Positions 1-64,000 of a stretch of 64,000 nucleotides of DNA are shown here, piece after piece. The notes beneath the pieces are model-generated. The model did not search any database. It saw only the letters and a program-made list of their open reading frames with translations, and was not told the origin of the DNA. Origin of the DNA: Candidatus Poribacteria bacterium (GTDB taxonomy: Bacteria; Poribacteria; WGA-4E; WGA-3G); the NCBI GenBank assembly GCA_965205015.1, contig OZ242029.1, positions 4,384,001 to 4,448,000 on the forward strand, read 5' to 3'. Numbering within the stretch: position 1 is the stretch's first letter; every line of letters starts with the position of its first letter. Both the position numbers and the translations under genes were made by a program.

Positions 1-569
1 GGGTTATCATACCCACCTTTCGGTAGACGATGGGGTAGATAGGTCCCGAAATAGAACAGTTGCAACGTGCTAAGTAATGCTGGCGAAACCCAGAACAGTA
101 TCAGGTTGAGCGTGGGGATCCGCAAAACGTATTCCATAACCTGAAAAACAATTGCCATGCCGACTATCTGTTGCCAACTGAGGTATTCCTTCATAAAATG
201 AAGATACCACGCCAAGAATCCAGTGTGCTTTCCATCGTGAAAATCCGGATCGGTGCCCCTTGCGGGTGTTCGGTGGTGCGCCCAGTGCTTCTCTAACAAT
301 TTGCGATATGAAAATAGTGCGTATAACCCGACAGCAATTGCTCCAATTATATTATTGACACGTGGATAGGTCGGGCAAACGGATCCATGCATCGCGTCGT
401 GTGCTGTGATAAACAGCCCCGTATAGAGAAACGTCTGACACAGTATCCCTATAGGTATCAGCACAATGTTGATATGCCCAACGTCCTGCGTGAGCACAAG
501 TATGAGACTCAGTCCCCACAATTCGATAATCGTTGCCGCAATGAATAGACCCTTGTTCGTTTTCTTCAT
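1..569 (-). CDS. crtW: beta-carotene ketolase (CrtW type), 3' end runs off the window; absent from the ORF track
   Basis: Manual translation from ATG 569: MKKTNKGLFIAA...FLYTGLFITAHDAMHG...KHWAHHRTPARGTDPDFHDG...LQLFYFGTYLPHR. These are CrtW His boxes and flanking motifs; last gene of the crt operon visible here. Confidence 0.9.
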   Translation of the reverse strand, partial: MKKTNKGLFIAATIIELWGLSLILVLTQDVGHINIVLIPIGILCQTFLYTGLFITAHDAMHGSVCPTYPRVNNIIGAIAVGLYALFSYRKLLEKHWAHHRTPARGTDPDFHDGKHTGFLAWYLHFMKEYLSWQQIVGMAIVFQVMEYVLRIPTLNLILFWVSPALLSTLQLFYFGTYLPHRLPKGGYDN

Positions 570-572
570 GTT

Positions 573-1406
573 TTACCTTTTCAAAGCCACGAGTCCGAAA
601 TAGATCAGTTGGGCAAAATAGAGGTGAATTGCGATTCGAGGCAACAGTTGACGAAAGAGTCCGATTTGTAAACCGATTGTTGCAAAGATAAAACTTAATC
701 CAAACCACACCAGATAGTTCTGCAAGGGGATATCTCCGTTCATCCATGTCCAATAATCCAGTTTCACTGCCGCCGGTTCCATAAGCAAATCAAAGCAGAC
801 CATTAGCAAAGCCACCAGAATAGCAGTCGGTGAGAGACTCGAATGGAAGGGAGGCAGATTGGACGGATGGGTACCCACCCGTCCTCCCTTCCATCTTTCC
901 AACCGAGTCCGGAAAGCCGATAGCTGATATGCTAAGGATTTCGATGTAATTTTCTGAGCAACAGCAGTCGAGGCGACGAGCATCACGAACCAAGCAGCCC
1001 CGATGCTGATTGGCACATCCCCAATTGACGGCTGCAATGTCTGTCCGTACTGGTATGAACCGAAAATCTGTCCCGTCCGAACACCGAACCATTCAATACC
1101 GAAACTCACGACAAAAATTCCTATACCTACGATGGCAAATTTTGGTCGTTCATGCCGTGGGTATACTCGCCAGCATTCCCAAAATAGCCATGCCCCCAAA
1201 CCGATCATGATTGGTGAAGCGAGGACGCGCATGATTTCTTGGAACACACCGAGTACATGCCACAATCCACCGGCACCTAAAAGTAGATAGAGTACCCCTA
1301 TTTTATATTTTAATTTTACCTTGCGGAGTAGTCCAGTGAGTTTCTTATTTGAAGTTTTTTTCTCAAGAGTCGCCTGCACCGTTGTTGCAGACTTCGTTTT
1401 CGTCAT
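573..1406 (-). CDS. cruF: carotenoid 1',2'-hydratase, CruF family (membrane)
   Basis: Motifs EWFGVRTGQIFGSYQYG, DVPISIGAAW, DLLMEPAAVKLDYWTW, IPLQNYLVW; crt operon context. The N-terminal ~33 aa and an internal ~35 aa derive from repeat elements. Confidence 0.8.
   Translation of the reverse strand: MTKTKSATTVQATLEKKTSNKKLTGLLRKVKLKYKIGVLYLLLGAGGLWHVLGVFQEIMRVLASPIMIGLGAWLFWECWRVYPRHERPKFAIVGIGIFVVSFGIEWFGVRTGQIFGSYQYGQTLQPSIGDVPISIGAAWFVMLVASTAVAQKITSKSLAYQLSAFRTRLERWKGGRVGTHPSNLPPFHSSLSPTAILVALLMVCFDLLMEPAAVKLDYWTWMNGDIPLQNYLVWFGLSFIFATIGLQIGLFRQLLPRIAIHLYFAQLIYFGLVALKR
1306..1400. mobile_element. MITE-like element, partial copy inside the cruF 5' end
   Basis: TTTTAATTTTACCTTGCGGAGTA end plus CGCCTGCACCGTTGTTGCAGAC hairpin. 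Confidence 0.65.
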
Positions 1407-2579
1407 TTAACTAAGTTTCCTATTTGAAGTTCTTTTCGCAGCCGCTGATTGCTGACTGCTGACTGCTATTTTTAGATCAATCTGCCGTCCTTTCCACTGC
1501 AAACGCCCCCGTCTGACTTGGCAAAACGAATTGATGCCAATCACCAATGTCAACAGTACACCAAATGGATGTAAAATTACGCTGGAAAAGAAAGAGTGCT
1601 TATATTTGAGTGCCAGCACCGTCCGCATAACGATGTTCATAATGATAGCAACGATTGCCGGTCCTCTCAGCGGCGCAAACCAGACAGTGATGTAGGGCAG
1701 AATACACATTGTAAATAGACTCAGGAGTAAAATAAAAAAGGGTATCATCTTGTAGCGGACCAGTCCAAACAGGTTTTTGGAAAATCCGTCCCAGACCTCG
1801 CTGAACGACTGATACATCCTACAAGATACCACACGCGTTCCCGCCGATGTCAAGATTCTGATATCCCTCTTTTTCGCCAATCGGCTGAGTTCAACGTCTT
1901 CAACAATCTGATTAGACACCGCTTGATGCCCACCAACCAATTGATACGCCTCACGGGTGAATGCAATCCAGAGACCGCTCGCCGCGGCAAGCGATGGAAA
2001 ACGGCTGAAGTAGGTAAGCCATAACGGAAGCCCGGCGTAAACGAACATATCCACTACCGGCACGACGAGTTTTTCTGCCAAAGTTATTGTCACTTTCTCT
2101 GGAAATGCTGAGAGCAAGCCAAGTTTCAGTTCCTGTATGTAGGCAACGGTATTTGCAATCGCGTTCGGGGCGGGACGGTTATCCGCATCCGTGAAAATGA
2201 GTATCTCCCCGTCTGCATGTTGGCTCAATTGATGACACGCCCAATTTTTTCCACTCCACCCTGCTGGCAACGGTTCGCCGCAGATTGCTTGAACTTCAGA
2301 GTACTGTTCGCCGAATTCTTCAATAATCGTACCCGTACGATCCGTCGATTGGTCATCAAGCACATAAATCTTGAAGTTATCGTAGTTTTGAGACAGGAAT
2401 CCTTCAATACAGGTGCCAATGTTGGCGTCTTCATTTCGCGCTGGAATCAACACCGAGACGCGTGGACGATTCTGAAGCCCTACGGATTTTTTCAACATCG
2501 GTGCAGTCGCAGCATTAAACAACGTGACTACCAAAACAACCGCCAACAGCACTATCGAAATAAGCATCAGGATAAACAC
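1407..2579 (-). CDS. GT2 glycosyltransferase, carotenoid glycosyltransferase (CruC/CrtQ-like)
   Basis: VSVLIPARNE, LDDQSTD, GWSGKNWACHQL, FTDAD, VEDVEL motifs plus C-terminal TM helices; crt operon. Confidence 0.85.
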   Translation of the reverse strand: MFILMLISIVLLAVVLVVTLFNAATAPMLKKSVGLQNRPRVSVLIPARNEDANIGTCIEGFLSQNYDNFKIYVLDDQSTDRTGTIIEEFGEQYSEVQAICGEPLPAGWSGKNWACHQLSQHADGEILIFTDADNRPAPNAIANTVAYIQELKLGLLSAFPEKVTITLAEKLVVPVVDMFVYAGLPLWLTYFSRFPSLAAASGLWIAFTREAYQLVGGHQAVSNQIVEDVELSRLAKKRDIRILTSAGTRVVSCRMYQSFSEVWDGFSKNLFGLVRYKMIPFFILLLSLFTMCILPYITVWFAPLRGPAIVAIIMNIVMRTVLALKYKHSFFSSVILHPFGVLLTLVIGINSFCQVRRGRLQWKGRQIDLKIAVSSQQSAAAKRTSNRKLS

Positions 2580-2594
2580 GCCAACACCGGCCTT

Positions 2595-3254
2595 TCAATC
2601 CAGTAGATTTTGTCCCTCTTCTTGACGAAGAATCCGCAAAGCGAGATCATCTAACACTGCAGTTTCAGTCTGTTCAAGCCAATCCATCCCTTGAAATGTT
2701 TCTGGGGCAAACAAGTGGACATCGCCGAACAGAAAAAATACACTCGGACGCTTTTCACCGAGAAACTCGGTCCGAATTGCCAAAGGGAGCACTGCGATGG
2801 ATTTCCCATATTTCTGTAAAATCCATTCAACCCCGCGTCTGTAACCGAGAGGGCGCGTATGCCACGGCAACAGTTGCCCTTGCGGAAAAACTGTGACGAG
2901 CGGCATCTCTGGATTCAGTAATTCCACAGTGTATTCAAGGGATTCAAGAACACTACATCTATTCTCCGGTTCGATTGAATAAGCCCCTATTTTCGCGAAG
3001 AATTTGTATTTCGATAGCTGCTTTTCTAACATCATCAGATAGGCCGTCCGCCGGAAGATTTTTTTGTTGAGCAGATAAACGAAGAATCCATCCCACCATG
3101 TACTGTGGTTTGGCAGTAGTAACACCGGTAGATCGTCAGGTATTTTGGGTGGTGTTCCTAACAGTTGAATCTCATGGAAATTCCGCTTGAACACCCAAGT
3201 CAGATACGGTTGGAAGATAATGTCCGCCCAAAGACGGTGCTGCGCACGAATCAT
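2595..3254 (-). CDS. PlsC-family acyltransferase, likely carotenoid-glycoside acyltransferase (CruD-like)
   Basis: NHSTWWDG (HX4D) and FPQG motifs; lies between crtB and the glycosyltransferase. Confidence 0.8.
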   Translation of the reverse strand: MIRAQHRLWADIIFQPYLTWVFKRNFHEIQLLGTPPKIPDDLPVLLLPNHSTWWDGFFVYLLNKKIFRRTAYLMMLEKQLSKYKFFAKIGAYSIEPENRCSVLESLEYTVELLNPEMPLVTVFPQGQLLPWHTRPLGYRRGVEWILQKYGKSIAVLPLAIRTEFLGEKRPSVFFLFGDVHLFAPETFQGMDWLEQTETAVLDDLALRILRQEEGQNLLD

Positions 3255-4177
3255 TTGTTGATTATTCCTGAGTGGATTGGGAATAGTTTCTCCTGTGCCG
3301 ATAGGAATTTTGCCCGAATCCCCTCGTGTAACAGGATCCCAATTTTCTGGGTTGCTGGCACAAAGACTCGAGTTAAAAATGGGTCGTAATTGTGATCTTC
3401 AATCTTTCTTAAGATCCCGCGATAAATTTTAGCAGCCGAATAGATCGCATACTGCGATTCCGTTTCGAGCAAAGAAATACCCGGTATGGCTTCGGCGTAA
3501 TAGCGATCTGCACTTTCAACTTGAAATTTCATCAGTTCTTTCAATTGCGGTGTTAGTTTTTCTTCTAAGATGTCTTGCTCCGATACACCGAATCTTGCTA
3601 AATCCTTCTGTGGTAGATAGATGCGTCCCATGTCCTTATCCTCTTTGATGTCCCGCAGGATATTGGTGAGTTGCATGCCAATACCGAGTTGCTTGGCATA
3701 ACCAAACGCACGTTTGTCCTTATAACCGAGGACATAGGTCATCATCAGTCCAACAACAGCCGCGACCCGATAACAGAAAAGAGAGAGTTCATCAAAGGTT
3801 TTATACCGCGTCTTCTGGACATCCATGGCAACCCCTTTGAGCAAATCGAGTGGGTATTCAATAGGGATGCCATACGCCTTGGCGACGAGGATAAAAGCAC
3901 GAATAATTGGATGTTGAGACTCCCCTGTATTGTAAGCAACTTGTAATTCTTCTGTCAAGAGTTGTATCTCTCTAACGATTTCTGTTTCGGTGCGTTGACG
4001 GGGCGTATCAATCAGATTGTCGCAGTGTCGACAGAAACCGTATAATGCATAAGTTGCCCAACGCTTTTCTTTGGGCAGCATTCTTGCTGAGAAGTAAAAA
4101 CTTTTTGAATAGTAGGCGGTTATCCTGCGGGCATATTCAAAGGCGATCCGATTTTCTTCTGCTTTCCACAATTTCAT
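3251..4177 (-). CDS. crtB: phytoene synthase
   Basis: YSKSFYF, YGFCRHCDNLID, CYRVAAVVGLM, QLTNILRDIKED, GRIYLP. Confidence 0.95.
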   Translation of the reverse strand: MKLWKAEENRIAFEYARRITAYYSKSFYFSARMLPKEKRWATYALYGFCRHCDNLIDTPRQRTETEIVREIQLLTEELQVAYNTGESQHPIIRAFILVAKAYGIPIEYPLDLLKGVAMDVQKTRYKTFDELSLFCYRVAAVVGLMMTYVLGYKDKRAFGYAKQLGIGMQLTNILRDIKEDKDMGRIYLPQKDLARFGVSEQDILEEKLTPQLKELMKFQVESADRYYAEAIPGISLLETESQYAIYSAAKIYRGILRKIEDHNYDPFLTRVFVPATQKIGILLHEGIRAKFLSAQEKLFPIHSGIINK

Positions 4178-4320
4178 TTTTTAATTATCCCTTGCGGTTC
4201 GGCGAGGTGGGTTGGATCAATAACGTTCATTTTCGTATATCCGCCTGCGCCGTTGTTGCAGGCTACGGCTTCGTTAGAACTCTCGCGTAAGCGGAGCGGA
4301 ACGCAGCCCAGGGGTCCATA
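4178..4320. mobile_element. MITE-like element, partial copy
   Basis: TTTTTAATTATCCCTTGCGGTTCGGCGAGGTGGGTT matches the reverse complement of 5984-6020; same internal hairpin at 4242. Confidence 0.65.
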
Positions 4321-4321
4321 G

Positions 4322-5797
4322 TTAAAAGTCATTGATGACGAGTTTTACTGTCGTTTCTGCTGTCAGCAGGACACCCGGTACGCCTGCCCCGGGATGCGTA
4401 CTTGCGCCGACAAAGTAGAGTTTCTGTATATCTTCACTTCGGTTCTGCGGTCGAAAATACGCCGTCTGTGTCAGTGTTGGTTCAACACCCCACGCGCTAC
4501 CCAAATGGTTATTCCGTTCCCGTCTGAAATCTGAGGGTGTAAACGTTTCAAGCACTTCAATTGATCGCTTTAGATCTGTCAGTCCAAATCCATTTTCCAA
4601 GAACGTCAGCACTCTGTCCGTATATGTTGCCTTCGTCTTTTTCCAGTTGACACCGCTCTCCAAATTCGGCACTGGAATCAGGATGTACATGCTTTCATAA
4701 CCCTCTGGTGCCATTGATGGATCGGTTTGAGACGGAATATGGAGGTACATTGAAAAATCGTTCGGAAGCACTTTATTGTCAAAAATATCGGTTATCAACC
4801 CTTTGTATCTTTCAGACAGAATGAGCGTGTGATGCTTCAGTTGCGGATATTTCTTACGAACGCCGAGATAGAGCAGGAAGGCGCTCATCGAATATTGGGT
4901 CTTTCTGAGTTTCTTGTCGGACCATTTCCTACGATGTTCGGACTTAATAAGTTCGCTGTAGGTATGGAACAGGTCCGCGTTAGAAATCACGCCATCTGCT
5001 TCGTAAAATTGTTCGTTTGCAATAACGCCCTTTGCACACCGATTTTCAACAACGATCTGTTCAACCTCTGCCTCGGTTTCGACGACACCACCGAGTTGCT
5101 TAAACAGATCTTCTAAGGCACAAACGAGGCTATACATACCGCCCTTACAGAACCAGACCCCTCCGGTTTTTTCAAGATATGGGATCATCAGATAGACGGC
5201 AGGCGCCCGAAATGGATTGCCACCTATAAACAGGGGGTGAAATGAGAAAGTAAAGCGGTGACGCGGATCGTCAAAATACTTCTTAACGAAATCGTAGGCA
5301 GGTCTCAACGCTTGAAGCCGCAGTGCACGCGGCAGAAAACCGAGCATCGTTGGCAGATCGAATGCGGTTGCACCTAACCCATCCGTGATGACGGCATCGT
5401 AGAGTTGACGGGTATGTGCCATAAAATGATCGTAGTTATTAGCATCTGCTGTGTTGAACTGTGTCATTTGCCGTTTCATCTGTTCGCCATCGTCCGTGTA
5501 ATCGAGAGATGTCCGGTCATGAAAGTAGATGCGATAAAACGGATCGAGCTTCACCAAATCGAGGTAATCTTCCATCCGTACCCCAGCACATTCAAACAGG
5601 CGTTGAATCAAGTCAGGAGCGGTGATAATCGAGGGTCCCATGTCGAAGGTGTATCCCCCTTTAATCAGTTGATAGGCATGACCTCCAACTTTTGCATTCT
5701 TCTCCAGAAGTGTGACTTGCATGCCTCTCGCTTGCAGCCGAATCGCTGCTGCGAGACCGCCAAATCCTGAACCGATGATGACGATTTTGCGCTTCAT
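4322..5797 (-). CDS. crtI: phytoene desaturase
   Basis: GSGFGGLA FAD motif, FDMGPSIIT, FSFHPLFIGGNPF, VGASTHPGAGVPGV. Confidence 0.9.
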   Translation of the reverse strand: MKRKIVIIGSGFGGLAAAIRLQARGMQVTLLEKNAKVGGHAYQLIKGGYTFDMGPSIITAPDLIQRLFECAGVRMEDYLDLVKLDPFYRIYFHDRTSLDYTDDGEQMKRQMTQFNTADANNYDHFMAHTRQLYDAVITDGLGATAFDLPTMLGFLPRALRLQALRPAYDFVKKYFDDPRHRFTFSFHPLFIGGNPFRAPAVYLMIPYLEKTGGVWFCKGGMYSLVCALEDLFKQLGGVVETEAEVEQIVVENRCAKGVIANEQFYEADGVISNADLFHTYSELIKSEHRRKWSDKKLRKTQYSMSAFLLYLGVRKKYPQLKHHTLILSERYKGLITDIFDNKVLPNDFSMYLHIPSQTDPSMAPEGYESMYILIPVPNLESGVNWKKTKATYTDRVLTFLENGFGLTDLKRSIEVLETFTPSDFRRERNNHLGSAWGVEPTLTQTAYFRPQNRSEDIQKLYFVGASTHPGAGVPGVLLTAETTVKLVINDF

Positions 5798-6020
5798 ATT
5801 TTTAATTATTCCTTACGGAGTAACGACGATATTTGTAGTTTGAGGTTTCTCGCGGTAGAGTCGCCTGCGTCGTTGTTGCAGGCTGCTGATTTTGATGATT
5901 TTCTCAATTGTAGTCCGTAACGAAGTGGAGGTGTTTTTGCTTGGGCGTTTCCCCTAGATATACGGAGAGGCACTCTATGTATCAAACCCACCTGCCCGAA
6001 CCGCAAGGTAAAATTAAAAA
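5798..6020. mobile_element. MITE-like element, complete copy (~220 bp)
   Basis: Imperfect terminal inverted repeats TTTTTAATTATTCCTTACGG ... CCGCAAGGTAAAATTAAAAA; internal CGCCTGCGTCGTTGTTGCAGGC hairpin. Confidence 0.7.
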
Positions 6021-7495
6021 CTGTTTTCTGCAATCAGCGTTGCCGCTATTTTCCCGGACAATATTACCAACGGGATTCCGCCCCCCGGATGGACTGAGCC
6101 GCCTGCAAAGTAAAGCCCACTCAGAAAGCGACTTCGATTCGGTAAACGCCTGAACGCAGTGGTTTTGCTATTTGACGATACACCGTAGATACTTCCCTGA
6201 TTACTGGCATAAAGTTCAGAAAAATCTTCTGGTGTGTAAATCTGTTCTACCTCAATCTGATCTGCGATGTCGAAACCGAGCGTCTTTAATCTATCCAACA
6301 CACCCTTTCGCATCCGAATTTTTTCCTTCTCCCACATCTGCTCGGGGACCAAATAGGGCATGTTCAACAACACAAACCAATTTTCGCCCTCAGCTGGTGC
6401 GTGCGCGGCATCCGCTTTGCTGGTTATGGCAATGTAAATAGTCGGTTCATTCGGCACTTGCCGATCTCTGAAAATCTGTTTGAACTCGGTGCTATAGTCG
6501 GTGGAAAAGATAATGTTGTGATGTGCTAAGGTTGGATGCTTCGCTCTAACACCCCACAAGAATACCATTCCGGATAGCGACGGCTCCAATTGGTTTAGTC
6601 TTTCGCGTTGATGCTGAAGTCCATCAATCAATTCGCGATATGCTACGACGGCATCCGCGCCGCATAACACATAATCGGCATCAATCCTCTCTCCATTAAC
6701 TTGTACCCCATTCACCCGTTTGCCATCATGGCATATTTTTTCGGCTTTTGCTGATGTGTGAATCTGAACACCTAACTCACATGCGACCGCCTTCAATGCG
6801 TCAACCAAGCGGTATATGCCCCCTTTGATGTAAAACCCGCCCAATCTGTATTCAATGTACGGAATTATGTTAAGGGTTGCGGGAGCTTGGAACGGATCTG
6901 AACCGTTGTAGGTCGCGTAACGGTCAAAGAGTTGAATGAGGCGCGGATCTGAGAAAAAACGTGATACACTCTGGTGAACCGTCCGAAATGGATCAATTTG
7001 ATGAAACCTAAACAGGGTCCCAAAATACCGATGTCGCATGAGTTTCCGAAATTCATGGATCGGGGTAAACATAAAGATTTCGGCTGTTAGATTATGAATG
7101 CGTTCTGCGTATTTCAAAAACCGTTCATATGCCTTAACGTCGCTCAGGGATAGTTGCGCAATCGCGGTTTTCATTTTCTCCTTATCCGCACTTGCGTCCA
7201 TCACCGACCCATCTGGAAAAAAGTATCGACATATCGGGTCAATTGGTACGAAATCGAGATAAGTTGACCGCTTGAATCCAGCGAAATCGAAGAGTTCATC
7301 GATGATAGATGGCATTGTCAATAGCGATGCCCCCGTGTCAAACCGATAGTCCGTCAAGACGACTTCATTCACCTTGCCACCGAGTTTCGGATTTTTCTCG
7401 AATAACTGGACAGAGAATCCGAGTCGTGCGAGGCGGATCGCACCACTCAATGCTCCAAGTCCACCACCAATGACCGCTACTGTTTTATTTTCCAT
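6014..7495 (-). CDS. crtD: CrtI-family desaturase, probably 1-hydroxycarotenoid 3,4-desaturase
   Basis: GGGLGAL, FDTGASLLTMP, LFDRYATYNGSDP, GGSVHPGGGIPL; second CrtI paralog in an operon with cruF. Confidence 0.7.
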   Translation of the reverse strand: MENKTVAVIGGGLGALSGAIRLARLGFSVQLFEKNPKLGGKVNEVVLTDYRFDTGASLLTMPSIIDELFDFAGFKRSTYLDFVPIDPICRYFFPDGSVMDASADKEKMKTAIAQLSLSDVKAYERFLKYAERIHNLTAEIFMFTPIHEFRKLMRHRYFGTLFRFHQIDPFRTVHQSVSRFFSDPRLIQLFDRYATYNGSDPFQAPATLNIIPYIEYRLGGFYIKGGIYRLVDALKAVACELGVQIHTSAKAEKICHDGKRVNGVQVNGERIDADYVLCGADAVVAYRELIDGLQHQRERLNQLEPSLSGMVFLWGVRAKHPTLAHHNIIFSTDYSTEFKQIFRDRQVPNEPTIYIAITSKADAAHAPAEGENWFVLLNMPYLVPEQMWEKEKIRMRKGVLDRLKTLGFDIADQIEVEQIYTPEDFSELYASNQGSIYGVSSNSKTTAFRRLPNRSRFLSGLYFAGGSVHPGGGIPLVILSGKIAATLIAENSF

Positions 7496-7499
7496 GTTT

Positions 7500-8168
7500 T
7501 TAATTATTTCTAAGTTTCTCGTAGAGCATCGCGTTAAAGAGCATCAGTGTGAATCCGTATCCGAAATCCTCAATGGGAATTGTTAAAATTCGGTAACCCA
7601 TCTGATACGCCTCACCATATAAAACCACAGGTCGCGCCGTGAGATAACCGTTGAATACCAAAATCAGACCTGAAACGATTGCTAAGTAGACATAAGTTTT
7701 TGATTGTAGAAGCAGGTCAGTTCGTAAAAATGTATCCACCAGTCCAACTATCCCAAAACAGCATAGCACCAGTCCAGTATACTGCTTGCCTATGCTGAAA
7801 ACCCATATACCCACCGGCACTGCAGCGTATAAAACCCTTCTGATATACCGAAGCGATCTCAGTTGTCTTGAGAGTTTTGCATCCGGCAATGTTTCCCATA
7901 CCAACAAGCACCCAAACGGAACTGTGAGAAAAAAAAGCCACTCTTCAATCGGCAAACCGAACAACCGGAAGTCAAGCGTATATGTCTCGTTGAACCACCA
8001 ATGTGAACCAGTGACAAGCGCGTCCCATATAATATACGGAATCATGACGATTCCATTCGTGATCAATTTCAATCGCCACTTTGATATATGCTTAATCTGG
8101 TGGTTAAGTTGGAATACTATGGGTCCAGCAGGCACAATGAGGTTAAACAGAAGATACTCAAATTTCAT
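7500..8168 (-). CDS. membrane lycopene beta-cyclase (fused CrtYc/Yd type)
   Basis: Two repeated hydrophobic halves with LPIEEWLFF and IPIEDFGY motifs. Confidence 0.85.
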   Translation of the reverse strand: MKFEYLLFNLIVPAGPIVFQLNHQIKHISKWRLKLITNGIVMIPYIIWDALVTGSHWWFNETYTLDFRLFGLPIEEWLFFLTVPFGCLLVWETLPDAKLSRQLRSLRYIRRVLYAAVPVGIWVFSIGKQYTGLVLCCFGIVGLVDTFLRTDLLLQSKTYVYLAIVSGLILVFNGYLTARPVVLYGEAYQMGYRILTIPIEDFGYGFTLMLFNAMLYEKLRNN

Positions 8169-8761
8169 TGATGGTTGACCGGGTCCTGAGATTTCAAGCT
8201 GCCTTTGAGTATTTGGAGATACGCCTTCTCACCCTCCGTCAGTTTCACATTTTCGAGCAAGAACGCAACAACATTTGTGATTAACTTCGGGTCATAGGTA
8301 TCCATCTGATACGGCATCAATTTTATAATTTTTCTGAAGTCGCGCTGGGCATCATCACCACGCCTGAAGAAGAACGGCAAATAGTAGCAGGTCGAACCGT
8401 GGATGAACAAAGCTTCAAGGTCATTCGGAGTTTTCTGTAACCCGTTATCCATAATCGCCAGACCGCGCTTCACCCATTTGAGTTTCGTGTGGGGAAAGAA
8501 AGCGTGCTTCCCCTTGAGAGCAATAAGTGCCCCCATGTAAACTTGGGTACGTCCAGTATATTTTGGCTCTATTTGCTCAATTCGTTCAAAAAGTCTAATC
8601 GTCGGTGCAATTTGCTTTTCATCTTCAACCGCGACGTAAAATTGTGCTCGCGCACGTTTCAGCATTTCTCCTATCGGTTCGTTAGATGCGAGTCCCTTAA
8701 CCGATAAGAAAAAAAGGAGTCCGAATGCCAGCGTTAGATGAATGAATTTGTTAAACTTCAT
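8165..8761 (-). CDS. secreted helical (TPR-like) hypothetical protein in crt operon
   Basis: Signal-peptide-like N-terminus from ATG 8761; helical repeats; overlaps idi stop and cyclase start. Confidence 0.6.
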   Translation of the reverse strand: MKFNKFIHLTLAFGLLFFLSVKGLASNEPIGEMLKRARAQFYVAVEDEKQIAPTIRLFERIEQIEPKYTGRTQVYMGALIALKGKHAFFPHTKLKWVKRGLAIMDNGLQKTPNDLEALFIHGSTCYYLPFFFRRGDDAQRDFRKIIKLMPYQMDTYDPKLITNVVAFLLENVKLTEGEKAYLQILKGSLKSQDPVNHQ

Positions 8762-9287
8762 TGGGAAAAATAGTTTTTTCTGATTGTTCAACGACGCGAT
8801 CCAACGTCAATTTGAACCAATACGTGTAGTTCTCTGGATTCTCCCGAATATCCTGCTTCAACGCCCTTATGTTCATCCACTTCCAATCATCAACTTCGTC
8901 CAGGTTCGGGATGGGTTGGCCGTTATAGTGTCCAATAAAGACATGATCCAGTTCGTGCTCGAATAGACTATTATCGAGTTGGGCGTGATAAATAAAACTG
9001 AAGAGTCCAGTCAATTCACAATCGAAACCCATTTCCTCATTGAGTCGTCGTCTTGCCGCGCTGTGATAACTTTCGCCCGGACGTGGATGACTACAGCAGG
9101 TGTTCGTCCACAGTCCACCAGAATGATACTTCGTTCGCGCTCGCTTTTGAAGTAACAATTCGCCTACGGCGTTAAAGATGAAAATCGAAAACGCACTGTG
9201 TAATTTACCATCACGATGTGCTTGCATCTTTTCTTGAGTGCCAATTTCTCTGCCCTTCGGGTCGACGAGTATTACATGTTCTTGCAT
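8751..9287 (-). CDS. idi: isopentenyl-diphosphate delta-isomerase type 1
   Basis: LHSAFSIF, WTNTCCSHP, EHELDHVF. Confidence 0.95.
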   Translation of the reverse strand: MQEHVILVDPKGREIGTQEKMQAHRDGKLHSAFSIFIFNAVGELLLQKRARTKYHSGGLWTNTCCSHPRPGESYHSAARRRLNEEMGFDCELTGLFSFIYHAQLDNSLFEHELDHVFIGHYNGQPIPNLDEVDDWKWMNIRALKQDIRENPENYTYWFKLTLDRVVEQSEKTIFPNEV

Positions 9288-9388
9288 TGCTTCTACTTAT
9301 TCCCTTCGCATCGGTTGTGCTTCATAAACCAATCTGTTGTCAAACAGCAGTTGATAGATTTTTTAGATGAAGTTGGGATGTGAATCTC

Positions 9389-9424
9389 TATAGACATTAT
9401 TACATATTGTCTATATTTTGTCAA
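9389..9424 (-). promoter_or_regulatory. sigma70 promoter of crt operon overlapped by CarH-type operator
   Basis: Minus strand TTGACA(9424-9419)-17 bp-AATAAT(9401-9396) with TGn extension; TAGACA repeat exactly 11 bp after TTGACA; palindrome TATAGACA-N11-TGTCTATA at 9389-9415. Confidence 0.75.
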
Positions 9425-9575
9425 TAAATAATTTATACAATTTTACCCTAACTTCGATTTTGTATAGAAAATATGGAATCTGATAAAATCAGACGCCTCG
9501 ATAGTTATTCAGGGTAAATCGTCAATTCAAAAGGAAATTAAGGTTCCTTCTCCATCTAATTCTGAAACTTAGACG

Positions 9576-9615
9576 GATACAATTTCTTGACAAATAGTGT
9601 ACAGAATGTTATATT
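9576..9615 (+). promoter_or_regulatory. sigma70 promoter of carH with three 11-bp-phased operator repeats
   Basis: GATACA(9576), TTGACA(9587, the -35), TGTACA(9598); 17 bp spacer then TATATT(9610) with TGn extension. Confidence 0.75.
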
Positions 9616-9798
9616 AAATCGTGAGATTTGGATGTGAAAGCGTGAGCAGATAAGATTCGGTTTATGATAACTCAGCGCATCCGTGTGGTAAGATTCAATT
9701 TAACTGGAATTATATCTCTCGATGTTACCTCGTAGGCACCGAAGCAATCGGATATTCCATTAATGTAAACGAAGATAAAAATAAACAAGGAAAGATTG

Positions 9799-10767
9799 AT
9801 GACGGACGAGCATAAATATGGTATTCAAACCGTTGCTATTCAGACGGGGTTAACACAATTAGTCATTCGGGCATGGGAGAGACGATATAATGTGGTTACA
9901 CCGCTGAGAACGGAAACGAATCGCCGTCTCTATTCCAATTCGGATATATCTCGGCTCACGTTGCTGCGGCTGGCGACTGAGGCGGGGCATGGTATTGGCC
10001 GCATAGCAAACCTGCCGACCGAAGAGATTCTTCAACTCATTGGATCGGAACGGGAGATTGTGCAGCCCTCCGCAAGCGCGACAGAAGCGGGCTCACAAGA
10101 AGCATCCCTTCGTTTTTACATTGCTTCGTGCATCGCAGCGGTTAAGGAGTTTAAGGCACACGCACTTGAGTCGACCCTCTTCGCTGCATCCGTTGCCTTT
10201 AGCCAACCTGTTTTCCTTGAACAGTTGATCTCACCTCTGATGCGAGAAATTGGGGAACAGTGGAGGGCAGGAATTTTGCGGATTGCACACGAACATCTCG
10301 CTACGGCGGTTGTCCGGACACTGTTGGGCAATATTTGCCAAGGCTTTGATACAGCTGCCGCAACGCCAAACTTAGTGATCGCGACACCGCGGGGGCAGCT
10401 CCACGAAATCGGCGCATTAATTGCTGGAACGACCGCAGCCTCGCAAGGGTGGCAAGTTACCTACCTCGGTCCCAACCTGCCAGCTGAAGAAATTATAGGG
10501 TGTGCGGTGCAAAACGGGGCAAAGGCGATTGGGTTGAGTATTATTTACCCCACAGATGACCCACATTTGGCAAATGAATTGCGAAAGCTTCGGCGCGGAA
10601 TCCAAGAGCATGTTGCACTGTTTGTTGGAGGGAGGGGAGCAAGTGCTTACAGTCCTGTCATCAGCTCCATCGGGGCGGTGAGAATCAATGATATGCCGAC
10701 TTTTCGTACCCAACTCGCAGCCTTGCGTGCGCAACAGAACGCGGCGGTAGCGTCGGAGGAATCGTAG
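9799..10767 (+). CDS. carH: MerR-family B12-binding photoreceptor/repressor (CarH/LitR type)
   Basis: MerR HTH (IRAWERRY), W-x9-EH (WRAGILRIAHEH), B12 motif LHEIGAL...YLGPNLP; divergent from crt operon. Confidence 0.85.
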   Translation: MTDEHKYGIQTVAIQTGLTQLVIRAWERRYNVVTPLRTETNRRLYSNSDISRLTLLRLATEAGHGIGRIANLPTEEILQLIGSEREIVQPSASATEAGSQEASLRFYIASCIAAVKEFKAHALESTLFAASVAFSQPVFLEQLISPLMREIGEQWRAGILRIAHEHLATAVVRTLLGNICQGFDTAAATPNLVIATPRGQLHEIGALIAGTTAASQGWQVTYLGPNLPAEEIIGCAVQNGAKAIGLSIIYPTDDPHLANELRKLRRGIQEHVALFVGGRGASAYSPVISSIGAVRINDMPTFRTQLAALRAQQNAAVASEES

Positions 10768-10922
10768 CGGAGAGACTATCTTGGTTCAAGTTGCCAGTTG
10801 TCGATGTCGGACAAGGTTTGTGTGGTAACAGGAACCACTGCGTTATGCTCGTATCTTTAACCAATAACTGATAACCGAGAGGATTTCACAGAGATCTGTA
10901 CCGAGAACCGTTCTTCCAATAA

Positions 10923-12854
10923 TTATTTCCTTCGGATCGCTCGTCGTAAGGTTCTCATCTGTTCAAGTGTTGCAGGTGAGACCTTTCCATCCTGAGTAAT
11001 CCCCATATTCATCGTAATTACCAACTTCTGGGCAATACAGGTCTGCACATAATCAATAAGCCGCTGAGTGGCAAATAGGGGGGCGGCAATATCGGTGTCT
11101 GGGTATCCATGTTGCCAAGGGTCGTCAAGAAAGATCATACCGTGCGGTTGTAGTCCACTGGCACTGCCATTTTCGGAAAAGAAACTTGCAGGTGGCGTTA
11201 CAAGAGCACCGCCAAACTCGCCACCGTAGTACTCTTGAAATTCAGTCGTTTTAGGGAGAATCCAACTGTTCCAAGCGACAATACGGTCAGGGTTCCCAAC
11301 TTTGGTCGCCTCGTACAGTTCTGCAAACGGTTGAAGTGGATATCGATCGTCGAACCAGTATCCCGCAACCTTTTTGCCGTATCGGTGTCCGATCTCGGTA
11401 AGAATATCGCGTTCAATTCTAAAAAATCTCGACTTATCTGGACTTAAAAACCCTGCCGCTTTCATCCACTCTATATCCCCAACGCCATGATGGAAATAGA
11501 GAATAAGGGGTATATCATATTCTTGCAGTTTGTCAGCCATCTCTCCGATTAGGTCGCGTCTACAGGTGCGTTCCGGCATAACCGCTTCGATCGATTTTAG
11601 CGGAGCTGGGAAGTGCATAATTCCGTGGACAGAAGTGAAAATGACGTAACCCGCACCAGTTTCACGCACCATATCGGCGAAAGCATCGATGTCAAAAGCG
11701 TTCACAGCGTCTGGGTAAGATTTTTGTGGACCACGTAGTGGCTGTGTCGTTGTTGTCCAGTGGAACATCATGCCGTATTTTGCCTTGACGAACCAATCGG
11801 TACTCGCTCGCATCCTTCGAGCCTTCTTCCTTGAGTCAATCATTACCTTTGCCGCGGTGGATGAAATCAGCTCAAGCGAATGAACTTTTATATTCTCAGC
11901 GGAGTTTGCCTCTCCGATGAGACGCAGCTTAATTGTACTTTCACCTTGGGGAATGCGTAATGTCTCCTGAAGCGGTATCCTTTCAAAATTCTGCGAATCT
12001 CCTGCCCATCCGGTTGTTTGGCGGACTGCCCAAGTAATTTGGCTTTGTCCTGCAACAATCTCGAATACCAAGCCTATTGCGTTGACATCGGCAGTATAGG
12101 TTAGCGCAAGTTCATAATCAGAAGGCACCGGGAGTTTCACCTTCCATGAAAGTGAAGCGGATGGTTTGTTCCAACCTTCAATCCAGTCTTGTGCCTGCAA
12201 GTGCGCGAGACCGCCATCTGTCTTGGCGCTATCCCCGAAAAGATAGATAATCGACGAAGGATCTGCTTCAACCAATCGTGGTTTCTTAAGCGTAGCGGGA
12301 TCCGCTTCAATATCAAGAACGACGATGTCATCAACACCGTTTTGGTATTCCTCCGGGACCACGATCAAAAGTCCCCATGGATGCTGTCTCACAATACCCC
12401 ACGAAGCACCATCTGCTGTAGGATGTTCCAGAATCCAGGCGTTCTTCACCACCCGATCAGTGATGGCTGGAAGGGCGATATTGTTCTTTCCATCCCAAGA
12501 AAGCACATGAACATAGATTCTGCCATCCTTGTAGGTTGTGACGTATTGGTCGGTAGGTTCAAATGGACCGCCGCGAGTATCAATGATCGATTCTCCGTTC
12601 TCATCAATCCACTTTTCAATTGCTTCCTCTGCTCCAGAAAATTGGGATTTTTCCTGACTATCCGATAATGGATTGGCATTGATCTCTGAATCGCTGCCCG
12701 CTGCACGCACCAGGTCTACAATCAACGCCTTGGCGGTTCCTTGATTAGGCATAATTTCCTCCTGTGCGTGGACAATAGAGACTACGTAGAGGAGCGCAAG
12801 TAAAATTGTAAAAAACGGACTTAGCATGAAACTTGTCGGGTTTCTCCAAATCAC
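10923..12854 (-). CDS. secreted alpha-L-fucosidase-like (GH29-like) protein with N-terminal accessory domains
   Basis: DWFVKAKYGMMFHW, GAGYVIFTSVHG, RDLIGEMAD, GYWFDD in the C-terminal half; signal peptide. Confidence 0.7.
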   Translation of the reverse strand: MIWRNPTSFMLSPFFTILLALLYVVSIVHAQEEIMPNQGTAKALIVDLVRAAGSDSEINANPLSDSQEKSQFSGAEEAIEKWIDENGESIIDTRGGPFEPTDQYVTTYKDGRIYVHVLSWDGKNNIALPAITDRVVKNAWILEHPTADGASWGIVRQHPWGLLIVVPEEYQNGVDDIVVLDIEADPATLKKPRLVEADPSSIIYLFGDSAKTDGGLAHLQAQDWIEGWNKPSASLSWKVKLPVPSDYELALTYTADVNAIGLVFEIVAGQSQITWAVRQTTGWAGDSQNFERIPLQETLRIPQGESTIKLRLIGEANSAENIKVHSLELISSTAAKVMIDSRKKARRMRASTDWFVKAKYGMMFHWTTTTQPLRGPQKSYPDAVNAFDIDAFADMVRETGAGYVIFTSVHGIMHFPAPLKSIEAVMPERTCRRDLIGEMADKLQEYDIPLILYFHHGVGDIEWMKAAGFLSPDKSRFFRIERDILTEIGHRYGKKVAGYWFDDRYPLQPFAELYEATKVGNPDRIVAWNSWILPKTTEFQEYYGGEFGGALVTPPASFFSENGSASGLQPHGMIFLDDPWQHGYPDTDIAAPLFATQRLIDYVQTCIAQKLVITMNMGITQDGKVSPATLEQMRTLRRAIRRK

Positions 12855-12860
12855 TATTTT

Positions 12861-14840
12861 TTAAAACCTCCCAAAAACGCGCACAAAAATTTCCATATAA
12901 TTCTGGTCATTAACATCCCCGATTGCGCGCTGATCTATGTAACGCGCGCCAATATGCAGAAACATACGCTTCTCGTAAGCGACAAAACTCTTTTCCATTT
13001 CAGCCAACAATGCTTGGCGGACAAAGTCATTGTCGTTCTTCAGCATATCATTGAACAGGAGGATTTGACCGCCACCGGTGAGTTTGATGGTTTTCGTGAA
13101 CTGATAAACGACCTTAAGGATAAGTGCCGAAGCCATGTCCCGGACGTTCGCACGTTCAATTTCGCGCAATCGGAATCGACGGGAGACATCCCTACCGTCG
13201 ATTTCCCCAACTAAGGACAGATATTCAAGCCGATCCTCCGCCATTCGGAAGCCGTTGCGAACGGTGGTTTTGAACATCGGACTGATTTCCAGCGACTTGG
13301 AAGGACGCAAACGGTACAGGGATTTGAAGATACCGACCTCGTAATGTTGGTTGTCCTTTTCAAAATCGTAGTCGTATTGAATCTTCGCGCGGGCCGTCGT
13401 GACCATCCGTTCGATGCCCAGGTATTCATACGTGATTTTGGCAGTGTTAATCAAGTCATTCTGCATCAGTAATGGATCTCGGCGCCGTTTTTCGACTTCG
13501 GCACCCCCATCGGTATAGAAGAACTCAACATTACCATTTCTCTCCATTTTACGGACTTCCGGCTGCGCCCGATACAACCCTTCCTCCGTTCCGCTCAGAA
13601 ATCCGGCATAATACCATGTTTCGTCAGGGATCCGGTCTTTTACCAGTTTCAGTTCATTTTCAAAAACGAGTGAAGAAGCCCGAGCAAGTTCTTTGCGATA
13701 AACGAGATTGCCAAACGCTTTCGTTGAGGATGGCGTATTTCTGAGTCTCAGGTTTTCTTCGATCTGTAACCCAAGGTCCAGGTTGACGACGCTTGCCTGC
13801 TGACTTATTTTACGGTTCATGAAAAGCCGGACGCCTTGGAGTCCAACATCGAACTCGTAATTCGGATCCTTATCGTTCTCTTCCTCATCTCGGATGCCGT
13901 TATTGTTCCGATCGCTTTCGTCAAGGAAATCCTCATCGACATCGAAAAGCAAAATGTCATCTTCATAGTCGAAGATGCCGTTGTTATTTTTATCGAGGTC
14001 TCCGGGAATAATTAGGGAAGGAGGATCGAGCGGTGTGTTATCGGAGTAGCGGTCCTGGTCATCGTTATCGCCGACGGAACGGGAGGCATCGAATCTCGGA
14101 CCGACGCGATACGCTTCCGCCTGAAAAATCGTATCCCCAACGGTTTGGAATGCTTTGAGAACTGTTGTCGTCGCATCGAAACGTGAACGTAAGTTTTTCT
14201 GCAGCGCACTCTTCGGTGTAACAGCCAACTCTGCTTTTACACCGTAGTTGGTGAAATTGGTTTCCAGGTCTACTGCCCATACGGGTGTCTCACGGAAGTA
14301 CCAAGAGAGCCCTAATTGGGATCTACCGAACTTTGTGACTTCACGTAAGCCGATACCAGATTTTTGTCCTCTTCCCTCACGTCCGTTCAGGCGGTTGAGC
14401 AAACCGGGCACCATTAGGATTGTCCAATCGGTGCGATTGGAACGGACCTCCCAACGGACACCGCTTAAGTCGATCTGGTCGAAGGTGAATTTTGTGAAGG
14501 TTGTCGGAACCTCTCCGAGACTCAAGATGTTTTTGACGCTACCAGCGGTCTCCTCAATCACCATGACACTATGGAAGCCGCGCCGAAAGAGTCGATCAAA
14601 ATCAAAACTGTCTTGCCTAACACGTTCCTCCTCCGTATCCGCGAGGAAGTTTCGCCTGTTTGTGAAATCGTATTCGACACGTCCGGATAGGAACAGCTTA
14701 CCGAATAGACTGTACGCATCCTCAGCCTCAGCGCGAAATGCGAGAGAGCAGCAGAGCAAGACCTTCAACAGCAAAAGCAGACTTTTAACAGGAAGACGGG
14801 CACGGATCCAGGACTTTCGGTTGTCTATATTTATTTCCAT
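12861..14840 (-). CDS. putative outer-membrane beta-barrel protein with acidic Ca-binding-like loop
   Basis: Signal peptide, amphipathic strands, DKNNNGIFD/DRNNNGIRD motifs, terminal ...FVRVFGRF; paralog of 41399..44752. Confidence 0.55.
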   Translation of the reverse strand: MEINIDNRKSWIRARLPVKSLLLLLKVLLCCSLAFRAEAEDAYSLFGKLFLSGRVEYDFTNRRNFLADTEEERVRQDSFDFDRLFRRGFHSVMVIEETAGSVKNILSLGEVPTTFTKFTFDQIDLSGVRWEVRSNRTDWTILMVPGLLNRLNGREGRGQKSGIGLREVTKFGRSQLGLSWYFRETPVWAVDLETNFTNYGVKAELAVTPKSALQKNLRSRFDATTTVLKAFQTVGDTIFQAEAYRVGPRFDASRSVGDNDDQDRYSDNTPLDPPSLIIPGDLDKNNNGIFDYEDDILLFDVDEDFLDESDRNNNGIRDEEENDKDPNYEFDVGLQGVRLFMNRKISQQASVVNLDLGLQIEENLRLRNTPSSTKAFGNLVYRKELARASSLVFENELKLVKDRIPDETWYYAGFLSGTEEGLYRAQPEVRKMERNGNVEFFYTDGGAEVEKRRRDPLLMQNDLINTAKITYEYLGIERMVTTARAKIQYDYDFEKDNQHYEVGIFKSLYRLRPSKSLEISPMFKTTVRNGFRMAEDRLEYLSLVGEIDGRDVSRRFRLREIERANVRDMASALILKVVYQFTKTIKLTGGGQILLFNDMLKNDNDFVRQALLAEMEKSFVAYEKRMFLHIGARYIDQRAIGDVNDQNYMEIFVRVFGRF

Positions 14841-14875
14841 ATTTTATCGGTTATCGATCAACTGACAACCATTCC

Positions 14876-17800
14876 TCACCTCAAAATATCCTCGGGTCCG
14901 TAAGACTCTGTGAAGGTTGTCCAGATTTCTGTGCGTTTATCGAAACGGCTCAATCCACGATAGGTCCCAAACCAGACATAGGGACTATCTACAGCCATGG
15001 AAAGGATACCGTTATGCGCCAAACCATCCTCTCGCGTGTAAGTCGTCCAGCTATTCGTGAACTGGTCAAATCGACTGACCCCTGCATTGTAGGTGCCAAT
15101 CCAAACTTCAGCGCCATCAACACCGATAGAGGTAACTTTGTTGCTGGCAAGTCCATCTTCTGTCGTATAGTCAGCCCAAACCTCTGTCTTTTCGTTATAG
15201 AGTGTCACACCGCGATCGCTGCCAAACCAGACGTTGTCGCCATCAATCACGATACAACTCACTTCATCACTCGCGAGTCCATCTTCTACTGTAATTGTCT
15301 TCCAGATATCCCGACCGATATCATATTGACTGACCCCTCTGCGTGTCCCGACCCAGACGTGTTTCTTGCTCGCCGTGATACACCAAATTTGATCGGTAAC
15401 CAACGATTCTGCGAACTCCTTGGATACAGCGGACGGTTGTATCTCGGTTCCCGACGTGTAAGTAATCCAAGCATTGCGATCATCCGCTGTGCGGGGATAC
15501 TTTCCGATCCCAGAGTTCGTCCCAACCCAGATGCTATCGACATCGCTGCTGACAGAAGTTACATTATTGGCAGGCAATCCATGCTCAGTTTTGTACTGAT
15601 CCCACCGCAGGGCTATCTTATCAAAGCGATTCGCCCCGTCGCGTGTCCCGACCCAGACGTATTGGTCATCGACCATAATAGAACTCACAACGTCATCGGA
15701 GAGGCAGTCTTTCTTTTTTCTTCTATGCCGATGCCAATGGCCCCCGTGGGTTTCTATGTTTTCGGAGCCGCCCTCCTGTTGATAATTCTTCCAGATACCT
15801 AAAACCTTATCGTAGCGGGACATCCCTTCGTCAGTACCGACCCAGACGAAACGTTCATCTGCGTCTACCGTCCGAATGGTGCGTCCAACGAGGGTGGGAA
15901 GTGCGGTCAAAGGGGTCCAAGATTCCTTCCGCTTGTCGTAACGGGAAAGCCCGCGCAAGGTGCCTACCCATACATAGTCCTCGTCCACTGCAAGCCCATA
16001 CTCGCCGACATGGTTATGGAGCAATCCTTTGATATCTCTAAACCTTGCCCAAGTACCGGAGGCAAAATGAAATCGTCGAAGCCCATCGTTGGGGGCAGCT
16101 AACCACAGATAATCGTCATCGGCTGCCAGTTCGAGCGTTCCGCGTCCCGATCTGATTGTCGTCCACTCCTTTGTACGCCGATCGTATCGGGTGACACCGG
16201 CGTCATCCCAGGGTCTATAGAGTATCCAGATATCGTTCTCTGTTGAGATAATGCGTCTAATGGTATTCGCAGCGAGGACATCGTTCGTTGAAAACGTCGT
16301 CCACTTTTTTGTCTTCTTATCGTATCGGGACAACGGACGGTTGCTGCCTCGGTCCCATTCCGAACGCGCAACCCAGATAAAATCGTTATCCACAGTAATC
16401 CATTCACCGCCTCTACCTGCCAGACCATCCCTTGGTCCGAAATCCTTCCATTCACCCGTAATTTCATTGTAACGCGTGAGTCCACGCCCAGATGAAAACC
16501 AGACATTCGGTCCATCAACTCCAAGTGCCTTTACACGCTCAATCTCGCGGTGATCTTTCTGTTCAACGATTTCCCATGTTCCCGTCGCTTTACTATAATG
16601 GTTTAATTCCAAACCTATCATCGGAATGACCCAGACGCTCTGCTCACTGATATCAATTCTATTCACATCGTTTGTAGAGAGTCCATCTTCCGTCGTAAAA
16701 TGCTGCCACGTATCCGCTATTTTATCGTAACGGAGAACACCGTAGTCCGTAGTGAACCAAACGGCATCAGTATCGACATAGGTCCAACGGATAAAGGTCA
16801 TAGATCTTTTCTGAGTGGACTGCAGAATATCTAAACGTGTGAAACGCCGCCATGTTGCTGTTGGACGATGAAACCGTACAATACTACCGTTCGGCGAAGA
16901 TCTCCAGTTAGTGAACCAAATGTAGTCGCCATCAAATTGGATGTGTGAGATTTTGGTTTCAAGAAATGGCTCCCGCACTGGACGAGATTGATGTAGGGCC
17001 TCTCTTCCACTTTGTGTGTCATATTCAACCAGTCCTGTATCTGTCGCCAACCAAAGTGTACCATCTGCGTCACACAGGATGTCGCGAATGTTATACGGCA
17101 CATTTGAGAGCGAATTCCAAGAATCGGAAGCGATCGTGTAACTTCCCAGACCTCGTGGTGTGCCGATCCAGAGTACACCATCTTGAAAGGCGAGTGCAGT
17201 AACATTAGGCGACGGCAATTGGTCATTAAAGGATAGCGGGATCCAACGCTGACGGGTCTTGTCATATTTTGCGACACCTCGGTGTGTGCCTGCCCAAAGT
17301 GTCTGTTCTGTGGCAAGCAGCACATTAACGTACGGATTCGGAAGCCCATCGGCAACACGGTGCATCTGCTTATCGGCGATTGCGTATTGCCAAACACCTT
17401 CCGCACCACCAAACCAGACTTTCTCATCGTGAGCAAGCACTGATAATATGAGCGGATTTTTCGGCGTGTCTGGGAATGTCAGTTGTGTCCATTCCTGAGA
17501 TGTTGTATCGTACACCGCGGGACCGAAACTTGTACCAACCCAGACCCGGTGATCCTGCGAGACAGTCCCCGTATCCACAGATGTCACAAAAGCTTCGCCT
17601 TGCGTCTGTGTTCGAGATGGGACATGGAATGTCCACTCTTCATCTAAATATGCTCGCGTGCCAAGCCCTCGATCGCTTCCAATCCAAATGGCTTTCGGCT
17701 GTCGGCTCTCGGCTGTCGGTAAAGCGGTTCCTGATACCCCTACCCCTTCTTGCTGATCGCTGACCGCTGACTGCTGACTGCTATTCGGCTGATGGCTAAT

Positions 17801-19138
17801 ATGGATTGACGTGACATAGGGAGTCGGCAGACCATCTTCCTTGGAAATGATTTCCCAGTTGCGCGTTTTAGGGGAGTAAATCGAAATTCCTGCGACCGTT
17901 GCCGTCCAAATGTTTCCATCGGGATCACGCGTTACATAACGGACATCGTTATCCGCGAGAAAATCGGCTTGTTTGTAAATTGTCCACTCGCCACTTATTT
18001 TATCAAATCGGCTCACACCATCCTCTTTGCTCGCAAACCAGACATCATTGCCTTGTGTCGTAATCCAACTCACATGATTACTCGCCAATCCATCTGCTTT
18101 GGTGTAATGCACCCACGTATTGACAGGCTTAATGAATCGATGTACACCCGCATTGGCAGTTCCAAACCAGACTTGGAATCCATCTGCGCGGACACAGGTA
18201 ATCATATTGCTTTTCAGTAAATCTGTTTTCGTGTATGTTTTGATGAACGTCTGGTCAACTTGGTTGTACTGACTGACACCCTCTTTCTGAGTACCAAACC
18301 AAACGCTGTCATCGTCCACCGCAATCGTAGCGATCTCACTATCTATTAAGCCATCGGATTTCGTATAGTTATTCCAAGAATCGGTATCTCGATGGTAGCG
18401 ACTTACCCCGCCCCTACTGAACCTCGGATCCTCGTCCCATCCATGCGGATCTGGATTTATTTCTCTGTCGGTGCCGACCCAGACGTACTCTGGCTCGACT
18501 GCGATGGTTGTAATGACTTTGCTAACCAAACCATCTTTCCGAGTGCGCACCGCCCAACTGTCAATCGTTTTGTCATAACGATTCAATCCTTCGGATGTCC
18601 CAAACCAGACGTAGTTCCCATCCACCGCAATCGAGGAGACTTGGTCACTGGCTAATCCGTCAATGGTTCGGAAGGTCGTAAAGGTGTCTGTTTGCATATC
18701 GTAGCGACTTACGCCTTCATCTGTGGCGAACCAGACCCATTGTCCATCCACCGCAACGGCATTTACCATATCGTTCGATAACCCGTCTTCCATTGTATAG
18801 TGGGACCACTTATCCTGCTGGCGGTCCCAGCGAGAGACCCCCCGCGCCGTCGCAATCCATATATTATCTAAGTCTGCAGCAATACAATTAACTTCGTTGC
18901 TAACGAGTGTCCGCTCCACGGGCCATGTCTTTTCAGACACCGTATCTGTTTTGGAACCATCATAGGGAAGTCCAGATTGCGGATCGGTGGTTACCAATGG
19001 ACCGCACCCAACACTCATAAAGAAGGAGACCAATAATAAGACACATGCCATTGAAGCTGCGCACACAGGTCGGCATTTGCGTTCAGTAATCCACTGTTGG
19101 GAATCGGAGTTCCCTCCTACATCTGTTTGTTTCATCAT
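14876..19138 (-). CDS. large multi-beta-propeller lipoprotein (Reg_prop-like repeats, no kinase domain)
   Basis: Dozens of repeats T.EDGL.SN.V..IAVDG..VWFGT..G.SRYD; lipobox-like FFMSVGC; ATG 19138 follows a GGGAGA RBS. Confidence 0.8.
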   Translation of the reverse strand: MMKQTDVGGNSDSQQWITERKCRPVCAASMACVLLLVSFFMSVGCGPLVTTDPQSGLPYDGSKTDTVSEKTWPVERTLVSNEVNCIAADLDNIWIATARGVSRWDRQQDKWSHYTMEDGLSNDMVNAVAVDGQWVWFATDEGVSRYDMQTDTFTTFRTIDGLASDQVSSIAVDGNYVWFGTSEGLNRYDKTIDSWAVRTRKDGLVSKVITTIAVEPEYVWVGTDREINPDPHGWDEDPRFSRGGVSRYHRDTDSWNNYTKSDGLIDSEIATIAVDDDSVWFGTQKEGVSQYNQVDQTFIKTYTKTDLLKSNMITCVRADGFQVWFGTANAGVHRFIKPVNTWVHYTKADGLASNHVSWITTQGNDVWFASKEDGVSRFDKISGEWTIYKQADFLADNDVRYVTRDPDGNIWTATVAGISIYSPKTRNWEIISKEDGLPTPYVTSIHISHQPNSSQQSAVSDQQEGVGVSGTALPTAESRQPKAIWIGSDRGLGTRAYLDEEWTFHVPSRTQTQGEAFVTSVDTGTVSQDHRVWVGTSFGPAVYDTTSQEWTQLTFPDTPKNPLILSVLAHDEKVWFGGAEGVWQYAIADKQMHRVADGLPNPYVNVLLATEQTLWAGTHRGVAKYDKTRQRWIPLSFNDQLPSPNVTALAFQDGVLWIGTPRGLGSYTIASDSWNSLSNVPYNIRDILCDADGTLWLATDTGLVEYDTQSGREALHQSRPVREPFLETKISHIQFDGDYIWFTNWRSSPNGSIVRFHRPTATWRRFTRLDILQSTQKRSMTFIRWTYVDTDAVWFTTDYGVLRYDKIADTWQHFTTEDGLSTNDVNRIDISEQSVWVIPMIGLELNHYSKATGTWEIVEQKDHREIERVKALGVDGPNVWFSSGRGLTRYNEITGEWKDFGPRDGLAGRGGEWITVDNDFIWVARSEWDRGSNRPLSRYDKKTKKWTTFSTNDVLAANTIRRIISTENDIWILYRPWDDAGVTRYDRRTKEWTTIRSGRGTLELAADDDYLWLAAPNDGLRRFHFASGTWARFRDIKGLLHNHVGEYGLAVDEDYVWVGTLRGLSRYDKRKESWTPLTALPTLVGRTIRTVDADERFVWVGTDEGMSRYDKVLGIWKNYQQEGGSENIETHGGHWHRHRRKKKDCLSDDVVSSIMVDDQYVWVGTRDGANRFDKIALRWDQYKTEHGLPANNVTSVSSDVDSIWVGTNSGIGKYPRTADDRNAWITYTSGTEIQPSAVSKEFAESLVTDQIWCITASKKHVWVGTRRGVSQYDIGRDIWKTITVEDGLASDEVSCIVIDGDNVWFGSDRGVTLYNEKTEVWADYTTEDGLASNKVTSIGVDGAEVWIGTYNAGVSRFDQFTNSWTTYTREDGLAHNGILSMAVDSPYVWFGTYRGLSRFDKRTEIWTTFTESYGPEDILR
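17689..17799. repeat. heptamer-armed palindromic repeat inserted in frame
   Basis: Arms (GGCTGTC)n and (GCTGACY)n around a GGTATCAGGAACCGCT core (minus strand); relatives at 10792-10880, 19374-19450, 1441-1470, 20660-20688, 44755-44797. Confidence 0.7.
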
Positions 19139-19200
19139 TTCCACCGTCTCCCTTTCACCCAAGTGTGAGTCTCACAATTTCAAGATTGTTTTCGCCAGTT

Positions 19201-19216
19201 TGCATTTATTATGCCA
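19201..19216 (-). promoter_or_regulatory. sigma54 (-24/-12) promoter
   Basis: Minus strand TGGCAT-AATAA-ATGCA (GG-N10-GC), about 60 nt upstream of the propeller gene. Confidence 0.55.
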
Positions 19217-19467
19217 TTAAAATACTACATAAGCAAGAAAAGCGTAATTGCAGGCGGGTTCATTTAGCTGGTAACATGCGATTCAACGATTACCGATTCT
19301 CTCACAAAAAATCATCACGAGTACCTATAACTGTGTGACGTATATCATCGGAGCATCCCTTAAAAAAGTTTTAATGGTTTTCAGTAACAAGAGGTTTCTG
19401 ATGAACTGAATATCTCGTGTTACTGACGACCAGCAACTGAAACTGACACCTATTCTTCAAAAAGTCT

Positions 19468-19496
19468 TTGACAAAAATCCTTTGATGTTTTACAGT
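19468..19496 (+). promoter_or_regulatory. sigma70 promoter of amidohydrolase
   Basis: TTGACA-17 bp-TACAGT. Confidence 0.55.
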
Positions 19497-19556
19497 GTAA
19501 ATAAGAAATCAAGGGATCAATCCACTGACTTGATTATAGAGATGGAGATATTCATA

Positions 19557-20582
19557 ATGCCTTATGGAGACAACGACTGGCTCGCTTTAACCGAAGAACC
19601 GACACTGGAACCAGAGTTACCTATCTGCGACCCGCACCATCATTTTTGGGATTTCCGAACCGAGCGTATCCCTTACCAACGGTATCTGCTCCACGAGTTG
19701 ATTGCAGATATTAATAGTGGACACAACGTGCGTTCTACTGTGTTTGTTGAGGCGAGAGCGATGTACCGAGCCGATGGACCGGAGGAGATGCGTCCTGTCG
19801 GTGAAGTCGAATTTGTGCAAGGTCTCGCAGCTGCGAGCGCGAGTGGTTTATATGGCGAAAGTCGTGCCGCCGCTGCAATCGTCGGACACGCCAACCTAAA
19901 TTTGGGTGAACGCGTTGAGCCGGTCTTGGAAGCCTTGCAGGCAGCGAGCCCAAATCGGTTTCGGGGTATCCGTCATTCTGTCACTTGGGATCCGCACCCT
20001 GAAATAGCAGGCGCTTCCGCTTACAGAATAGAAGGGCAACTGGCGCGTGAGGACTTTCGTGCGGGTGCGCGGGTGTTGGCAAGCATGGGGATGTCTTTCG
20101 AGGCATGGATGTACGCGCCACAACTCTCGGAACTCGCTGATTTCGCGAGAGCGGTTCCCGATCTGACAATTATCTCAAATCATATTGGCGGTCTGCTGCG
20201 GGACGGTCCTTATGGTGGCAGAGATGACGAAGTGCTGGCAAACTGGCGGAGCGGTATCGCTGCTATAGCCGCTTGTCCGAACGTTCACATGAAACTCGGC
20301 GGTATTGGAATGCCACGCACCGGCTTCGATTGGCACGAACGGGAACAGCCGATCGGTTCTGAAGAGTTAGCCGAGTCTATGGCACCCTTCATGAATTACT
20401 GCATAGAACAGTTCGGTCCGGAGCGGTGCATGTTTGAAAGCAACTTCCCCGTCGACAAGGTCTCGTTCTCCTACCACGTGATGTACAATGCGTTCAAACG
20501 GTTGTCATCTGGCTACTCGGACACCGAACGCGCACTGCTATTTCACGATACCGCCGCTCGTGTGTATCGGATAGATGTCTGA
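19557..20582 (+). CDS. amidohydrolase family 2 (sugar-lactonase-like)
   Basis: ICDPHHHFWD, NRFRGIRH, NHIGG, FGPERCMFESNFPVD. Confidence 0.85.
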   Translation: MPYGDNDWLALTEEPTLEPELPICDPHHHFWDFRTERIPYQRYLLHELIADINSGHNVRSTVFVEARAMYRADGPEEMRPVGEVEFVQGLAAASASGLYGESRAAAAIVGHANLNLGERVEPVLEALQAASPNRFRGIRHSVTWDPHPEIAGASAYRIEGQLAREDFRAGARVLASMGMSFEAWMYAPQLSELADFARAVPDLTIISNHIGGLLRDGPYGGRDDEVLANWRSGIAAIAACPNVHMKLGGIGMPRTGFDWHEREQPIGSEELAESMAPFMNYCIEQFGPERCMFESNFPVDKVSFSYHVMYNAFKRLSSGYSDTERALLFHDTAARVYRIDV

Positions 20583-20596
20583 GGTTATGGGCAAGA

Positions 20597-20623
20597 GTGG
20601 GCAGGCACAAGACCTGCCCCTAC
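20597..20623 (-). repeat. GTAG-type REP-like palindrome
   Basis: Minus strand GTAG-GGGCAGG-tcttgtg-CCTGCCC just after the amidohydrolase stop. Confidence 0.6.
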
Positions 20624-20683
20624 AAATTGGATAGATGAGAACATTTACAACTACCGCACGAACTACCGACCGCCGATTGCTGA

Positions 20684-20812
20684 CTACCATTTCATCCCGA
20701 ACTCCTTGGCGACCTGCTCAAGCGTAACCGTTTCCGCTGTTCCATCTTCATAATCTGCTATACGCCGGTCTAATTCCTCGGCAAACTTTGGACGAAGTTC
20801 CAATCCTTCGAA
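20684..20812 (-). pseudogene. C-terminal fragment of a small antitoxin-like protein
   Basis: Translates to FEGLELRPKFAEELDRRIADYEDGTAETVTLEQVAKEFGMKW*; 5' part missing, abuts the dprA-like start. Confidence 0.5.
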
Positions 20813-20816
20813 ACAG

Positions 20817-21737
20817 ATGAAAATTAACACAGACTATTTCTGGTTCTGGCTCTTTAAAGCACACGGCATAGGATCTAAGACACTGGCTTCCGTTGCGAAG
20901 ATATTAGAGGCAGAGGGCCACAATCCAGAAACATTGCCACTCAACCAAAACGACCTCTCGGAGCAGTTTCCAAAATTCGCGAAAATCCTTACGGGAAAAA
21001 TTCGCGAAGAGGATAGCGGAAAGGTATTCGCAGCGTATGAGCAACTCAAAGAGCAGGGAATTGATATTATTCACCCCGGGCACCCAGATTTTCCATCACA
21101 GCTTCTTGAAATTTCACCGGTTCTGTTTACGAAAGGACAGCAAAAACGCCTTATGTCCGATAGCGTAACGATTGTTGGGGCGCGGAATGTATCAGATGAA
21201 GGGATTCATATCACAAGAAAACTGGCAGGGGATCTTGTAGGGGCGGGGATAAATATCGTCTCTGGATATGCCGAAGGTGTTGACTTAGAAGCACATTTAG
21301 GTGCGTTAGAAGCAGACGGAACAACGACACTCGTGCTTTCTAACGGCATCAAGCAGCTCCGTAAAAAAAGTGCCTTTAAGAAATTCAATTGGGATCAAGA
21401 TGTACTCGCGGTTTCACAGTTTGACCCAGACGCCAAGCGGCACTTGTGGTATGCACTGCCGCGAAATCAGCTGGTATGTGGACTCTCCACAGCTGTTGTC
21501 GTTATTGAATCCGGACCTGAGCAGGATGTTCACGGTAAGATGAGTGGAACGTTTTATACCGCAAAAACGGCACTTGACATGAATCTACCGCTTTTTGTTC
21601 TCAACCCAAGTTGCCTTGACAATCCACCAAAAGGTAATGCAGCACTAATTGCGTTAGGCGGTTATAGTTTAGATGCGATTAATGGCGCGGAGAAGATTGT
21701 AGAACATATTTCTGACAAAAATGTTTATTCCCCTTGA
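20817..21737 (+). CDS. DprA/Smf-like (SLOG) DNA-processing protein
   Basis: IVGARNVS, IVSGYAEGVDLEAHLGAL, RNQLVCGLSTAVVVIESG, SGTFYTA; no C-terminal winged-helix extension. Confidence 0.8.
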   Translation: MKINTDYFWFWLFKAHGIGSKTLASVAKILEAEGHNPETLPLNQNDLSEQFPKFAKILTGKIREEDSGKVFAAYEQLKEQGIDIIHPGHPDFPSQLLEISPVLFTKGQQKRLMSDSVTIVGARNVSDEGIHITRKLAGDLVGAGINIVSGYAEGVDLEAHLGALEADGTTTLVLSNGIKQLRKKSAFKKFNWDQDVLAVSQFDPDAKRHLWYALPRNQLVCGLSTAVVVIESGPEQDVHGKMSGTFYTAKTALDMNLPLFVLNPSCLDNPPKGNAALIALGGYSLDAINGAEKIVEHISDKNVYSP

Positions 21738-24187
21738 ACCAGCTTGAACTTGTGTGCCGCCTCTGCTATGCCGACGAATCGGCTGTAAATCGCAACACGG
21801 CTGAGTTTACCTTCCCAGTTCCTGCCACCACTCGCTTCATCACCGAAAAGCAATGGATAGCGTTCCCAATTGCTGAAATCCCCTTGTGTTCCGTTGCTAA
21901 GGTGCGCGAGCTCACCGTCGATATAGCAGTAGACATTCCCCGGAAAATAACTGACGATGACATGTATCGGTTTTTCCGATTCGATCTTACCGAAATGAAA
22001 CTCACCGCCCAACGCATTCGTGCCCGTCCGAGGCGTGCGGATCCTCACAGCGAAACGGTTTCCGTCTTGCCCAAAAGTAAAGTTACGGTGGGTAGAATCG
22101 TTCGAGAATGAGATAATCCGCGCGGGACCGCTCTGATCCAAGTTATCCGTCGTAACGAGACACTCAAGCGTCAATTGGTTGCTTGCCTGACATGCTTCCA
22201 AAAGCGCGTCGTTAACATCTTTCGTAAGAAATGCACCACCAGTGAGATCCATCTGTCCGTCCGCGTCGATTTTCGCATCGCCGTGGGGTTCAACCTCTCC
22301 ACTGTCCTCAAGCGCGCCGTGCCAGAGAAAAACAAGCCCATCGCGCGAACCGGGGAATTCCGTATGCGTCCCGATGTCAACCGGTGCCGCCGGTGATACA
22401 TGGATCGCAAGGGATGTCGTTGAGGTGTCACCCTCTGGGTCCATCACGGTGAGCGTTGCGACGTACTGTCCGAGGTTTTCGTAGACGTGCGTCAGATTCG
22501 ACGCAGTGCTTGTCGTACCGTCTCCAAAACTCCAGTGGTGTGCAAGGTCGCCTGCCGCTGAGAAGTTCACTGTGAGTGGGGCACTGCCTTGAAGAATATC
22601 GGCAGATGCTTTCGCCTCTGGACGGAGTTTCTCGCCCGGGGCGTATGGCGTAAAGCGATACGCGACCCCGTTATGTGGCGAAGCGAACGTATGTTCTCCG
22701 GGGTGTGCTGTGCCAACAGGGACAATCTTCATATTCCACGTATCCACGCGATCGACTTTATAAGGTCGCTCGCCTTTCAAGTCCAGTGTTATCGTTTGCG
22801 GTTCGGTTGTGTAAGTAAGGTAGTATTCTCCATGTTTCGCGAGGATATATCGTCCCTTATCATCACCGATCGGTTCGAGCGTTTCAAAGGCTGGTGTGTT
22901 GGTTTCCATGAAGTTTTTGAGAAACGCGATTCGCGGTGGACTCTCACCTCGTAGCACACCCCCTTTCGCCCACCACAGTAGGTTTTCGCGGTGTTTGTAT
23001 GTCTCTCCGTGTCCGACATAGCAACCGGAGACTGTCCCCGCCCAAAAGCGTTGCACCATCTCTTCAGCAGTGATATTTCCCCATCCTTGCGGAATATCGC
23101 CTTCGTACCGACACTCATCGTAGATAACAGGTTTTCCGTATTGCGTGCGATAGCGGATACCTTGTGCCATGTTGGAGGTTTGAATACTGGTATGTGTCAC
23201 CCATGGCTTATTGTGGTCATACCAACGTCTGCCGTTGTGAATCCCGCGCAGCCGCTGATACGGATCGTGATCTCGGATAATCTGGAAGAACCGATCCCAA
23301 TCGGATTCCTCTTTCGCCGGCATAAAGTCGTATTCATTAGCAAGGGACCACCAGACGTTTCGGAACGCCGCCAGGCGGGCAACGGCGTAACGGATGTATC
23401 GGTCATCGTTTTCGGCATCCATGTACTCAAAACCCCAACGGTCATAGGTATGAAAGAGGATGATGTCCGCCTCGATACCGAGATCCAAAAGGTCTTGCAC
23501 CCGCCCTTCGAAATGCTGCCAAAATTCAGGATTGAATCTGGTGAAATCCCAATCCTTTAGCGGTTTCCCTTCATAAGGATAGTAGACGGGTTCGTTTTTG
23601 TTGTAAACGTAGTCTTTTGGAAAAATGCACATCCGCATCTTGTTGAACGGTGCCTCGGCAAGGGTTTCGAGCGTCTGTTTTTCCATCGCTTCTCCCTGAT
23701 GTGCCCAGGCATAACAGGTCGTTCCGAATTGATGGTAGGGTGTGCCATCGGCATAGTGGAGATAGAAATCTTTATAGACGCGGACAGGTCCGTGATTTCC
23801 CTCGGATGGCGCGACGCACGTAAACTGCCCTGTCTTACCGTTGAGTTCTGGGATGTTACTTTTTGTGGTGTACGTCCACTCACCGACCGCATCGGGCATG
23901 AATCGGATTTTGTAAATTCCGTTGCCGTCATAGAATCCCTGAGGCTCGAACATCTGTTCCGCATTTGTATCACGACGTTTAAATTTTGCTGTTAATTCGA
24001 CCTCAGTGAACGAATTTCCTGTACTCGGTCCATTCAAAATTACTTCATATACTCCCCAACGTTCAACCATATTCGCCTCCGATTTTGGCACAGTTTGCTG
24101 GTTTCCAAAACTTTCTGTTAAAAAGTGGGCATTCGCGAGCGAGAACACAACTGCAAAAATCACGATAGGAAAAATGTTCCTCACCAT
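21725..24187 (-). CDS. secreted DUF5060/DUF4038-type glycoside hydrolase-like protein with PKD and LamG domains
   Basis: VERWGVYE, GTTCYAW, WWSLANEYD, DECRYEG; PKD GSAPLTVNFS...WSFGDG; C-terminal LamG-like ARIISFS...NFTFGQ. Confidence 0.75.
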   Translation of the reverse strand: MVRNIFPIVIFAVVFSLANAHFLTESFGNQQTVPKSEANMVERWGVYEVILNGPSTGNSFTEVELTAKFKRRDTNAEQMFEPQGFYDGNGIYKIRFMPDAVGEWTYTTKSNIPELNGKTGQFTCVAPSEGNHGPVRVYKDFYLHYADGTPYHQFGTTCYAWAHQGEAMEKQTLETLAEAPFNKMRMCIFPKDYVYNKNEPVYYPYEGKPLKDWDFTRFNPEFWQHFEGRVQDLLDLGIEADIILFHTYDRWGFEYMDAENDDRYIRYAVARLAAFRNVWWSLANEYDFMPAKEESDWDRFFQIIRDHDPYQRLRGIHNGRRWYDHNKPWVTHTSIQTSNMAQGIRYRTQYGKPVIYDECRYEGDIPQGWGNITAEEMVQRFWAGTVSGCYVGHGETYKHRENLLWWAKGGVLRGESPPRIAFLKNFMETNTPAFETLEPIGDDKGRYILAKHGEYYLTYTTEPQTITLDLKGERPYKVDRVDTWNMKIVPVGTAHPGEHTFASPHNGVAYRFTPYAPGEKLRPEAKASADILQGSAPLTVNFSAAGDLAHHWSFGDGTTSTASNLTHVYENLGQYVATLTVMDPEGDTSTTSLAIHVSPAAPVDIGTHTEFPGSRDGLVFLWHGALEDSGEVEPHGDAKIDADGQMDLTGGAFLTKDVNDALLEACQASNQLTLECLVTTDNLDQSGPARIISFSNDSTHRNFTFGQDGNRFAVRIRTPRTGTNALGGEFHFGKIESEKPIHVIVSYFPGNVYCYIDGELAHLSNGTQGDFSNWERYPLLFGDEASGGRNWEGKLSRVAIYSRFVGIAEAAHKFKLVQGE

Positions 24188-24216
24188 TAAGTGCCTCCAT
24201 AAGCGCAAGAAAAAAA

Positions 24217-24245
24217 TTGTCAATTTCACAGAAAAGTTATATAAT
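24217..24245 (+). promoter_or_regulatory. sigma70 promoter of desaturase
   Basis: TTGTCA-17 bp-TATAAT. Confidence 0.55.
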
Positions 24246-24279
24246 ATTCCTATATGCTAAAGGTGAAGAGGATATTCAA

Positions 24280-25425
24280 ATGACGTATCAACCCCTTGCT
24301 GAAGTACGGAAGACACTCTATGTAAAATGGTATCGCAGCAAAATAGATCGCACAACCCTACGGAACTTGTCAAAACGAAGCGACGTGCAAGGCTGGTTTC
24401 AGGCAGGCGGACATCTTGCCCTCTGGTTATTGACGGGGAGTGTCGTCTACCTCTTTTGGTCGCAAGCGATGTGGCTTGGCTTTTGCGTTGCCCTATTTTT
24501 GCATGGCACAGTCGCCAGTTTTTTCAAAGGGACAGCCAATCACGAATTGGGACACGGCACCGTGTTTCGCACCAAGTGGTTGAACAAATTTTTCCTTTAC
24601 CTCTTTAGTCTCATCAGTTGGTGGGATCATTTTGACTATGCCAGTAGCCATACCTACCATCACCGTTACACGTTATACCCCGAAGGGGATCGCGAAAACC
24701 TTCTTCCACTTGAACCCAAGTTGGGATCCTTATTCGTTCTCCAACTGTTTACCATCAATTTGCTCACGCAACCCGGGCGCACCTTTAGCAAAGGTGGACT
24801 CATTGCTGCGGTTGTCTGCACGATCCGTAGCGCCTTTGGCAAAGAAGGACCACCAGAAATCCCGAGTCAGGAGTGGCTGGCATCATTACATGTGGACCAA
24901 CCCGAAGAGCATAAAAATTCGATGGGGTGGTCTCGGGTTCTACTCCTTTTTCATGGCACGCTGCTTATCGTTTCGCTCGCCACAGGCTATTGGGTTTTCC
25001 CGCTCATCATCACTGTTAGTGCATTTATTGCCAACTGGGGCTCCTACGCCGTTTCCCTCCCTCAACATTGTGGTCTAAAAGAAAATGACCCTGACTTCCG
25101 CAAATGCACACGGTCAATTACACTCAATCCCTTGGCAGAATTTTTGTATTGGCGTATGAATTGGCACACTGAACATCACATGTTTGCCGGAGTCCCCTGC
25201 TACAATTTGAAAAAATTGCATCATCTCATTGCCGAAGATATGCCTGAACCGCGCACGCTTTTAGGGGCTTGGCGAGAAATGCGAGAAACTTGGCAACGAC
25301 AGAAAACCGACCCCGACTACTTTTATGATACGCCACTTCCACCAACGGCTCAGCATATACCTACCGAAGAATCCGATATGCTGGAAAGTTCCATTGGGGA
25401 ATTGGCACCTAAGGGGTTGGAGTGA
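24280..25425 (+). CDS. membrane fatty-acid desaturase superfamily protein (MocD-like)
   Basis: His boxes HELGH, HTYHH, HTEHH; YWRMNWH...VPCYNL. Confidence 0.85.
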   Translation: MTYQPLAEVRKTLYVKWYRSKIDRTTLRNLSKRSDVQGWFQAGGHLALWLLTGSVVYLFWSQAMWLGFCVALFLHGTVASFFKGTANHELGHGTVFRTKWLNKFFLYLFSLISWWDHFDYASSHTYHHRYTLYPEGDRENLLPLEPKLGSLFVLQLFTINLLTQPGRTFSKGGLIAAVVCTIRSAFGKEGPPEIPSQEWLASLHVDQPEEHKNSMGWSRVLLLFHGTLLIVSLATGYWVFPLIITVSAFIANWGSYAVSLPQHCGLKENDPDFRKCTRSITLNPLAEFLYWRMNWHTEHHMFAGVPCYNLKKLHHLIAEDMPEPRTLLGAWREMRETWQRQKTDPDYFYDTPLPPTAQHIPTEESDMLESSIGELAPKGLE

Positions 25426-25490
25426 TGAACCACCAACGCCTCTTCTGTTTCTCAATTGTGTAAAAATCTGCCATTGTGACGGGTCTTTCT

Positions 25491-26438
25491 TTATCTTTTC
25501 GGTGGTTTAATCATCAGATTTTCAATGATGTGCACAAACTCGCTATCTGACAACCGAACTTTTAGATAAGACCGGGAACCGGGTTTCATCTCCCACTCAT
25601 ATCCGTTCGATAGTCTGCCTTTACCCTCTGTAATTTCAGTGAAATCGTCACCGAGCCCGCGTACGCCATATAAAACCGCGATCTGGTCCCAACTGGAACG
25701 TCCCTTGTATTGTCCGTTGAACCTTCGATAATACGCCTCCCGTACCGGATTTTCATCAAGTGTCTCTGCGAGTCTCGCACCGGTATGTACAGTCTCGCCG
25801 TGCTCACTGATAACAAGGGGCGTGGGCCAATTGCGGATAACATACTCCGATTTATCAATCAGACCGTGGCGAACCGTATTGTAAGGATCGTCGATACGTA
25901 ACGCCATCACCACAAGTTCTGTAACCTTTTGGGAAACGAGGTTAGCATCCGCTTGCAAGAGGTCGTAGAGATTGTTGAGAAACCCGACGCTGATAATTGT
26001 CACCGAGTTGTCCGGTTGTTCGCTTAACACTTGCCGATAGATTTCCAAGGAACTGGGTGTTGGCGCAGTCGGGAGATCATGTGGGAAATTAGCGGCGATG
26101 CCCTCCAAATAACTCGATTCATCAGGATCAGCGAGATCGCCCTTATAGGTACCGATCGGAATATCACCTCGATTGTACCATGTATTTATTGCACAAATGG
26201 CACCAGCACCGCTCGGATGTACTTCGTTGAAGGAAATAGCGAGGATTTCAACCTCTCCGTTATCCGCAAGCGCGTGCAACACAGCAAGCGCACCGACATC
26301 ATCTACGTCGGTACACATATCCGTCTCAAATATCACTCTCTTTGGAAACATTTCCTCGGTCCCTTCTGCCAGCAAGTTGGATGGTGTCAGTATCATAGGA
26401 AAAAACGTCAATATTGTCACAAGATATGAAACTTTCAA
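25491..26438 (-). CDS. secreted nucleoside-hydrolase-like protein
   Basis: IFETDMCTDVDDVGAL, ISVGFLNNL, RSSWD; signal peptide. Confidence 0.75.
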   Translation of the reverse strand: MKVSYLVTILTFFPMILTPSNLLAEGTEEMFPKRVIFETDMCTDVDDVGALAVLHALADNGEVEILAISFNEVHPSGAGAICAINTWYNRGDIPIGTYKGDLADPDESSYLEGIAANFPHDLPTAPTPSSLEIYRQVLSEQPDNSVTIISVGFLNNLYDLLQADANLVSQKVTELVVMALRIDDPYNTVRHGLIDKSEYVIRNWPTPLVISEHGETVHTGARLAETLDENPVREAYYRRFNGQYKGRSSWDQIAVLYGVRGLGDDFTEITEGKGRLSNGYEWEMKPGSRSYLKVRLSDSEFVHIIENLMIKPPKR

Positions 26439-26476
26439 ATGTCTCTCCCCAAGAAAACAAAAACTGAATCCTGTAT

Positions 26477-27514
26477 TTATACCCTTATACCGTCAGTCCT
26501 CGCGAAAAAAGTGTCTTTCGTGCTGAGATGCCGCCATCTCTCAATAATTTCGCTATAGACTTCAGGTTCATCTTTGTCGTGGATGCGTCCGCGGGCATCA
26601 AGCCAACTAACAATCCGACGCACACCTTCAACGAACGGAATCGTATAGCGGAAATTCAGGTCCGCTTTGGCGGCAGCGTTATCAAAAATATTGTTGTGTT
26701 GAAAATTCTCTCTACACCATTCGGCAGCCTTTGGAACAACCTCAAATAGCAGATCGGTTGGAATGTGCACCAGTTCGGGTTCAGAGGCGTTCATCGCTTG
26801 TGCAACTGTCTGATGGTACTGGTTCCAAGTCATCGCTTCTTCGCTCGCCGTGTGGTACCCTTTGCCGAATGCCTTTTCATTGCCAACCGCTTCGGCGAAC
26901 GCTTGTCCTACATCGTCACGATGACACGCTGCCCAGAGAGAAGAACCATCACCGTGCGTGATAATCGGCTTCCCTTTGCGGATACGATGGAAGTAGTACG
27001 CACCGCCGAGACCGAGTGAATGAATCAGACCGCGCCCCTCGCCATAAGTGTGGGCAGGACGGATAATCGTGACCGGAAAATCGCCACGTTGGTATGCTTC
27101 CTCCAAAAGACGCTCACACTTTGCCTTATTGTAGGCGTAGGGGAAAGATGGCATAGGTTCCCGCGCTGCATCCTCACGAATAGGATAGCCCCGCGCCGGT
27201 TTCGTATAAACATCGACTGTGCTACAGAAAATGAATTGTCCAATATTACCACGAAACGCACGGATCGCACTCTCAATATCCGCTGGCACAAAACCGATCA
27301 TGTCAATGACAGCGTCGAAATTCCCTGCTTCTGTCATCTGTGCTTCAAAAGCGGCGGAGTCCTTCCGATTACCAATAATGGTATTATACCGTTCTGGAAT
27401 ATCAGCCTCCGTCTGTCCACGGTTGTAGAGCGTCACATCATCCCCACGCGCAATGAGAGCGCGTGTAATCGCCGTGCTAATCAATCCTGTCCCACCAATA
27501 ATTAAAACCCGCAT
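26477..27514 (-). CDS. NAD-dependent epimerase/dehydratase (extended SDR)
   Basis: IIGGTGLIS, YAYNK, IIRPAHTYG; upstream TTGACA-17-TATACT at 27589-27561. Confidence 0.85.
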   Translation of the reverse strand: MRVLIIGGTGLISTAITRALIARGDDVTLYNRGQTEADIPERYNTIIGNRKDSAAFEAQMTEAGNFDAVIDMIGFVPADIESAIRAFRGNIGQFIFCSTVDVYTKPARGYPIREDAAREPMPSFPYAYNKAKCERLLEEAYQRGDFPVTIIRPAHTYGEGRGLIHSLGLGGAYYFHRIRKGKPIITHGDGSSLWAACHRDDVGQAFAEAVGNEKAFGKGYHTASEEAMTWNQYHQTVAQAMNASEPELVHIPTDLLFEVVPKAAEWCRENFQHNNIFDNAAAKADLNFRYTIPFVEGVRRIVSWLDARGRIHDKDEPEVYSEIIERWRHLSTKDTFFARTDGIRV

Positions 27515-27622
27515 GAATGTCTCCGATCTGATGTAAAGATAAAAACGCCTTCTACTGCCAAGTATATTTTAACAAGTGAGATATGTCAAGGAGTTCTGTA
27601 ACGTGAGTCTTTTGAACAGACC

Positions 27623-27726
27623 TGTTCAGAAATTGAACGATGGGAAACAATTCATGGGTAAACCGTCCCAAAATTCTATTGTAGCGGCAGTTTTGCGCTT
27701 GAATGACCTTTGGCACAAAAATTGCT
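27623..27726 (+). promoter_or_regulatory. sigma54 promoter with upstream palindromic enhancer
   Basis: TGTTCA-GAAAT-TGAACG (27623-39) and TGGCAC-AAAAA-TTGCT (27711-26). Confidence 0.7.
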
Positions 27727-28005
27727 TAAATAGCCTTAAGGCTCGTTTATTGATTTGGAAATTTGTGTAAAGTGAATTGATTCTATTGTATTTTCTTTAG
27801 AAGGGAGAATTTAAAGATGAAAAACCTTACCTGCTGCACTGACTGTATCATAAAACAGGTCGGATAATATAATGTGTCCTACTGGACAGCGAAGGTTTGC
27901 TCGGCGTTTATTATCTTTTCAGCACCTAAGACCAATTCATTGATCTTACCGGCTTCCCTAAGAAAATACTAATTCTTGCAAGTTGTAGGTTAGCGAACAA
28001 TTATA

Positions 28006-28542
28006 ATGATTGAAATTCAAAAGCACGGTGCAGTCCTCCATACGGATCCAGACGGGTATCTTATCCCCGACGTAAGTTTGGATAATATCGTTCCTCCGTG
28101 GGATGAAGCCGTCGACTTTATTAAAAACGCATATATTGGACACCTCGGAGAAAGTCTCCACAGTGTGTACATCCGGGGATCCGTGGCGCGAGGCTTAGCT
28201 GTTGAAGGTATCTCCGACCTTGACTCTTTTGCACTTGCTCGTGGATACCCATCTAAAATGGAAGGGGTCAAGATAGGCTGCAGGTGGATTTGTAAGCGGT
28301 TTCTACGCGCTGGGATGGATCTCGTGTTATCACGTTCAAAGGCTTTCACTCGCGATCTGTATTATTGCTATGAAGAATTTGCTAAGTTCTATCCACAGCA
28401 GGATGCCGCGATGTGGCAGGCATTGGAATACGCCATAAATCCGACAGGAAATGTAGAGGAACTTCTTCCACTTGTTAAGGAACTTGGTGACTTTCTTGCG
28501 CAAGAGGCAGACGTTGTGTTTGGAGTGCCGCAAAACTCGTAA
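28006..28542 (+). pseudogene. nucleotidyltransferase-domain protein, probably internally deleted
   Basis: HSVYIRGSVARG...ISDLD (pol-beta GS...DxD) is joined almost directly to the C-terminal helical part (FTRDLY..YEEFAKFYP); the rest of the NTase fold appears to be missing. Confidence 0.55.
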
Positions 28543-28599
28543 AACAGATAGTGGGTGATCACCCAGAAATGATTGTATATACAGAAAGGAGAAAGTTCT

Positions 28600-29100
28600 A
28601 TGAGAAATTCATATTTAACCCAGATTGTTTTCAATAAACATTCTTGTTATTTCTTGATACCGATTATGAGTCTTTTACTTATCACTATTTACATACCCGG
28701 GTGCGGGGCGGACGGCGATACCGACGAAGAATCCAGTAGTCCAACAAGTATCGTTCAACCCGCATCGACCCTTTCTACGTCGACCACGCCGCCACCAGTG
28801 GCAATCGCTGAAGCCGAACCAGAAGAAGAGATCGGCATCTCTTTCCAGAACGACATTTTGCCGATTCTCGAAGAGAATTGCGCACTTGCTGGATGTCACG
28901 TCGCTGGCGGCGCAGCAGGACTCGACCTGACGGGGTACGACTCCTTCGAGAAAAGCGGTACGTTCGTCCCAGGAAACGCTAAAAGGAGTATCCTTATTAC
29001 CCGCATTGACGGCGGTGGCATGCCACCCGCAGGACCTCTTGACGATGACTTGATAGACCTTGTCAAAGACTGGATTGATGAGGGTGCCGAGAATAATTGA
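28600..29100 (+). CDS. lipoprotein with planctomycete-type cytochrome c domain
   Basis: Lipobox IPGC, S/T/P-rich linker, ISFQNDILPILEENCALAGCH...MPP...WIDEGA. Confidence 0.75.
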   Translation: MRNSYLTQIVFNKHSCYFLIPIMSLLLITIYIPGCGADGDTDEESSSPTSIVQPASTLSTSTTPPPVAIAEAEPEEEIGISFQNDILPILEENCALAGCHVAGGAAGLDLTGYDSFEKSGTFVPGNAKRSILITRIDGGGMPPAGPLDDDLIDLVKDWIDEGAENN

Positions 29101-29160
29101 TTTTATCCATCATAAAATTCAATTCTGTCTGCCGATATATCACCTAAGGAGGATTCTGCG

Positions 29161-30408
29161 ATGCGAATACCGATGCTTTTTCGTTTCTCACTCTACGGTT
29201 TCCTCAAAAATCAACGCTACTACGACCCTTTCCTGATTCTGGCATTTCTTGAAAAGGGACTGTCATTCTTTCAGATTGGGATCCTCATCGGATTTCGGGA
29301 GGTCTGTACCAACCTATTTGAAATCCCCTCTGGTGCAGTCGCAGACCTGTATGGTCGTCGCAGTTCGATGATCTTCTCCTTCTCTGCCTACATCGCCTCC
29401 TTCGTGACGTTCGCGCTGAGCAACTCACTCTTTCTACTGTTTTTGGGGATGTTCTTCTTCGGCTTAGGTGATGCCTTTCGGAGCGGAACACATAAGGCGA
29501 TGATTTTCGACTGGGTTGACTTTGAGGGGCGATCGGATGAGAAAACAAAAATTTACGGATTCACCCGTTCATGGTCACAGATGGGGTCCGCCATTTCCGT
29601 GCTGATTGCCGGTGGATTGGTTTTCTACCGCGGCAACTTCACGGACATCTTCTGGTTCTCAATCATCCCCTACGCTCTCAACATCGTCAACTTCCTTGGC
29701 TATCCCAAACGCCTTGACGGTGAGCGAAAAAACGAATTTTCACTCAGAGCCGTTGCCATCCTTCTCGGAGCCGCTTTGAAACAGTCTGTCCAATTCCGGC
29801 CACTGCGACGGCTCGTTTTTGAGTCAATGGGATTTGAGGGTATGTACAAAGCCTGTAAAGACTACTTGCAACCCATTCTTCAACAGACCGCAATAGCATT
29901 GCCGTTGTTTTTAGCCTTTGATACAGAAAAGCGGTCAGCGGTGCTGGTAGCCCTCGTATACTTTGTGTTGTACTTCCTCTCTTCCCTTGCCGCCCGCAAT
30001 TCTCACCAAATCGCTGATTGGCGTGGAAGTGATGATGGCGCAGCGCGTTTTATGTGGTGGATCAACGGTGCGATATTCGTCCTTTTAGTCCCAACATTGT
30101 GGTTCAACTGGTATCCGGCAATGATCGCCCTTTTTGTTGGATTGGCGATCCTCCAGAATTTCTGGCGACCGGTGCTCATCGCTCGGTTCAACACGAATTC
30201 TGCACCAGATATGAGCGCGACAGTGCTCTCCATCGAAGCACAGTCTCAATCGGTAGCAACGATTGTGCTCGCGCCTTTACTCGGCTGGACAGTCGATCTT
30301 GTTGATGGATTCTGGACAGTAGGTGTCACAGGTCTGGTCATTGCGATAGTGATTATCCTCACAGGATTGCCCCTGAACGTTCAGAAAGAACAAGAGATAC
30401 ACTCTTAA
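29161..30408 (+). CDS. MFS transporter
   Basis: About 12 TM segments, motif A-like GAVADLYGRR. Confidence 0.9.
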   Translation: MRIPMLFRFSLYGFLKNQRYYDPFLILAFLEKGLSFFQIGILIGFREVCTNLFEIPSGAVADLYGRRSSMIFSFSAYIASFVTFALSNSLFLLFLGMFFFGLGDAFRSGTHKAMIFDWVDFEGRSDEKTKIYGFTRSWSQMGSAISVLIAGGLVFYRGNFTDIFWFSIIPYALNIVNFLGYPKRLDGERKNEFSLRAVAILLGAALKQSVQFRPLRRLVFESMGFEGMYKACKDYLQPILQQTAIALPLFLAFDTEKRSAVLVALVYFVLYFLSSLAARNSHQIADWRGSDDGAARFMWWINGAIFVLLVPTLWFNWYPAMIALFVGLAILQNFWRPVLIARFNTNSAPDMSATVLSIEAQSQSVATIVLAPLLGWTVDLVDGFWTVGVTGLVIAIVIILTGLPLNVQKEQEIHS

Positions 30409-30455
30409 CTTAAATTATAGTGTCAGAACTTTTGTGGATACATTACAAACGCTGC

Positions 30456-30560
30456 TGTTCAGAAACTGAACAGTGAAAAACACTTCTTCGCGCAATATTG
30501 ACCAAAAACTCTCTCCTAAAGGTATTTTTCGGTTGAATTCACTTTGGCACGAAAATTGCC
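30456..30560 (+). promoter_or_regulatory. sigma54 promoter with upstream palindromic enhancer
   Basis: TGTTCA-GAAAC-TGAACA (30456-72) and TGGCAC-GAAAA-TTGCC (30545-60). Confidence 0.75.
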
Positions 30561-30576
30561 CATTATGTTCACACAA

Positions 30577-30672
30577 CTGCGAACCAACTGGGATAGCCTC
30601 CTCCTTGGAAAAATTTGGAGCGGTGCAATAGGCTTTCCCATATTTTGACTGTTGCATTGCTCCCTCTATCAA
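30577..30672 (+). ncRNA. conserved structured leader/sRNA, copy 1
   Basis: Similar to 34875-34970; helices 30589-99/30630-40 and 30617-31/30649-63. Confidence 0.6.
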
Positions 30673-30875
30673 CCCAAAAATCGTCTTTAGAACTTGCAAA
30701 ATCACTGAGAGGTGCTAAAATGTTATTATGGAAGAAGAAACCGGAGATAACGCGTCAAGACGGTTGGCTCAAGGTCGATTATCAAGATTGTAGAGTAAAT
30801 TCCGTTCCTCAATGTCCGATTTATACAGGAACATAGCGAAACCCAACAACCTAAACACGAGGATGGGAGAAACAC

Positions 30876-33698
30876 ATGCGTATTATTACAATAGTCATAT
30901 TTTTTCTTCTATTACTTAGTGGGTGTGGCATAAAATCAGTCCAACCACCGGCACCTGTCACAGCAGAAATCGTTAGAAAAGCCGACTGGGAGGTAGAATT
31001 CAGGGATGTCTTCTTCCGCGATGCAAAGCACGGTTGGGTCATTGGAGAGAAAGGGACAATCCTCTACACAGAAGACGGTGGCAAAAATTGGAAAACGCAG
31101 AAGAGCGACACTGAAGCACGTCTGAACAAGATGCAGTTCATAGATGAAAAGCGCGGTTGGATTGTCGGAAACGAAGGAACTTTCTTACGAACAGGAAACG
31201 GCGGGAAAAAATGGCAGAAACGGGTTGTCAGGGACGGGAGCATGAGTCTGATCAGCCTTCACTTCTTGGACGAACAACGCGGCTGGATAACTGGGGAAGG
31301 GGGTGCGCTCTATTATACGGCAGACGGCGGAGAATCGTGGGACTTCCGTGCCAGCGGTGTGGGTGAAGCACTCCTCGACATCCACTTTGTTAGCGAAAAT
31401 GAAGGCTGGTTGATCGCACAACTCGGCACAACATTGCACACGACAGACGGCGGGAAAACATGGGATTATAAATCGGTAGGACCTCAGGACGGTCTGCTTA
31501 ATATACAGTTCGATTCTGACCAGAAAACGGGCTGGGCTGTCGGAATTGCGTCTGCTGTGCTCTCAACGACAGACGGCGGAAAAACGTGGACCCGTGGGGA
31601 ACCCGGCATTGAAGGCTCCCACGCCATCTATGATCTCTGCTTTACAGATACGAAAAAAGGATGGTTAGTCTCACAAGTTGGGGGCGTGATACACACACAG
31701 GACGGTGGACAGACATGGACGGTTCAAGAGACAGGTACACGTAGTGATCTGATGGCTGTGCATTCTCCTGACGCGAAACATGTTTGGGCAGTCGGCAGCT
31801 ACGGAACAATGCTGCATTCTACCGATGGTGGGAAAATGTGGATAATTGATTCCGAAAGTAATGCCGAACCTTTAGCAGGTGTGGAGATGGCGGATAGCGG
31901 ACGCGGCTGGGCTGTTGGGCGTCGCGGGGCAATCTTCCGCACGGAAAATGAAGGACGCTCTTGGGAGCAACAGGACAGTGGTCTCTCTGTCGGTTTGAAT
32001 AAGGTGACCGCTGTGGACGAAGAACAGGCGTGGGCAATCGGTGATTCCGGCTACATTTTGCACACCAAAGACGGAGAGACATGGGAGGTCCAAAAAGGCT
32101 ATGACTGGATCGGTCTGCACGATGTCCAGTTTCTAAACAGTCAGCGGGGTTGGGCTGTTGGGGATATGGGGGGTATCTTTTATACCAACAACGGTGGTGA
32201 AAATTGGATTGAGCAACGGGGTTATATTTTTGAGCTCTTAAAAGGTCTCTGCTTTGTTTCACCGAATGAGGGATGGACGATCGGTTGGCCCGGCAAAATC
32301 CTCCACACTGTCGATGGTGGGAAAACATGGGAACCCCAAGAGAGTGGGACATTTAACGAACTCTACTCGATCTATTTCATAGATACCGAACTCGGTTGGA
32401 TCTCTGGACAATACGGACTCATCCTTCATACTGCTGATGGGGGTAAAACGTGGAACTCCCAGTATACTCGCACACAGGCGAATCTCAATAAAGTCTTTTT
32501 CGCTTCTCCCACAGTAGGAATAGCCGTTGGTGACGAAGGAACGCTCCTCCTCACACAGGACGGCGGGAAGACATGGACACGGGAGGACAGTGGAACGGAC
32601 AAAAATCTTAGCGATATCAGTGTCACGGAGGATAAAATATTTGCTGTCGGCGAAGACGGTATCGCTCTCGCCTATACGGTTCCGTCAATATCAAAATATA
32701 CACCACGCAAACGATTCTTTGAGGAGACTGAAACCGAGCTGCCGAAGGTAGAGGTTGGATGGGAAATTTTACGCAACGACGGACCCTTCCGCATAATGGG
32801 AGTAGAGTCCGGCATAAAACCAGCGGATATTTCCTTTATCAACGCTATTGAAGGATGGGCAGTCGGTAATTCCGGTACGATGCTCCACACCTTAGACGGC
32901 GGGAACACGTGGAAAAGCGTTGAATCGCCTGCGGACACGCCTCTAATTGCCGTGCATTTTGTCTCTTCAGAAATCGGTTGGGTACTCACCCAAGACGCGA
33001 GTTTCTTATCCACAACCGACGGCGGCAAAACATGGCAGATTCTGAACGAAACCACTAAGCCCGTGATAAGTACCTACGACGAAGAAAGGCGTCCTATAGA
33101 AGAACCGTGTGAACTTTATACGGCACATTTTCAGGGTTTCGGTGAAGGGTGGGTTGTTGGTAAAGAAGGCGTTATTCTACACAACAAGGACGGAAATACA
33201 ATCTGGAGACATCAGGAAAACGAGACTTCAGCATCCTACCGCGACATCCAGATGGTGGAGGAGCATTACGGTTGGGCTGTTGGGTCGTGGGGAAAGGTTC
33301 TTTGGACGAACAACCAAGGCAATACATGGCATCTACAGACAACCAACACAGGATATGACCTGTACGGTCTATCTTTCCTGAATCGCGTAGAAGGGTGGAC
33401 TGTTGGAAGAGACGGCATCGTTCTCCGAACATCAGACGGTGGTTTGGCGTGGTCTGCAGTCAACACAGGGATAAGCACACACCTCTATGATGTCTCCTTC
33501 ATCAACAAAATGGAAGGCTGGATTGTTGGAGAAGGTGGACTCATCCTGCATACCAGGGACCGTGGAGAAACATGGGTAATCGAGGAATCCGGCACCAGCG
33601 AAGATTTGTACCACGTTGAGCATGTCAAAGGACTTGGTATCGTTGTGCTCGGTGCGAACGGCACTATCCTCAAGCGAAAGATAGAGACGCAATCTTAG
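30876..33698 (+). CDS. YCF48/BNR(Asp-box)-repeat beta-propeller lipoprotein
   Basis: Lipobox LLSGC; about 20 repeats of GW.VG..G.ILHT.DGG.TW. Confidence 0.9.
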   Translation: MRIITIVIFFLLLLSGCGIKSVQPPAPVTAEIVRKADWEVEFRDVFFRDAKHGWVIGEKGTILYTEDGGKNWKTQKSDTEARLNKMQFIDEKRGWIVGNEGTFLRTGNGGKKWQKRVVRDGSMSLISLHFLDEQRGWITGEGGALYYTADGGESWDFRASGVGEALLDIHFVSENEGWLIAQLGTTLHTTDGGKTWDYKSVGPQDGLLNIQFDSDQKTGWAVGIASAVLSTTDGGKTWTRGEPGIEGSHAIYDLCFTDTKKGWLVSQVGGVIHTQDGGQTWTVQETGTRSDLMAVHSPDAKHVWAVGSYGTMLHSTDGGKMWIIDSESNAEPLAGVEMADSGRGWAVGRRGAIFRTENEGRSWEQQDSGLSVGLNKVTAVDEEQAWAIGDSGYILHTKDGETWEVQKGYDWIGLHDVQFLNSQRGWAVGDMGGIFYTNNGGENWIEQRGYIFELLKGLCFVSPNEGWTIGWPGKILHTVDGGKTWEPQESGTFNELYSIYFIDTELGWISGQYGLILHTADGGKTWNSQYTRTQANLNKVFFASPTVGIAVGDEGTLLLTQDGGKTWTREDSGTDKNLSDISVTEDKIFAVGEDGIALAYTVPSISKYTPRKRFFEETETELPKVEVGWEILRNDGPFRIMGVESGIKPADISFINAIEGWAVGNSGTMLHTLDGGNTWKSVESPADTPLIAVHFVSSEIGWVLTQDASFLSTTDGGKTWQILNETTKPVISTYDEERRPIEEPCELYTAHFQGFGEGWVVGKEGVILHNKDGNTIWRHQENETSASYRDIQMVEEHYGWAVGSWGKVLWTNNQGNTWHLQTTNTGYDLYGLSFLNRVEGWTVGRDGIVLRTSDGGLAWSAVNTGISTHLYDVSFINKMEGWIVGEGGLILHTRDRGETWVIEESGTSEDLYHVEHVKGLGIVVLGANGTILKRKIETQS

Positions 33699-33722
33699 AT
33701 TCGATCAGGAGAAGTTTTATTG

Positions 33723-34676
33723 ATGAAACGAATATTATTTCTATTGATGGTACTATTCAACAGTAGTCTGTTGATAATCAACGTTTGGGGCAGCGGTAGG
33801 GTTTCCTTCACCTCCGATAGGGCAGGAAACCTTGACATTTACATCATAAATATAAATGGTAAGAATCTCACCAACTTAACCAATCATCCATCAGACGATT
33901 TCTCACCGACCTGGTCTCCAGACGGTCGCGCTTTTGCCTATGTCTCAAACAGAGACGGGAATCCAGAGATTTACGTAATGGATGTGGATACGAAAGAATC
34001 CCGAAGAATCACAAACCATCGAGCGACTGATGTGGATCCCGCATGGGCCCCGGATGGCAAGTGGATCGCATTCGCATCCAACCAAGCGCGCGACCATGCC
34101 GCCGACACTGACATCTACAGAATGGACGTGAATGGCAAGAAGGTTCAGAGACTCACAAACAAAGGTGGACACAATTCAACGCCCGCATGGTCCCCGGACG
34201 GAGAGTGGATCGCGTTTCGTTCCACGCAAGATGGCATCGGCGGTATCCACGTCATGAACGCTGATGGTGAAAAACAGAGAGCACTCACACAGGTTTCCGC
34301 AACAGGTCCCACTTGGGCTTCCAACGGAAAACAGATTTATTTTTCCAGCGAGAAGCTGGGCGGTGTAAAAATGCCGGCACTGTTCGCAGTGGATGTTGAT
34401 GGAGAAAATCCGAAAAAATTGACAGACGCGGGACACGCTTGTGAAGAACCTGATGGATCCCCCGACGGTCAGTGGATCGCCTATGTATCCGTTCAAGACG
34501 GGAACAAAGACATCTATCTTATCCGTGCGGCGCGGGGTGGTCTCCGAAAATTGACCCAAGATGCGGGACTGGAATTTTCTCCCGCTTGGGTCCCATCTGC
34601 GTTTAGTGTTTCACCGAACGCGAACACACAGATAATGCTCTGGGGAATACTCAAGCGAACAACAAAGAAAAAATAA
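33723..34676 (+). CDS. TolB-like PD40-repeat secreted protein with C-terminal tag
   Basis: Repeated P.WSPDG..IAF.S; C-terminus SVSPNANTQIMLWGILK. Confidence 0.85.
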   Translation: MKRILFLLMVLFNSSLLIINVWGSGRVSFTSDRAGNLDIYIININGKNLTNLTNHPSDDFSPTWSPDGRAFAYVSNRDGNPEIYVMDVDTKESRRITNHRATDVDPAWAPDGKWIAFASNQARDHAADTDIYRMDVNGKKVQRLTNKGGHNSTPAWSPDGEWIAFRSTQDGIGGIHVMNADGEKQRALTQVSATGPTWASNGKQIYFSSEKLGGVKMPALFAVDVDGENPKKLTDAGHACEEPDGSPDGQWIAYVSVQDGNKDIYLIRAARGGLRKLTQDAGLEFSPAWVPSAFSVSPNANTQIMLWGILKRTTKKK

Positions 34677-34753
34677 TTCACTGTAAACACCCTACAGAAC
34701 CCAAAATGTAGACTGGGTTTCCTACCTTAGTACCTTCCTTAGCTTTGAAAAAT

Positions 34754-34858
34754 TGTCCATAAATTGAACACTAAAGAACATTCTATCGGGTAGAATCACG
34801 AGAAAACTACCTTTAAACCCAATTTTTCACCCGAATTGCCTTTGGCATGAAAATTGCT
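34754..34858 (+). promoter_or_regulatory. sigma54 promoter with upstream palindromic enhancer
   Basis: TGTCCA-TAAAT-TGAACA (34754-70) and TGGCAT-GAAAA-TTGCT (34843-58). Confidence 0.75.
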
Positions 34859-34874
34859 CTTATATTATCAAACG

Positions 34875-34970
34875 CTGCGTAAACTTGGGAGAGCCTGCCT
34901 CCTTGGAAATATACGGAGCGATGCAATAGGCTTTCCTATATCTCAATTGCTGCATCGCTCCTCCTATCAA
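34875..34970 (+). ncRNA. conserved structured leader/sRNA, copy 2
   Basis: Helices 34886-96/34928-38 and 34915-25/34951-61; CCTCCTT at 34898-34904. Confidence 0.6.
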
Positions 34971-35000
34971 TCGGAAACACTGTGTGTAAGGAGAACAATC

Positions 35001-35393
35001 ATGAACAGATGGAGATGCTTGCTCTTTATACTTGCTTGTTTATCACAGATGGGGTGTGCTGCGCTTCTCACGGAGCAGGAATACATCCTCATCGATCAGG
35101 ATATAGAAGAAAAGATGACTTTCCATGGGGAAATTTATTCGCTGCCAGAGAGAGCGGACATTCGGAAAATTGTGCTTCTCGGTTCTGGAAAAATCCGAAA
35201 CATTGAACTTCACGTGCGTGATAAGAGAAACCGATGGACACCCGCCAAGAAAGTACCGGGCGGAATTCAGTTTCCGTATGAAATCCTACTTATTGCTAAA
35301 ACAGACGCTATCAAAATTATAAAACACTCAATGACTGGAGCCGGTCGCATTGAGAAGGTGCAATTTTACACAATTGCCGATAAAGGAGATTAA
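35001..35393 (+). CDS. small lipoprotein, hypothetical
   Basis: RBS AAGGAG, ATG 35001, lipobox-like LSQMGC. Confidence 0.65.
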   Translation: MNRWRCLLFILACLSQMGCAALLTEQEYILIDQDIEEKMTFHGEIYSLPERADIRKIVLLGSGKIRNIELHVRDKRNRWTPAKKVPGGIQFPYEILLIAKTDAIKIIKHSMTGAGRIEKVQFYTIADKGD

Positions 35394-35395
35394 AA

Positions 35396-36286
35396 ATGAT
35401 ATACCGGCAACTCTTTACATGCCTCCTTCTGCTAACATTGATCGCGCGCAATGGCACAGCATTTCCACCCTCTTCACCCGCGGGTGGAAACTATTTAGCC
35501 CTTGATGGTGTGGACGATTACGCCGTTTTAGACTTTAAAACCTTTGATGTACTCTTACCGAAAGGCACGAATGAGTTCACTGTTGAAGCGTGGGTATACC
35601 CAACGACCCCACCTAATAAGAATACAACAGCAATGATTCTCAGTCAACAGGTACAGATGCGCGTCGTAAGCTATGAGTACGAGGGATACGAGAAGCTGAA
35701 AAAGGCTATTGATTGGCGGAGGGGAGACCTACTTCTGATAGTCGATGGCTACGTTCCGTTCGCAGGAAAAACTGGCAAGGTACCTTTTTTCCCAATCACG
35801 ATTTCTCCGAACCAATGGTATCACATCGTTTATCAGGCGAAAAGAAAACAGACAACGACTATTGTCAATAGTCTTGCACAGACATTGCCGCAAGGAACAA
35901 TTATCGCACATGATCTTTCAACACTCTGGCATCCAAGAGATTTTACACTCGGAGGGTTTGGAAAGAAAGTTGACGTACGCAATGTGGCGAATGCCTTTTT
36001 GGGATCCTTTACAGGATATATTGATGAGGTTCGCATCTCGACCATCGCCCGCTACGATGTCGCTAAAAAGGCTTTCGCACCGCACAGAAGGTTCAAGACT
36101 GACGCAAAAACGGTCGCCTTGTGGCACTTTGATGAACCCGGTGGCATACGAAAATTCTCAGATGCGTCGGGCAACGCATATCATCTGATAGGGAAAGGTG
36201 GCGCAAAAACCGGCATCCCGCTCGCCGTCGAAGCACAAGGAAAACTGGCAACTACATGGGGCGCAATGAAGCAGACGCAGCCATAG
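35396..36286 (+). CDS. secreted LamG-like jelly-roll protein with C-terminal tag
   Basis: LALDGVDDY, FTVEAWVYP, GYIDEVRIS, ALWHFDE; ends AVEAQGKLATTWGAMK. Confidence 0.85.
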   Translation: MIYRQLFTCLLLLTLIARNGTAFPPSSPAGGNYLALDGVDDYAVLDFKTFDVLLPKGTNEFTVEAWVYPTTPPNKNTTAMILSQQVQMRVVSYEYEGYEKLKKAIDWRRGDLLLIVDGYVPFAGKTGKVPFFPITISPNQWYHIVYQAKRKQTTTIVNSLAQTLPQGTIIAHDLSTLWHPRDFTLGGFGKKVDVRNVANAFLGSFTGYIDEVRISTIARYDVAKKAFAPHRRFKTDAKTVALWHFDEPGGIRKFSDASGNAYHLIGKGGAKTGIPLAVEAQGKLATTWGAMKQTQP

Positions 36287-36414
36287 ATTGCAATCCGTCG
36301 GATCGGAAAGTCGGTCCGTTATTGAGACGGGTTCCCCTCTGAGGCATAATGAATTGCGCTACTACGAACCGCTACGCTGAAAATCGAATCGTGACGATTC
36401 ATGGAGCCATTCTG

Positions 36415-38607
36415 ATGATCCGGCACTCCAGCATACTCTTACTAACGCTTCTATCTATTTCGGTGAGTCAACTCGATGCCGCGGAACCGCTGCTCACTAT
36501 CGGCAAGCCGCCACTCGATGACATCGCATACACACCCGATGGGCGTTTTTTGGCAACGTTGTCCATTTCATATTGGATTGAATTGTTAGATGCAGAGACC
36601 TTCGTTCCGGTGCATCACATTGACACGGTTGAGGGAGAACATCTCCGGTTTTCACCCGATGGCGCGCAATTGGCAATTTTCGGAGATAGAGCAAATATTC
36701 AACTCTGGGACGTCGACCCTCCTCGACTGCGGGCTACGATTCCCGTGAAAACGGTGCACGTCACATTTTCACCCGACGGCAAGTATCTCGCCTACACCGT
36801 TCGTGATACTGTCTACCTATGGCACCTCAGAGAAAAGCAAGTGGTTATGGAGTTGACCAATGGAGCGCCGATCACGGCAATCGAATTTCACCCAAACCTC
36901 CCGATTCTTGTCAGTGGTCATCCAGAAGATCCCGTGACATTCTGGAATGTGGACACCGGGCAGATTCAACGACGATTCCCTACGGTTTTACGACATCCGA
37001 AAAAACTCCGGTTCAGTCCTAATGGCGCATTTCTCGGTGTTCTATTGGAACACACAGATGTTTATCTCTTTGAAACCGCCACAGGTGCCTTACGAGAATA
37101 TTTCCATTCTGCTCTTGACTTCGGTTTCTCACCGGATGGCACCTACTTTTTCCTCGGCACAAGCGGCGCGATGCTCCAGCGACTCCACATCCCGACGGGG
37201 GGATGGGATAGCCAGTCCGTTGTTGATAAGCCAACGGAGTTCCGTGGAATGAGACGGGTTAAACGCCTCACTTTCCACCCCAATGGCTCCGAGTTTGCAA
37301 GTCAAATCGATTCTTACCGTATTAGCGTTTGGGACGTTAAGAAATTGTCTCGCCTAAAAACGCTTTCCGGCTGGGAGCAGACTTATACACAGGCTGCTTA
37401 TCTACCGAAGATTAATCGCTTAGTTACGGGCTTCAACACCAACATACTCCATTTCTGGGACACCCGCACCGGTAATCTGTTGAAAACGGTTGAGTTTCAC
37501 TCAAGGCTTTATCAAGTCGTCCCGAGTCCGGACGGACGGTCGGTTGCCCTTGATGTTGAGGCAACAAATCAGATCTGGGACGCGGCGTTAATGGAGCCGC
37601 GTCACGTCTTTCAAATTCGAGGCTATTTAGGAACACAGGCTGTGAATTTTTCGCCTTCTGGGAAGTACCTCGCCTCAAATACCTACCGCGGCACGTTTAT
37701 CTGGGAAGTGGACACCGGAAGACAGGTGAATTTGATTGACACTGACTGGTCAGATTTCTCACTCTTGCTGTTTACACCTGATGAACGGCAGATTGTATTG
37801 ATTCCACCTAACGATGAAGACCTCCAGCCGGCAGGCGATTTCATCGGGTTATGGGACATTCAAACAGGAGAGCGGGTTCGCAGCGTCGACGCGATCGGCC
37901 CACTCCTGTTCGGACGAGACAATTTCTTGCAAGTGCGTGATAGCCAAGAGGCTTTGGAGATTTTTGATATGGCGAGCGACAGGGAACTCAGCCAGATTCC
38001 GAAGCCGATACCGTTTCAACTGATACGCCGCTTTTCCGACATCCAATTCCATCCTACCGGGCGCATGGTTGCCGTTCGTTGGCCTGTGCGGACAACACCT
38101 GATAAACAACGATTTTATGATACCCAAACAGGACAGCGCTTAGCGGTTATGCCAGGGGCAGATTTACGGTTTGCAGGGAAAGGTGAATTTCTGCTCCTCC
38201 ACAACGAAAGTAGCAGTCAATTGGAAATTTACCGAACCCGGGATATAGTGAACGTTCCGGAATCGGCCCGTGTTGAGCCGCAGGCGCGACAGTTGGCACA
38301 ATGGGGTGCTATCAAAAGGAACGCGCTGCTACAAAACTTCCCTAACCCCTTCAATCCAGAAACATGGATTCCGTTCCGTCTTGCAAATGAGAGTCACGTT
38401 ACGATCCAGATTCATAATTTCGCAGGTCAGCTGGTGCGTCGCTTATCCCCTGGAACAATGCCTGCGGGTAACTATTCTTCACAGGCGCAAGCCGTCTATT
38501 GGGATGGACGCAATCAAGTGGGAGAGCCCGTGAGCAGTGGTGTCTATCTCTACACCATCAACGCAGGCAACTTCTCCGCAACCCGTAAAATGCTCATTTG
38601 GAAGTGA
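36415..38607 (+). CDS. secreted WD40-repeat protein with FlgD/T9SS-type C-terminal domain
   Basis: FSPDG/..WD repeats; LLQNFPNPFNPETWIPF...YWDGRN..GEPVSSGVYLY. Confidence 0.85.
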   Translation: MIRHSSILLLTLLSISVSQLDAAEPLLTIGKPPLDDIAYTPDGRFLATLSISYWIELLDAETFVPVHHIDTVEGEHLRFSPDGAQLAIFGDRANIQLWDVDPPRLRATIPVKTVHVTFSPDGKYLAYTVRDTVYLWHLREKQVVMELTNGAPITAIEFHPNLPILVSGHPEDPVTFWNVDTGQIQRRFPTVLRHPKKLRFSPNGAFLGVLLEHTDVYLFETATGALREYFHSALDFGFSPDGTYFFLGTSGAMLQRLHIPTGGWDSQSVVDKPTEFRGMRRVKRLTFHPNGSEFASQIDSYRISVWDVKKLSRLKTLSGWEQTYTQAAYLPKINRLVTGFNTNILHFWDTRTGNLLKTVEFHSRLYQVVPSPDGRSVALDVEATNQIWDAALMEPRHVFQIRGYLGTQAVNFSPSGKYLASNTYRGTFIWEVDTGRQVNLIDTDWSDFSLLLFTPDERQIVLIPPNDEDLQPAGDFIGLWDIQTGERVRSVDAIGPLLFGRDNFLQVRDSQEALEIFDMASDRELSQIPKPIPFQLIRRFSDIQFHPTGRMVAVRWPVRTTPDKQRFYDTQTGQRLAVMPGADLRFAGKGEFLLLHNESSSQLEIYRTRDIVNVPESARVEPQARQLAQWGAIKRNALLQNFPNPFNPETWIPFRLANESHVTIQIHNFAGQLVRRLSPGTMPAGNYSSQAQAVYWDGRNQVGEPVSSGVYLYTINAGNFSATRKMLIWK

Positions 38608-38689
38608 GACGGTTTGATGGCGTCGCAAACCTTTTGACTCATAAGCAAAAATTGGAGTTCCAAATAGGTTCCCTTCAGCATCACGTCTC

Positions 38690-38803
38690 TGCACCATTTT
38701 GTGCTATTCGGTCCAAGGTATGCCCTATTTTGTGCAGTTCTTCCTGGAATATCGCTAAGAATCCCTCCCAGTGTTGTATTTTCAGATTGGCACGGAATTT
38801 GCC
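38690..38803 (+). promoter_or_regulatory. sigma54 promoter with tandem NtrC-like upstream sites
   Basis: TGCACCATTTTGTGCT (38690) and TGCCCTATTTTGTGCA (38721), 31 bp apart; TGGCAC-GGAAT-TTGCC (38788-803). Confidence 0.7.
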
Positions 38804-38913
38804 ATAGTAAAGTCACATACTTTGAGTATTACGCTTAGGAGTATTGAAGTTCAGCAATTTATCGCTCCTAATCACTGATTCATCCCTATCGTTGCACGCC
38901 CTGGAGGTTTCTC

Positions 38914-41253
38914 ATGAAAACGCGCATCGTCCTTTCAAAACGAAGCTTGCGAGCTTATATTGCAGTCATCAGTGTTATTTGCATCTCCTGCTGTGCTTTT
39001 GCGATGGAACCGATCGGCACAGTTGGGCAACCCTTTCCAGAGAAGCACGCGTTTCTCTCCAATGAAGCGATTGTACGTGTGACCCCAGCACGCATTCAAA
39101 TTATTGATACGAATACCGGCGCGCTTATAGATGAATTCGCCGAACGCGAGTATTGGAGCGACGTCGTACTGAGTCCAGATGCCTCACATTTAGCAATTTT
39201 TACACATGCGCATGATGGAAAGAGTGCTATTGTCAGTATCTGGGATGTCAATGCGCGCGAGCAAATCAGCGAATGGAAAGTCGAATTCCGCATCTATGAT
39301 GTCGCGGCATTTAGTCCAACGGAGCCACTGTTCGCAATCCCTTCTGAGGATGGGATTCATCTCTGGAATTGGAAAACAGGCGAGTCCCTTGGAAAGATGG
39401 TAGGCACACGGCGTCCATTGAAATCGTGTTATTTTTTCGACGGCGGCAGCAGTTGTGTAGGAGATCCGCGTGATCGCACCGCGATTTTTAGTCCCGATGG
39501 TCACTATTTGATCGTCGCCTCCATGCGACCTGACATTGAACTCTGGAATGTTGAGACGCGCCAGTTAGAAGGACACTTTGAGGGACACACAGGAAACTGG
39601 GTTGAAAAGGTCGCTATCAGTCCGGATGGAAGATATATCGCATCGTTCGAGAGGGGACCAACTTCCGTCCACCTGTGGGATGTGGCATCAAGGCAGTTAC
39701 GCTGGAAGGCACAAAGCGGCATTGGCAGGATTTCAGATGTGGTCTTCAGTCCGGATAGTCAACACTTGTATGTTGCGAACGAGACGGCTGGACTGACTTG
39801 GATTGATCCCGGACCCTGGCAAGGGTGGGATGACCGGGTCCGCGTCTGGAACGTCAAATCGGGGCAATACATTGACACGTTTGGCAGTGAGTTCCGCGAA
39901 TTGGAAGAAATAACGCTATCACCGAACGGGAAAATTGCGCTCTTGCACTATTGGGATGCTGTCGTGATGTGGGATATCGAGAAAAAGCGACCCCTGAACG
40001 TGTGGACTGATTTCCTCAGAGATCGGTTCTACAATGTGGTGAAATTGAGTCCTGATGGACGGACCATAGGTGCCACCTCCCGATATTTTATTAAGACATG
40101 GGATGTCGCGTCCCAGCAAATGAAAGGCATCATTTCTGCAGAAAACACCAGGTTTGAAGGGCTCGCAATCTCCCCAGAGGGTCGGAAACTCGCTGTCCAC
40201 AGGGACCGGTGGATGGAGGTCCGCAATCTTCAGACGGGTAACATTGAACTCCAATTCCCACAGCATATTGGGGAGCCTGAAGAAATTGTCTTCAGTACCT
40301 CTGGAAGGTGGATTGCGACAGTGGGGATCTGGCAGTCTCTCTCGATTTTGGACACCCAGAATCCGGAGAAACTCCAGAAACTTACATCAAAAAATGGACC
40401 TGTACCGCTCGATACGCATCAGATCGTCTTTAGTGAAAATGACGCGTATTTCGCTGCTTCCGGCAGAACGGAAGACGATCAAGATTCGATTCAATTATGG
40501 AAACGCGAGGGCGACACTTTCATCTTTCAATATACATGGCAGGTCCCAAAACTGCTTTATAGCTCAATTCCAACGCTCGCTTTTACCTCTCACACAGATG
40601 GTTCAACGGTGTTAGCCGCATCCGAAGAATTGGAACTCCACATCTGGAAACTCTTGTCAGACGGTCCCCAGCTTCTAACAACCTTGGAGGGAGGCTATCA
40701 GCCAGTGCACTTTAGTCCAGATGGTCGCTATCTCTTTGCCCGACGAGACGGTTCCACCCAGGTCTGGGACTGGCAGACAGAAACACCGCTTGAGCATCCG
40801 TCTATTCCAATATATTTTGACATCAGTCGAGATGGATCCGTTCTGCTTTCGGAGACAGTCAGCGGTCAAATCCGCATCTGGGATGGAAGCGCGCTGCTAC
40901 CTTCGCAACCGGTTGCCGTTGAGCCGGGGGATAAACAGATTGTTATACTGGGAGAAGTGAAACGAAATCAACTCCTCCAAAACTTCCCGAACCCTTTCAA
41001 CCCGGAAACCTGGATCCCGTTCCGACTCGCAAATGAAAGCCACGTTACGATCCACATTTATAACGCCACGGGTCAGTTGGTGCGTCGTTTATCCGCGGGG
41101 ACACTGCCTGCAGGCGACTATTTCTCACAGGCACAAGCCGTCTATTGGGATGGACGCAATCAGACCGGCGAACCCGTGAGTAGTGGCGTCTATCTCTACA
41201 CCATCAACGCAGGCAACTTCTCCGCAACCCGCAAAATGCTCATTCGGAAATGA
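38914..41253 (+). CDS. secreted WD40-repeat protein with FlgD/T9SS-type C-terminal domain
   Basis: WD40 repeats; same CTD as the preceding gene; GGAGG RBS. Confidence 0.85.
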   Translation: MKTRIVLSKRSLRAYIAVISVICISCCAFAMEPIGTVGQPFPEKHAFLSNEAIVRVTPARIQIIDTNTGALIDEFAEREYWSDVVLSPDASHLAIFTHAHDGKSAIVSIWDVNAREQISEWKVEFRIYDVAAFSPTEPLFAIPSEDGIHLWNWKTGESLGKMVGTRRPLKSCYFFDGGSSCVGDPRDRTAIFSPDGHYLIVASMRPDIELWNVETRQLEGHFEGHTGNWVEKVAISPDGRYIASFERGPTSVHLWDVASRQLRWKAQSGIGRISDVVFSPDSQHLYVANETAGLTWIDPGPWQGWDDRVRVWNVKSGQYIDTFGSEFRELEEITLSPNGKIALLHYWDAVVMWDIEKKRPLNVWTDFLRDRFYNVVKLSPDGRTIGATSRYFIKTWDVASQQMKGIISAENTRFEGLAISPEGRKLAVHRDRWMEVRNLQTGNIELQFPQHIGEPEEIVFSTSGRWIATVGIWQSLSILDTQNPEKLQKLTSKNGPVPLDTHQIVFSENDAYFAASGRTEDDQDSIQLWKREGDTFIFQYTWQVPKLLYSSIPTLAFTSHTDGSTVLAASEELELHIWKLLSDGPQLLTTLEGGYQPVHFSPDGRYLFARRDGSTQVWDWQTETPLEHPSIPIYFDISRDGSVLLSETVSGQIRIWDGSALLPSQPVAVEPGDKQIVILGEVKRNQLLQNFPNPFNPETWIPFRLANESHVTIHIYNATGQLVRRLSAGTLPAGDYFSQAQAVYWDGRNQTGEPVSSGVYLYTINAGNFSATRKMLIRK

Positions 41254-41398
41254 GACGGTTTGGTGGAGTTGTAAATTCCTCGATGGATAAGGGGTACACC
41301 TACGCCTGTTTGATTGGCGGAAGATTCACGGTTCTATTCGGAGAATTCACAAATTTGAACACCTTCAATTGATTCGTCCGTAAGGAGGAACACAACGC

Positions 41399-44300
41399 AT
41401 GGATAAGTTAAAACGAGCGATTCATTTTATGCTTGTAATGCCTTGCGTCCTGAGTACGGCTGTGTTCTATGGGTGTGGTGCCGATCCTCTCGGACCGTAT
41501 GTACCGCTCCTACCTGCAATTGAAAGCGAAGCGAAATTCTCAAGCAGATTCCAATTGGAAGAAGAACCGCAGTTCTTCCATGATCTTTATGGTGCAGAAA
41601 TCGTGGAAGGCAGCGAACTCAATGCATACACCGATCAGAAAAAATTCGATCAGAACGGCAAATTAATCGTTGGGTGGGGCGGTCAGCTGGATAGTCTTCG
41701 CTTCACAACGCAACTTGACCGGACAATCTTGGTTGAAGAAACCTTTCTCGGTAGATATACTGACTTTGCTATTGGTGATCACCTGCGCCTCAAACCTGCT
41801 ACCCTGTTTCCAAACCGATATATTCTCTACAAGACGGAGTTCGATGGACTTCGGTGGGACATCTCTTTTGCGCAGGAACACCATCTCTTTAGTCTCATCC
41901 ACTCACGTATTTCTAATCCTATTAAACTCACAGATGATACCTTAGTGCAAAGACTCGCAGGAGATCTTGGACGCCGGAACGGATTGAACCAATCAAGCGG
42001 TGTCAGGAATATCGAAAACGCGCGCCTCATCGGTTTTCGTGGACAAGGGCTTTTCGGTGAAATGTTCCGTATCGGATTTACGTATGTCAATTTGTATAAA
42101 GAACATCCCGAACGTTTGATAAATTCATTCATGGGGACAGTTGCCAATACACCCCCTGAAACAATATCCGTTGTTTTCCGTGATGACTCGCCTGAGGATA
42201 ATCACACGAGTGCATTCACAGATTTTCGTTCTTATGATCCCGACTTACATAGCGATCATATCCAAGAGGGGGTTGGTGCGGCTTTCAAAAGCATGAAAAT
42301 TACGATCGTCACACAATCACTTCACAAATTACCCCCCGCCGCGATAGCGGAAGGCATTGAACCCGAACTGCTACCAGAAAGGACGCACCAATTCGAGGTC
42401 TTCGCGGACGAACTGGTTCCGGTTGATCACAGCGGCGGTCCCTCCGAAATCCGAAATTCCGTTGACGGGAAGTGGAAAATTGTCACCGGTTTCAATAAAA
42501 TGAAATACGATCTTATGCTGACGGATGAGAAGATTAACATTGACCCGCGGACAGTCAAATCGGTTGTCTTTGACATGGTTGTTGCGGGGGATTACAATAT
42601 AGCGGTTATCGGTTTTAGTGAAGCAAATAGAGCCGAAGATGACCCCGACCTACAAGAGTGGATTAAAACGACAGACGGTCGCATTCAGATGCCGTATCGT
42701 GACGTAATTGAGGCACCGGGGAATTACGGTCAATCTCCGGATTACATCAAAAATAGAAAAAAACTTGCAGACGATCCCACGCAATGGAAAGGTGAAGGGA
42801 GACCTCGAAAAATCCGATATCGTTATGGCGCCGCACGTGCAGCAACGCTCTACGGACTTGATCTTGAAGGCACTATCAGTAATGTTTTCATCAGGGCACA
42901 CTACTCTATTAATGGAAAATACAAACAGTACCCGACGATCCCGAAAGATAAAGTAGGTTTCAGTCGAACCAAAACGACTCTTCAGATGCCCGATGGTGAG
43001 GAAGAAACAGGTGTCACTATTGATCTCGGCAGCCAACTCCCAGTCGATGCAAATGGGATCCCGACATACTCGGAAACCGAGGGCGAGCGTTTTGAGGCTT
43101 TTTTAGGGGGTGACGGCACAGATGAAGATGGCAACGGGAAACTCGGTAGAGAAACCGCCTGGTTCGTCCAACTTAAGTCTCGTTTTGACAAACTCCACTT
43201 AGAAGGGGTTTTGTATCATATTGATCCAGGCTATACAACCAACTATCTGAATTTTGGCGCGCATCCGAATCGTGGTCAAATTTACACACTTGAACGCGGC
43301 CAACCTAATAGACCCTTGGAAGACCGACTTCCAGAAGAACAAATTCCGTGGGACGTAACCAATTATACACTGATTGAGGATGACGATGATGACGATGATT
43401 GGCCCGATGATAGTGACTTTGATGGCGTCATTCCACGCGCTGATGACCGAGACCAGAATGGGGTATTAGACTATCAAGAAGATTTTCTCATTTTTGATGC
43501 TGACCCGCCTGTGTTTGGCAATCCTATCGACCTGAACAATAACGGTATTGTTGATACAATTGAGGATGATTTTGAACCGGAATACGAATACGGGATAGAC
43601 CGTCAGGGGTATCACCTTAAAGCAAAATACGATCTGCTTGATAACCTTGTTATTCAAGTGGGTTGGTTAAACGAAAGCGAAATTTCCAGCCGACGGAAAA
43701 ATAACGCGAAATACATACATGTCACTTACAAACGCAGCATTCCCGATTTTGGGAGCTTTCACTTCCAAAATCGATTCGTCCGAGTCCATGATGATATTCC
43801 AGATTACGCAATCGCCTTGCCTGTTGGAGAATTGGAGTCGATTCACATTAATGATGAACTCGATTTTTACAACGCACGGGTGAATACAACGACGTTCCAA
43901 TGTCTCTATACCGCAGTGCGAGACTTGACCCTTGAAGCCAAGTTCTTTGTTCTCATGCAAAAACAGTTTGAACAGGATCAAGAAAAGGCACTTTTCAGGG
44001 ATATTGAATACGACTCGATATCAGAGGAATTTGAAGCCGATGAACGCGTCGACTTTATGGTGCCAATTGAGCAGGTCAGAGCTTACGAAGAAGGGCGGGC
44101 ATACCCGTTCTATCCCGATCACGGCATTAACGCACTCGACCCGACTGACACGGGTTTAATCTATGACGACACGAATTGGAAAAAACGGCGTTATCCCGAA
44201 CGGAACATCCGGAATCAACTCACGATTCTGAAGGCAAAATACGAAATTCCACTTGTGGATCTTCCATTCGTCAACAAAATTGTTGAAGATTTAACGCTAA

Positions 44301-44752
44301 CGCCTATGGTGAAGTACGTCTGGGACCGCGCTTTTGACCGGAGTGCCGAGGAAATTCCCAAAACACTCAATCCGGACCTGTTTCTCCCAACCGATGCTGA
44401 ACCGATTGAGTATTTGCGATTCAATCGTCAAAGTCGAGAGGATATTCTTGGGGTCCGTCTTGATTATCAGTTTACACCGCGATTGAATATCATTGGCGGA
44501 TTCCAATACCGGAAGTTTTCCAACCGGGATAAAAACTTCAAGAACTACCTACAAATTTTCTCAGATGACGTTAAAGTTCCAAACCTATATCGACCTGACC
44601 TGCGAACCCGTATTTTTGAAATCCACGCCATCAACAGAGGCGAATGGCTCGGTTTCTATATCGTCATTCTCGCCGGTCACCGTAGAACCACGCATCTGTT
44701 TGAACGGACGACCAGTAATACAACGTTTGTTCGAGCGATGATGGGTTTCTAA
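41399..44752 (+). CDS. large putative outer-membrane beta-barrel (lipo)protein with acidic Ca-binding-like loop
   Basis: AAGGAGG RBS; lipobox-like VFYGC; DRDQNGVLD/DLNNNGIVD motifs; ends TTFVRAMMGF; paralog of 12861..14840. Confidence 0.6.
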   Translation: MDKLKRAIHFMLVMPCVLSTAVFYGCGADPLGPYVPLLPAIESEAKFSSRFQLEEEPQFFHDLYGAEIVEGSELNAYTDQKKFDQNGKLIVGWGGQLDSLRFTTQLDRTILVEETFLGRYTDFAIGDHLRLKPATLFPNRYILYKTEFDGLRWDISFAQEHHLFSLIHSRISNPIKLTDDTLVQRLAGDLGRRNGLNQSSGVRNIENARLIGFRGQGLFGEMFRIGFTYVNLYKEHPERLINSFMGTVANTPPETISVVFRDDSPEDNHTSAFTDFRSYDPDLHSDHIQEGVGAAFKSMKITIVTQSLHKLPPAAIAEGIEPELLPERTHQFEVFADELVPVDHSGGPSEIRNSVDGKWKIVTGFNKMKYDLMLTDEKINIDPRTVKSVVFDMVVAGDYNIAVIGFSEANRAEDDPDLQEWIKTTDGRIQMPYRDVIEAPGNYGQSPDYIKNRKKLADDPTQWKGEGRPRKIRYRYGAARAATLYGLDLEGTISNVFIRAHYSINGKYKQYPTIPKDKVGFSRTKTTLQMPDGEEETGVTIDLGSQLPVDANGIPTYSETEGERFEAFLGGDGTDEDGNGKLGRETAWFVQLKSRFDKLHLEGVLYHIDPGYTTNYLNFGAHPNRGQIYTLERGQPNRPLEDRLPEEQIPWDVTNYTLIEDDDDDDDWPDDSDFDGVIPRADDRDQNGVLDYQEDFLIFDADPPVFGNPIDLNNNGIVDTIEDDFEPEYEYGIDRQGYHLKAKYDLLDNLVIQVGWLNESEISSRRKNNAKYIHVTYKRSIPDFGSFHFQNRFVRVHDDIPDYAIALPVGELESIHINDELDFYNARVNTTTFQCLYTAVRDLTLEAKFFVLMQKQFEQDQEKALFRDIEYDSISEEFEADERVDFMVPIEQVRAYEEGRAYPFYPDHGINALDPTDTGLIYDDTNWKKRRYPERNIRNQLTILKAKYEIPLVDLPFVNKIVEDLTLTPMVKYVWDRAFDRSAEEIPKTLNPDLFLPTDAEPIEYLRFNRQSREDILGVRLDYQFTPRLNIIGGFQYRKFSNRDKNFKNYLQIFSDDVKVPNLYRPDLRTRIFEIHAINRGEWLGFYIVILAGHRRTTHLFERTTSNTTFVRAMMGF

Positions 44753-44792
44753 ATGGCAATCAGTTGTCGGCTTCTTTGCTGACGGCTAACGG

Positions 44793-47700
44793 CTATCGCT
44801 GGCGTGCGGGGAAAAGTGTTCCCAATAGACCTATTACCGACTCGTTGACTGTCGGTGTAATGTGTAACTGATTCTGTAGATAGGCTTCGTAGAGCGGAAC
44901 GACTCCCAAAACGAACCGAGTGAGTGTGTCATCGTCCATAGAGAGGTGAATTGCAGTCTCTTCTGAAACTCCGTCCGATATGCGAATTTCACCGGCTCTG
45001 ATGATAAGGCTTGCTTGATGTTCCAAACCTTTGATGCCGATTGTCCCTTGCCAGCTCTTGTAATCATCGCTCTCGCTCAGTCGTTTGGAAAGCAATGGGG
45101 AAAGCTCACGAAGGAGCATAGGTAGATTGAGGATCTTGAACATCCATACCCACCCTGCCGCCGCCGATGTGTATCCAAAATTGTGGAACAACTTTCTGAC
45201 ATAATTCTTTTCCACCTCTCCTTCGGGTCCCCAGCTTATCTGTTTATATTTACGTTTCACCAGTTCGTTGTGCAACACGCAAAGCAGAGAAGTGCCAACC
45301 TCCTCAAGAAAACTCTCCGAGTGTGGGGAATCCTTGGAAGGTTGAGGACTAAGACAGAATTCCCTGATTGATGCGTTCTCTTTTCCGTCGCATCGCGCTT
45401 GCACATACCCAAGCACCTCTCCATCTTTTTCTGCGAGATAAATCAACCAGGTTTCTGACGTTCTAGGTCTTTCGGCACGCTTCGGTCTAAGTTCCACCTG
45501 GTCAGCGTGAAATGCCTTGAATACGCGTGCCATTGCGGCTTCATCCCCCTGCGAGTATGGACGGATGGCTAAGCCCTCAACCACTTTCGCCTGTTCGTGC
45601 TGCAAGGTTTTGGTGAATTCCCGCGCTACGAACCCATCAACGAACCCAAAACTTCTGTACATCCCGTGGGCAGTGTTTTCCGTGCCGGTATGAAGCGAGA
45701 TACAAGAGTGCCGGCGGACCAGTTCATGCGCCATTGACGCGCCGAATATCCACCGCGACAATCCCCTCCGACGATATTTCGGGTGGGTATGCACCCATCC
45801 TACGTAAGTGCCGGGAGCATGCGTGTTGTGAGGGAAGTGATGTGTATGGAGATGTAAATTGCAGACGGCAACGCGATAGCCTGCGATCATCGGATGTAGA
45901 TGTAAGTCCGTAGTACGTTTGACATCCATCGTTTCCATATTGCGTCTGACATCCATCGTTAGGAGAGGTATCCCATTTTCGTCCGCGAGTTCTTCATAAG
46001 AGAACACTTCGGCAGCTGGATGGTCGATTTTGGCAAGGAGGTATCCGGTTTCGAGTTGGTATCTGTAATCTTGATGTGGCGCGATCTCTACGAGCCGATC
46101 CAAGGTTCCCTCCACGCGACCGCTACGAACCAACATCAAGACCGCCATCGCCACAAGTCCATCATCTCCCGTTTCGACCGTCAGCTCTTCAAGCACTTCC
46201 ACTGCCCGCTCATCACAACTGTTGATGAGTTTTGTCGCGGCAGTCAGTCGTTCATATCTGTCTAACGCGTCCAGTTTAGCAACTAACCCCGAAATCGTAT
46301 GCTCAGATTCGTCAGCGATTTCGAGAAGACTGTCAAGTGCATCGATTCTGTCGCTTGTGTCTGCGGTTGTGTCGCGAATCACTCCATTGAGGTATTTACG
46401 GACTTCCGTCACAAATTCGTCGCTGTCATTCGGCAACAGTGGGAGCGGATGGACAGTCGTGCCGATCTCCTCAAACCATGGAAACAGGTCTTCACTTACC
46501 GCTCGGCTGAGGTAATAGATGAGTCTATCCACCGATGAGAAGGTTGTGTCCGGCATGTTCTTTTCTGTGTCGCTTGATTTTTTCGACAACACTTCAGCGA
46601 GCCGGACGAACAAGTCGTCCCCATATTTCTCAAGTAGTGCCTTCAGTATCCAGATGGGTTTGCGATATCGTTGCTCGTAAACCCTCGCGATGTCAATGGG
46701 TTCCTCCGCTTGGGCGTTTTTACGAAATTGTTGCTCGGCTTCCGCGAGCATCTCTGCCGCCTCTGTTTCAAATCCGAGCAATTTCATTGCCCAGATACCG
46801 AAGAAAAACGGGAATCCCTCTCCATCAAAAATAAGCTCAGTCACCTTTCCAAATGGCGTTTTATGAGCAAGCAATTCACTCGCCTCGACACCGAGCGCAT
46901 AAGCGAGCCTCGGAGGACTGACACACGCCCCAATTGTCATTACCGAAGCTTTCGTCCAACCGAGGTCGTATTCATGAACACACGACGGTGTCAGATCGAT
47001 GTCCCATTCAATTTTCTCACCTTCAGGGAATTTCGAGAGCATCTCCGCCGCCAGTTTCTCAGCAAATGCCATACAGGTATCCACACGGTCCTCAACGAAG
47101 TGCGTATAGTAAATCTTGATCTTTCCGTCCTGTTTGCCCTGTTCTGCAATCGGAATTTCATCAGGAATTGCTTGATTACCCGTTGCCGAAGAGACGCGAT
47201 TGACTCCTAAGCAATCGATGAAGTGTCGAGATACAGGATGATTCTCCTTTTGAAAGAGCTGCGTGTTGATCAGCAGGACGCGTCCTGCCCCAAAATGGAG
47301 ACAGGCGCCAACGGGTTCTCCCGTCTCGTTATGTTCAAGAAAAACGCTGCTATCCTTAGGAATATCAAGGATACCGCAATGCGTGAGCCCCAGGTCATCA
47401 ATCCCCAATCCATCGACAATTTCATCGTCAGTGAGACGCAGATTTTTCTTTGTATAACCGCGTAACGGATTCGCGTCAATATCCATCTCTCCTTGTCCTT
47501 CAGGTACCGGAAGAAATCGTGCGCCGAAAAGAGCCGCGACGTGATTAACCCCCAATTCCGAGATCGGTTCACGAACATCTCGCTCGAACCGACTTGTGCT
47601 GGAAGTTAAGAGCAGTCCGCCCCCGTTTTCTACAAACTCTTGGATAAGTCGGAGCTCCACCTCGGTGTATTTTAAAGGCGTGTTGCTGCAAATCGTCAGT

Positions 47701-47849
47701 ACATCGTAGTTTTCTACCACTGCTTCACTGAGATAATCCCGATTGTTAGTGGTATGATAGATGCTATCCGGCTCAATCCGTATCAATCCATCCGACCAGC
47801 CGGTATCACGTGAAGTATCAACTAAGATTCGAATTTGTTCTTTTGCCAT
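44793..47849 (-). CDS. multidomain protein: GATase-like N-domain, helical/HEAT region, Eis-like tandem GNAT plus SCP2-like C-terminus
   Basis: YDVLTI...LIQEFVENGGGLLL; VHTHPKYRRRGLS (GNAT motif A), AHGMYRSFGF; second GNAT YLAEKDGEVLGY; SCP2-like tail. Confidence 0.65.
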   Translation of the reverse strand: MAKEQIRILVDTSRDTGWSDGLIRIEPDSIYHTTNNRDYLSEAVVENYDVLTICSNTPLKYTEVELRLIQEFVENGGGLLLTSSTSRFERDVREPISELGVNHVAALFGARFLPVPEGQGEMDIDANPLRGYTKKNLRLTDDEIVDGLGIDDLGLTHCGILDIPKDSSVFLEHNETGEPVGACLHFGAGRVLLINTQLFQKENHPVSRHFIDCLGVNRVSSATGNQAIPDEIPIAEQGKQDGKIKIYYTHFVEDRVDTCMAFAEKLAAEMLSKFPEGEKIEWDIDLTPSCVHEYDLGWTKASVMTIGACVSPPRLAYALGVEASELLAHKTPFGKVTELIFDGEGFPFFFGIWAMKLLGFETEAAEMLAEAEQQFRKNAQAEEPIDIARVYEQRYRKPIWILKALLEKYGDDLFVRLAEVLSKKSSDTEKNMPDTTFSSVDRLIYYLSRAVSEDLFPWFEEIGTTVHPLPLLPNDSDEFVTEVRKYLNGVIRDTTADTSDRIDALDSLLEIADESEHTISGLVAKLDALDRYERLTAATKLINSCDERAVEVLEELTVETGDDGLVAMAVLMLVRSGRVEGTLDRLVEIAPHQDYRYQLETGYLLAKIDHPAAEVFSYEELADENGIPLLTMDVRRNMETMDVKRTTDLHLHPMIAGYRVAVCNLHLHTHHFPHNTHAPGTYVGWVHTHPKYRRRGLSRWIFGASMAHELVRRHSCISLHTGTENTAHGMYRSFGFVDGFVAREFTKTLQHEQAKVVEGLAIRPYSQGDEAAMARVFKAFHADQVELRPKRAERPRTSETWLIYLAEKDGEVLGYVQARCDGKENASIREFCLSPQPSKDSPHSESFLEEVGTSLLCVLHNELVKRKYKQISWGPEGEVEKNYVRKLFHNFGYTSAAAGWVWMFKILNLPMLLRELSPLLSKRLSESDDYKSWQGTIGIKGLEHQASLIIRAGEIRISDGVSEETAIHLSMDDDTLTRFVLGVVPLYEAYLQNQLHITPTVNESVIGLLGTLFPARQR

Positions 47850-47995
47850 TGTCTTATTCCCTATTCATCAAATTTATTAGGCCCATCTCAGGGTTAGATT
47901 TTAATCTTCAGTGTTTCAGATTTTGCTTAGATCACATGATAATCGATCCTTTCTTGTATTCAACTATATCAACAACACTTTCTTCAAATTTTTTG

Positions 47996-48024
47996 TTGCA
48001 CTCCAGCTCTGATGTTGCTATGAT
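47996..48024 (+). promoter_or_regulatory. sigma70 promoter
   Basis: TTGCAC-17 bp-TATGAT upstream of the oxidoreductase. Confidence 0.5.
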
Positions 48025-48069
48025 AGGTGTAAACAAGCACACTCTTTTTGGCAAACTTCGGAGACACAC

Positions 48070-49203
48070 ATGAACAACTATCGTATTGCAATCATCGGTT
48101 TAGGTGGCATGGGCGGGAGTCATGCCGAGGCGGTGCAGTTAGAAGGAAACTGTGAACTCGTCGCTGGGGCGGAGATCAATCCAGAACGCGCAAAAGCCTG
48201 GAGCGAACGATTTAGCGTCAAAGCCATCTATGACGACTATGAAAAGATGCTTGACGAACAACAACCTGACATCGTCATCGTCCCAACGCAGGCACCGATG
48301 CACCACCCACCAACGATCGCCGCGGCACAGCGCGGTATCCACGTCTTCTGTGAAAAACCGACTGCTCTCAACCTTATTGAAGCCGATGAGATGGTTGAAA
48401 CCTGCGATCAGCATCACGTCAAGTTTGCCATTAACCACATTAAGCGTGCCAGTCCTTATAACCGTCACGTCCTTTCACTGATCGAAAAAGGCGAGATCGG
48501 TGAGGTGGTGTTGCTGAAGGCGACAGACAAAGGCGGACGCAAGGTAGGCAATTCGCTAATGGAGATGGGCACCCATCTCTATGATTGGTTACGTCTCTTC
48601 GCTGGCGATGTTGAGTGGACACACGCGCACCTCGTGCAGATGGATGGACGCGAGTCAACCGTCGACGACATCAAACACACCCAGGAAGTCCACGCATTCG
48701 ACCGCGACGCGGGGCTTGTGCTCGGTGAACGCGGACACGCCGCTTTCCGCTTCAAGAACGGTATCCATGCCGATGTGCAGTTCCTCGCGCAACCAGAAAC
48801 AAACGATAACGCCTACGGCATCGACATTATCGGCACTGAAGGACGAATTGCGATTCGAGAGAGCGTCGGCACAACGATGTTTATCCACAAAGGGCAACAT
48901 AAGACACCGGCAGAAGCCTGGGAACCGGTGCATCTATCCGCCGAAGACTTGGACGAACAAGGTAATCCACGAGATAAAGCGTCAATACGGTTGCTATTGC
49001 AACGTCTCATGCTCCGCGATCTCATTGAAGCGATTGAAGAAGACCGGGATCCGTTCGCGAGTGGCAGAGACGGTCGCGATTGCCTTGAAATGATCCACAC
49101 GACATGGGAATCACATAGACAGAAGGCCCGGGTATATATGCCACTTACGCCCCGCGAACACCCACTCGAACGGTGGCAAAGAGAAGCAGACGCACGAAAA
49201 TAG
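48070..49203 (+). CDS. Gfo/Idh/MocA oxidoreductase
   Basis: IIGLGGMG, HVFCEKP, EMGTHLYD. Confidence 0.9.
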   Translation: MNNYRIAIIGLGGMGGSHAEAVQLEGNCELVAGAEINPERAKAWSERFSVKAIYDDYEKMLDEQQPDIVIVPTQAPMHHPPTIAAAQRGIHVFCEKPTALNLIEADEMVETCDQHHVKFAINHIKRASPYNRHVLSLIEKGEIGEVVLLKATDKGGRKVGNSLMEMGTHLYDWLRLFAGDVEWTHAHLVQMDGRESTVDDIKHTQEVHAFDRDAGLVLGERGHAAFRFKNGIHADVQFLAQPETNDNAYGIDIIGTEGRIAIRESVGTTMFIHKGQHKTPAEAWEPVHLSAEDLDEQGNPRDKASIRLLLQRLMLRDLIEAIEEDRDPFASGRDGRDCLEMIHTTWESHRQKARVYMPLTPREHPLERWQREADARK

Positions 49204-49212
49204 GAGATCTTT

Positions 49213-49893
49213 ATGCAACGTTTGGATATTCTTCATCCCTCAATTGACGACTACCTACTCGACATCATTCCTGAACGCGATGCGGTGCTAACCGAAATGG
49301 AGGCACACGCACGGGCAAACCGCTTTCCAATTGTGGGACCACTCGTCGGGCGCGTCTTGCACCAATTGGTATTGCTGACGAATCCAACACGGATTTTCGA
49401 GATGGGATCGGGCTTCGGATATTCGGTGTATTGGATGGCGAAGGCGTTGCAAAAACCGGAAGCCTCTATCATCTGTACCGACGGTTCACAGGAGAATGCT
49501 GATCGCGCAGCAGATTACCTCACTCGCGGTGGTATCGCAGATCGCATCGACTATCGCGTCGGCAACGCACTCGAAATCATCGAGGAAACCGAAGGCGAAT
49601 TTGACATCATCTACAATGACATCGACAAAGACGGATATCCTGAAGCCTTCCACAAGGCGATCCCACGGCTCAGAAGTGGTGGATTGTTTATCACGGATAA
49701 CATGATATGGGGTGGGCGCGTCGTCACACAGGCGTCCGGTAACCCTCCAGAAGGACTTGATGAACGGGAGCGATGGTTCCATGCAGCGACAATTGGTGTC
49801 AGAGAATTGACACGCCTGCTCTATAGTTCCCGCGATGTATTCACGACGATTATTCCGCTCCGAGATGGCGTCTCGGTTGCGGTGAAACGTTAA
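49213..49893 (+). CDS. O-methyltransferase family 3
   Basis: EMGSGFGYS, DIDKDGYP, ITDN, PLRDGV. Confidence 0.9.
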   Translation: MQRLDILHPSIDDYLLDIIPERDAVLTEMEAHARANRFPIVGPLVGRVLHQLVLLTNPTRIFEMGSGFGYSVYWMAKALQKPEASIICTDGSQENADRAADYLTRGGIADRIDYRVGNALEIIEETEGEFDIIYNDIDKDGYPEAFHKAIPRLRSGGLFITDNMIWGGRVVTQASGNPPEGLDERERWFHAATIGVRELTRLLYSSRDVFTTIIPLRDGVSVAVKR

Positions 49894-49952
49894 TCCCTGA
49901 AAGAAACCTATCTTTGCTTTTTACGGCGAAGAATATCAAGAGGAGAGTCACA

Positions 49953-50969
49953 ATGTTTTTTGAAAAAAAATCGTTTTCTGTTAAAGTCAATCTGCTCGCT
50001 ATTGTTTGCTGTCTTTTGTTCACACTGTCTACGCTGCCTGTGATGGCACATTCAGGCGGCGAGGTAACATGCAAAAAAACCGAGGGACCTATCACGATCG
50101 ATGGAATGATGGATGAGGCGGAATGGGACGCAGCATTTCAAGAATCTTCACCCTTACAAGACATCGTCGTAGACCCACGCGATCCGAAGCATAACCAAGA
50201 GTGGTATCAAATTATTCCCGGCGGTGGTGCTGGTAGCGATACCAACGATGGCGGTCTGCGTGTCAGTCGCGGCAAATTCGATGGCGACGATGATTTTCTG
50301 GCACGCTGGGCAACCCTATGGGATGACGACTACCTCTATTTCGCATTCGATATTACCGACGATACCCACCACGCATACGCCAATGATCTCGCTTCTCGGG
50401 ACGGCGACATTGACGGGATATGGTTGCTCTTCGACACCAAGCATGATGCCCCTGTCTTTGAGTTTCCGCACCATGAGTTCGAGACGAAACATGTCGCCAA
50501 TAACAGCAGCTATGAAGCCGACGACCACTATTGGATCTTCGCGCCTGTAACGACTGAAGATGTAAGCGGTGCATGGTCACAATCGTTGAGTGCGGGACGT
50601 GATCCAGAGTTAGGCGAACCCGGCAATGGACACGTCGCAGGTCAGAAGACAGGAAGCGGTTATGCTGCTGAGATGCGTCTACCTTGGTCGATCTTTGAGC
50701 CGTTTTTCGGTGCAGCACTCGCCCCAACAGACGGCTTAGTCATCGGATTCGACATCACAATTACAGACATCGACGGGGACGCGCCCGGCACGTATGCCGC
50801 ACCCCTTGGTGGCGCGGTCGCTTGGTCGAGTGATTTTGAAAACGATAACAGTCCGGGTGTACTCGGTGACCTCCTTATCTCCAACGAGGTTATCGGCAGT
50901 GCAACGTCTGTCGATCCTACGGGCAAATTGCCTGTGACATGGGGTAAGATTAAGGGCACCTATAAATAG
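49953..50969 (+). CDS. secreted CBM9/DOMON-like sugar-binding protein with C-terminal tag
   Basis: ITIDGMMDEAEW, LWDDDYLYFAFDITDD, YAAEMRLPW, IGFDITITD; ends SVDPTGKLPVTWGKIK. Confidence 0.8.
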   Translation: MFFEKKSFSVKVNLLAIVCCLLFTLSTLPVMAHSGGEVTCKKTEGPITIDGMMDEAEWDAAFQESSPLQDIVVDPRDPKHNQEWYQIIPGGGAGSDTNDGGLRVSRGKFDGDDDFLARWATLWDDDYLYFAFDITDDTHHAYANDLASRDGDIDGIWLLFDTKHDAPVFEFPHHEFETKHVANNSSYEADDHYWIFAPVTTEDVSGAWSQSLSAGRDPELGEPGNGHVAGQKTGSGYAAEMRLPWSIFEPFFGAALAPTDGLVIGFDITITDIDGDAPGTYAAPLGGAVAWSSDFENDNSPGVLGDLLISNEVIGSATSVDPTGKLPVTWGKIKGTYK

Positions 50970-51000
50970 TCCAAAATTAATTATTTTCATATACAGAAAC

Positions 51001-51023
51001 AGGGCGGGGACATTCCCCGCCCT
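51001..51023. terminator. hairpin between convergent genes, probable terminator
   Basis: AGGGCGGGGA-CAT-TCCCCGCCCT perfect 10-bp stem. Confidence 0.7.
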
Positions 51024-51102
51024 TAACAAATCAATGGAATTCAGTAACTCCAGCCTGAAGGCTGGAGATTGAAGCAATACGCGCATTTAGCGTTGACCCG
51101 TA

Positions 51103-52023
51103 TTAATCCGCTCGTTTCAAATGTTTTTTAAGGAACACTTTCGTCAATTCCGGGACCTTGGGATCTTTAAACCAGCCATGCCCGCCGCCTTCCACTTTGT
51201 AAAACGTAACCGGTACCCCCGCTGCTTCCAAGGCATCCTTCAATAACACGCTCTGTTGATACGGGACAAGTTTGTCTCGATCCCCATGGATAATTAGAAA
51301 AGGCGAATCGTCTTTGGACACATAAGTGATTGGGTTCGCTCTTGCGACGCGGTCCTGATGTTCCTGGATAGGTCCTCCTACCAATTGAGACTCTGGAGAG
51401 TCAGGCGCGTCATGCACCAGGCCCTCTGGAAGGCTTTGCGCGTCCATCTGAAGGAAGTCTGTGGGACCGAAGTAGTCAACAACGGCTTGCACCCGACTGG
51501 ACACCTTCAGGTTTTCACCGACCTCAAATTCCGCTACATCGCCTGTCGTGCCGAGCATGGCGACGAGATGTCCACCAGCGGATGAACCCCACGCTGCGAA
51601 ACGGTTCGGATCAAGGCGGTAGGTTTTCGCATTCGCGCGCAGCCACCGGACAGCGGCTTTCACATCTTCGATTTGCGCGGGAAAGATGGCGTGCTGGCTC
51701 AAGCGATAGTTGAGACTCGCTCCGGCATAACCGGCTTTGAGATATTCCATCCGGATGGTATGTGTCTTGTCTCCACCGCGCCAAGCGCCTCCATGCACCC
51801 AGATAATAAGCGGTAAGTCTTCCCCCATTTCTGGGATATACAGGTCGAGTTTCTGACGTTCGTGTCCCTCCGGAACATAAGCCACGTCGCGATACACCGT
51901 TACACCTTCGGGGACTTTCGGCGCCTCGGCGGAACCTCGACGTTGGGTCAGCACCAAAGTCGCGGCTACAAGAAATAGTATCAAGACAAGTGTGGCTACG
52001 ATCTGCATCATCAGCTTTCGCAT
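51103..52023 (-). CDS. alpha/beta hydrolase (HSL-like esterase)
   Basis: VHGGAW, GSSAGG nucleophile elbow, HGDRD, GGGHG. Confidence 0.9.
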   Translation of the reverse strand: MRKLMMQIVATLVLILFLVAATLVLTQRRGSAEAPKVPEGVTVYRDVAYVPEGHERQKLDLYIPEMGEDLPLIIWVHGGAWRGGDKTHTIRMEYLKAGYAGASLNYRLSQHAIFPAQIEDVKAAVRWLRANAKTYRLDPNRFAAWGSSAGGHLVAMLGTTGDVAEFEVGENLKVSSRVQAVVDYFGPTDFLQMDAQSLPEGLVHDAPDSPESQLVGGPIQEHQDRVARANPITYVSKDDSPFLIIHGDRDKLVPYQQSVLLKDALEAAGVPVTFYKVEGGGHGWFKDPKVPELTKVFLKKHLKRAD

Positions 52024-52055
52024 TGACTTTCTCCTCCGTTATCGAGGGTTTCATT

Positions 52056-54017
52056 TTAACTAAGCAAGATTCGATAACCCGTGCTGACGCCCGTTGCCAT
52101 TCCAATAAGTGCCCAGATGCCAGCGCAGATCATCTCGCCAAGTACAAGCCCAAGGAATATCGGCCTCGCACCTCGATACATTCTCAATCCCCCGTACCTG
52201 ACGAGACTATACTTCATCATCCAGCCGAGAAAGATTGAGGGCCACAGCTTTAAGGAGGCCCAAGAACTCAGCATTGTATACCCGATTGGATGCAGGGGCC
52301 ACCACACGAAAATCCTTCTCAGCCACATCAACAGCCCCATGAAAAGGCTGCCGCCGACCATAAAACCTGTGTTCGTCCAGTCCGTCCCGGTCTCGGCGCT
52401 AACGAGTACAGACGTCAGCCATCGCATGTCGCCCGCCCCTCCTGTGTACGGCGCACGATGGGCATAGCTGACCTGGAGGACGGAATAATATGAGACAAGG
52501 GTTCCGATAACCATCGCTGCGCCCATCGCTACTAACAACCCCCTCCGTCTGACCTTGACTTCATCGGCCGCCTTGAGACCGTTTGCCACATACGGCATCA
52601 TAATCTCCCGCAAGTCGCGCGTTAGAGAGACCGGATGCATAAACAGCGAGGTCATGGTTGAAGGATTGATTCTCGCCGAACCCAGCGTCGTAAAGAGAAC
52701 GTAATGCGCTGAATACGAAGGATTGACGAAAGGAATTCCGCCGTGAATGACTTGCCATGTCAAGACAATATAAATGCCGAGAAGCACCAGCACAAAAAGC
52801 AGTGCGAATCCCAACGACATTCCCATCAGATGATTGGCAAACGCCAGCAGCAATATCCCGCCGACGAGACCGATAATTGTCAAACCAGCGGGCATCGCCT
52901 CGTTTGCGTCATCGCTTTTGCGAAAGGCACTGACAAGCATGTTTCTGATGTGATGCCGTGCTTTGAAAAGGGTGTAGATGACAAAGGTGAGGCACGCACC
53001 GATTTCCTGAGAAGCGCTGAACGAATACGCGTTCCACTGCACGCCTGGACCTTTGGTGATTTGGAAACCGAGTATCGAGCCGATCAGACATTGGAGTTTG
53101 AAGAAGAGAAAGAAAAACCACAGGCTAAACGATACCTCAAGCGGCAGTAAATAGCTGAACCCCACGATCGAACAATACAAGTTGAGTTGCAAAGGTCTCA
53201 GCGCACTCCAAGGCTGTTCAACTAAGTAGGGATGGGGATTGAATCGGACGGGAAATTCCGGTACGTTAGGGAAGAACGCATGAAGGCCGTTCAACATGTG
53301 AATGCCTACGGGAATGGCAAATCCGACCCATAATACCCTGCTCCTGAAGAGTGAATTTCTCGCGCCCGGTGGATTATTTGCCATCTCTACAGGCAACACA
53401 ACCAGCGGAAAGCTACACCGCTCAATCTCGACCCATTGTCGGCGCAGCAGCACCGAGAGGCATATCACAACGAAGTAGAGGACAAACACATAAAGTGTCC
53501 AAGCGAATAGCGGTATCAGCCATGCCCCCCAGGGGATGGATTCACCCGAAGAGATGCCTTCATAAAAGAATTTGATAGCATTCTCATCCCGAACAACGCG
53601 CCAGTCGGGAATATAGTGATGGAAAAGGGCTTCCCAATCATTTTCGGGTGTCGCAAAATACTGGTAGGCGACAAGCGGGCGAAACGCATATCTCATCATG
53701 CCTGTCGAAGGAATGCCGGAGGCGGCTGCCATGATGCACCAGATCGTCACCAATTCACCCGCCGAGAGTGCGAGTTTGGGAGAAACTGCGCTCAAGATGC
53801 GGTTGCCGATCAGCACGAGGAGGGCCAGGACAAAAAATGGACCGACAGGAAAATGACCGCCAGCGAGAAAGACATTGCGAATCACGTAATCATTGTAAGG
53901 CGCAATCAGACATTCCCCGGCGGCACAGACGAGCCCAATGAGAACTGCCCGCGATGAGATGCTAACAGATTTGCTCGCGGGATTTAAGGAGGTATCGAAC
54001 CGTTTTGACGTGTCCAT
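52056..54017 (-). CDS. polytopic membrane protein (DUF6785-like, putative transporter)
   Basis: About 16 hydrophobic segments; RRQWVEIERCSFPL, WWPLHPIGY, PIFLGLVLGE. Confidence 0.65.
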   Translation of the reverse strand: MDTSKRFDTSLNPASKSVSISSRAVLIGLVCAAGECLIAPYNDYVIRNVFLAGGHFPVGPFFVLALLVLIGNRILSAVSPKLALSAGELVTIWCIMAAASGIPSTGMMRYAFRPLVAYQYFATPENDWEALFHHYIPDWRVVRDENAIKFFYEGISSGESIPWGAWLIPLFAWTLYVFVLYFVVICLSVLLRRQWVEIERCSFPLVVLPVEMANNPPGARNSLFRSRVLWVGFAIPVGIHMLNGLHAFFPNVPEFPVRFNPHPYLVEQPWSALRPLQLNLYCSIVGFSYLLPLEVSFSLWFFFLFFKLQCLIGSILGFQITKGPGVQWNAYSFSASQEIGACLTFVIYTLFKARHHIRNMLVSAFRKSDDANEAMPAGLTIIGLVGGILLLAFANHLMGMSLGFALLFVLVLLGIYIVLTWQVIHGGIPFVNPSYSAHYVLFTTLGSARINPSTMTSLFMHPVSLTRDLREIMMPYVANGLKAADEVKVRRRGLLVAMGAAMVIGTLVSYYSVLQVSYAHRAPYTGGAGDMRWLTSVLVSAETGTDWTNTGFMVGGSLFMGLLMWLRRIFVWWPLHPIGYTMLSSWASLKLWPSIFLGWMMKYSLVRYGGLRMYRGARPIFLGLVLGEMICAGIWALIGMATGVSTGYRILLS

Positions 54018-54153
54018 TTGTCAGGGTACAGCAAAACTACCCATGCTCTTTCCTGATTTCCCAACCGTCGGTCGTCTGGGTAGGGGGTGGCGCTTTGTTA
54101 CCAAAGTCAGTCTCGACGCTTTGGCTGAAGCCAGATTTTGTCCATATATCCAA

Positions 54154-55278
54154 TCAGTCGAGCGGATTGTCCGCCTCAAGCACGCGGCGTGCCGCAGCGG
54201 AGAGCCTGCCTTCCGCCGCGGCCCGTTCCACCCAATGGGTAGGTATGCCATTTGTCCACTTGGCTGGGCTTGCGTCGGGGTCGGGTGTCCGATACGCGAT
54301 CAGCAAACCCCATCGGGTTGGGGTTCCGGGCTTGCGATGGCCGACATGATGCGGCATGTGATGCGGAAACGAGACCATGCTCCCGGGCGGTAGCGAGAAG
54401 CGTACCATTTCCAACGGCTTGCCGGTGAAGGCGTGGATCTTTCCCTTCAGCCAGCCCGCTTTCATGGCGGCGTCATCATCGGGTCGCTCGGTGCTCCATT
54501 TGTACGGAATGCGGTAGAGATGGGCGCCCGGGATGACCCCAAGCTCCCCACCCTCCTCGAGGGTTGCACCTTCTGGATAGCAGAGCGTCCGAATACACTG
54601 CCGTTGCAGAAACTCGGTGGTCAGGGCGTGTCCGGTACCGATCGGATCTTCGACCTCGTACTGCCCCTGCCGATACTGGTGCGCATGCCACCGCCGTCCT
54701 ATTGAGCCCGGCGTCCGGTTGAGCATGTTGCAGTGGTCGAGGATGAAGCGGTCACCGAAAAGTTTGGTGAAAAGCTCCATCATCTGAGGGTGGGCGGTAG
54801 CGACATCCCTGATGAAGTCGTCGTATCCAATCGAGAAAAATTCCGGCATGACGCCCTGCGACGCGTACCCGCGTGTCACCAACGCAGGACCTGGGCCGAA
54901 CAGCCCGTGGTCGCGCATGTATCCAAGCAGTCCTCGGGGTATGAAGCGCATCTGCTCTGAGCCCCCGCAACACGTCGCCAAAAACTCCGGGGTGATGTGC
55001 TCCGGCAGCGGTGGCTGTAGCCCCCGGCCCGCGAAGTCGATGGCAGCCCAGTCGGTGTCCATGACAATCTCATCGTTCATCTGCTGTAACTTCTGCAAGC
55101 TCTCCGTCCACCGCTTGCGGCCAGCATCGGTCAGTATACCCTCCCACACCCAATAGCCTTCGCGCTCAAAGAATGTGCGGTCAAATGCCTGAAGCACTTC
55201 CGGCCGCAGCAGGTCATGCACGCGGCTTGCTGGGACGACGGTGTCGGTTTGACGCCGATGTATAGATGCTGTGTCCAT
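54154..55278 (-). CDS. PhyH-like Fe(II)/2-oxoglutarate dioxygenase-fold protein
   Basis: FFEREGYWVWEGIL, WHAH, YPEGATLEEGGELGVIPGAH, PPGSMVSFPHHMPH...R; visibly higher GC. Confidence 0.7.
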   Translation of the reverse strand: MDTASIHRRQTDTVVPASRVHDLLRPEVLQAFDRTFFEREGYWVWEGILTDAGRKRWTESLQKLQQMNDEIVMDTDWAAIDFAGRGLQPPLPEHITPEFLATCCGGSEQMRFIPRGLLGYMRDHGLFGPGPALVTRGYASQGVMPEFFSIGYDDFIRDVATAHPQMMELFTKLFGDRFILDHCNMLNRTPGSIGRRWHAHQYRQGQYEVEDPIGTGHALTTEFLQRQCIRTLCYPEGATLEEGGELGVIPGAHLYRIPYKWSTERPDDDAAMKAGWLKGKIHAFTGKPLEMVRFSLPPGSMVSFPHHMPHHVGHRKPGTPTRWGLLIAYRTPDPDASPAKWTNGIPTHWVERAAAEGRLSAAARRVLEADNPLD

Positions 55279-55307
55279 TCGATGCTCCTTTGATAGAAGT
55301 TCGACAG

Positions 55308-56915
55308 TTAGTGATTGGCCAATACAGAAGAGCCAACGGTATCAATGGCAGTGCTAAATCCTGGACCTCCAGCCGCCACGTAGCCATCGCTGGCGCCTGT
55401 TAAATCGGGACTGACCCAGAAGGAATATAACTGTCCGTTTGTTAAATAAAACCTAAATTTCACCGGCTTACCCGTTAGAGAAGATACATCGTCTCCTGTT
55501 TTCCACCTGACGAATTGACAGGTCGTATCCTTGCTGATGGGAACGCAGTTTCTATGGGAATATGGTTCAATCACATTGCCTTGATCGCCTAAAATTTCAA
55601 CTTGGAGCATACCCTTTTTTGTATTCGTATTCACAAAAAGATGCTTGCCCTTATTAAATATCATGGGCTTCGTTGTTAAAGATTCAGTCGATAAACCGGC
55701 ATTCATGGACGCAAAACCGTCTCGGCGAAGGATTGCGAGTCCCGTCGTACCGCCTGCATACATATGTCTACCGAGTGTCGGTGATTCTCCCGACCAGGCG
55801 CCAAAATAAAAGTAAATCTTATCCTTCACGACCAAACATCCACCCCCTGCCGCATGGATATAACCCCTATTCCAGGTGCCTTCCTGTCGCGATCCGGCTA
55901 TAAAAGGACTGCGAACAGGTCTATGCCAGTGGAAACCATCGCGGCTATACCCTAACACCAGTTCATTCGTCTTAGGGAATCCCCCTATGGCACAGAGTTC
56001 ATTGGGTGGACCTTTAAAAATTGCAAACAAGCCCAGAAGCACGCTCTCATAGGCAACTGCGTTAACGTCATAGAGCTGAGGTGCGTATCCGAGGTCAGGG
56101 TCCGCTGGGTCGAGTTCATCAGCTCTCGTCCAGAATACCACATCTTCCTTCTTCCATGAACCGCCTTTGATAAAATCCTCGTGTTCGCGATAACTTCGGG
56201 TGCGTCCCAGCGTACGATTCGAGGTCCGAATACTGTAAACCCACTTTTTCCTGAAGGCATTATAGAAGAACGTCGTATTATCCCCACAAGGACCCGTTTT
56301 GACGGGCTGCCCCCAGTGGATACCATCAAATGAGGTATAAACTTCCCCGCCTGACCAGTCAGGAGAACGGAAGTATGCAAACATTTTAAACCTTTGATCC
56401 GGGTCGTCTGTTTCGGGGTCTAACCAGACTGCGACTCCATCTCGCCGATATCCTTTCCTTACCGGAAGGACCCTGTTCGTCGCTGGCGCTACATCTAACA
56501 TGGGTCTATGCCAATGTAAGCCATCTTCACTGGTTGCATACCCCAGACCATCGAACCATCCCGCATGATACCACATTTTAAATAACTGTTCTTCGGCATC
56601 ATAAAAAACGCCGTCATTGAACGGAGAGGCAACCGGATATTTCCCATTATTGATCTCCAGTTGCGTTTCAGGCTTTAAAATCGGATTACCTTCATATAAG
56701 CGTGGGGTGTGAAAATCCCTTTTTAGATCGGTATTTTCAATGAGAAAGTCATCTACAAACAGTTGTCTTCCCTTATCTATATAAATAACTGTCGGGGGAT
56801 TTTCTAAGTATGGTACTGAGATAGGTGAAAGGGTTGTGTCACACAAATTTCGTGGGGGCCACTCTTCCGGCAGACGAATTCCATTATATAGAATTTCTTT
56901 CTCATTATTTTCCAT
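55308..56915 (-). CDS. GH32/GH43-clan-like five-bladed propeller plus beta-sandwich protein
   Basis: RQLFVDDFLIE, YATSEDGLHW, YSRDGFHW, LRRDGFAS. Confidence 0.65.
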   Translation of the reverse strand: MENNEKEILYNGIRLPEEWPPRNLCDTTLSPISVPYLENPPTVIYIDKGRQLFVDDFLIENTDLKRDFHTPRLYEGNPILKPETQLEINNGKYPVASPFNDGVFYDAEEQLFKMWYHAGWFDGLGYATSEDGLHWHRPMLDVAPATNRVLPVRKGYRRDGVAVWLDPETDDPDQRFKMFAYFRSPDWSGGEVYTSFDGIHWGQPVKTGPCGDNTTFFYNAFRKKWVYSIRTSNRTLGRTRSYREHEDFIKGGSWKKEDVVFWTRADELDPADPDLGYAPQLYDVNAVAYESVLLGLFAIFKGPPNELCAIGGFPKTNELVLGYSRDGFHWHRPVRSPFIAGSRQEGTWNRGYIHAAGGGCLVVKDKIYFYFGAWSGESPTLGRHMYAGGTTGLAILRRDGFASMNAGLSTESLTTKPMIFNKGKHLFVNTNTKKGMLQVEILGDQGNVIEPYSHRNCVPISKDTTCQFVRWKTGDDVSSLTGKPVKFRFYLTNGQLYSFWVSPDLTGASDGYVAAGGPGFSTAIDTVGSSVLANH

Positions 56916-56956
56916 TATTTGAAAGCCTCCTTGCCTCTTCGTTCCCTCGGACTTTT

Positions 56957-58408
56957 TTATTGCTCATACATTGGATTTGGGGGTATGCCCTGATCTCTGA
57001 ATCGCCGGTAATCTCCGCTCCGAATGGGAATAAAATTACCGCGGATGCCGTAGATCCTGCCGTTGAAGAGTTTTACCTCGAGCCGCACCACCTTCTCCAT
57101 AAATTCTGAGACGGATGGGTGATTCTTCCACTTTGGTTTCCAAAAGAGATCATCACCCGTAAACGGTATGCAATCTTCAAAGGTATAACCTGGGTGAGGT
57201 TTCCCATCTGGATCTGTTATCTGAACCCGGACTTCCCCCTGAGGGACCTGGACGTTGAGGGTGAGTTCTTCACCGTGGACGAAGAACAGCCGCGTCGTAA
57301 AAGATCCTGGACCGCCCTGCGGTTCAAAATAGGAAAATCCATCGAGCCTTAACTCGTGGGTTAATATTGCCCCCTCCCCTAAATCCGGACGTGCGTGGAT
57401 CTGGGCGTGTTCTCCCTTTGAGGCACTGGAATAGATCCTGATCTTTTTGTCTTCCGTAATGACCATACTCGATGGGTAGATACAACCATACCCGAATTCA
57501 CCCGGCTCGGCGTTCGGTAAAAACGGCTCTCTGAGGGCTCGCTGGAAGTGCAACCCATTATAACTGTAAGATAGTTGACACCGCACCTTCCCATGTATGT
57601 ACTTATTCGGGCTGTCAACAATCGGGGACACTTGATATATCCACAGGAATCCGACAAATATGCGCTCATAGGGGAAAACGGGCATACCATAGACCTCAGC
57701 GGCTGGCGTATCCTGGGCATCAGTCCGGATAGCCACTTCGGGTTGGGAGAAGGTACGCCAATCCTTGGTTTCATAAACCGAGATCCGGCGATCTCCGCCT
57801 TTCGGCCTTGCTGCAATAACGTAGCTCCCCCGGATAGGGTTCCAAAAACCCGATACCGCCGGGTCTATTCCAAAGGGGTGCCACTTGGCATCTTCGATGC
57901 GTTTCCAAGATAAACCATCGGGTGAAACATACAAAGGAGAGTGGCTTTGGGAGCCTTTTTTTACGTTACTGGCACTGACAAAAGCCTTAATCCGCTCAGC
58001 GGCGTTATCTGTATGGGCATCAAAGAAACACGGACCCCATTCGCCGAACCCTTCAAGCGGAAGAATCTGGTGAGAACACGCACGATCTGGGATTTGTATT
58101 TTATCCGATAGGTCTACAATCTCCCATCTGACGCCATCATCGCTTTCGATGGCTACCGCGACGTGCTGCATCCGACGGCCTGGCCTTGCGTATTGCGTAT
58201 CGAGTTGCCCCTGATACAGACACCGCCAGCGACCGGTATAGGCGTCTACAAAGACAGTTGGATAGCCCCAGGAAGGATCGAGATGCGGGTCGATAAATAT
58301 CCCCTCAGTTACTAATTGAGGACGTCCGACATGACGGACGAGGTTTTCTCGGCGATGCAGGTACCAATCGTCAAAAAAGAGTAGGGTCGAACTCCCGTTA
58401 GTGTCCAT
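56957..58408 (-). CDS. paralogous propeller plus beta-sandwich glycoside hydrolase-like protein
   Basis: LLFFDDWYL, ESDDGVRW, SPDGLSW, LRLDGFSY; AAGGAG RBS. Confidence 0.6.
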   Translation of the reverse strand: MDTNGSSTLLFFDDWYLHRRENLVRHVGRPQLVTEGIFIDPHLDPSWGYPTVFVDAYTGRWRCLYQGQLDTQYARPGRRMQHVAVAIESDDGVRWEIVDLSDKIQIPDRACSHQILPLEGFGEWGPCFFDAHTDNAAERIKAFVSASNVKKGSQSHSPLYVSPDGLSWKRIEDAKWHPFGIDPAVSGFWNPIRGSYVIAARPKGGDRRISVYETKDWRTFSQPEVAIRTDAQDTPAAEVYGMPVFPYERIFVGFLWIYQVSPIVDSPNKYIHGKVRCQLSYSYNGLHFQRALREPFLPNAEPGEFGYGCIYPSSMVITEDKKIRIYSSASKGEHAQIHARPDLGEGAILTHELRLDGFSYFEPQGGPGSFTTRLFFVHGEELTLNVQVPQGEVRVQITDPDGKPHPGYTFEDCIPFTGDDLFWKPKWKNHPSVSEFMEKVVRLEVKLFNGRIYGIRGNFIPIRSGDYRRFRDQGIPPNPMYEQ

Positions 58409-58674
58409 GAGATTTTCTCCTTAATGCGTCAGAAATCTTTAGGGCAGTGTTCTCTCCATGCCTTTCGTGGGCTATCAGAAGAATGGATCCGGGAAAGGGA
58501 TGTCAACCCCAAAAGGAAATGCAGCGCGGGATTACAAGCTCAGAGGCGAAGCGGGAGAATGTGAAGTTAACCGGGAAAGTAAGAAAGCGGTGAAACCTCC
58601 GCCTTCTCACTTCCAAAACTCGGCTTATGCGCTTCGCGGAGCATCCAATCTGCCGTTCGCGCCATAAGTTTCGT

Positions 58675-59487
58675 CTATTGGGAAGCCTGCTTAACCTGAC
58701 CCCATGTGGTCGTGAGGTGCCCCAATGGCGACACTGGGAGAAATTCCTCCATATTATTCATGACCGTCTCGATATCGTCTTCATCCAGCTCGCCTTTGAA
58801 AACGGCGACCTCGTCAATGACGCCGTTGAAAAATGAACCGCCTCTGTGATCACCCATGCTGACGCCGATTGCAAAGCCATTCTCGTGATCAATGCTACCT
58901 TTGACGGAGCTATGGTCAATCGGGTTTCCCTGCTGTTCTCCATCGACGTAGACATATCGCTCACCCTTTGTTCTGCTAAAAACCACCGCAAGATGATGCC
59001 ATTTCCCGTCGTCAAGACCTGCGCCTCTGTTGTCACAAACTGTGACAGGTTCAGTCTGCAGTCAGGTCCTGATCTGTCCGCCGCCGCTGAACTTGACTTC
59101 AAACCCAGTCCAGTCTCCAGCCAGCCGTGTTTTACTCATTACGAAACCCGTGCCCGTATCCGTTTTAAACCAAGCGGTAACAGTAAAGTCGGTCTTATCG
59201 CCGAGTTCAAACGCCTTCAGTTTGTCAGCACTTTCCGTCTCGACCGAGGTCCCGCTGCCATCAAATTCCAGAGCACTGCCGAACTTACCTTCAACCCATT
59301 TCGGTCCAGCTATGAGCTCGCCGTCATTGCCATTGGGTGAGGAATCTTTAGCGACATTTCCTTTACCTTCGTCAAAGAGCCACACCCCGATTGCGTCATC
59401 TATGCTCACTTCAGCTGCGCTGAATAACGGAAACGCAGAAGCCAGACCTACGTAAACCATGACATTTATCACCAATACCCGTATCAT
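58675..59487 (-). CDS. secreted LamG-like protein with one in-frame TGA (59062-59064): selenoprotein candidate or pseudogene
   Basis: ORFs 59062..59487 and 58675..58986 are the same frame; read-through gives ...QIRT*LQTEPVTVCDNRGAGLDDGKWHHLAVVFSR...FFNGVIDEVAVF...VSPLGHLTTTWGQVK; AAGGAGG RBS. Confidence 0.8.
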
Positions 59488-59541
59488 TGAGAGTTCCTCC
59501 TTACTTTCTGAGATAGAATAGAAAATGGAAAAACCGTCCGC

Positions 59542-59745
59542 TTACGGCTTAATCTTACCTTATAGTAATGGCAAGATTACCATACAGTTTGACAACCGTA
59601 ATGAAAACTGCCAGCCCCTGCATCAGGGTTCTCATATCAGCATCGGATAGAGCGATGTTGCAGAGGGCGACCGCATTGATGACTCTGTTGAAAAACGATC
59701 CTGCTCTGCGATCCCCCAGACTCACGCCACCGTTTCCACGTTGGT
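59542..59745 (-). pseudogene. decayed 3' remnant of a paralogous LamG gene
   Basis: Translates GVSLGDRRAGSFFNRVINAVALCNIALSDADMRTLM...GNLAIT, matching GVSMGDHRGGSFFNGVIDEVAVF...GHLTTT of the downstream gene. Confidence 0.65.
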
Positions 59746-59764
59746 TTCCAAACTGTATTATCTC

Positions 59765-59793
59765 ATTATACCGAACTCGATATATAATGTCAA
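59765..59793 (-). promoter_or_regulatory. perfect-consensus sigma70 promoter
   Basis: TTGACA-ttatatatcgagttcgg(17)-TATAAT pointing toward the LamG gene. Confidence 0.75.
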
Positions 59794-60130
59794 GTTAACG
59801 CCTCGATTTCGCCCAAATAAGTTAGTTGTCGATTGCAAAGATAACAGGAGTTGACCCAGCAACACTTCATCTTGCATCATCGGCTTTTGCATTAACCTTC
59901 TCCTCCGTTATCATCAAATTAAATTTCTCGTGTAGATTATAAACACCGCGTTCTGCAGGAAACCGAGAACCAAATAGTCCCAATTAGAAAAATTGACATC
60001 CATTGTCATTTCGCTTACAATAGTTTTCAAAGAATTCATAGAACGTTCTTCTAACCCAATTTGGACAGCTGATGTTCCAGCGTACTTAAAAACTGCCATC
60101 CATAAACGTCTACGTATTTAGGGAAAAGTG

Positions 60131-61624
60131 ATGGAATCGACCGGAGCGCATTTCAAACGGTTTATCTTTATCTTGATCGATGGGGCACCCTACGAAATCT
60201 TTAAAACGTTGATTGAGAATGGGGATCTTCCAAACATCAAGAAACATGTGGTGGATCGCGGCAGCTTGAACAAAGCCATCTCTGCCTTTCCATCAACGAC
60301 GGGACCTGCCTTTATTCCATTTTTGATGGGGTTGTATCCCGGCACAGCAAATGTTCCGGGCATTCGATGGCTCTCCAAATCCAATCTCCATATCCCTCAC
60401 CGTTTCAAACGTCCCGGCATCTGCAGTTATATGGGGTTTGATGGTTTGCATTTTGAAGCCGATTTGCCCCTAAGTTCTCCCACACTTTTTGATTTTTTTT
60501 CACCCGTCAGCAATATTTATAATCTGCTCGCCCGCGGGTGTCCGCCCTCCAAAAACCTGACGCGCTGGATCAAACCCTTTGCATATACGTACGCACATTT
60601 TTCTCATCGCTGGCGATTCGTTAATCAGATTGCAGTCCGTCACTTACACAATGCCGTTGAAGCAGGGAACAAGTTTGTGATGTGTCTTTTCCCCGCAGTC
60701 GATACCTTTTCACATCTCACAGAGATACAATCCCCACAGGTACTTCAGACGTACCGAGAGATAGACACCGCGGTTGGAAACCTGGTCTATACTTTGCAAA
60801 AGATGAACACTCTCCAAGAAACGCTGATTCTGATTACCAGCGACCATGGAATGACCGACACACATACGCATATTGATATCCCGCAGCATTTAGACGATGG
60901 CGGCTGGCGATGTTTGCATTATCCAAAAGTCTGGCGGCAAGATGCTGTATCTGCCAGCATGGTATCAGGTAATGGGATGACACATCTCTATTTTAAAAAT
61001 AACTCGGATGGAAAGGGATGGGGCGAACGAACACCTTTCGAGGAACTCCACAAAATGGGTGTCATTGGTTCCTTGATTGAACTGCGAGGATTGGGGCTCG
61101 TTGCAGGACAAAGCGAAACTGGAGACATCATCGTCCAGAACCGAAGTGGACAAGGAAGAATCTCCTGTCACTCAGAGTACACAGGCGACGGAGAGCTACA
61201 AAACGTAACGACGACTTTCAAATGCGCAGACGCATTGCGCTTCTCCTACCGGTTTACTGGGAAAGATCCACTCGGTTACGGTGTGTCTTATGAGAATCTA
61301 TCCTCACGGGAAGCACTCCGTGAGACCTACAACAGTCCATATCCAGATGGCATCGTTCAATTGTGGCAGATTTTCAACAGTGAGCGGACGGGTGATCTCG
61401 TCCTAAGCGCTGAGAGCGGTTATGACCTACGCGCTCGCTATGAAATACCAAAGCATCACGCGACCCACGGTGCCTTGATTGCGGAGCATCTGTGTATCCC
61501 GCTTGCGACGAGTTATCCAATCGCAGAACAGTACATCCGGTCCGTTGATGTCTTCCCAACAGTGCTGAGTCTATGTGGACATAACGTTGCGGTGCGTCAC
61601 ATTGATGGTAGGGTTGTTAAGTAG
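60131..61624 (+). CDS. alkaline phosphatase superfamily / nucleotide pyrophosphatase-phosphodiesterase
   Basis: ILIDG, FPSTTGPA, VDTFSH, ITSDHGM, THGAL. Confidence 0.85.
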   Translation: MESTGAHFKRFIFILIDGAPYEIFKTLIENGDLPNIKKHVVDRGSLNKAISAFPSTTGPAFIPFLMGLYPGTANVPGIRWLSKSNLHIPHRFKRPGICSYMGFDGLHFEADLPLSSPTLFDFFSPVSNIYNLLARGCPPSKNLTRWIKPFAYTYAHFSHRWRFVNQIAVRHLHNAVEAGNKFVMCLFPAVDTFSHLTEIQSPQVLQTYREIDTAVGNLVYTLQKMNTLQETLILITSDHGMTDTHTHIDIPQHLDDGGWRCLHYPKVWRQDAVSASMVSGNGMTHLYFKNNSDGKGWGERTPFEELHKMGVIGSLIELRGLGLVAGQSETGDIIVQNRSGQGRISCHSEYTGDGELQNVTTTFKCADALRFSYRFTGKDPLGYGVSYENLSSREALRETYNSPYPDGIVQLWQIFNSERTGDLVLSAESGYDLRARYEIPKHHATHGALIAEHLCIPLATSYPIAEQYIRSVDVFPTVLSLCGHNVAVRHIDGRVVK

Positions 61625-62008
61625 ACCCGAATCTCACCACGCATTGACAAACCACCCCTCTTCTGTAGGAGCGAGTTGTGCGCGCGACACCTCCTAACAG
61701 CTAAACATCCCTGTCCCTGTGTAAGTATCCCACACATTTTCATTTTTCTGTTACCATATTGCATGTTGATATAACACCAGAGCAGAATCTGGAAATACAT
61801 TAAGTTAAATTGGGTTAGTCTTTTTTTGTTTCATAGGTAAAATTCTCAACCTCATCCACTACTATTTCTCTGTTTTATGCCCAACCATCCAACAGATATT
61901 TTTGCATAAGAATTCCACTTTTTTCCAAAATTGTGTTCGCTTTTATCCCGAAGTCGCGTCACTATATACCAAATACTACACGAAGCACTTTCCTTTTCGA
62001 GGTTTTTG

Positions 62009-63590
62009 ATGAAAAAAGATTATACCGAACTGATCCAACGCACCCTTGAAGGCGATAATGATGCTTTTGCCTGCTTGGTTAGAAAGTACCAGAAGAGGGT
62101 TCACGCGCTCGCATGGCGGAAAATAGGAGACTTCCACATTGCTGAAGATATTACACAAGAAACGTTCCTACAAATCTATCGGAAATTGCCGACCTTGAAA
62201 GATCCGTGTCGGTTTCCGGGGTGGCTTTATGTTATCACCAATCGTCGCTGCCTCGCGTGGCTCCGCAAGAAACGGATTCAAACGCAACGCTTGGAGGAGA
62301 TAGATACAGCAATGTCAGAGAAGACATCCTATTCCAGACATATCGCTACAGAGCAGGCGAAAAATGCAGCGGAAGCACAACGCGAACTTGTTAAAAACTT
62401 ATTGGCGAAGTTGAAGGAAAGCGATCGGACCGTCATAACTCTCTACTATTTGAGCGGGATGACTTATGCAGAGATAGGTGAGTTTTTAGGTGTGTCAGCG
62501 GATACCGTTCGAATGCGGGTCCGCCGTGCGCTGCAACGCTTAAAGAAGCATGCCCCGCTGATTCGAGAAGCACTCGGTAGTTTCCAACTGTCTCCCAATT
62601 TAACTGAGAATATCATGCGTGAAATTCCGCGTATCAAACCCCTACCTCCTACTGGAGGAAAGCCACCGGTTGTACCGTGGGCAATTGCCACCTCGATCGC
62701 CATTTGTATTGTAATAATGCTCGGAGCCAGCAACCAATACCTAATGCGTTTCCAACAGCCCTACAGTTTTGATGCCACATCCGAAATAACGGTGGAGCTT
62801 ATTGATAGCCCCTTTATTCTTGATCTCTCACCAAAACCAGATGTGCGAAATCAGTTTGGAAATTCCGGTATACTTGGTCAGCATGATAGTACTGGTAAGA
62901 AACTTGAAGATATTCTTGAATCACACTTCAATGCTATGGGTGGTCTAACACGGCTATCCAAGATTCGGAGTTTAAAACGTTCCGGTCCCGCACAACTAAC
63001 GCAATTGAGCGGGCGACCTACAAAGTTCCTAGGTATGGTCGAAATAGCAACAGTGATTGGAAAAAAGTCTTATCTCAAACTCGACTTCGGGAAGTTCTTC
63101 AATGAGACGACTGTTCTGGAACGGCATAGAAGGTTGGAAATCCATTTTGAAATCCACTGTATACGATGACACAAGAGAATTGTCAGCAATGGAACTTGAG
63201 ATTGCTAAACAGAGAGCCTATATCACACCGTTTCAGCGAAGTTACGAACAACACGGCGGCAGTGCGTTTAAACAACGCGAAGACGAGACGTTCCAAGACA
63301 AGGAATGCTTCGTGATTCAGATCATTGGGGTAAAAGGTGTAGAGAACATTTTCTATTACATCGACAAAAAATCCAACCTACTTATTGGAATTAAAGCCCC
63401 GAACACTGATTCTACCTTTAACAGTGATACTGTGATTATTCATTTAGGTAATTACGCTAAATATAATGGTGTAATGTTCCCCAATTTCCGGCAAGTGTCT
63501 ATCGGGAACAATGAATTAAATGCCAATTACACTTTTACAGAGACAGAAATTAATGTTACGTTGGATGAGACGATTTTTGAGAAGCCATAA
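62009..63590 (+). pseudogene. ECF sigma factor fused to TM helix and extracytoplasmic domain, frameshifted near 63115
   Basis: Sigma regions 2/4 (AEDITQETFL...GMTYAEIGEFLG), TM PWAIATSIAICIVIMLG; domain continues ETTV / WNGIEGW in ORF 63057..63590 after one extra base. Confidence 0.7.
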
Positions 63591-63895
63591 CAGTGGCATA
63601 AGCATTGTAGAATAAAAATTTGAGTTCTGTTACGAGAACGCCGTAAGAGGTATCTTTCACTGGCGAGGTTGGCAAGAACCCTCACGCTGTGCTTTTTAAC
63701 CTCGCCACCTACCTTCTTTTTCATCCTCGATCCCAACTCACTGTCCAGAATTATGCACCTATTCACCCGTAATTCGCGTCATTATATAGTGTGGTGTGGA
63801 TGGATAGGCGTTCTTCGCGCTTTATAAGCGTCCGCACCCGCAAAACGTGTAAGTTATTAAGCTGCTAATACAAACAGCCTTTCTGGAGATGTCTG

Positions 63896-64000
63896 ATGAA
63901 AAGTGATGATGTTGAATTGATCCAACGTATCCTTGCTGGCGATGAGACTGCCTTTGCAAACTTAATCAGAAAATATGAACGGCAAATCCATGCGTACGCC
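63896..64000 (+). CDS. second ECF sigma factor, 5' part only
   Basis: MKSDDVELIQRILAGDETAFANLIRKYERQIHAYA, paralogous to the N-terminus at 62009; GGAG RBS. Confidence 0.8.
   Translation, partial: MKSDDVELIQRILAGDETAFANLIRKYERQIHAYA

Follow-up and report, generated by a model that had tools for sequence, protein, structure and literature searches.

The question raised by this locus is what kind of element recurs directly behind two sigma-54 promoters in a 64-kb stretch of a Candidatus Poribacteria genome (hereafter the window, meaning the whole stretch analysed). Members of the Poribacteria live in sponges as abundant, uncultured symbionts, and to our knowledge almost nothing is known about their gene regulation. 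An earlier note on this DNA had described two diverged copies of a structured RNA and had proposed that it is either a riboswitch-like translational control element or an anti-Shine-Dalgarno (anti-SD) small RNA tied to surface-protein genes. Here, the element is classed as a new cis-regulatory RNA motif, an orphan whose occurrence is clade-restricted and covers part of the phylum Poribacteria. The full reading, i.e., a cis-acting pseudoknot leader that gates translation through an anti-SD mimic, is given a probability of about 45%.

Two leader copies behind sigma-54 promoters

Both copies were located at the sites described before, with agreeing coordinates, and the features of the two cassettes are as follows:

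30456-30472, no strand assigned: palindromic candidate upstream activator site (UAS) TGTTCAGAAACTGAACA, 88-89 nt 5' of promoter 1 (repeat family D16)
30545-30559, + strand: sigma-54 promoter 1, TGGCACGAAAATTGC, exact match (TGGCAC-N5-TTGC)
30561-30677, + strand: leader RNA copy 1, covariance model match (106.3 bits, E 5e-23)
30589-30599/30630-30640, + strand: helix P1 of copy 1, one U-U mismatch
30600-30610, + strand: anti-SD mimic of copy 1
30617-30627/30653-30663, + strand: helix P2 of copy 1, two G-U pairs
30664-30675, + strand: tail of copy 1, CUCUAUCAACCC
34754-34769, no strand assigned: candidate UAS TGTCCATAAATTGAAC, 89 nt 5' of promoter 2
34843-34857, + strand: sigma-54 promoter 2, TGGCATGAAAATTGC, exact match (TGGCAT-N5-TTGC)
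34858-34975, + strand: leader RNA copy 2, covariance model match (147.6 bits, E 7e-33)
34886-34896/34928-34938, + strand: helix P1 of copy 2
34898-34908, + strand: anti-SD mimic of copy 2
34915-34925/34951-34961, + strand: helix P2 of copy 2
34962-34975, + strand: tail of copy 2

The copies share 80% identity over 80 nt while their flanks have diverged (repeat family D9), and each of them has the 3' strand of P1 within the P2 loop. P1 begins 30 nt (copy 1) and 29 nt (copy 2) past the GC of the promoter, in line with the spacing given in the earlier note. The stretch CCTCCTTGGAA, noted previously as an invariant anti-SD after the 5' strand of P1, is indeed identical in both copies; it has two exact matches in the 64-kb window against 0.46 expected at one mismatch or fewer. 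Promoters 1 and 2 are two of only four exact TGGCAY-N5-TTGC matches in the window. Moreover, the UAS motif TGTYCA-N5-TGAAC occurs at only three sites in the 64 kb (0.18 expected), each 88-89 nt 5' of a perfect sigma-54 promoter, and it is also present 5' of orthologous promoters in other genomes (11/20).

A covariance model of the element, searched in 150 sampled Poribacteria genomes, detected it in 54 of them (about a third; sponge symbionts) with 87 matches, namely one match in 24 genomes, two in 27 and three in 3. This recurrence and the model E values place the window copies far beyond chance. The family comprises 89 distinct copies of approximately 95-105 nt, and TGGCAY-N5-TTGC is found directly 5' of 76 of them, so that the position behind sigma-54 promoters claimed for the window holds for the family as well. 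Copies always lie on the sense strand in 5' leader position, with a recognisable same-strand gene 3' of 81/89 and a short spacing to the next start codon in most cases, and those sharing a genome are clustered 0.6-7 kb apart. This is not the pattern of a plain dispersed repeat in random orientation away from promoters, nor that of a MITE, for which many copies at varied sites and orientations would be expected.

A duplicated promoter-leader cassette without any RNA function, serving as a DNA-level protein site or small mobile repeat, was also considered, as the arms are inverted repeats, the cassette was duplicated within the locus together with its promoter, and 23 of the 89 copies look decayed (at least two non-pairs in a helix, owing to either decay or misalignment). 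This reading is already disfavoured and appears very improbable: only one to three copies exist per genome, always at the same locus and in the same orientation, the core is conserved far above the flanking leader, distant copies retain the fold without a sigma-54 promoter, and the helices show the compensatory changes and the excess of G-U over A-C described below.

Two crossing helices and comparison with known RNAs

Covariation was scored on a structure-blind MAFFT alignment, and the shuffle controls ignore sequence relatedness. In P1, pairing is kept in 91.6% of cells; two-sided changes affect 13 cells as compared to 4.7 ± 2.0 in shuffles (0/500), and the covariation score is 0.162 as compared to 0.045-0.084 when the partner strand was slid. 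For P2, the corresponding values are 94.8% paired cells, 29 cells changed on both sides versus 6.9 ± 2.2 (0/500), and a score of 0.163 versus 0.018-0.098. Parsimony on a tree counted eight two-sided canonical switches in each helix alongside 39 pair-breaking changes per helix. G-U outnumbers A-C in both P1 (98:31) and P2 (39:21), in agreement with a sense-strand RNA. Since P1 was absent from the search model, its support is independent of that model. The compensatory changes in both helices bear out the earlier description of a structured RNA with two crossing helices, and the helix order 5'a-5'b-3'a-3'b, with covariation behind each helix, is that of an H-type pseudoknot. ViennaRNA and RNAalifold, neither of which can model a pseudoknot, return P2 only. 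The helices measure 10-11 bp, with energies of -15 to -20 kcal/mol. The loop lengths of 17-18, 1-3 and 11-13 nt look sterically sufficient for P1 and P2 to form together in one molecule. The helices, nearly invariant in sequence, and the linker are strongly conserved, and variation is found in the 5' 25 nt and in loop L3; the helices are followed by a conserved CUAUCAA tail and, in the alignment rows, an AUC(N)CAAU-like motif stands 3' of both 3' strands. Such near-invariance is compatible with a switch and equally with recognition by a protein or with tertiary contacts.

The Rfam scan suggested in the earlier note leaves the novelty of the element standing. At gathering score, none of the 4227 models of Rfam 15 matched in the 64-kb window or in 147.5 kb from 19 copy-bearing loci; at E<=10, five weak matches in 30400-35200 did not fall on a copy, and at E<=1 the only match on 16 divergent loci was mir-7578, with 29.7 bits against a cut-off of 60. 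A Poribacteria-1 RNA motif is reportedly among the motifs of Weinberg et al. from 2017. It has the phylum in common with the element, and the word 'Poribacteria' was not found in the main text of PMC5737381. Should Poribacteria-1 be part of Rfam 15, the element described here is a different one, since scans of 27 or more copies gave no family match at any of the thresholds used.

Pseudoknots are known from several riboswitch classes, and SAM-II (RF00521) and preQ1-II (RF01054) resemble the element in their two crossing 5' UTR helices near the ribosome-binding site and their conserved loop nucleotides. However, the helices described here are much longer, the SD lies outside the pseudoknot, ligand-related genes are not found nearby and Rfam gives no match. 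The leader of E. coli rpsO (the S15 operator; Rfam S15 leader), whose effect on translation initiation is mediated by a factor that binds it, can likewise adopt a pseudoknot or a hairpin fold; its pseudoknot includes the SD and AUG, and the ribosomal protein encoded by the gene is itself the regulator, whereas here the SD is outside. S15-type autoregulation is unlikely for the element because its products are exported.

Downstream genes and the leader transcript

The genes behind the two window copies are:

30721-30837, + strand: STAS-domain gene remnant of 38 codons, intact (114 aa) after the same copy type in other genomes
30876-33698, + strand: 940-aa lipoprotein with BNR/Ycf48-like beta-propellers
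33720-34676, + strand: 318-aa PD40 (TolB-like) beta-propeller protein
34988-34993, + strand: Shine-Dalgarno AAGGAG of the 130-aa lipoprotein gene, complementary to leader CUCCUU; ATG at 35001
35001-35393, + strand: 130-aa lipoprotein, predicted galactose-binding-like (CBM32 / F5-8 type C / DOC) beta-sandwich
35396-36286, + strand: LamG-domain protein
36349-38607, + strand: WD40 protein with FlgD-Ig/T9SS C-terminal sorting domain

The L079 homologue of the STAS remnant matches PF01740 (E 4e-9). The gene for the 130-aa lipoprotein is the commonest one behind the element (55/89 copies); the protein matched no Pfam or NCBIfam family, and its assignment comes from a predicted structure (pLDDT 85.2) with Foldseek E values of 1e-4 to 5e-3 and a TM of about 0.5. 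The LamG and WD40/T9SS genes are probably on the same transcript as the lipoprotein gene, judging from short intergenic gaps only. The proposed link to surface-protein genes is supported in that exported or surface protein genes follow the copies.

Sigma-54-driven small RNA families are known, namely Qrr, GlmY/GlmZ and CrcZ, and the earlier note had offered an anti-SD sRNA as its alternative. In such a case, a trans-acting RNA, transcribed as such or processed from the leader, would mask the ribosome-binding sites of other mRNAs with its CCUCC. Vibrio Qrr1-5, enterobacterial GlmY/GlmZ and Pseudomonas CrcZ resemble the element in that a genome has several homologous copies, each with a sigma-54 -24/-12 promoter and an activator site 5' of it, and in that the folded RNA presents a conserved single-stranded motif, as the anti-SD stretch would be in the proposed fold; here, the promoter was found for 76/89 copies, and the UAS occurs in the window at three promoters only. 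For one copy (L056), no gene was recognised within 170 nt. Those RNAs, however, are terminated and free-standing, whereas no terminator-like site was found between either window copy and the start codon, and the element, always in leader position, lies a few dozen nucleotides 5' of a start codon in most copies. In addition, metatranscriptome contigs from RNA libraries (four runs, one study) connect the element with the downstream gene, their source being a relative of approximately 95% identity with DNA carry-over possible. These contigs cover 30596-30726, lack 30727-30833 within the STAS remnant, and then continue into the gene. In all four runs the contigs begin at 30596-30602, a weak hint at a possible processing site; contigs of this kind cannot show 5' ends. 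Because a terminator is lacking and the contigs run into the gene, the element is read as a cis leader, and a trans-acting sRNA is considered improbable.

The anti-SD mimic and the proposed translational gate

The 17-18-nt linker between the helices carries CCUCCUU (61/89 linkers; CCUCC in 68/89), which is identical to the anti-SD tail of the 16S rRNA of an element-bearing genome, ending in ...CACCUCCUUUCU. The SD region is conserved in orthologues and lies 25-45 nt 3' of the tail, and according to the alignment rows one subfamily contains a 9-nt perfect complement to its own SD region. Complementarity alone is nonetheless weak evidence, because any CCUCC complements any SD. Nested partition-function folding of 52 leaders, in which the pseudoknot is not representable, gave a mean SD-linker pairing probability of 0.14, with the SD unpaired at 0.37. 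The linker variants CCACC, CCGCC and CCUUC are not compensated in the SD, although hardly any compensation would be expected of an SD that has to match 16S rRNA as well. Of the anti-SD control claimed previously, the anti-SD stretch, identical with the 16S tail, and its complementarity to AAGGAG stand, while nested folding does not predict masking of the SD with any consistency. As regards riboswitch-like control, the element has conserved, covarying helices in a 5' UTR, as in riboswitches, but a terminator was not found and the genes do not point to an obvious ligand.

Following this, we propose that a sigma-54, activator-dependent promoter would transcribe the element as the first part of mRNAs that appear to encode exported glycan-binding-type proteins (CBM32-like lipoprotein, STAS and BNR propeller, PD40, LamG, WD40/T9SS). 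The element may act in cis on translation initiation, its mimic competing with the ribosome for AAGGAG, and pseudoknot formation could set whether the mimic is exposed or held, in response to a ligand, a protein or a physical cue. A post-transcriptional gate would thereby be added to the sigma-54/activator transcription gate, and the element probably does add a second, translation-level control to these genes.

Alternatively, the pseudoknot might serve as an aptamer to which a small molecule, a second messenger or an RNA-binding protein binds, with CCUCC and the invariant helices as binding core rather than anti-SD, and translation, RNA stability or Rho access as possible output. The pattern of conserved and variable parts, the pseudoknot fold itself, several copies per genome 5' of functionally related genes and the little SD masking in nested folding would agree with this, and the AUC(N)CAAU-like motif could be a two-site protein target. 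Yet the genes code for exported propeller or lectin-like proteins and not for transporters or pathway enzymes, no candidate ligand or partner protein was identified, and no defined expression platform was found; we hold this alternative to be possible but unlikely. Doubtful as well is the more far-reaching version, in which a riboswitch or protein-sensing class peculiar to sponge-symbiotic Poribacteria would read a second signal, e.g., a metabolite or second messenger linked to the host or to biofilm, and form with the sigma-54 activator a two-input AND gate for surface glycan-binding proteins, the rRNA-tail mimic in the pseudoknot loop being the effector.

Orthologous lipoprotein genes in element-free genomes keep the sigma-54 promoter in 15/20 cases with a leader of 45-75 nt, which aligns to the P2 3' strand and tail and carries a 4-5-bp hairpin there. 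Because these orthologues keep the promoter with a short leader, the element is dispensable and hence regulatory. The same observations, together with the start of the element approximately 17 nt from the predicted 5' end, may speak for a constitutive, non-switching structure grown from a small ancestral hairpin, stabilising the mRNA or fixing its translation level. However, 5' protection needs neither two crossing 11-bp helices nor an invariant anti-SD copy and conserved tail, and dozens of species and paralogous copies have retained the structure, with compensatory changes, so that we consider a constitutive role rather unlikely.

Under the preferred reading of a translation-gating leader, a pseudoknot loop that presents the 16S anti-SD tail in exact copy would be a neat design and one that lends itself to testing. 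If the element does sense a ligand, it would represent a new riboswitch class; if not, it is still a well-supported orphan family among bacterial structured RNAs. The motif marks a compact regulon in which sigma-54 promoters are combined with one activator site and a common RNA leader, and whose exported lectin-like and beta-propeller products are of the kind to be expected where the symbiont meets the host matrix. Sister lineages with the same promoter and gene, and without the RNA, provide a natural control.

The leader element and its distribution

The two stretches singled out in the earlier note proved to be as it described them, each lying behind a perfect sigma-54 promoter and each holding two crossing helices, P1 and P2, and both are copies of a leader RNA element of about 100 nt. 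The features concerned are listed here by window position.

30545-30559, + strand, sigma-54 promoter of copy 1 (exact TGGCAY-N5-TTGC)
30561-30677, + strand, copy 1 of the element
30876-33698, + strand, BNR lipoprotein gene
34843-34857, + strand, sigma-54 promoter of copy 2 (exact TGGCAY-N5-TTGC)
34858-34975, + strand, copy 2 of the element
34988-34993, + strand, Shine-Dalgarno sequence (SD) AAGGAG behind copy 2
35001-35393, + strand, gene of a 130-aa lipoprotein

The order of the locus is promoter and RNA, STAS remnant, BNR lipoprotein and PD40, followed by promoter and RNA, lipoprotein, LamG and WD40 with a T9SS sorting domain. The copies have a common block of 80 nt with 80% identity, while their flanks are diverged. 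P1 comprises 11 pairs in each copy, with one U-U mismatch in copy 1, P2 likewise comprises 11 pairs in each, and the 3' strand of P1 lies inside the P2 loop in both; moreover, CCTCCTTGGAA follows the 5' strand of P1 with the same letters in both copies, as had been claimed. Single-sequence folding, a method that cannot represent the crossing P1, returned P2 in all four stretches tested (z-scores -2.3 to -3.0), and the P1 duplexes had energies of -15.4 and -16.5 kcal/mol, the P2 duplexes of -17.5 and -20.1 kcal/mol.

When species-representative genomes were scanned for an exact pattern, 13 matches were obtained, 11 of them titled as Candidatus Poribacteria MAGs; one is an 'uncultured bacterium' contig with both copy types, and one a Pelosinus contig that has nothing in common with the element except the pattern itself. 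Fourteen sequences went into a covariance model whose only helix was P2, P1 never being part of the search model, and the search of relatives suggested by the earlier note found matches in 54 of 150 sampled Poribacteria genomes. Applied to the fetched places, cmsearch yielded 92 matches at E<=0.001, corresponding to 89 distinct sequences, and a second model (R2) derived from the 92 matches gave 87 matches in the identical 54 of 150 genomes: one in 24 genomes, two in 27 and three in 3, with a spacing of 0.6-7 kb between copies in one genome. Ten loci were returned by a metagenome pattern scan, five with the element (seven copies of known types, adding no diversity), two rejected as unrelated GC-rich stretches and three rejected as a single unrelated perfect 26-bp hairpin. 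Such a hairpin, followed by T residues, stands at 567-645 of metagenome-scan locus L106 (same sequence in L111 and L112), its likeness to a P2 arm being due to chance. The element was met only on Poribacteria-type contigs, the model search having covered 150 genomes of the phylum.

The comparison with Rfam proposed in the earlier note matched no family: Rfam 15 gave no match at gathering score in the window or in 147.5 kb of 19 copy-bearing loci, no match at E<=10 falls on either copy, and the sole match on 16 divergent loci was a sub-threshold miRNA hairpin. Since Rfam 15 gave no match, the 'Poribacteria-1' motif named in that note, if among the Rfam 15 families, is an RNA other than the element. 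A literature search for 'Poribacteria-1', or for an RNA motif together with Poribacteria, retrieved nothing; the word 'Poribacteria' is absent from the main text of Weinberg et al. (2017; PMC5737381), and the papers listed for sigma-54 or RpoN in Poribacteria were unrelated. The element is a real and well-delimited structured RNA in the leaders of some Poribacteria, apparently so far undescribed. Its class, the cis-regulatory 5' leader, is familiar; its own are the fold, the mimic of the rRNA tail and the coupling to sigma-54 promoters.

The two crossing helices

In the 14 close sequences P1 and P2 were paired in 97-100%, with hardly any variation. When the 89 distinct copies were aligned by MAFFT, which is blind to structure, 91.6% of cells were paired in P1 and 94.8% in P2. 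Two-sided changes were found in 13 cells of P1 as compared to 4.7 ± 2.0 in shuffled alignments (0 of 500 shuffles reached this value) and in 29 cells of P2 as compared to 6.9 ± 2.2, where the shuffles ignore kinship. The covariation scores were 0.162 for P1 (0.140 shuffled, 0.045-0.084 with slid partners) and 0.163 for P2 (0.124 shuffled, 0.018-0.098 slid), again against shuffles that ignore kinship. The model-fitted alignment gave the same picture, with 13 pairs showing two-sided change as compared to 7.0 ± 1.5. Fitch parsimony on a FastTree tree put the two-sided canonical switches at eight and the pair-breaking changes at 39 in each helix, and the one-sided changes that preserve pairing at 52 in P1 and 28 in P2. 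Breaks are clustered in certain copies: 23 of the 89 are decayed or misaligned, and the other 66 show no more than one non-pair per helix, 42 of these being perfect. Additionally, G-U pairs exceed A-C (98:31 in P1, 39:21 in P2), which identifies the sense strand as the one that folds. P1 and P2 are two crossing helices that may coexist in one molecule.

In an all-against-all G-test with APC on the extended alignment, subfamily signal and alignment shifts prevailed, and no further helices could be derived from it. A hairpin between the 5' strand of P1 (GGGAG) and CUCCU was rejected as a conserved helix, since its G/A variation is compensated in P1 and not here, and since it is absent from RNAalifold; it does appear in single-sequence MFE folds and may be a folding intermediate. 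A small hairpin of tail and SD sequestering the latter, and a mini-hairpin within the linker, were both dismissed as general features, each occurring in some subfamilies only and in shifting registers. A leader peptide AUG-CAA-UAG in P2 was discarded as its reading frame is not conserved.

The linker and its proposed role in translation initiation

The 5' strands of P1 and P2 are joined by a linker of 17-18 nt; 68 of the 89 copies have CCUCC in it, and 61 have CCUCCUU. The 16S rRNA of an element-bearing genome ends in ...CACCUCCUUUCU; as the linker motif equals this tail, the linker is a copy of the anti-SD and complementary to the conserved AAGGAG, which sits 25-45 nt 3' of P2. One subfamily has a 9-nt perfect complement to the SD region, and its linker is also able to fold onto an internal SD-like GGAGAA. 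Because the linker copies the anti-SD and complements the downstream SD, the hypothesis we favour is that the element would control translation initiation in cis: the mimic would compete for the SD, and the pseudoknot would decide if the mimic is exposed. Several observations speak against masking of the SD. In nested partition-function folds of 52 leaders the mean probability of SD-linker pairing was 0.14 and the SD was unpaired at 0.37, and linker variants occur without compensation in the SD. Moreover, any CCUCC matches any SD, which counts against a reading from complementarity. The stem positions, furthermore, are mostly near-invariant across copies, and such helix sequences would be explained equally well as a protein- or ligand-binding core.

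Promoters, genes served and element-free orthologues

TGGCAY-N5-TTGC stands directly before the model start in 76 of 89 copies. The 13 copies without it form two groups, one with palindromic repeats in the promoter's place, the other of distant copies in which P1, P2 and CCUCC are kept and the sequence upstream is unrelated; as these distant copies keep the fold, the RNA is separable from the promoter. Palindromic repeat units (GAATGCC...GGCATTC and CCCC..TTATCAGGGGG types) replace or follow the promoter at 400-500 in each of two loci from other sources (L048 and L061) and downstream of the element in a third (L056).

Within the window, the exact promoter pattern has only four matches, all on the + strand and two of them before the copies. 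The palindrome TGTYCA-N5-TGAAC, a putative activator site, occurs at three places only (0.18 expected), always 88-89 nt upstream of a perfect sigma-54 promoter (27711, 30545 and 34843). Its occurrence only at these promoters points to one activator common to all three, two of them with the RNA; no activator (bEBP) gene was found among the 20 window ORFs scanned with Pfam. Between copy and start codon there is no terminator-like site for either window copy. Metatranscriptome contigs of a relative with about 95% identity (four runs, one study) start at 30596-30602 inside copy 1, cross the leader and enter the BNR gene, reaching 31076-31224. RNA-library contigs thus bridge element and gene, although contigs can neither prove transcript ends nor exclude DNA carry-over; 30400-30595 and most of 31255-35187 are without contig cover, which does not equal silence.

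First downstream gene recognisable by sequence motif, 89 copies
130-aa lipoprotein: 55 copies
Start of STAS-domain gene: 8 copies
PD40: 7 copies
LamG: 5 copies
WD40: 2 copies
BNR: 2 copies
TonB-receptor-like: 2 copies
None recognised: 8 copies

The sigma-54 regulon with which the element is associated encodes exported proteins of lectin-like and propeller type. No Pfam or NCBIfam family matches the 130-aa lipoprotein; its predicted fold is a beta-sandwich (pLDDT 85.2) that most resembles APC10/DOC, CBM32 and F5/8 type C domains, and the Atlas lead agrees. The STAS gene encodes 114 aa if intact and is a 38-codon remnant in the window (30721-30837). The contigs of the close relative lack 30727-30833 (107 nt), most of this remnant, which is a strain difference and not a splice; deletion of the remnant is therefore under way in related strains.

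The lipoprotein family is present in 77 of the 150 genomes, namely 45 of 54 with the element and 32 of 96 without. In twenty orthologous loci from element-free genomes the model matched nothing, even after its filters were switched off (best E 0.71); the sigma-54 promoter is kept in 15 and the activator site in 11 of them. The sigma-54 unit is therefore older, and the element is an optional layer on top of it. The leaders of element-free orthologues, only 45-75 nt long, align with the element-bearing leaders in two places, the promoter and the 3' strand of P2 with its UAUCAA tail, and at the latter a 4-5-bp hairpin is possible. With 66-68% protein identity, some RNA-less orthologues are nearer than certain RNA-bearing ones, which have about 51%; the history of the element may be one gain with repeated loss, or the reverse.

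Several further features were observed in the window. The third sigma-54 promoter (27711-27725, palindrome 27623-27638) has a different leader without the element, followed by a 16-codon Cys-rich micro-ORF with a good SD (27817-27867, MKNLTCCTDC...), small ORFs and an MFS transporter (29161-30408). The fourth (38788-38802), without palindrome or RNA, precedes the second of two tandem paralogous WD40 proteins (36349-38607 and 38914-41253) with FlgD-Ig/Por_Secre_tail C-termini, the 3' ends of which hold a 300-nt repeat with 79% identity (38272-38571, 40918-41217). On the - strand, a 1428-aa ORF (14876-19162) with internal repeats of about 126-nt periodicity throughout probably encodes a large beta-propeller or repeat protein.

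Follow-up and report, generated by a model that had tools for sequence, protein, structure and literature searches.

A gene for a predicted exported LamG protein of a Candidatus Poribacteria bacterium contains a single UGA within its reading frame, which raises the question whether this codon ends translation, marks a gene in decay, or is decoded as selenocysteine (Sec). The gene lies on the minus strand of the window, i.e., the whole stretch of 64,000 nucleotides of DNA that was analysed, and an earlier note made from the letters of this DNA had read it as a candidate selenoprotein gene. This reading is supported by the conservation of the TGA, the Cys found in its alignment column, the coding constraint downstream of it, the hairpin that follows it, and the Sec machinery present in related genomes. 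We consider it very probable that UGA codon 142 encodes selenocysteine in an exported protein with a LamG lectin fold, which would constitute a new selenoprotein family.

The reading frame and its surroundings

The minus-strand frame 59487-58675 comprises 141 codons, a TGA at positions 59064-59062, and 128 further codons followed by a TAG, and the TGA is the only interruption of this single frame, as previously described. If the UGA at codon 142 is read as Sec, the LamG (Laminin_G_3) coding sequence (58675-59487, minus strand) has 270 codons plus the TAG. The stop is located in the peptide ...GGGQIRT-*-LQTEPVTVCDNRG..., with QIRT-*-LQTEPVTVCD as its immediate context, and the base following the UGA (59062-59064, minus strand) is C; its designation as a proposed selenocysteine codon is based on the frame and on 13 of 13 ortholog DNAs. 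The tryptic peptide across residue 142 would be T-U-LQTEPVTVCDNR. The Pfam domain Laminin_G_3 was found to extend across the TGA (residues 94-239; E value 1.8e-23; 83.8 bits versus a cut-off of 27.6), the product of 58675-59487 exceeding the gathering score of PF13385; the LamG motifs had initially been described as intact. Beyond Laminin_G_3 and a weak Laminin_G_2 match, the Pfam search of this product returned nothing, and the NCBIfam search returned only a sub-threshold match to TafC (36 bits versus a cut-off of 410).

Candidate signals for expression and export were located upstream of the frame and at its start. Residues 1-25 (59413-59487, minus strand) form a predicted Sec-type signal peptide, recognized by inspection from the sequence MIR, a hydrophobic core, and SAA followed by E; its cleavage site was likewise placed by inspection. 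A Shine-Dalgarno sequence AAGGAGG is present at 59496-59502 (minus strand), 8 nt upstream of the ATG, and the perfect sigma-70 promoter that had been noted upstream was recovered as a promoter-like sequence TTGACA-17-TATAAT at 59765-59793 (minus strand), which matches the consensus at 12 of 12 positions. Peptide-frame text matching this site also occurs upstream of the gene in one ortholog locus (L004). The decayed paralog that had been reported next to the gene is real: translation revealed a C-terminal LamG remnant (SLGDRRAGSFFNRVINAVAL...) at 59555-59725 (minus strand), in the 5' leader or intergenic region. The remnant must be old, because it recurs ahead of the LamG gene in L001, L002, L004, L009, and L010 and, in frameshifted form, in L005. 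A terminator-like hairpin at 59531-59550 (minus strand), which the earlier note did not contain, lies between the promoter-like site and the ribosome-binding site; it probably belongs to the decayed paralog upstream, as its terminator.

In four RNA libraries, originating from four studies, the gene is represented by contigs that extend across the TGA. The 40 differences listed for these contigs all fall outside 59031-59064, another 57 differences not being part of this list, and the contigs may contain DNA.

The two neighbours downstream on the same strand, 56957-58408 and 55308-56915, gave no Pfam or NCBIfam match, and 54154-55278 and 52056-54017 gave no NCBIfam match. In the protein atlas, 55308-56915 is placed near clusters whose automatic name is glycosyl hydrolase family 32 (scores 0.98-0.99), which we treat as a lead only.

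Conservation of the TGA and coding constraint

Orthologs were scanned in one genome per species, and a metagenome scan added two sequences, L094 and L095. The genomes yielded 11 close orthologs (L001-L011), which share 88-94% protein identity and are found in 11 Candidatus Poribacteria genome records. Codon 142 is TGA in 13 of 13 close-ortholog DNAs, i.e., in the window, L001-L011, and metagenome contig L094. The coding sequence measures 813 nt without an indel in each of the 12 most similar copies (window and L001-L011), and L094, at 77% identity, retains an open frame, the TGA, and a perfect form of the hairpin described below. Public gene calls retrieved with the 141-residue N-terminal piece as query included 15 clusters (P0123-P0137; 141-142 amino acids) that end exactly at ...IRT, the sole named call among them being a "hypothetical protein" (NCBI). 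With both the ortholog DNAs and these clusters carrying the stop, the TGA is not private to this strain; a private TGA was among the outcomes that the earlier note had named as refuting its proposal.

The alignment of orthologs, which had been suggested as a check, showed which residue takes the place of the TGA. Full-length homologs of the LamG protein, as found by protein search, have 265-270 residues. In eight of them (P0002-P0009; 51-74% identity) the TGA column is occupied by Cys, and L095, a low-coverage metagenome contig of the P0002/P0003 type with 75% identity, has TGC at this position. One row (P0010) has Ser, and neither Trp nor Arg occurs in the column among the nine nearest non-TGA homologs, so that the replacement by Trp or Arg that would have spoken against Sec was not seen. 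The Cys-form orthologs P0002-P0008 and L095, as well as the large family of Laminin_G_3 paralogs in Poribacteria, resemble the protein from the window in length, signal peptide, domain, and C-terminal tail; the Cys-form orthologs have Cys at position 142, and the closest of them share the motif IRTCLQTxPxTVCDNRG. The C-terminal motif ...VSPxGxLxTTWGxIK is common to the whole LamG paralog family. Cys151 is invariant in the alignment, and its codon (59035-59037, minus strand) is TGT in 13 of 13 sequences; this invariance and its strand position in the structural model make it the proposed partner of Sec142. In the more distant LamG proteins of the alignment, both Cys residues are missing. Consistently, 166 of the 189 high-scoring segment pairs (HSPs) of other LamG paralogs, derived from 146 loci, have Cys at neither column and one has Cys at both, and a stop at the TGA column was found in none of the 189. 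In the phylogenetic tree, the 13 TGA forms occupy one side of a weakly supported branch (77/32), nested in a subfamily with support of 99/98 that otherwise consists of Cys forms.

That the TGA is an error of sequencing or assembly has a probability close to nil, since 13 independent assemblies have it, as do the contigs of the four RNA libraries. The same applies to a TGA read as sense throughout the organism: of the 34 stop-to-stop frames of at least 250 codons in the window, 10 end in TGA, which indicates that TGA is not generally reassigned, and the other LamG paralogs have no stop at the column. We regard both possibilities as refuted by these assemblies, contigs, and frames.

Another reading is that of a pseudogene, in which a TGC or TGT codon had become TGA in an ancestor that the orthologs shared recently, with decay ever since; the earlier note had added simple nonsense mutation as a caveat. 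A single base change suffices to convert TGY into TGA, the upstream region contains a decayed LamG remnant, and the divergence of the orthologs is modest, with a mean dS of 0.17 and nucleotide identities of 92-99% in the sequences compared. Moreover, three gene-call clusters (P0011, P0138, and P0139), corresponding to 3 of the 18 related gene calls fetched out of 23 proteins listed, have a frameshift upstream of the TGA, and some records contain a broken or wrongly assembled LamG gene. The 12 most similar copies, on the other hand, are free of further stops and indels, even the divergent L094 has an open frame, and the sequence downstream of the TGA evolves as coding sequence. Specifically, the mean pairwise dN/dS was 0.20 downstream of the TGA and 0.26 upstream of it, or 0.21 upstream if the signal peptide was excluded, indicating equal purifying selection on both parts. 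Parsimony on the 13-sequence tree placed 42, 22, and 73 changes at codon positions 1, 2, and 3 of codons 143-251 (p = 5e-7 versus equal numbers). A neutral model based on the rate at third positions predicts 7.1 additional nonsense changes in the part after the TGA, and not one was seen (P = 8e-4). The dN/dS values, the codon-position pattern, and the absence of new nonsense changes lead us to reject an inherited pseudogene, and with it the nonsense-mutation caveat; we consider decay of the gene very unlikely.

The constraint also bears on the possibility that the locus contains two genes, one encoding a 141-residue product and the other starting at GTG 58986. A 103-codon open reading frame starts at this GTG, and public gene callers split the locus in this way. 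The 14 codons directly following the TGA (143-156), which precede the GTG, are however already coding-like, with 2, 2, and 12 changes at positions 1, 2, and 3. Both the Laminin_G_3 domain and the predicted jelly roll extend across the TGA, and the homologs occur as one undivided protein of 265-270 residues. Re-initiation at GTG 58986 is thus rejected as the source of the downstream part, and an arrangement of two genes appears extremely improbable.

The hairpin and the decoding machinery

In the mRNA, the UGA is followed by 14 nt, the sequence UGUCACA (59047-59041), the loop GUU (59040-59038), and the sequence UGUGACA (59037-59031), whose first codon is that of Cys151. Sequence and folding confirmed the predicted upper SECIS-like stem-loop (59031-59047, minus strand), with a perfect stem of 7 bp and a loop that begins with GU 21 nt past the UGA. 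Folding also predicted an extended helix around the UGA and the upper stem-loop (59012-59072, minus strand). Of the lower stem containing the UGA that had been proposed in addition, the prediction stood for the window, but not its conservation, as this helix is variable and has mismatches in several orthologs (91.7% paired). RNAfold, which had been recommended as a check, gave a minimum free energy of -25.8 kcal/mol for the 71-nt segment (z = -2.59), a value as good being reached by 1 of 200 shuffles. A perfect stem of at least 7 bp obeying the spacing and loop rules of bacterial SECIS elements (bSECIS) follows 11 of the 2274 TGA triplets in all frames of both strands of the window (0.5%). The fold z-score and this low frequency make it unlikely that the hairpin arose by chance.

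According to the legend of Fig. 2 of PMC13188914, the apical loop of a bSECIS has 3-9 nt with a G in its first two positions, the upper stem has 4-16 bp, the UGA-loop spacing is 16-37 nt, and the minimum free energy is -7.5 kcal/mol or lower. The LamG hairpin lies within all of these published limits (GUU, 7 bp, 21 nt, and -25.8 kcal/mol for the 71-nt segment). A scan of 58600-59900 against Rfam with E values up to 10 returned no hairpin family, the only match being a chance snoRNA. An alternative hairpin, CAGACUG/CAGUUUG, can form and is mutually exclusive with the SECIS-like structure.

Twelve of the 13 TGA forms have the same upper stem-loop; in the remaining one (L008), a Val-to-Ala change introduces one C-A mismatch. 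Over 12 distinct rows the upper stem is 98.8% paired, and it is invariant in 11 of them. The one Cys-form DNA in this comparison, L095, has GGCUACA as its 5' arm, with two mismatches, and RNAfold predicts no hairpin for it. The six third-codon positions inside the hairpin show no change across the 13 sequences, whereas flanking codons vary freely, with about 0.6 (0.5-0.9) changes per codon at third positions outside the hairpin; by our own arithmetic approximately 3.9 changes would be expected inside it (Poisson P of approximately 0.02). Across these sequences, the stem is preserved as identical sequence. Its invariance may derive in part from protein constraint, because the two arms are codons of the conserved VTVCD. 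The covariation analysis had too little variation to work with and gave one compensatory pair, which was matched by 121 of 500 shuffles.

The components of Sec decoding were searched in the complete chromosomes of five relatives, namely those carrying L002, L003, L005, L006, and L007. All five genomes encode SelA (E value of about 1e-155), a tRNA-Sec above the Rfam gathering score, a SelB winged-helix domain adjoining the tRNA-Sec, and SelD with one in-frame TGA; ARAGORN reported a tRNA-SeC(tca) in four of the five, and no tRNA gene in the window. The absence of Sec machinery, which the earlier note had listed among the findings that would overturn its proposal, therefore does not apply to the relatives searched. 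The context of the SelD TGA is ...VKCAG-*-ASKL in the two loci examined. In the poribacterial SelD, the UGA is followed by 12 nt and a 6-bp stem with a 3-nt loop, which in L092 reads AGG and is located about 18 nt past the TGA. The poribacterial SelD gene and the LamG gene resemble each other in having an in-frame UGA, a small stem-loop with a G early in the loop 16-37 nt further on, and homologs with Cys in place of the UGA. From the machinery in all five relatives and the SelD hairpin, we conclude that Sec decoding is active in this lineage and that its SelB reads small hairpins. Passages of two publications are in line with this: most bins of sponge symbionts contain SelA together with SelB (PMC5649159), and Sec-containing group 4 hydrogenases have been reported from Poribacteria among other phyla (PMC13582414).

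Taken together, the gene would encode an exported LamG protein with a concanavalin-A-like jelly roll in a Candidatus Poribacteria sponge symbiont. The SECIS-type hairpin within the coding sequence would recruit SelB carrying Sec-tRNA(Sec), whose decoding at UGA142 would compete with release factor 2, and translation would then run on to the TAG at 58675. The precursor would be exported by means of its N-terminal signal peptide, and Sec142 and the invariant Cys151 may form a selenylsulfide across a β-hairpin, replacing the Cys-Cys pair of the Cys-form relatives.

The UGA could also be read through without Sec, either by near-cognate or suppressor decoding that inserts Trp, Cys, or Arg or in the form of a short product accompanied by a minor long one. 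The downstream constraint demonstrates continued translation, not the nature of the inserted residue, and a UGA followed by C is a leaky termination context, here possibly aided by the hairpin. We consider this unlikely in view of the aligned residue in homologs, which is Cys and is paired with the invariant Cys151, of the complete Sec system in all five relatives, including a SelD that itself contains Sec, and of a hairpin that fits the bSECIS model. Insertion of selenocysteine by the bacterial Sec machinery is the preferred reading, and the protein is discussed below on this basis.

The predicted protein and its precedents

AlphaFold2, run with 118 aligned sequences, predicted an all-β jelly roll with a mean pLDDT of 85.1 and a pTM of 0.82. 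Only the signal peptide and the final 19 residues were modelled with low confidence, the pLDDT being below 50 at residues 1-4 and 17-24. In the model, residue 142 is part of strand 138-144 and residue 151 of strand 149-154, with a four-residue turn between them. Since the two strands are joined by this turn, residues 142 and 151 should, from the strand register, face each other. The residue positions of the cross-strand U-x8-C bridge that had been suggested in the earlier note fit this model; the Se-S bond itself, like SelB binding and export, we infer.

A Foldseek search of the model matched generic lectin-type jelly-roll domains only (E values of 5e-11 to 1e-8; 11-18% identity; TM-scores on the query of 0.55-0.64). 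The same concanavalin-A-like jelly roll is found in the N-terminal subdomain of the binding regions of clostridial neurotoxin and NTNH, in the lectin domain of trans-sialidase, and in domain 4 of GH43 arabinanase, and to our knowledge none of these is a selenoprotein. The match to solved jelly-roll domains indicates a binding scaffold of a generic kind, for carbohydrates or proteins, and is silent on toxicity or function.

Selenoproteins are almost all redox enzymes drawn from a limited set of folds. Instead of a thioredoxin-like fold with a UxxC or CxxU motif, a Laminin_G_3 fold with U-x8-C was found, and we know of no case in which U-x8-C in a jelly-roll fold serves as a redox motif. Among bacterial selenoprotein genes, fdhF of E. 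coli carries an intragenic bSECIS. The LamG protein differs from the products of selD and fdhF in its lectin-type jelly roll, its signal peptide, and its U-x8-C in place of UxxC or CxxU, and it does not belong to the oxidoreductases among the known selenoprotein families. It comes closest to the trypsin-like and MucD-like proteases that the GOS study predicted to contain Sec (PMC2398784). These proteases share with the LamG protein that they are predicted to be secreted, have no known redox fold, and would contain Sec in place of a conserved Cys, and in both cases the evidence is in silico, based on Sec/Cys pairs and bSECIS elements. They differ in that the proteases have a protease fold and, in the MucD-like case, a CxxU motif, whereas the LamG protein has U-x8-C across a β-hairpin and occurs in sponge-symbiont Poribacteria. 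The recoding apparatus is ordinary bacterial; what is new is the protein family and its setting.

The author of the earlier note knew of no exported selenoprotein with a lectin fold, and in our literature search, too, no selenoprotein with a LamG or lectin fold came to light, with supplementary lists and BSepDB lying outside the search and a prior listing there being possible. The main texts of PMC13188914, PMC13326102, and PMC12013277 contain none of the terms LamG, laminin, concanavalin, lectin, and Poribacteria.

As to what the pair of residues might do, the protein may contain an extracytoplasmic Sec142-Cys151 selenylsulfide that acts as a redox switch or catalytic pair, in a protein binding carbohydrates or the host matrix, or that serves as a selenium-based structural cross-link. 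This extension of the selenoprotein reading to an exported protein with such a bond is put forward tentatively, as plausible but slightly less probable than not. In almost every selenoprotein characterised so far, Sec takes part in redox chemistry, and by analogy we lean towards a redox-active rather than a structural Sec142-Cys151 pair.

Public gene calls that end at the UGA, and thereby give 141-residue products, would need to be corrected. The close orthologs (72-77% identity) provide a natural Sec/Cys pair with which the role of selenium can be tested. A LamG selenoprotein is in keeping with the reported overrepresentation of SelA and SelB among the genomes of sponge symbionts, for which a functional explanation has yet to be given (PMC5649159). 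With a conserved Sec in an exported LamG protein, one is led to ask what role selenium has on a binding scaffold outside the cell; if the reading is true, selenocysteine would be used not only by redox enzymes in the cytoplasm but also by extracellular proteins that interact with the host.

Remnant of a LamG paralog and a possible former tandem array

The region between the perfect promoter-like site (TTGACA-17-TATAAT, 59793-59765, minus strand) and the ribosome-binding site of the candidate selenoprotein gene (AAGGAGG, 59502-59496) is occupied by a remnant of a LamG paralog, comprising about 65 codons of its C terminus (59555-59800 on the minus strand), followed by a terminator-like hairpin that still precedes the ribosome-binding site. 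This remnant is kept across several species: among the close-ortholog loci of Candidatus Poribacteria, L001, L002, L004, L009, and L010 also have it ahead of the gene, and L005 has it in a frameshifted form. In L094, a metagenome contig carrying the TGA form, one tail sequence is present twice, i.e., upstream of the gene and as its own C terminus, and this duplication suggests recombination within a former tandem array.

Two large genes (55308-58408, minus strand) lie immediately downstream of the LamG gene, encoding proteins of 483 and 535 residues, for which searches of Pfam and NCBIfam gave no match. The 535-residue protein is similar to clusters of the protein atlas whose automatic names are glycosyl hydrolase family 32 or BNR/sialidase-like, and its homolog is the gene directly after the LamG gene in the ortholog loci L005, L007, and L011. 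On the opposite side, the locus is flanked by genes on the plus strand for a type I phosphodiesterase/sulfatase-like protein (60128-61624) and an ECF-type sigma factor that carries a long fused extension at its C terminus (61931-63169).

Conserved C-terminal motif

The motif VSPxGxLxTTWGxIK, located at residues 252 to 270 (58678-58734, minus strand), is conserved throughout the LamG alignment A3 of 118 sequences, in which W262 is invariant and V252, L258, and K266 each occur in at least 90% of the sequences. In the window protein it lies within the low-confidence tail of the structure model; it may represent a sorting or anchoring signal.

Disrupted relatives and other in-frame TGA codons

Three public gene calls of close relatives (P0011, P0138, and P0139) contain a frameshift upstream of the TGA, so that the gene has either truly been lost in some strains or been misassembled; P0011, which reads on in an alternative frame, apparently suffered a short deletion within a CTGG repeat. 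Another poribacterial LamG paralog (L073, 6568-6648) likewise contains an in-frame TGA (GGCGV-*-DAGG). As the related protein P0016 reads GGCGIFDGSG there and the column is not Sec/Cys, this TGA probably arose by a nonsense change or by error.

Poribacterial SelD itself carries an in-frame TGA (VKCAG-*-ASKL; locus L092 of genome G003 and L093 of G002), and in L092 a small hairpin with a loop of 3 nt comes after it, a useful SECIS reference specific to this lineage.
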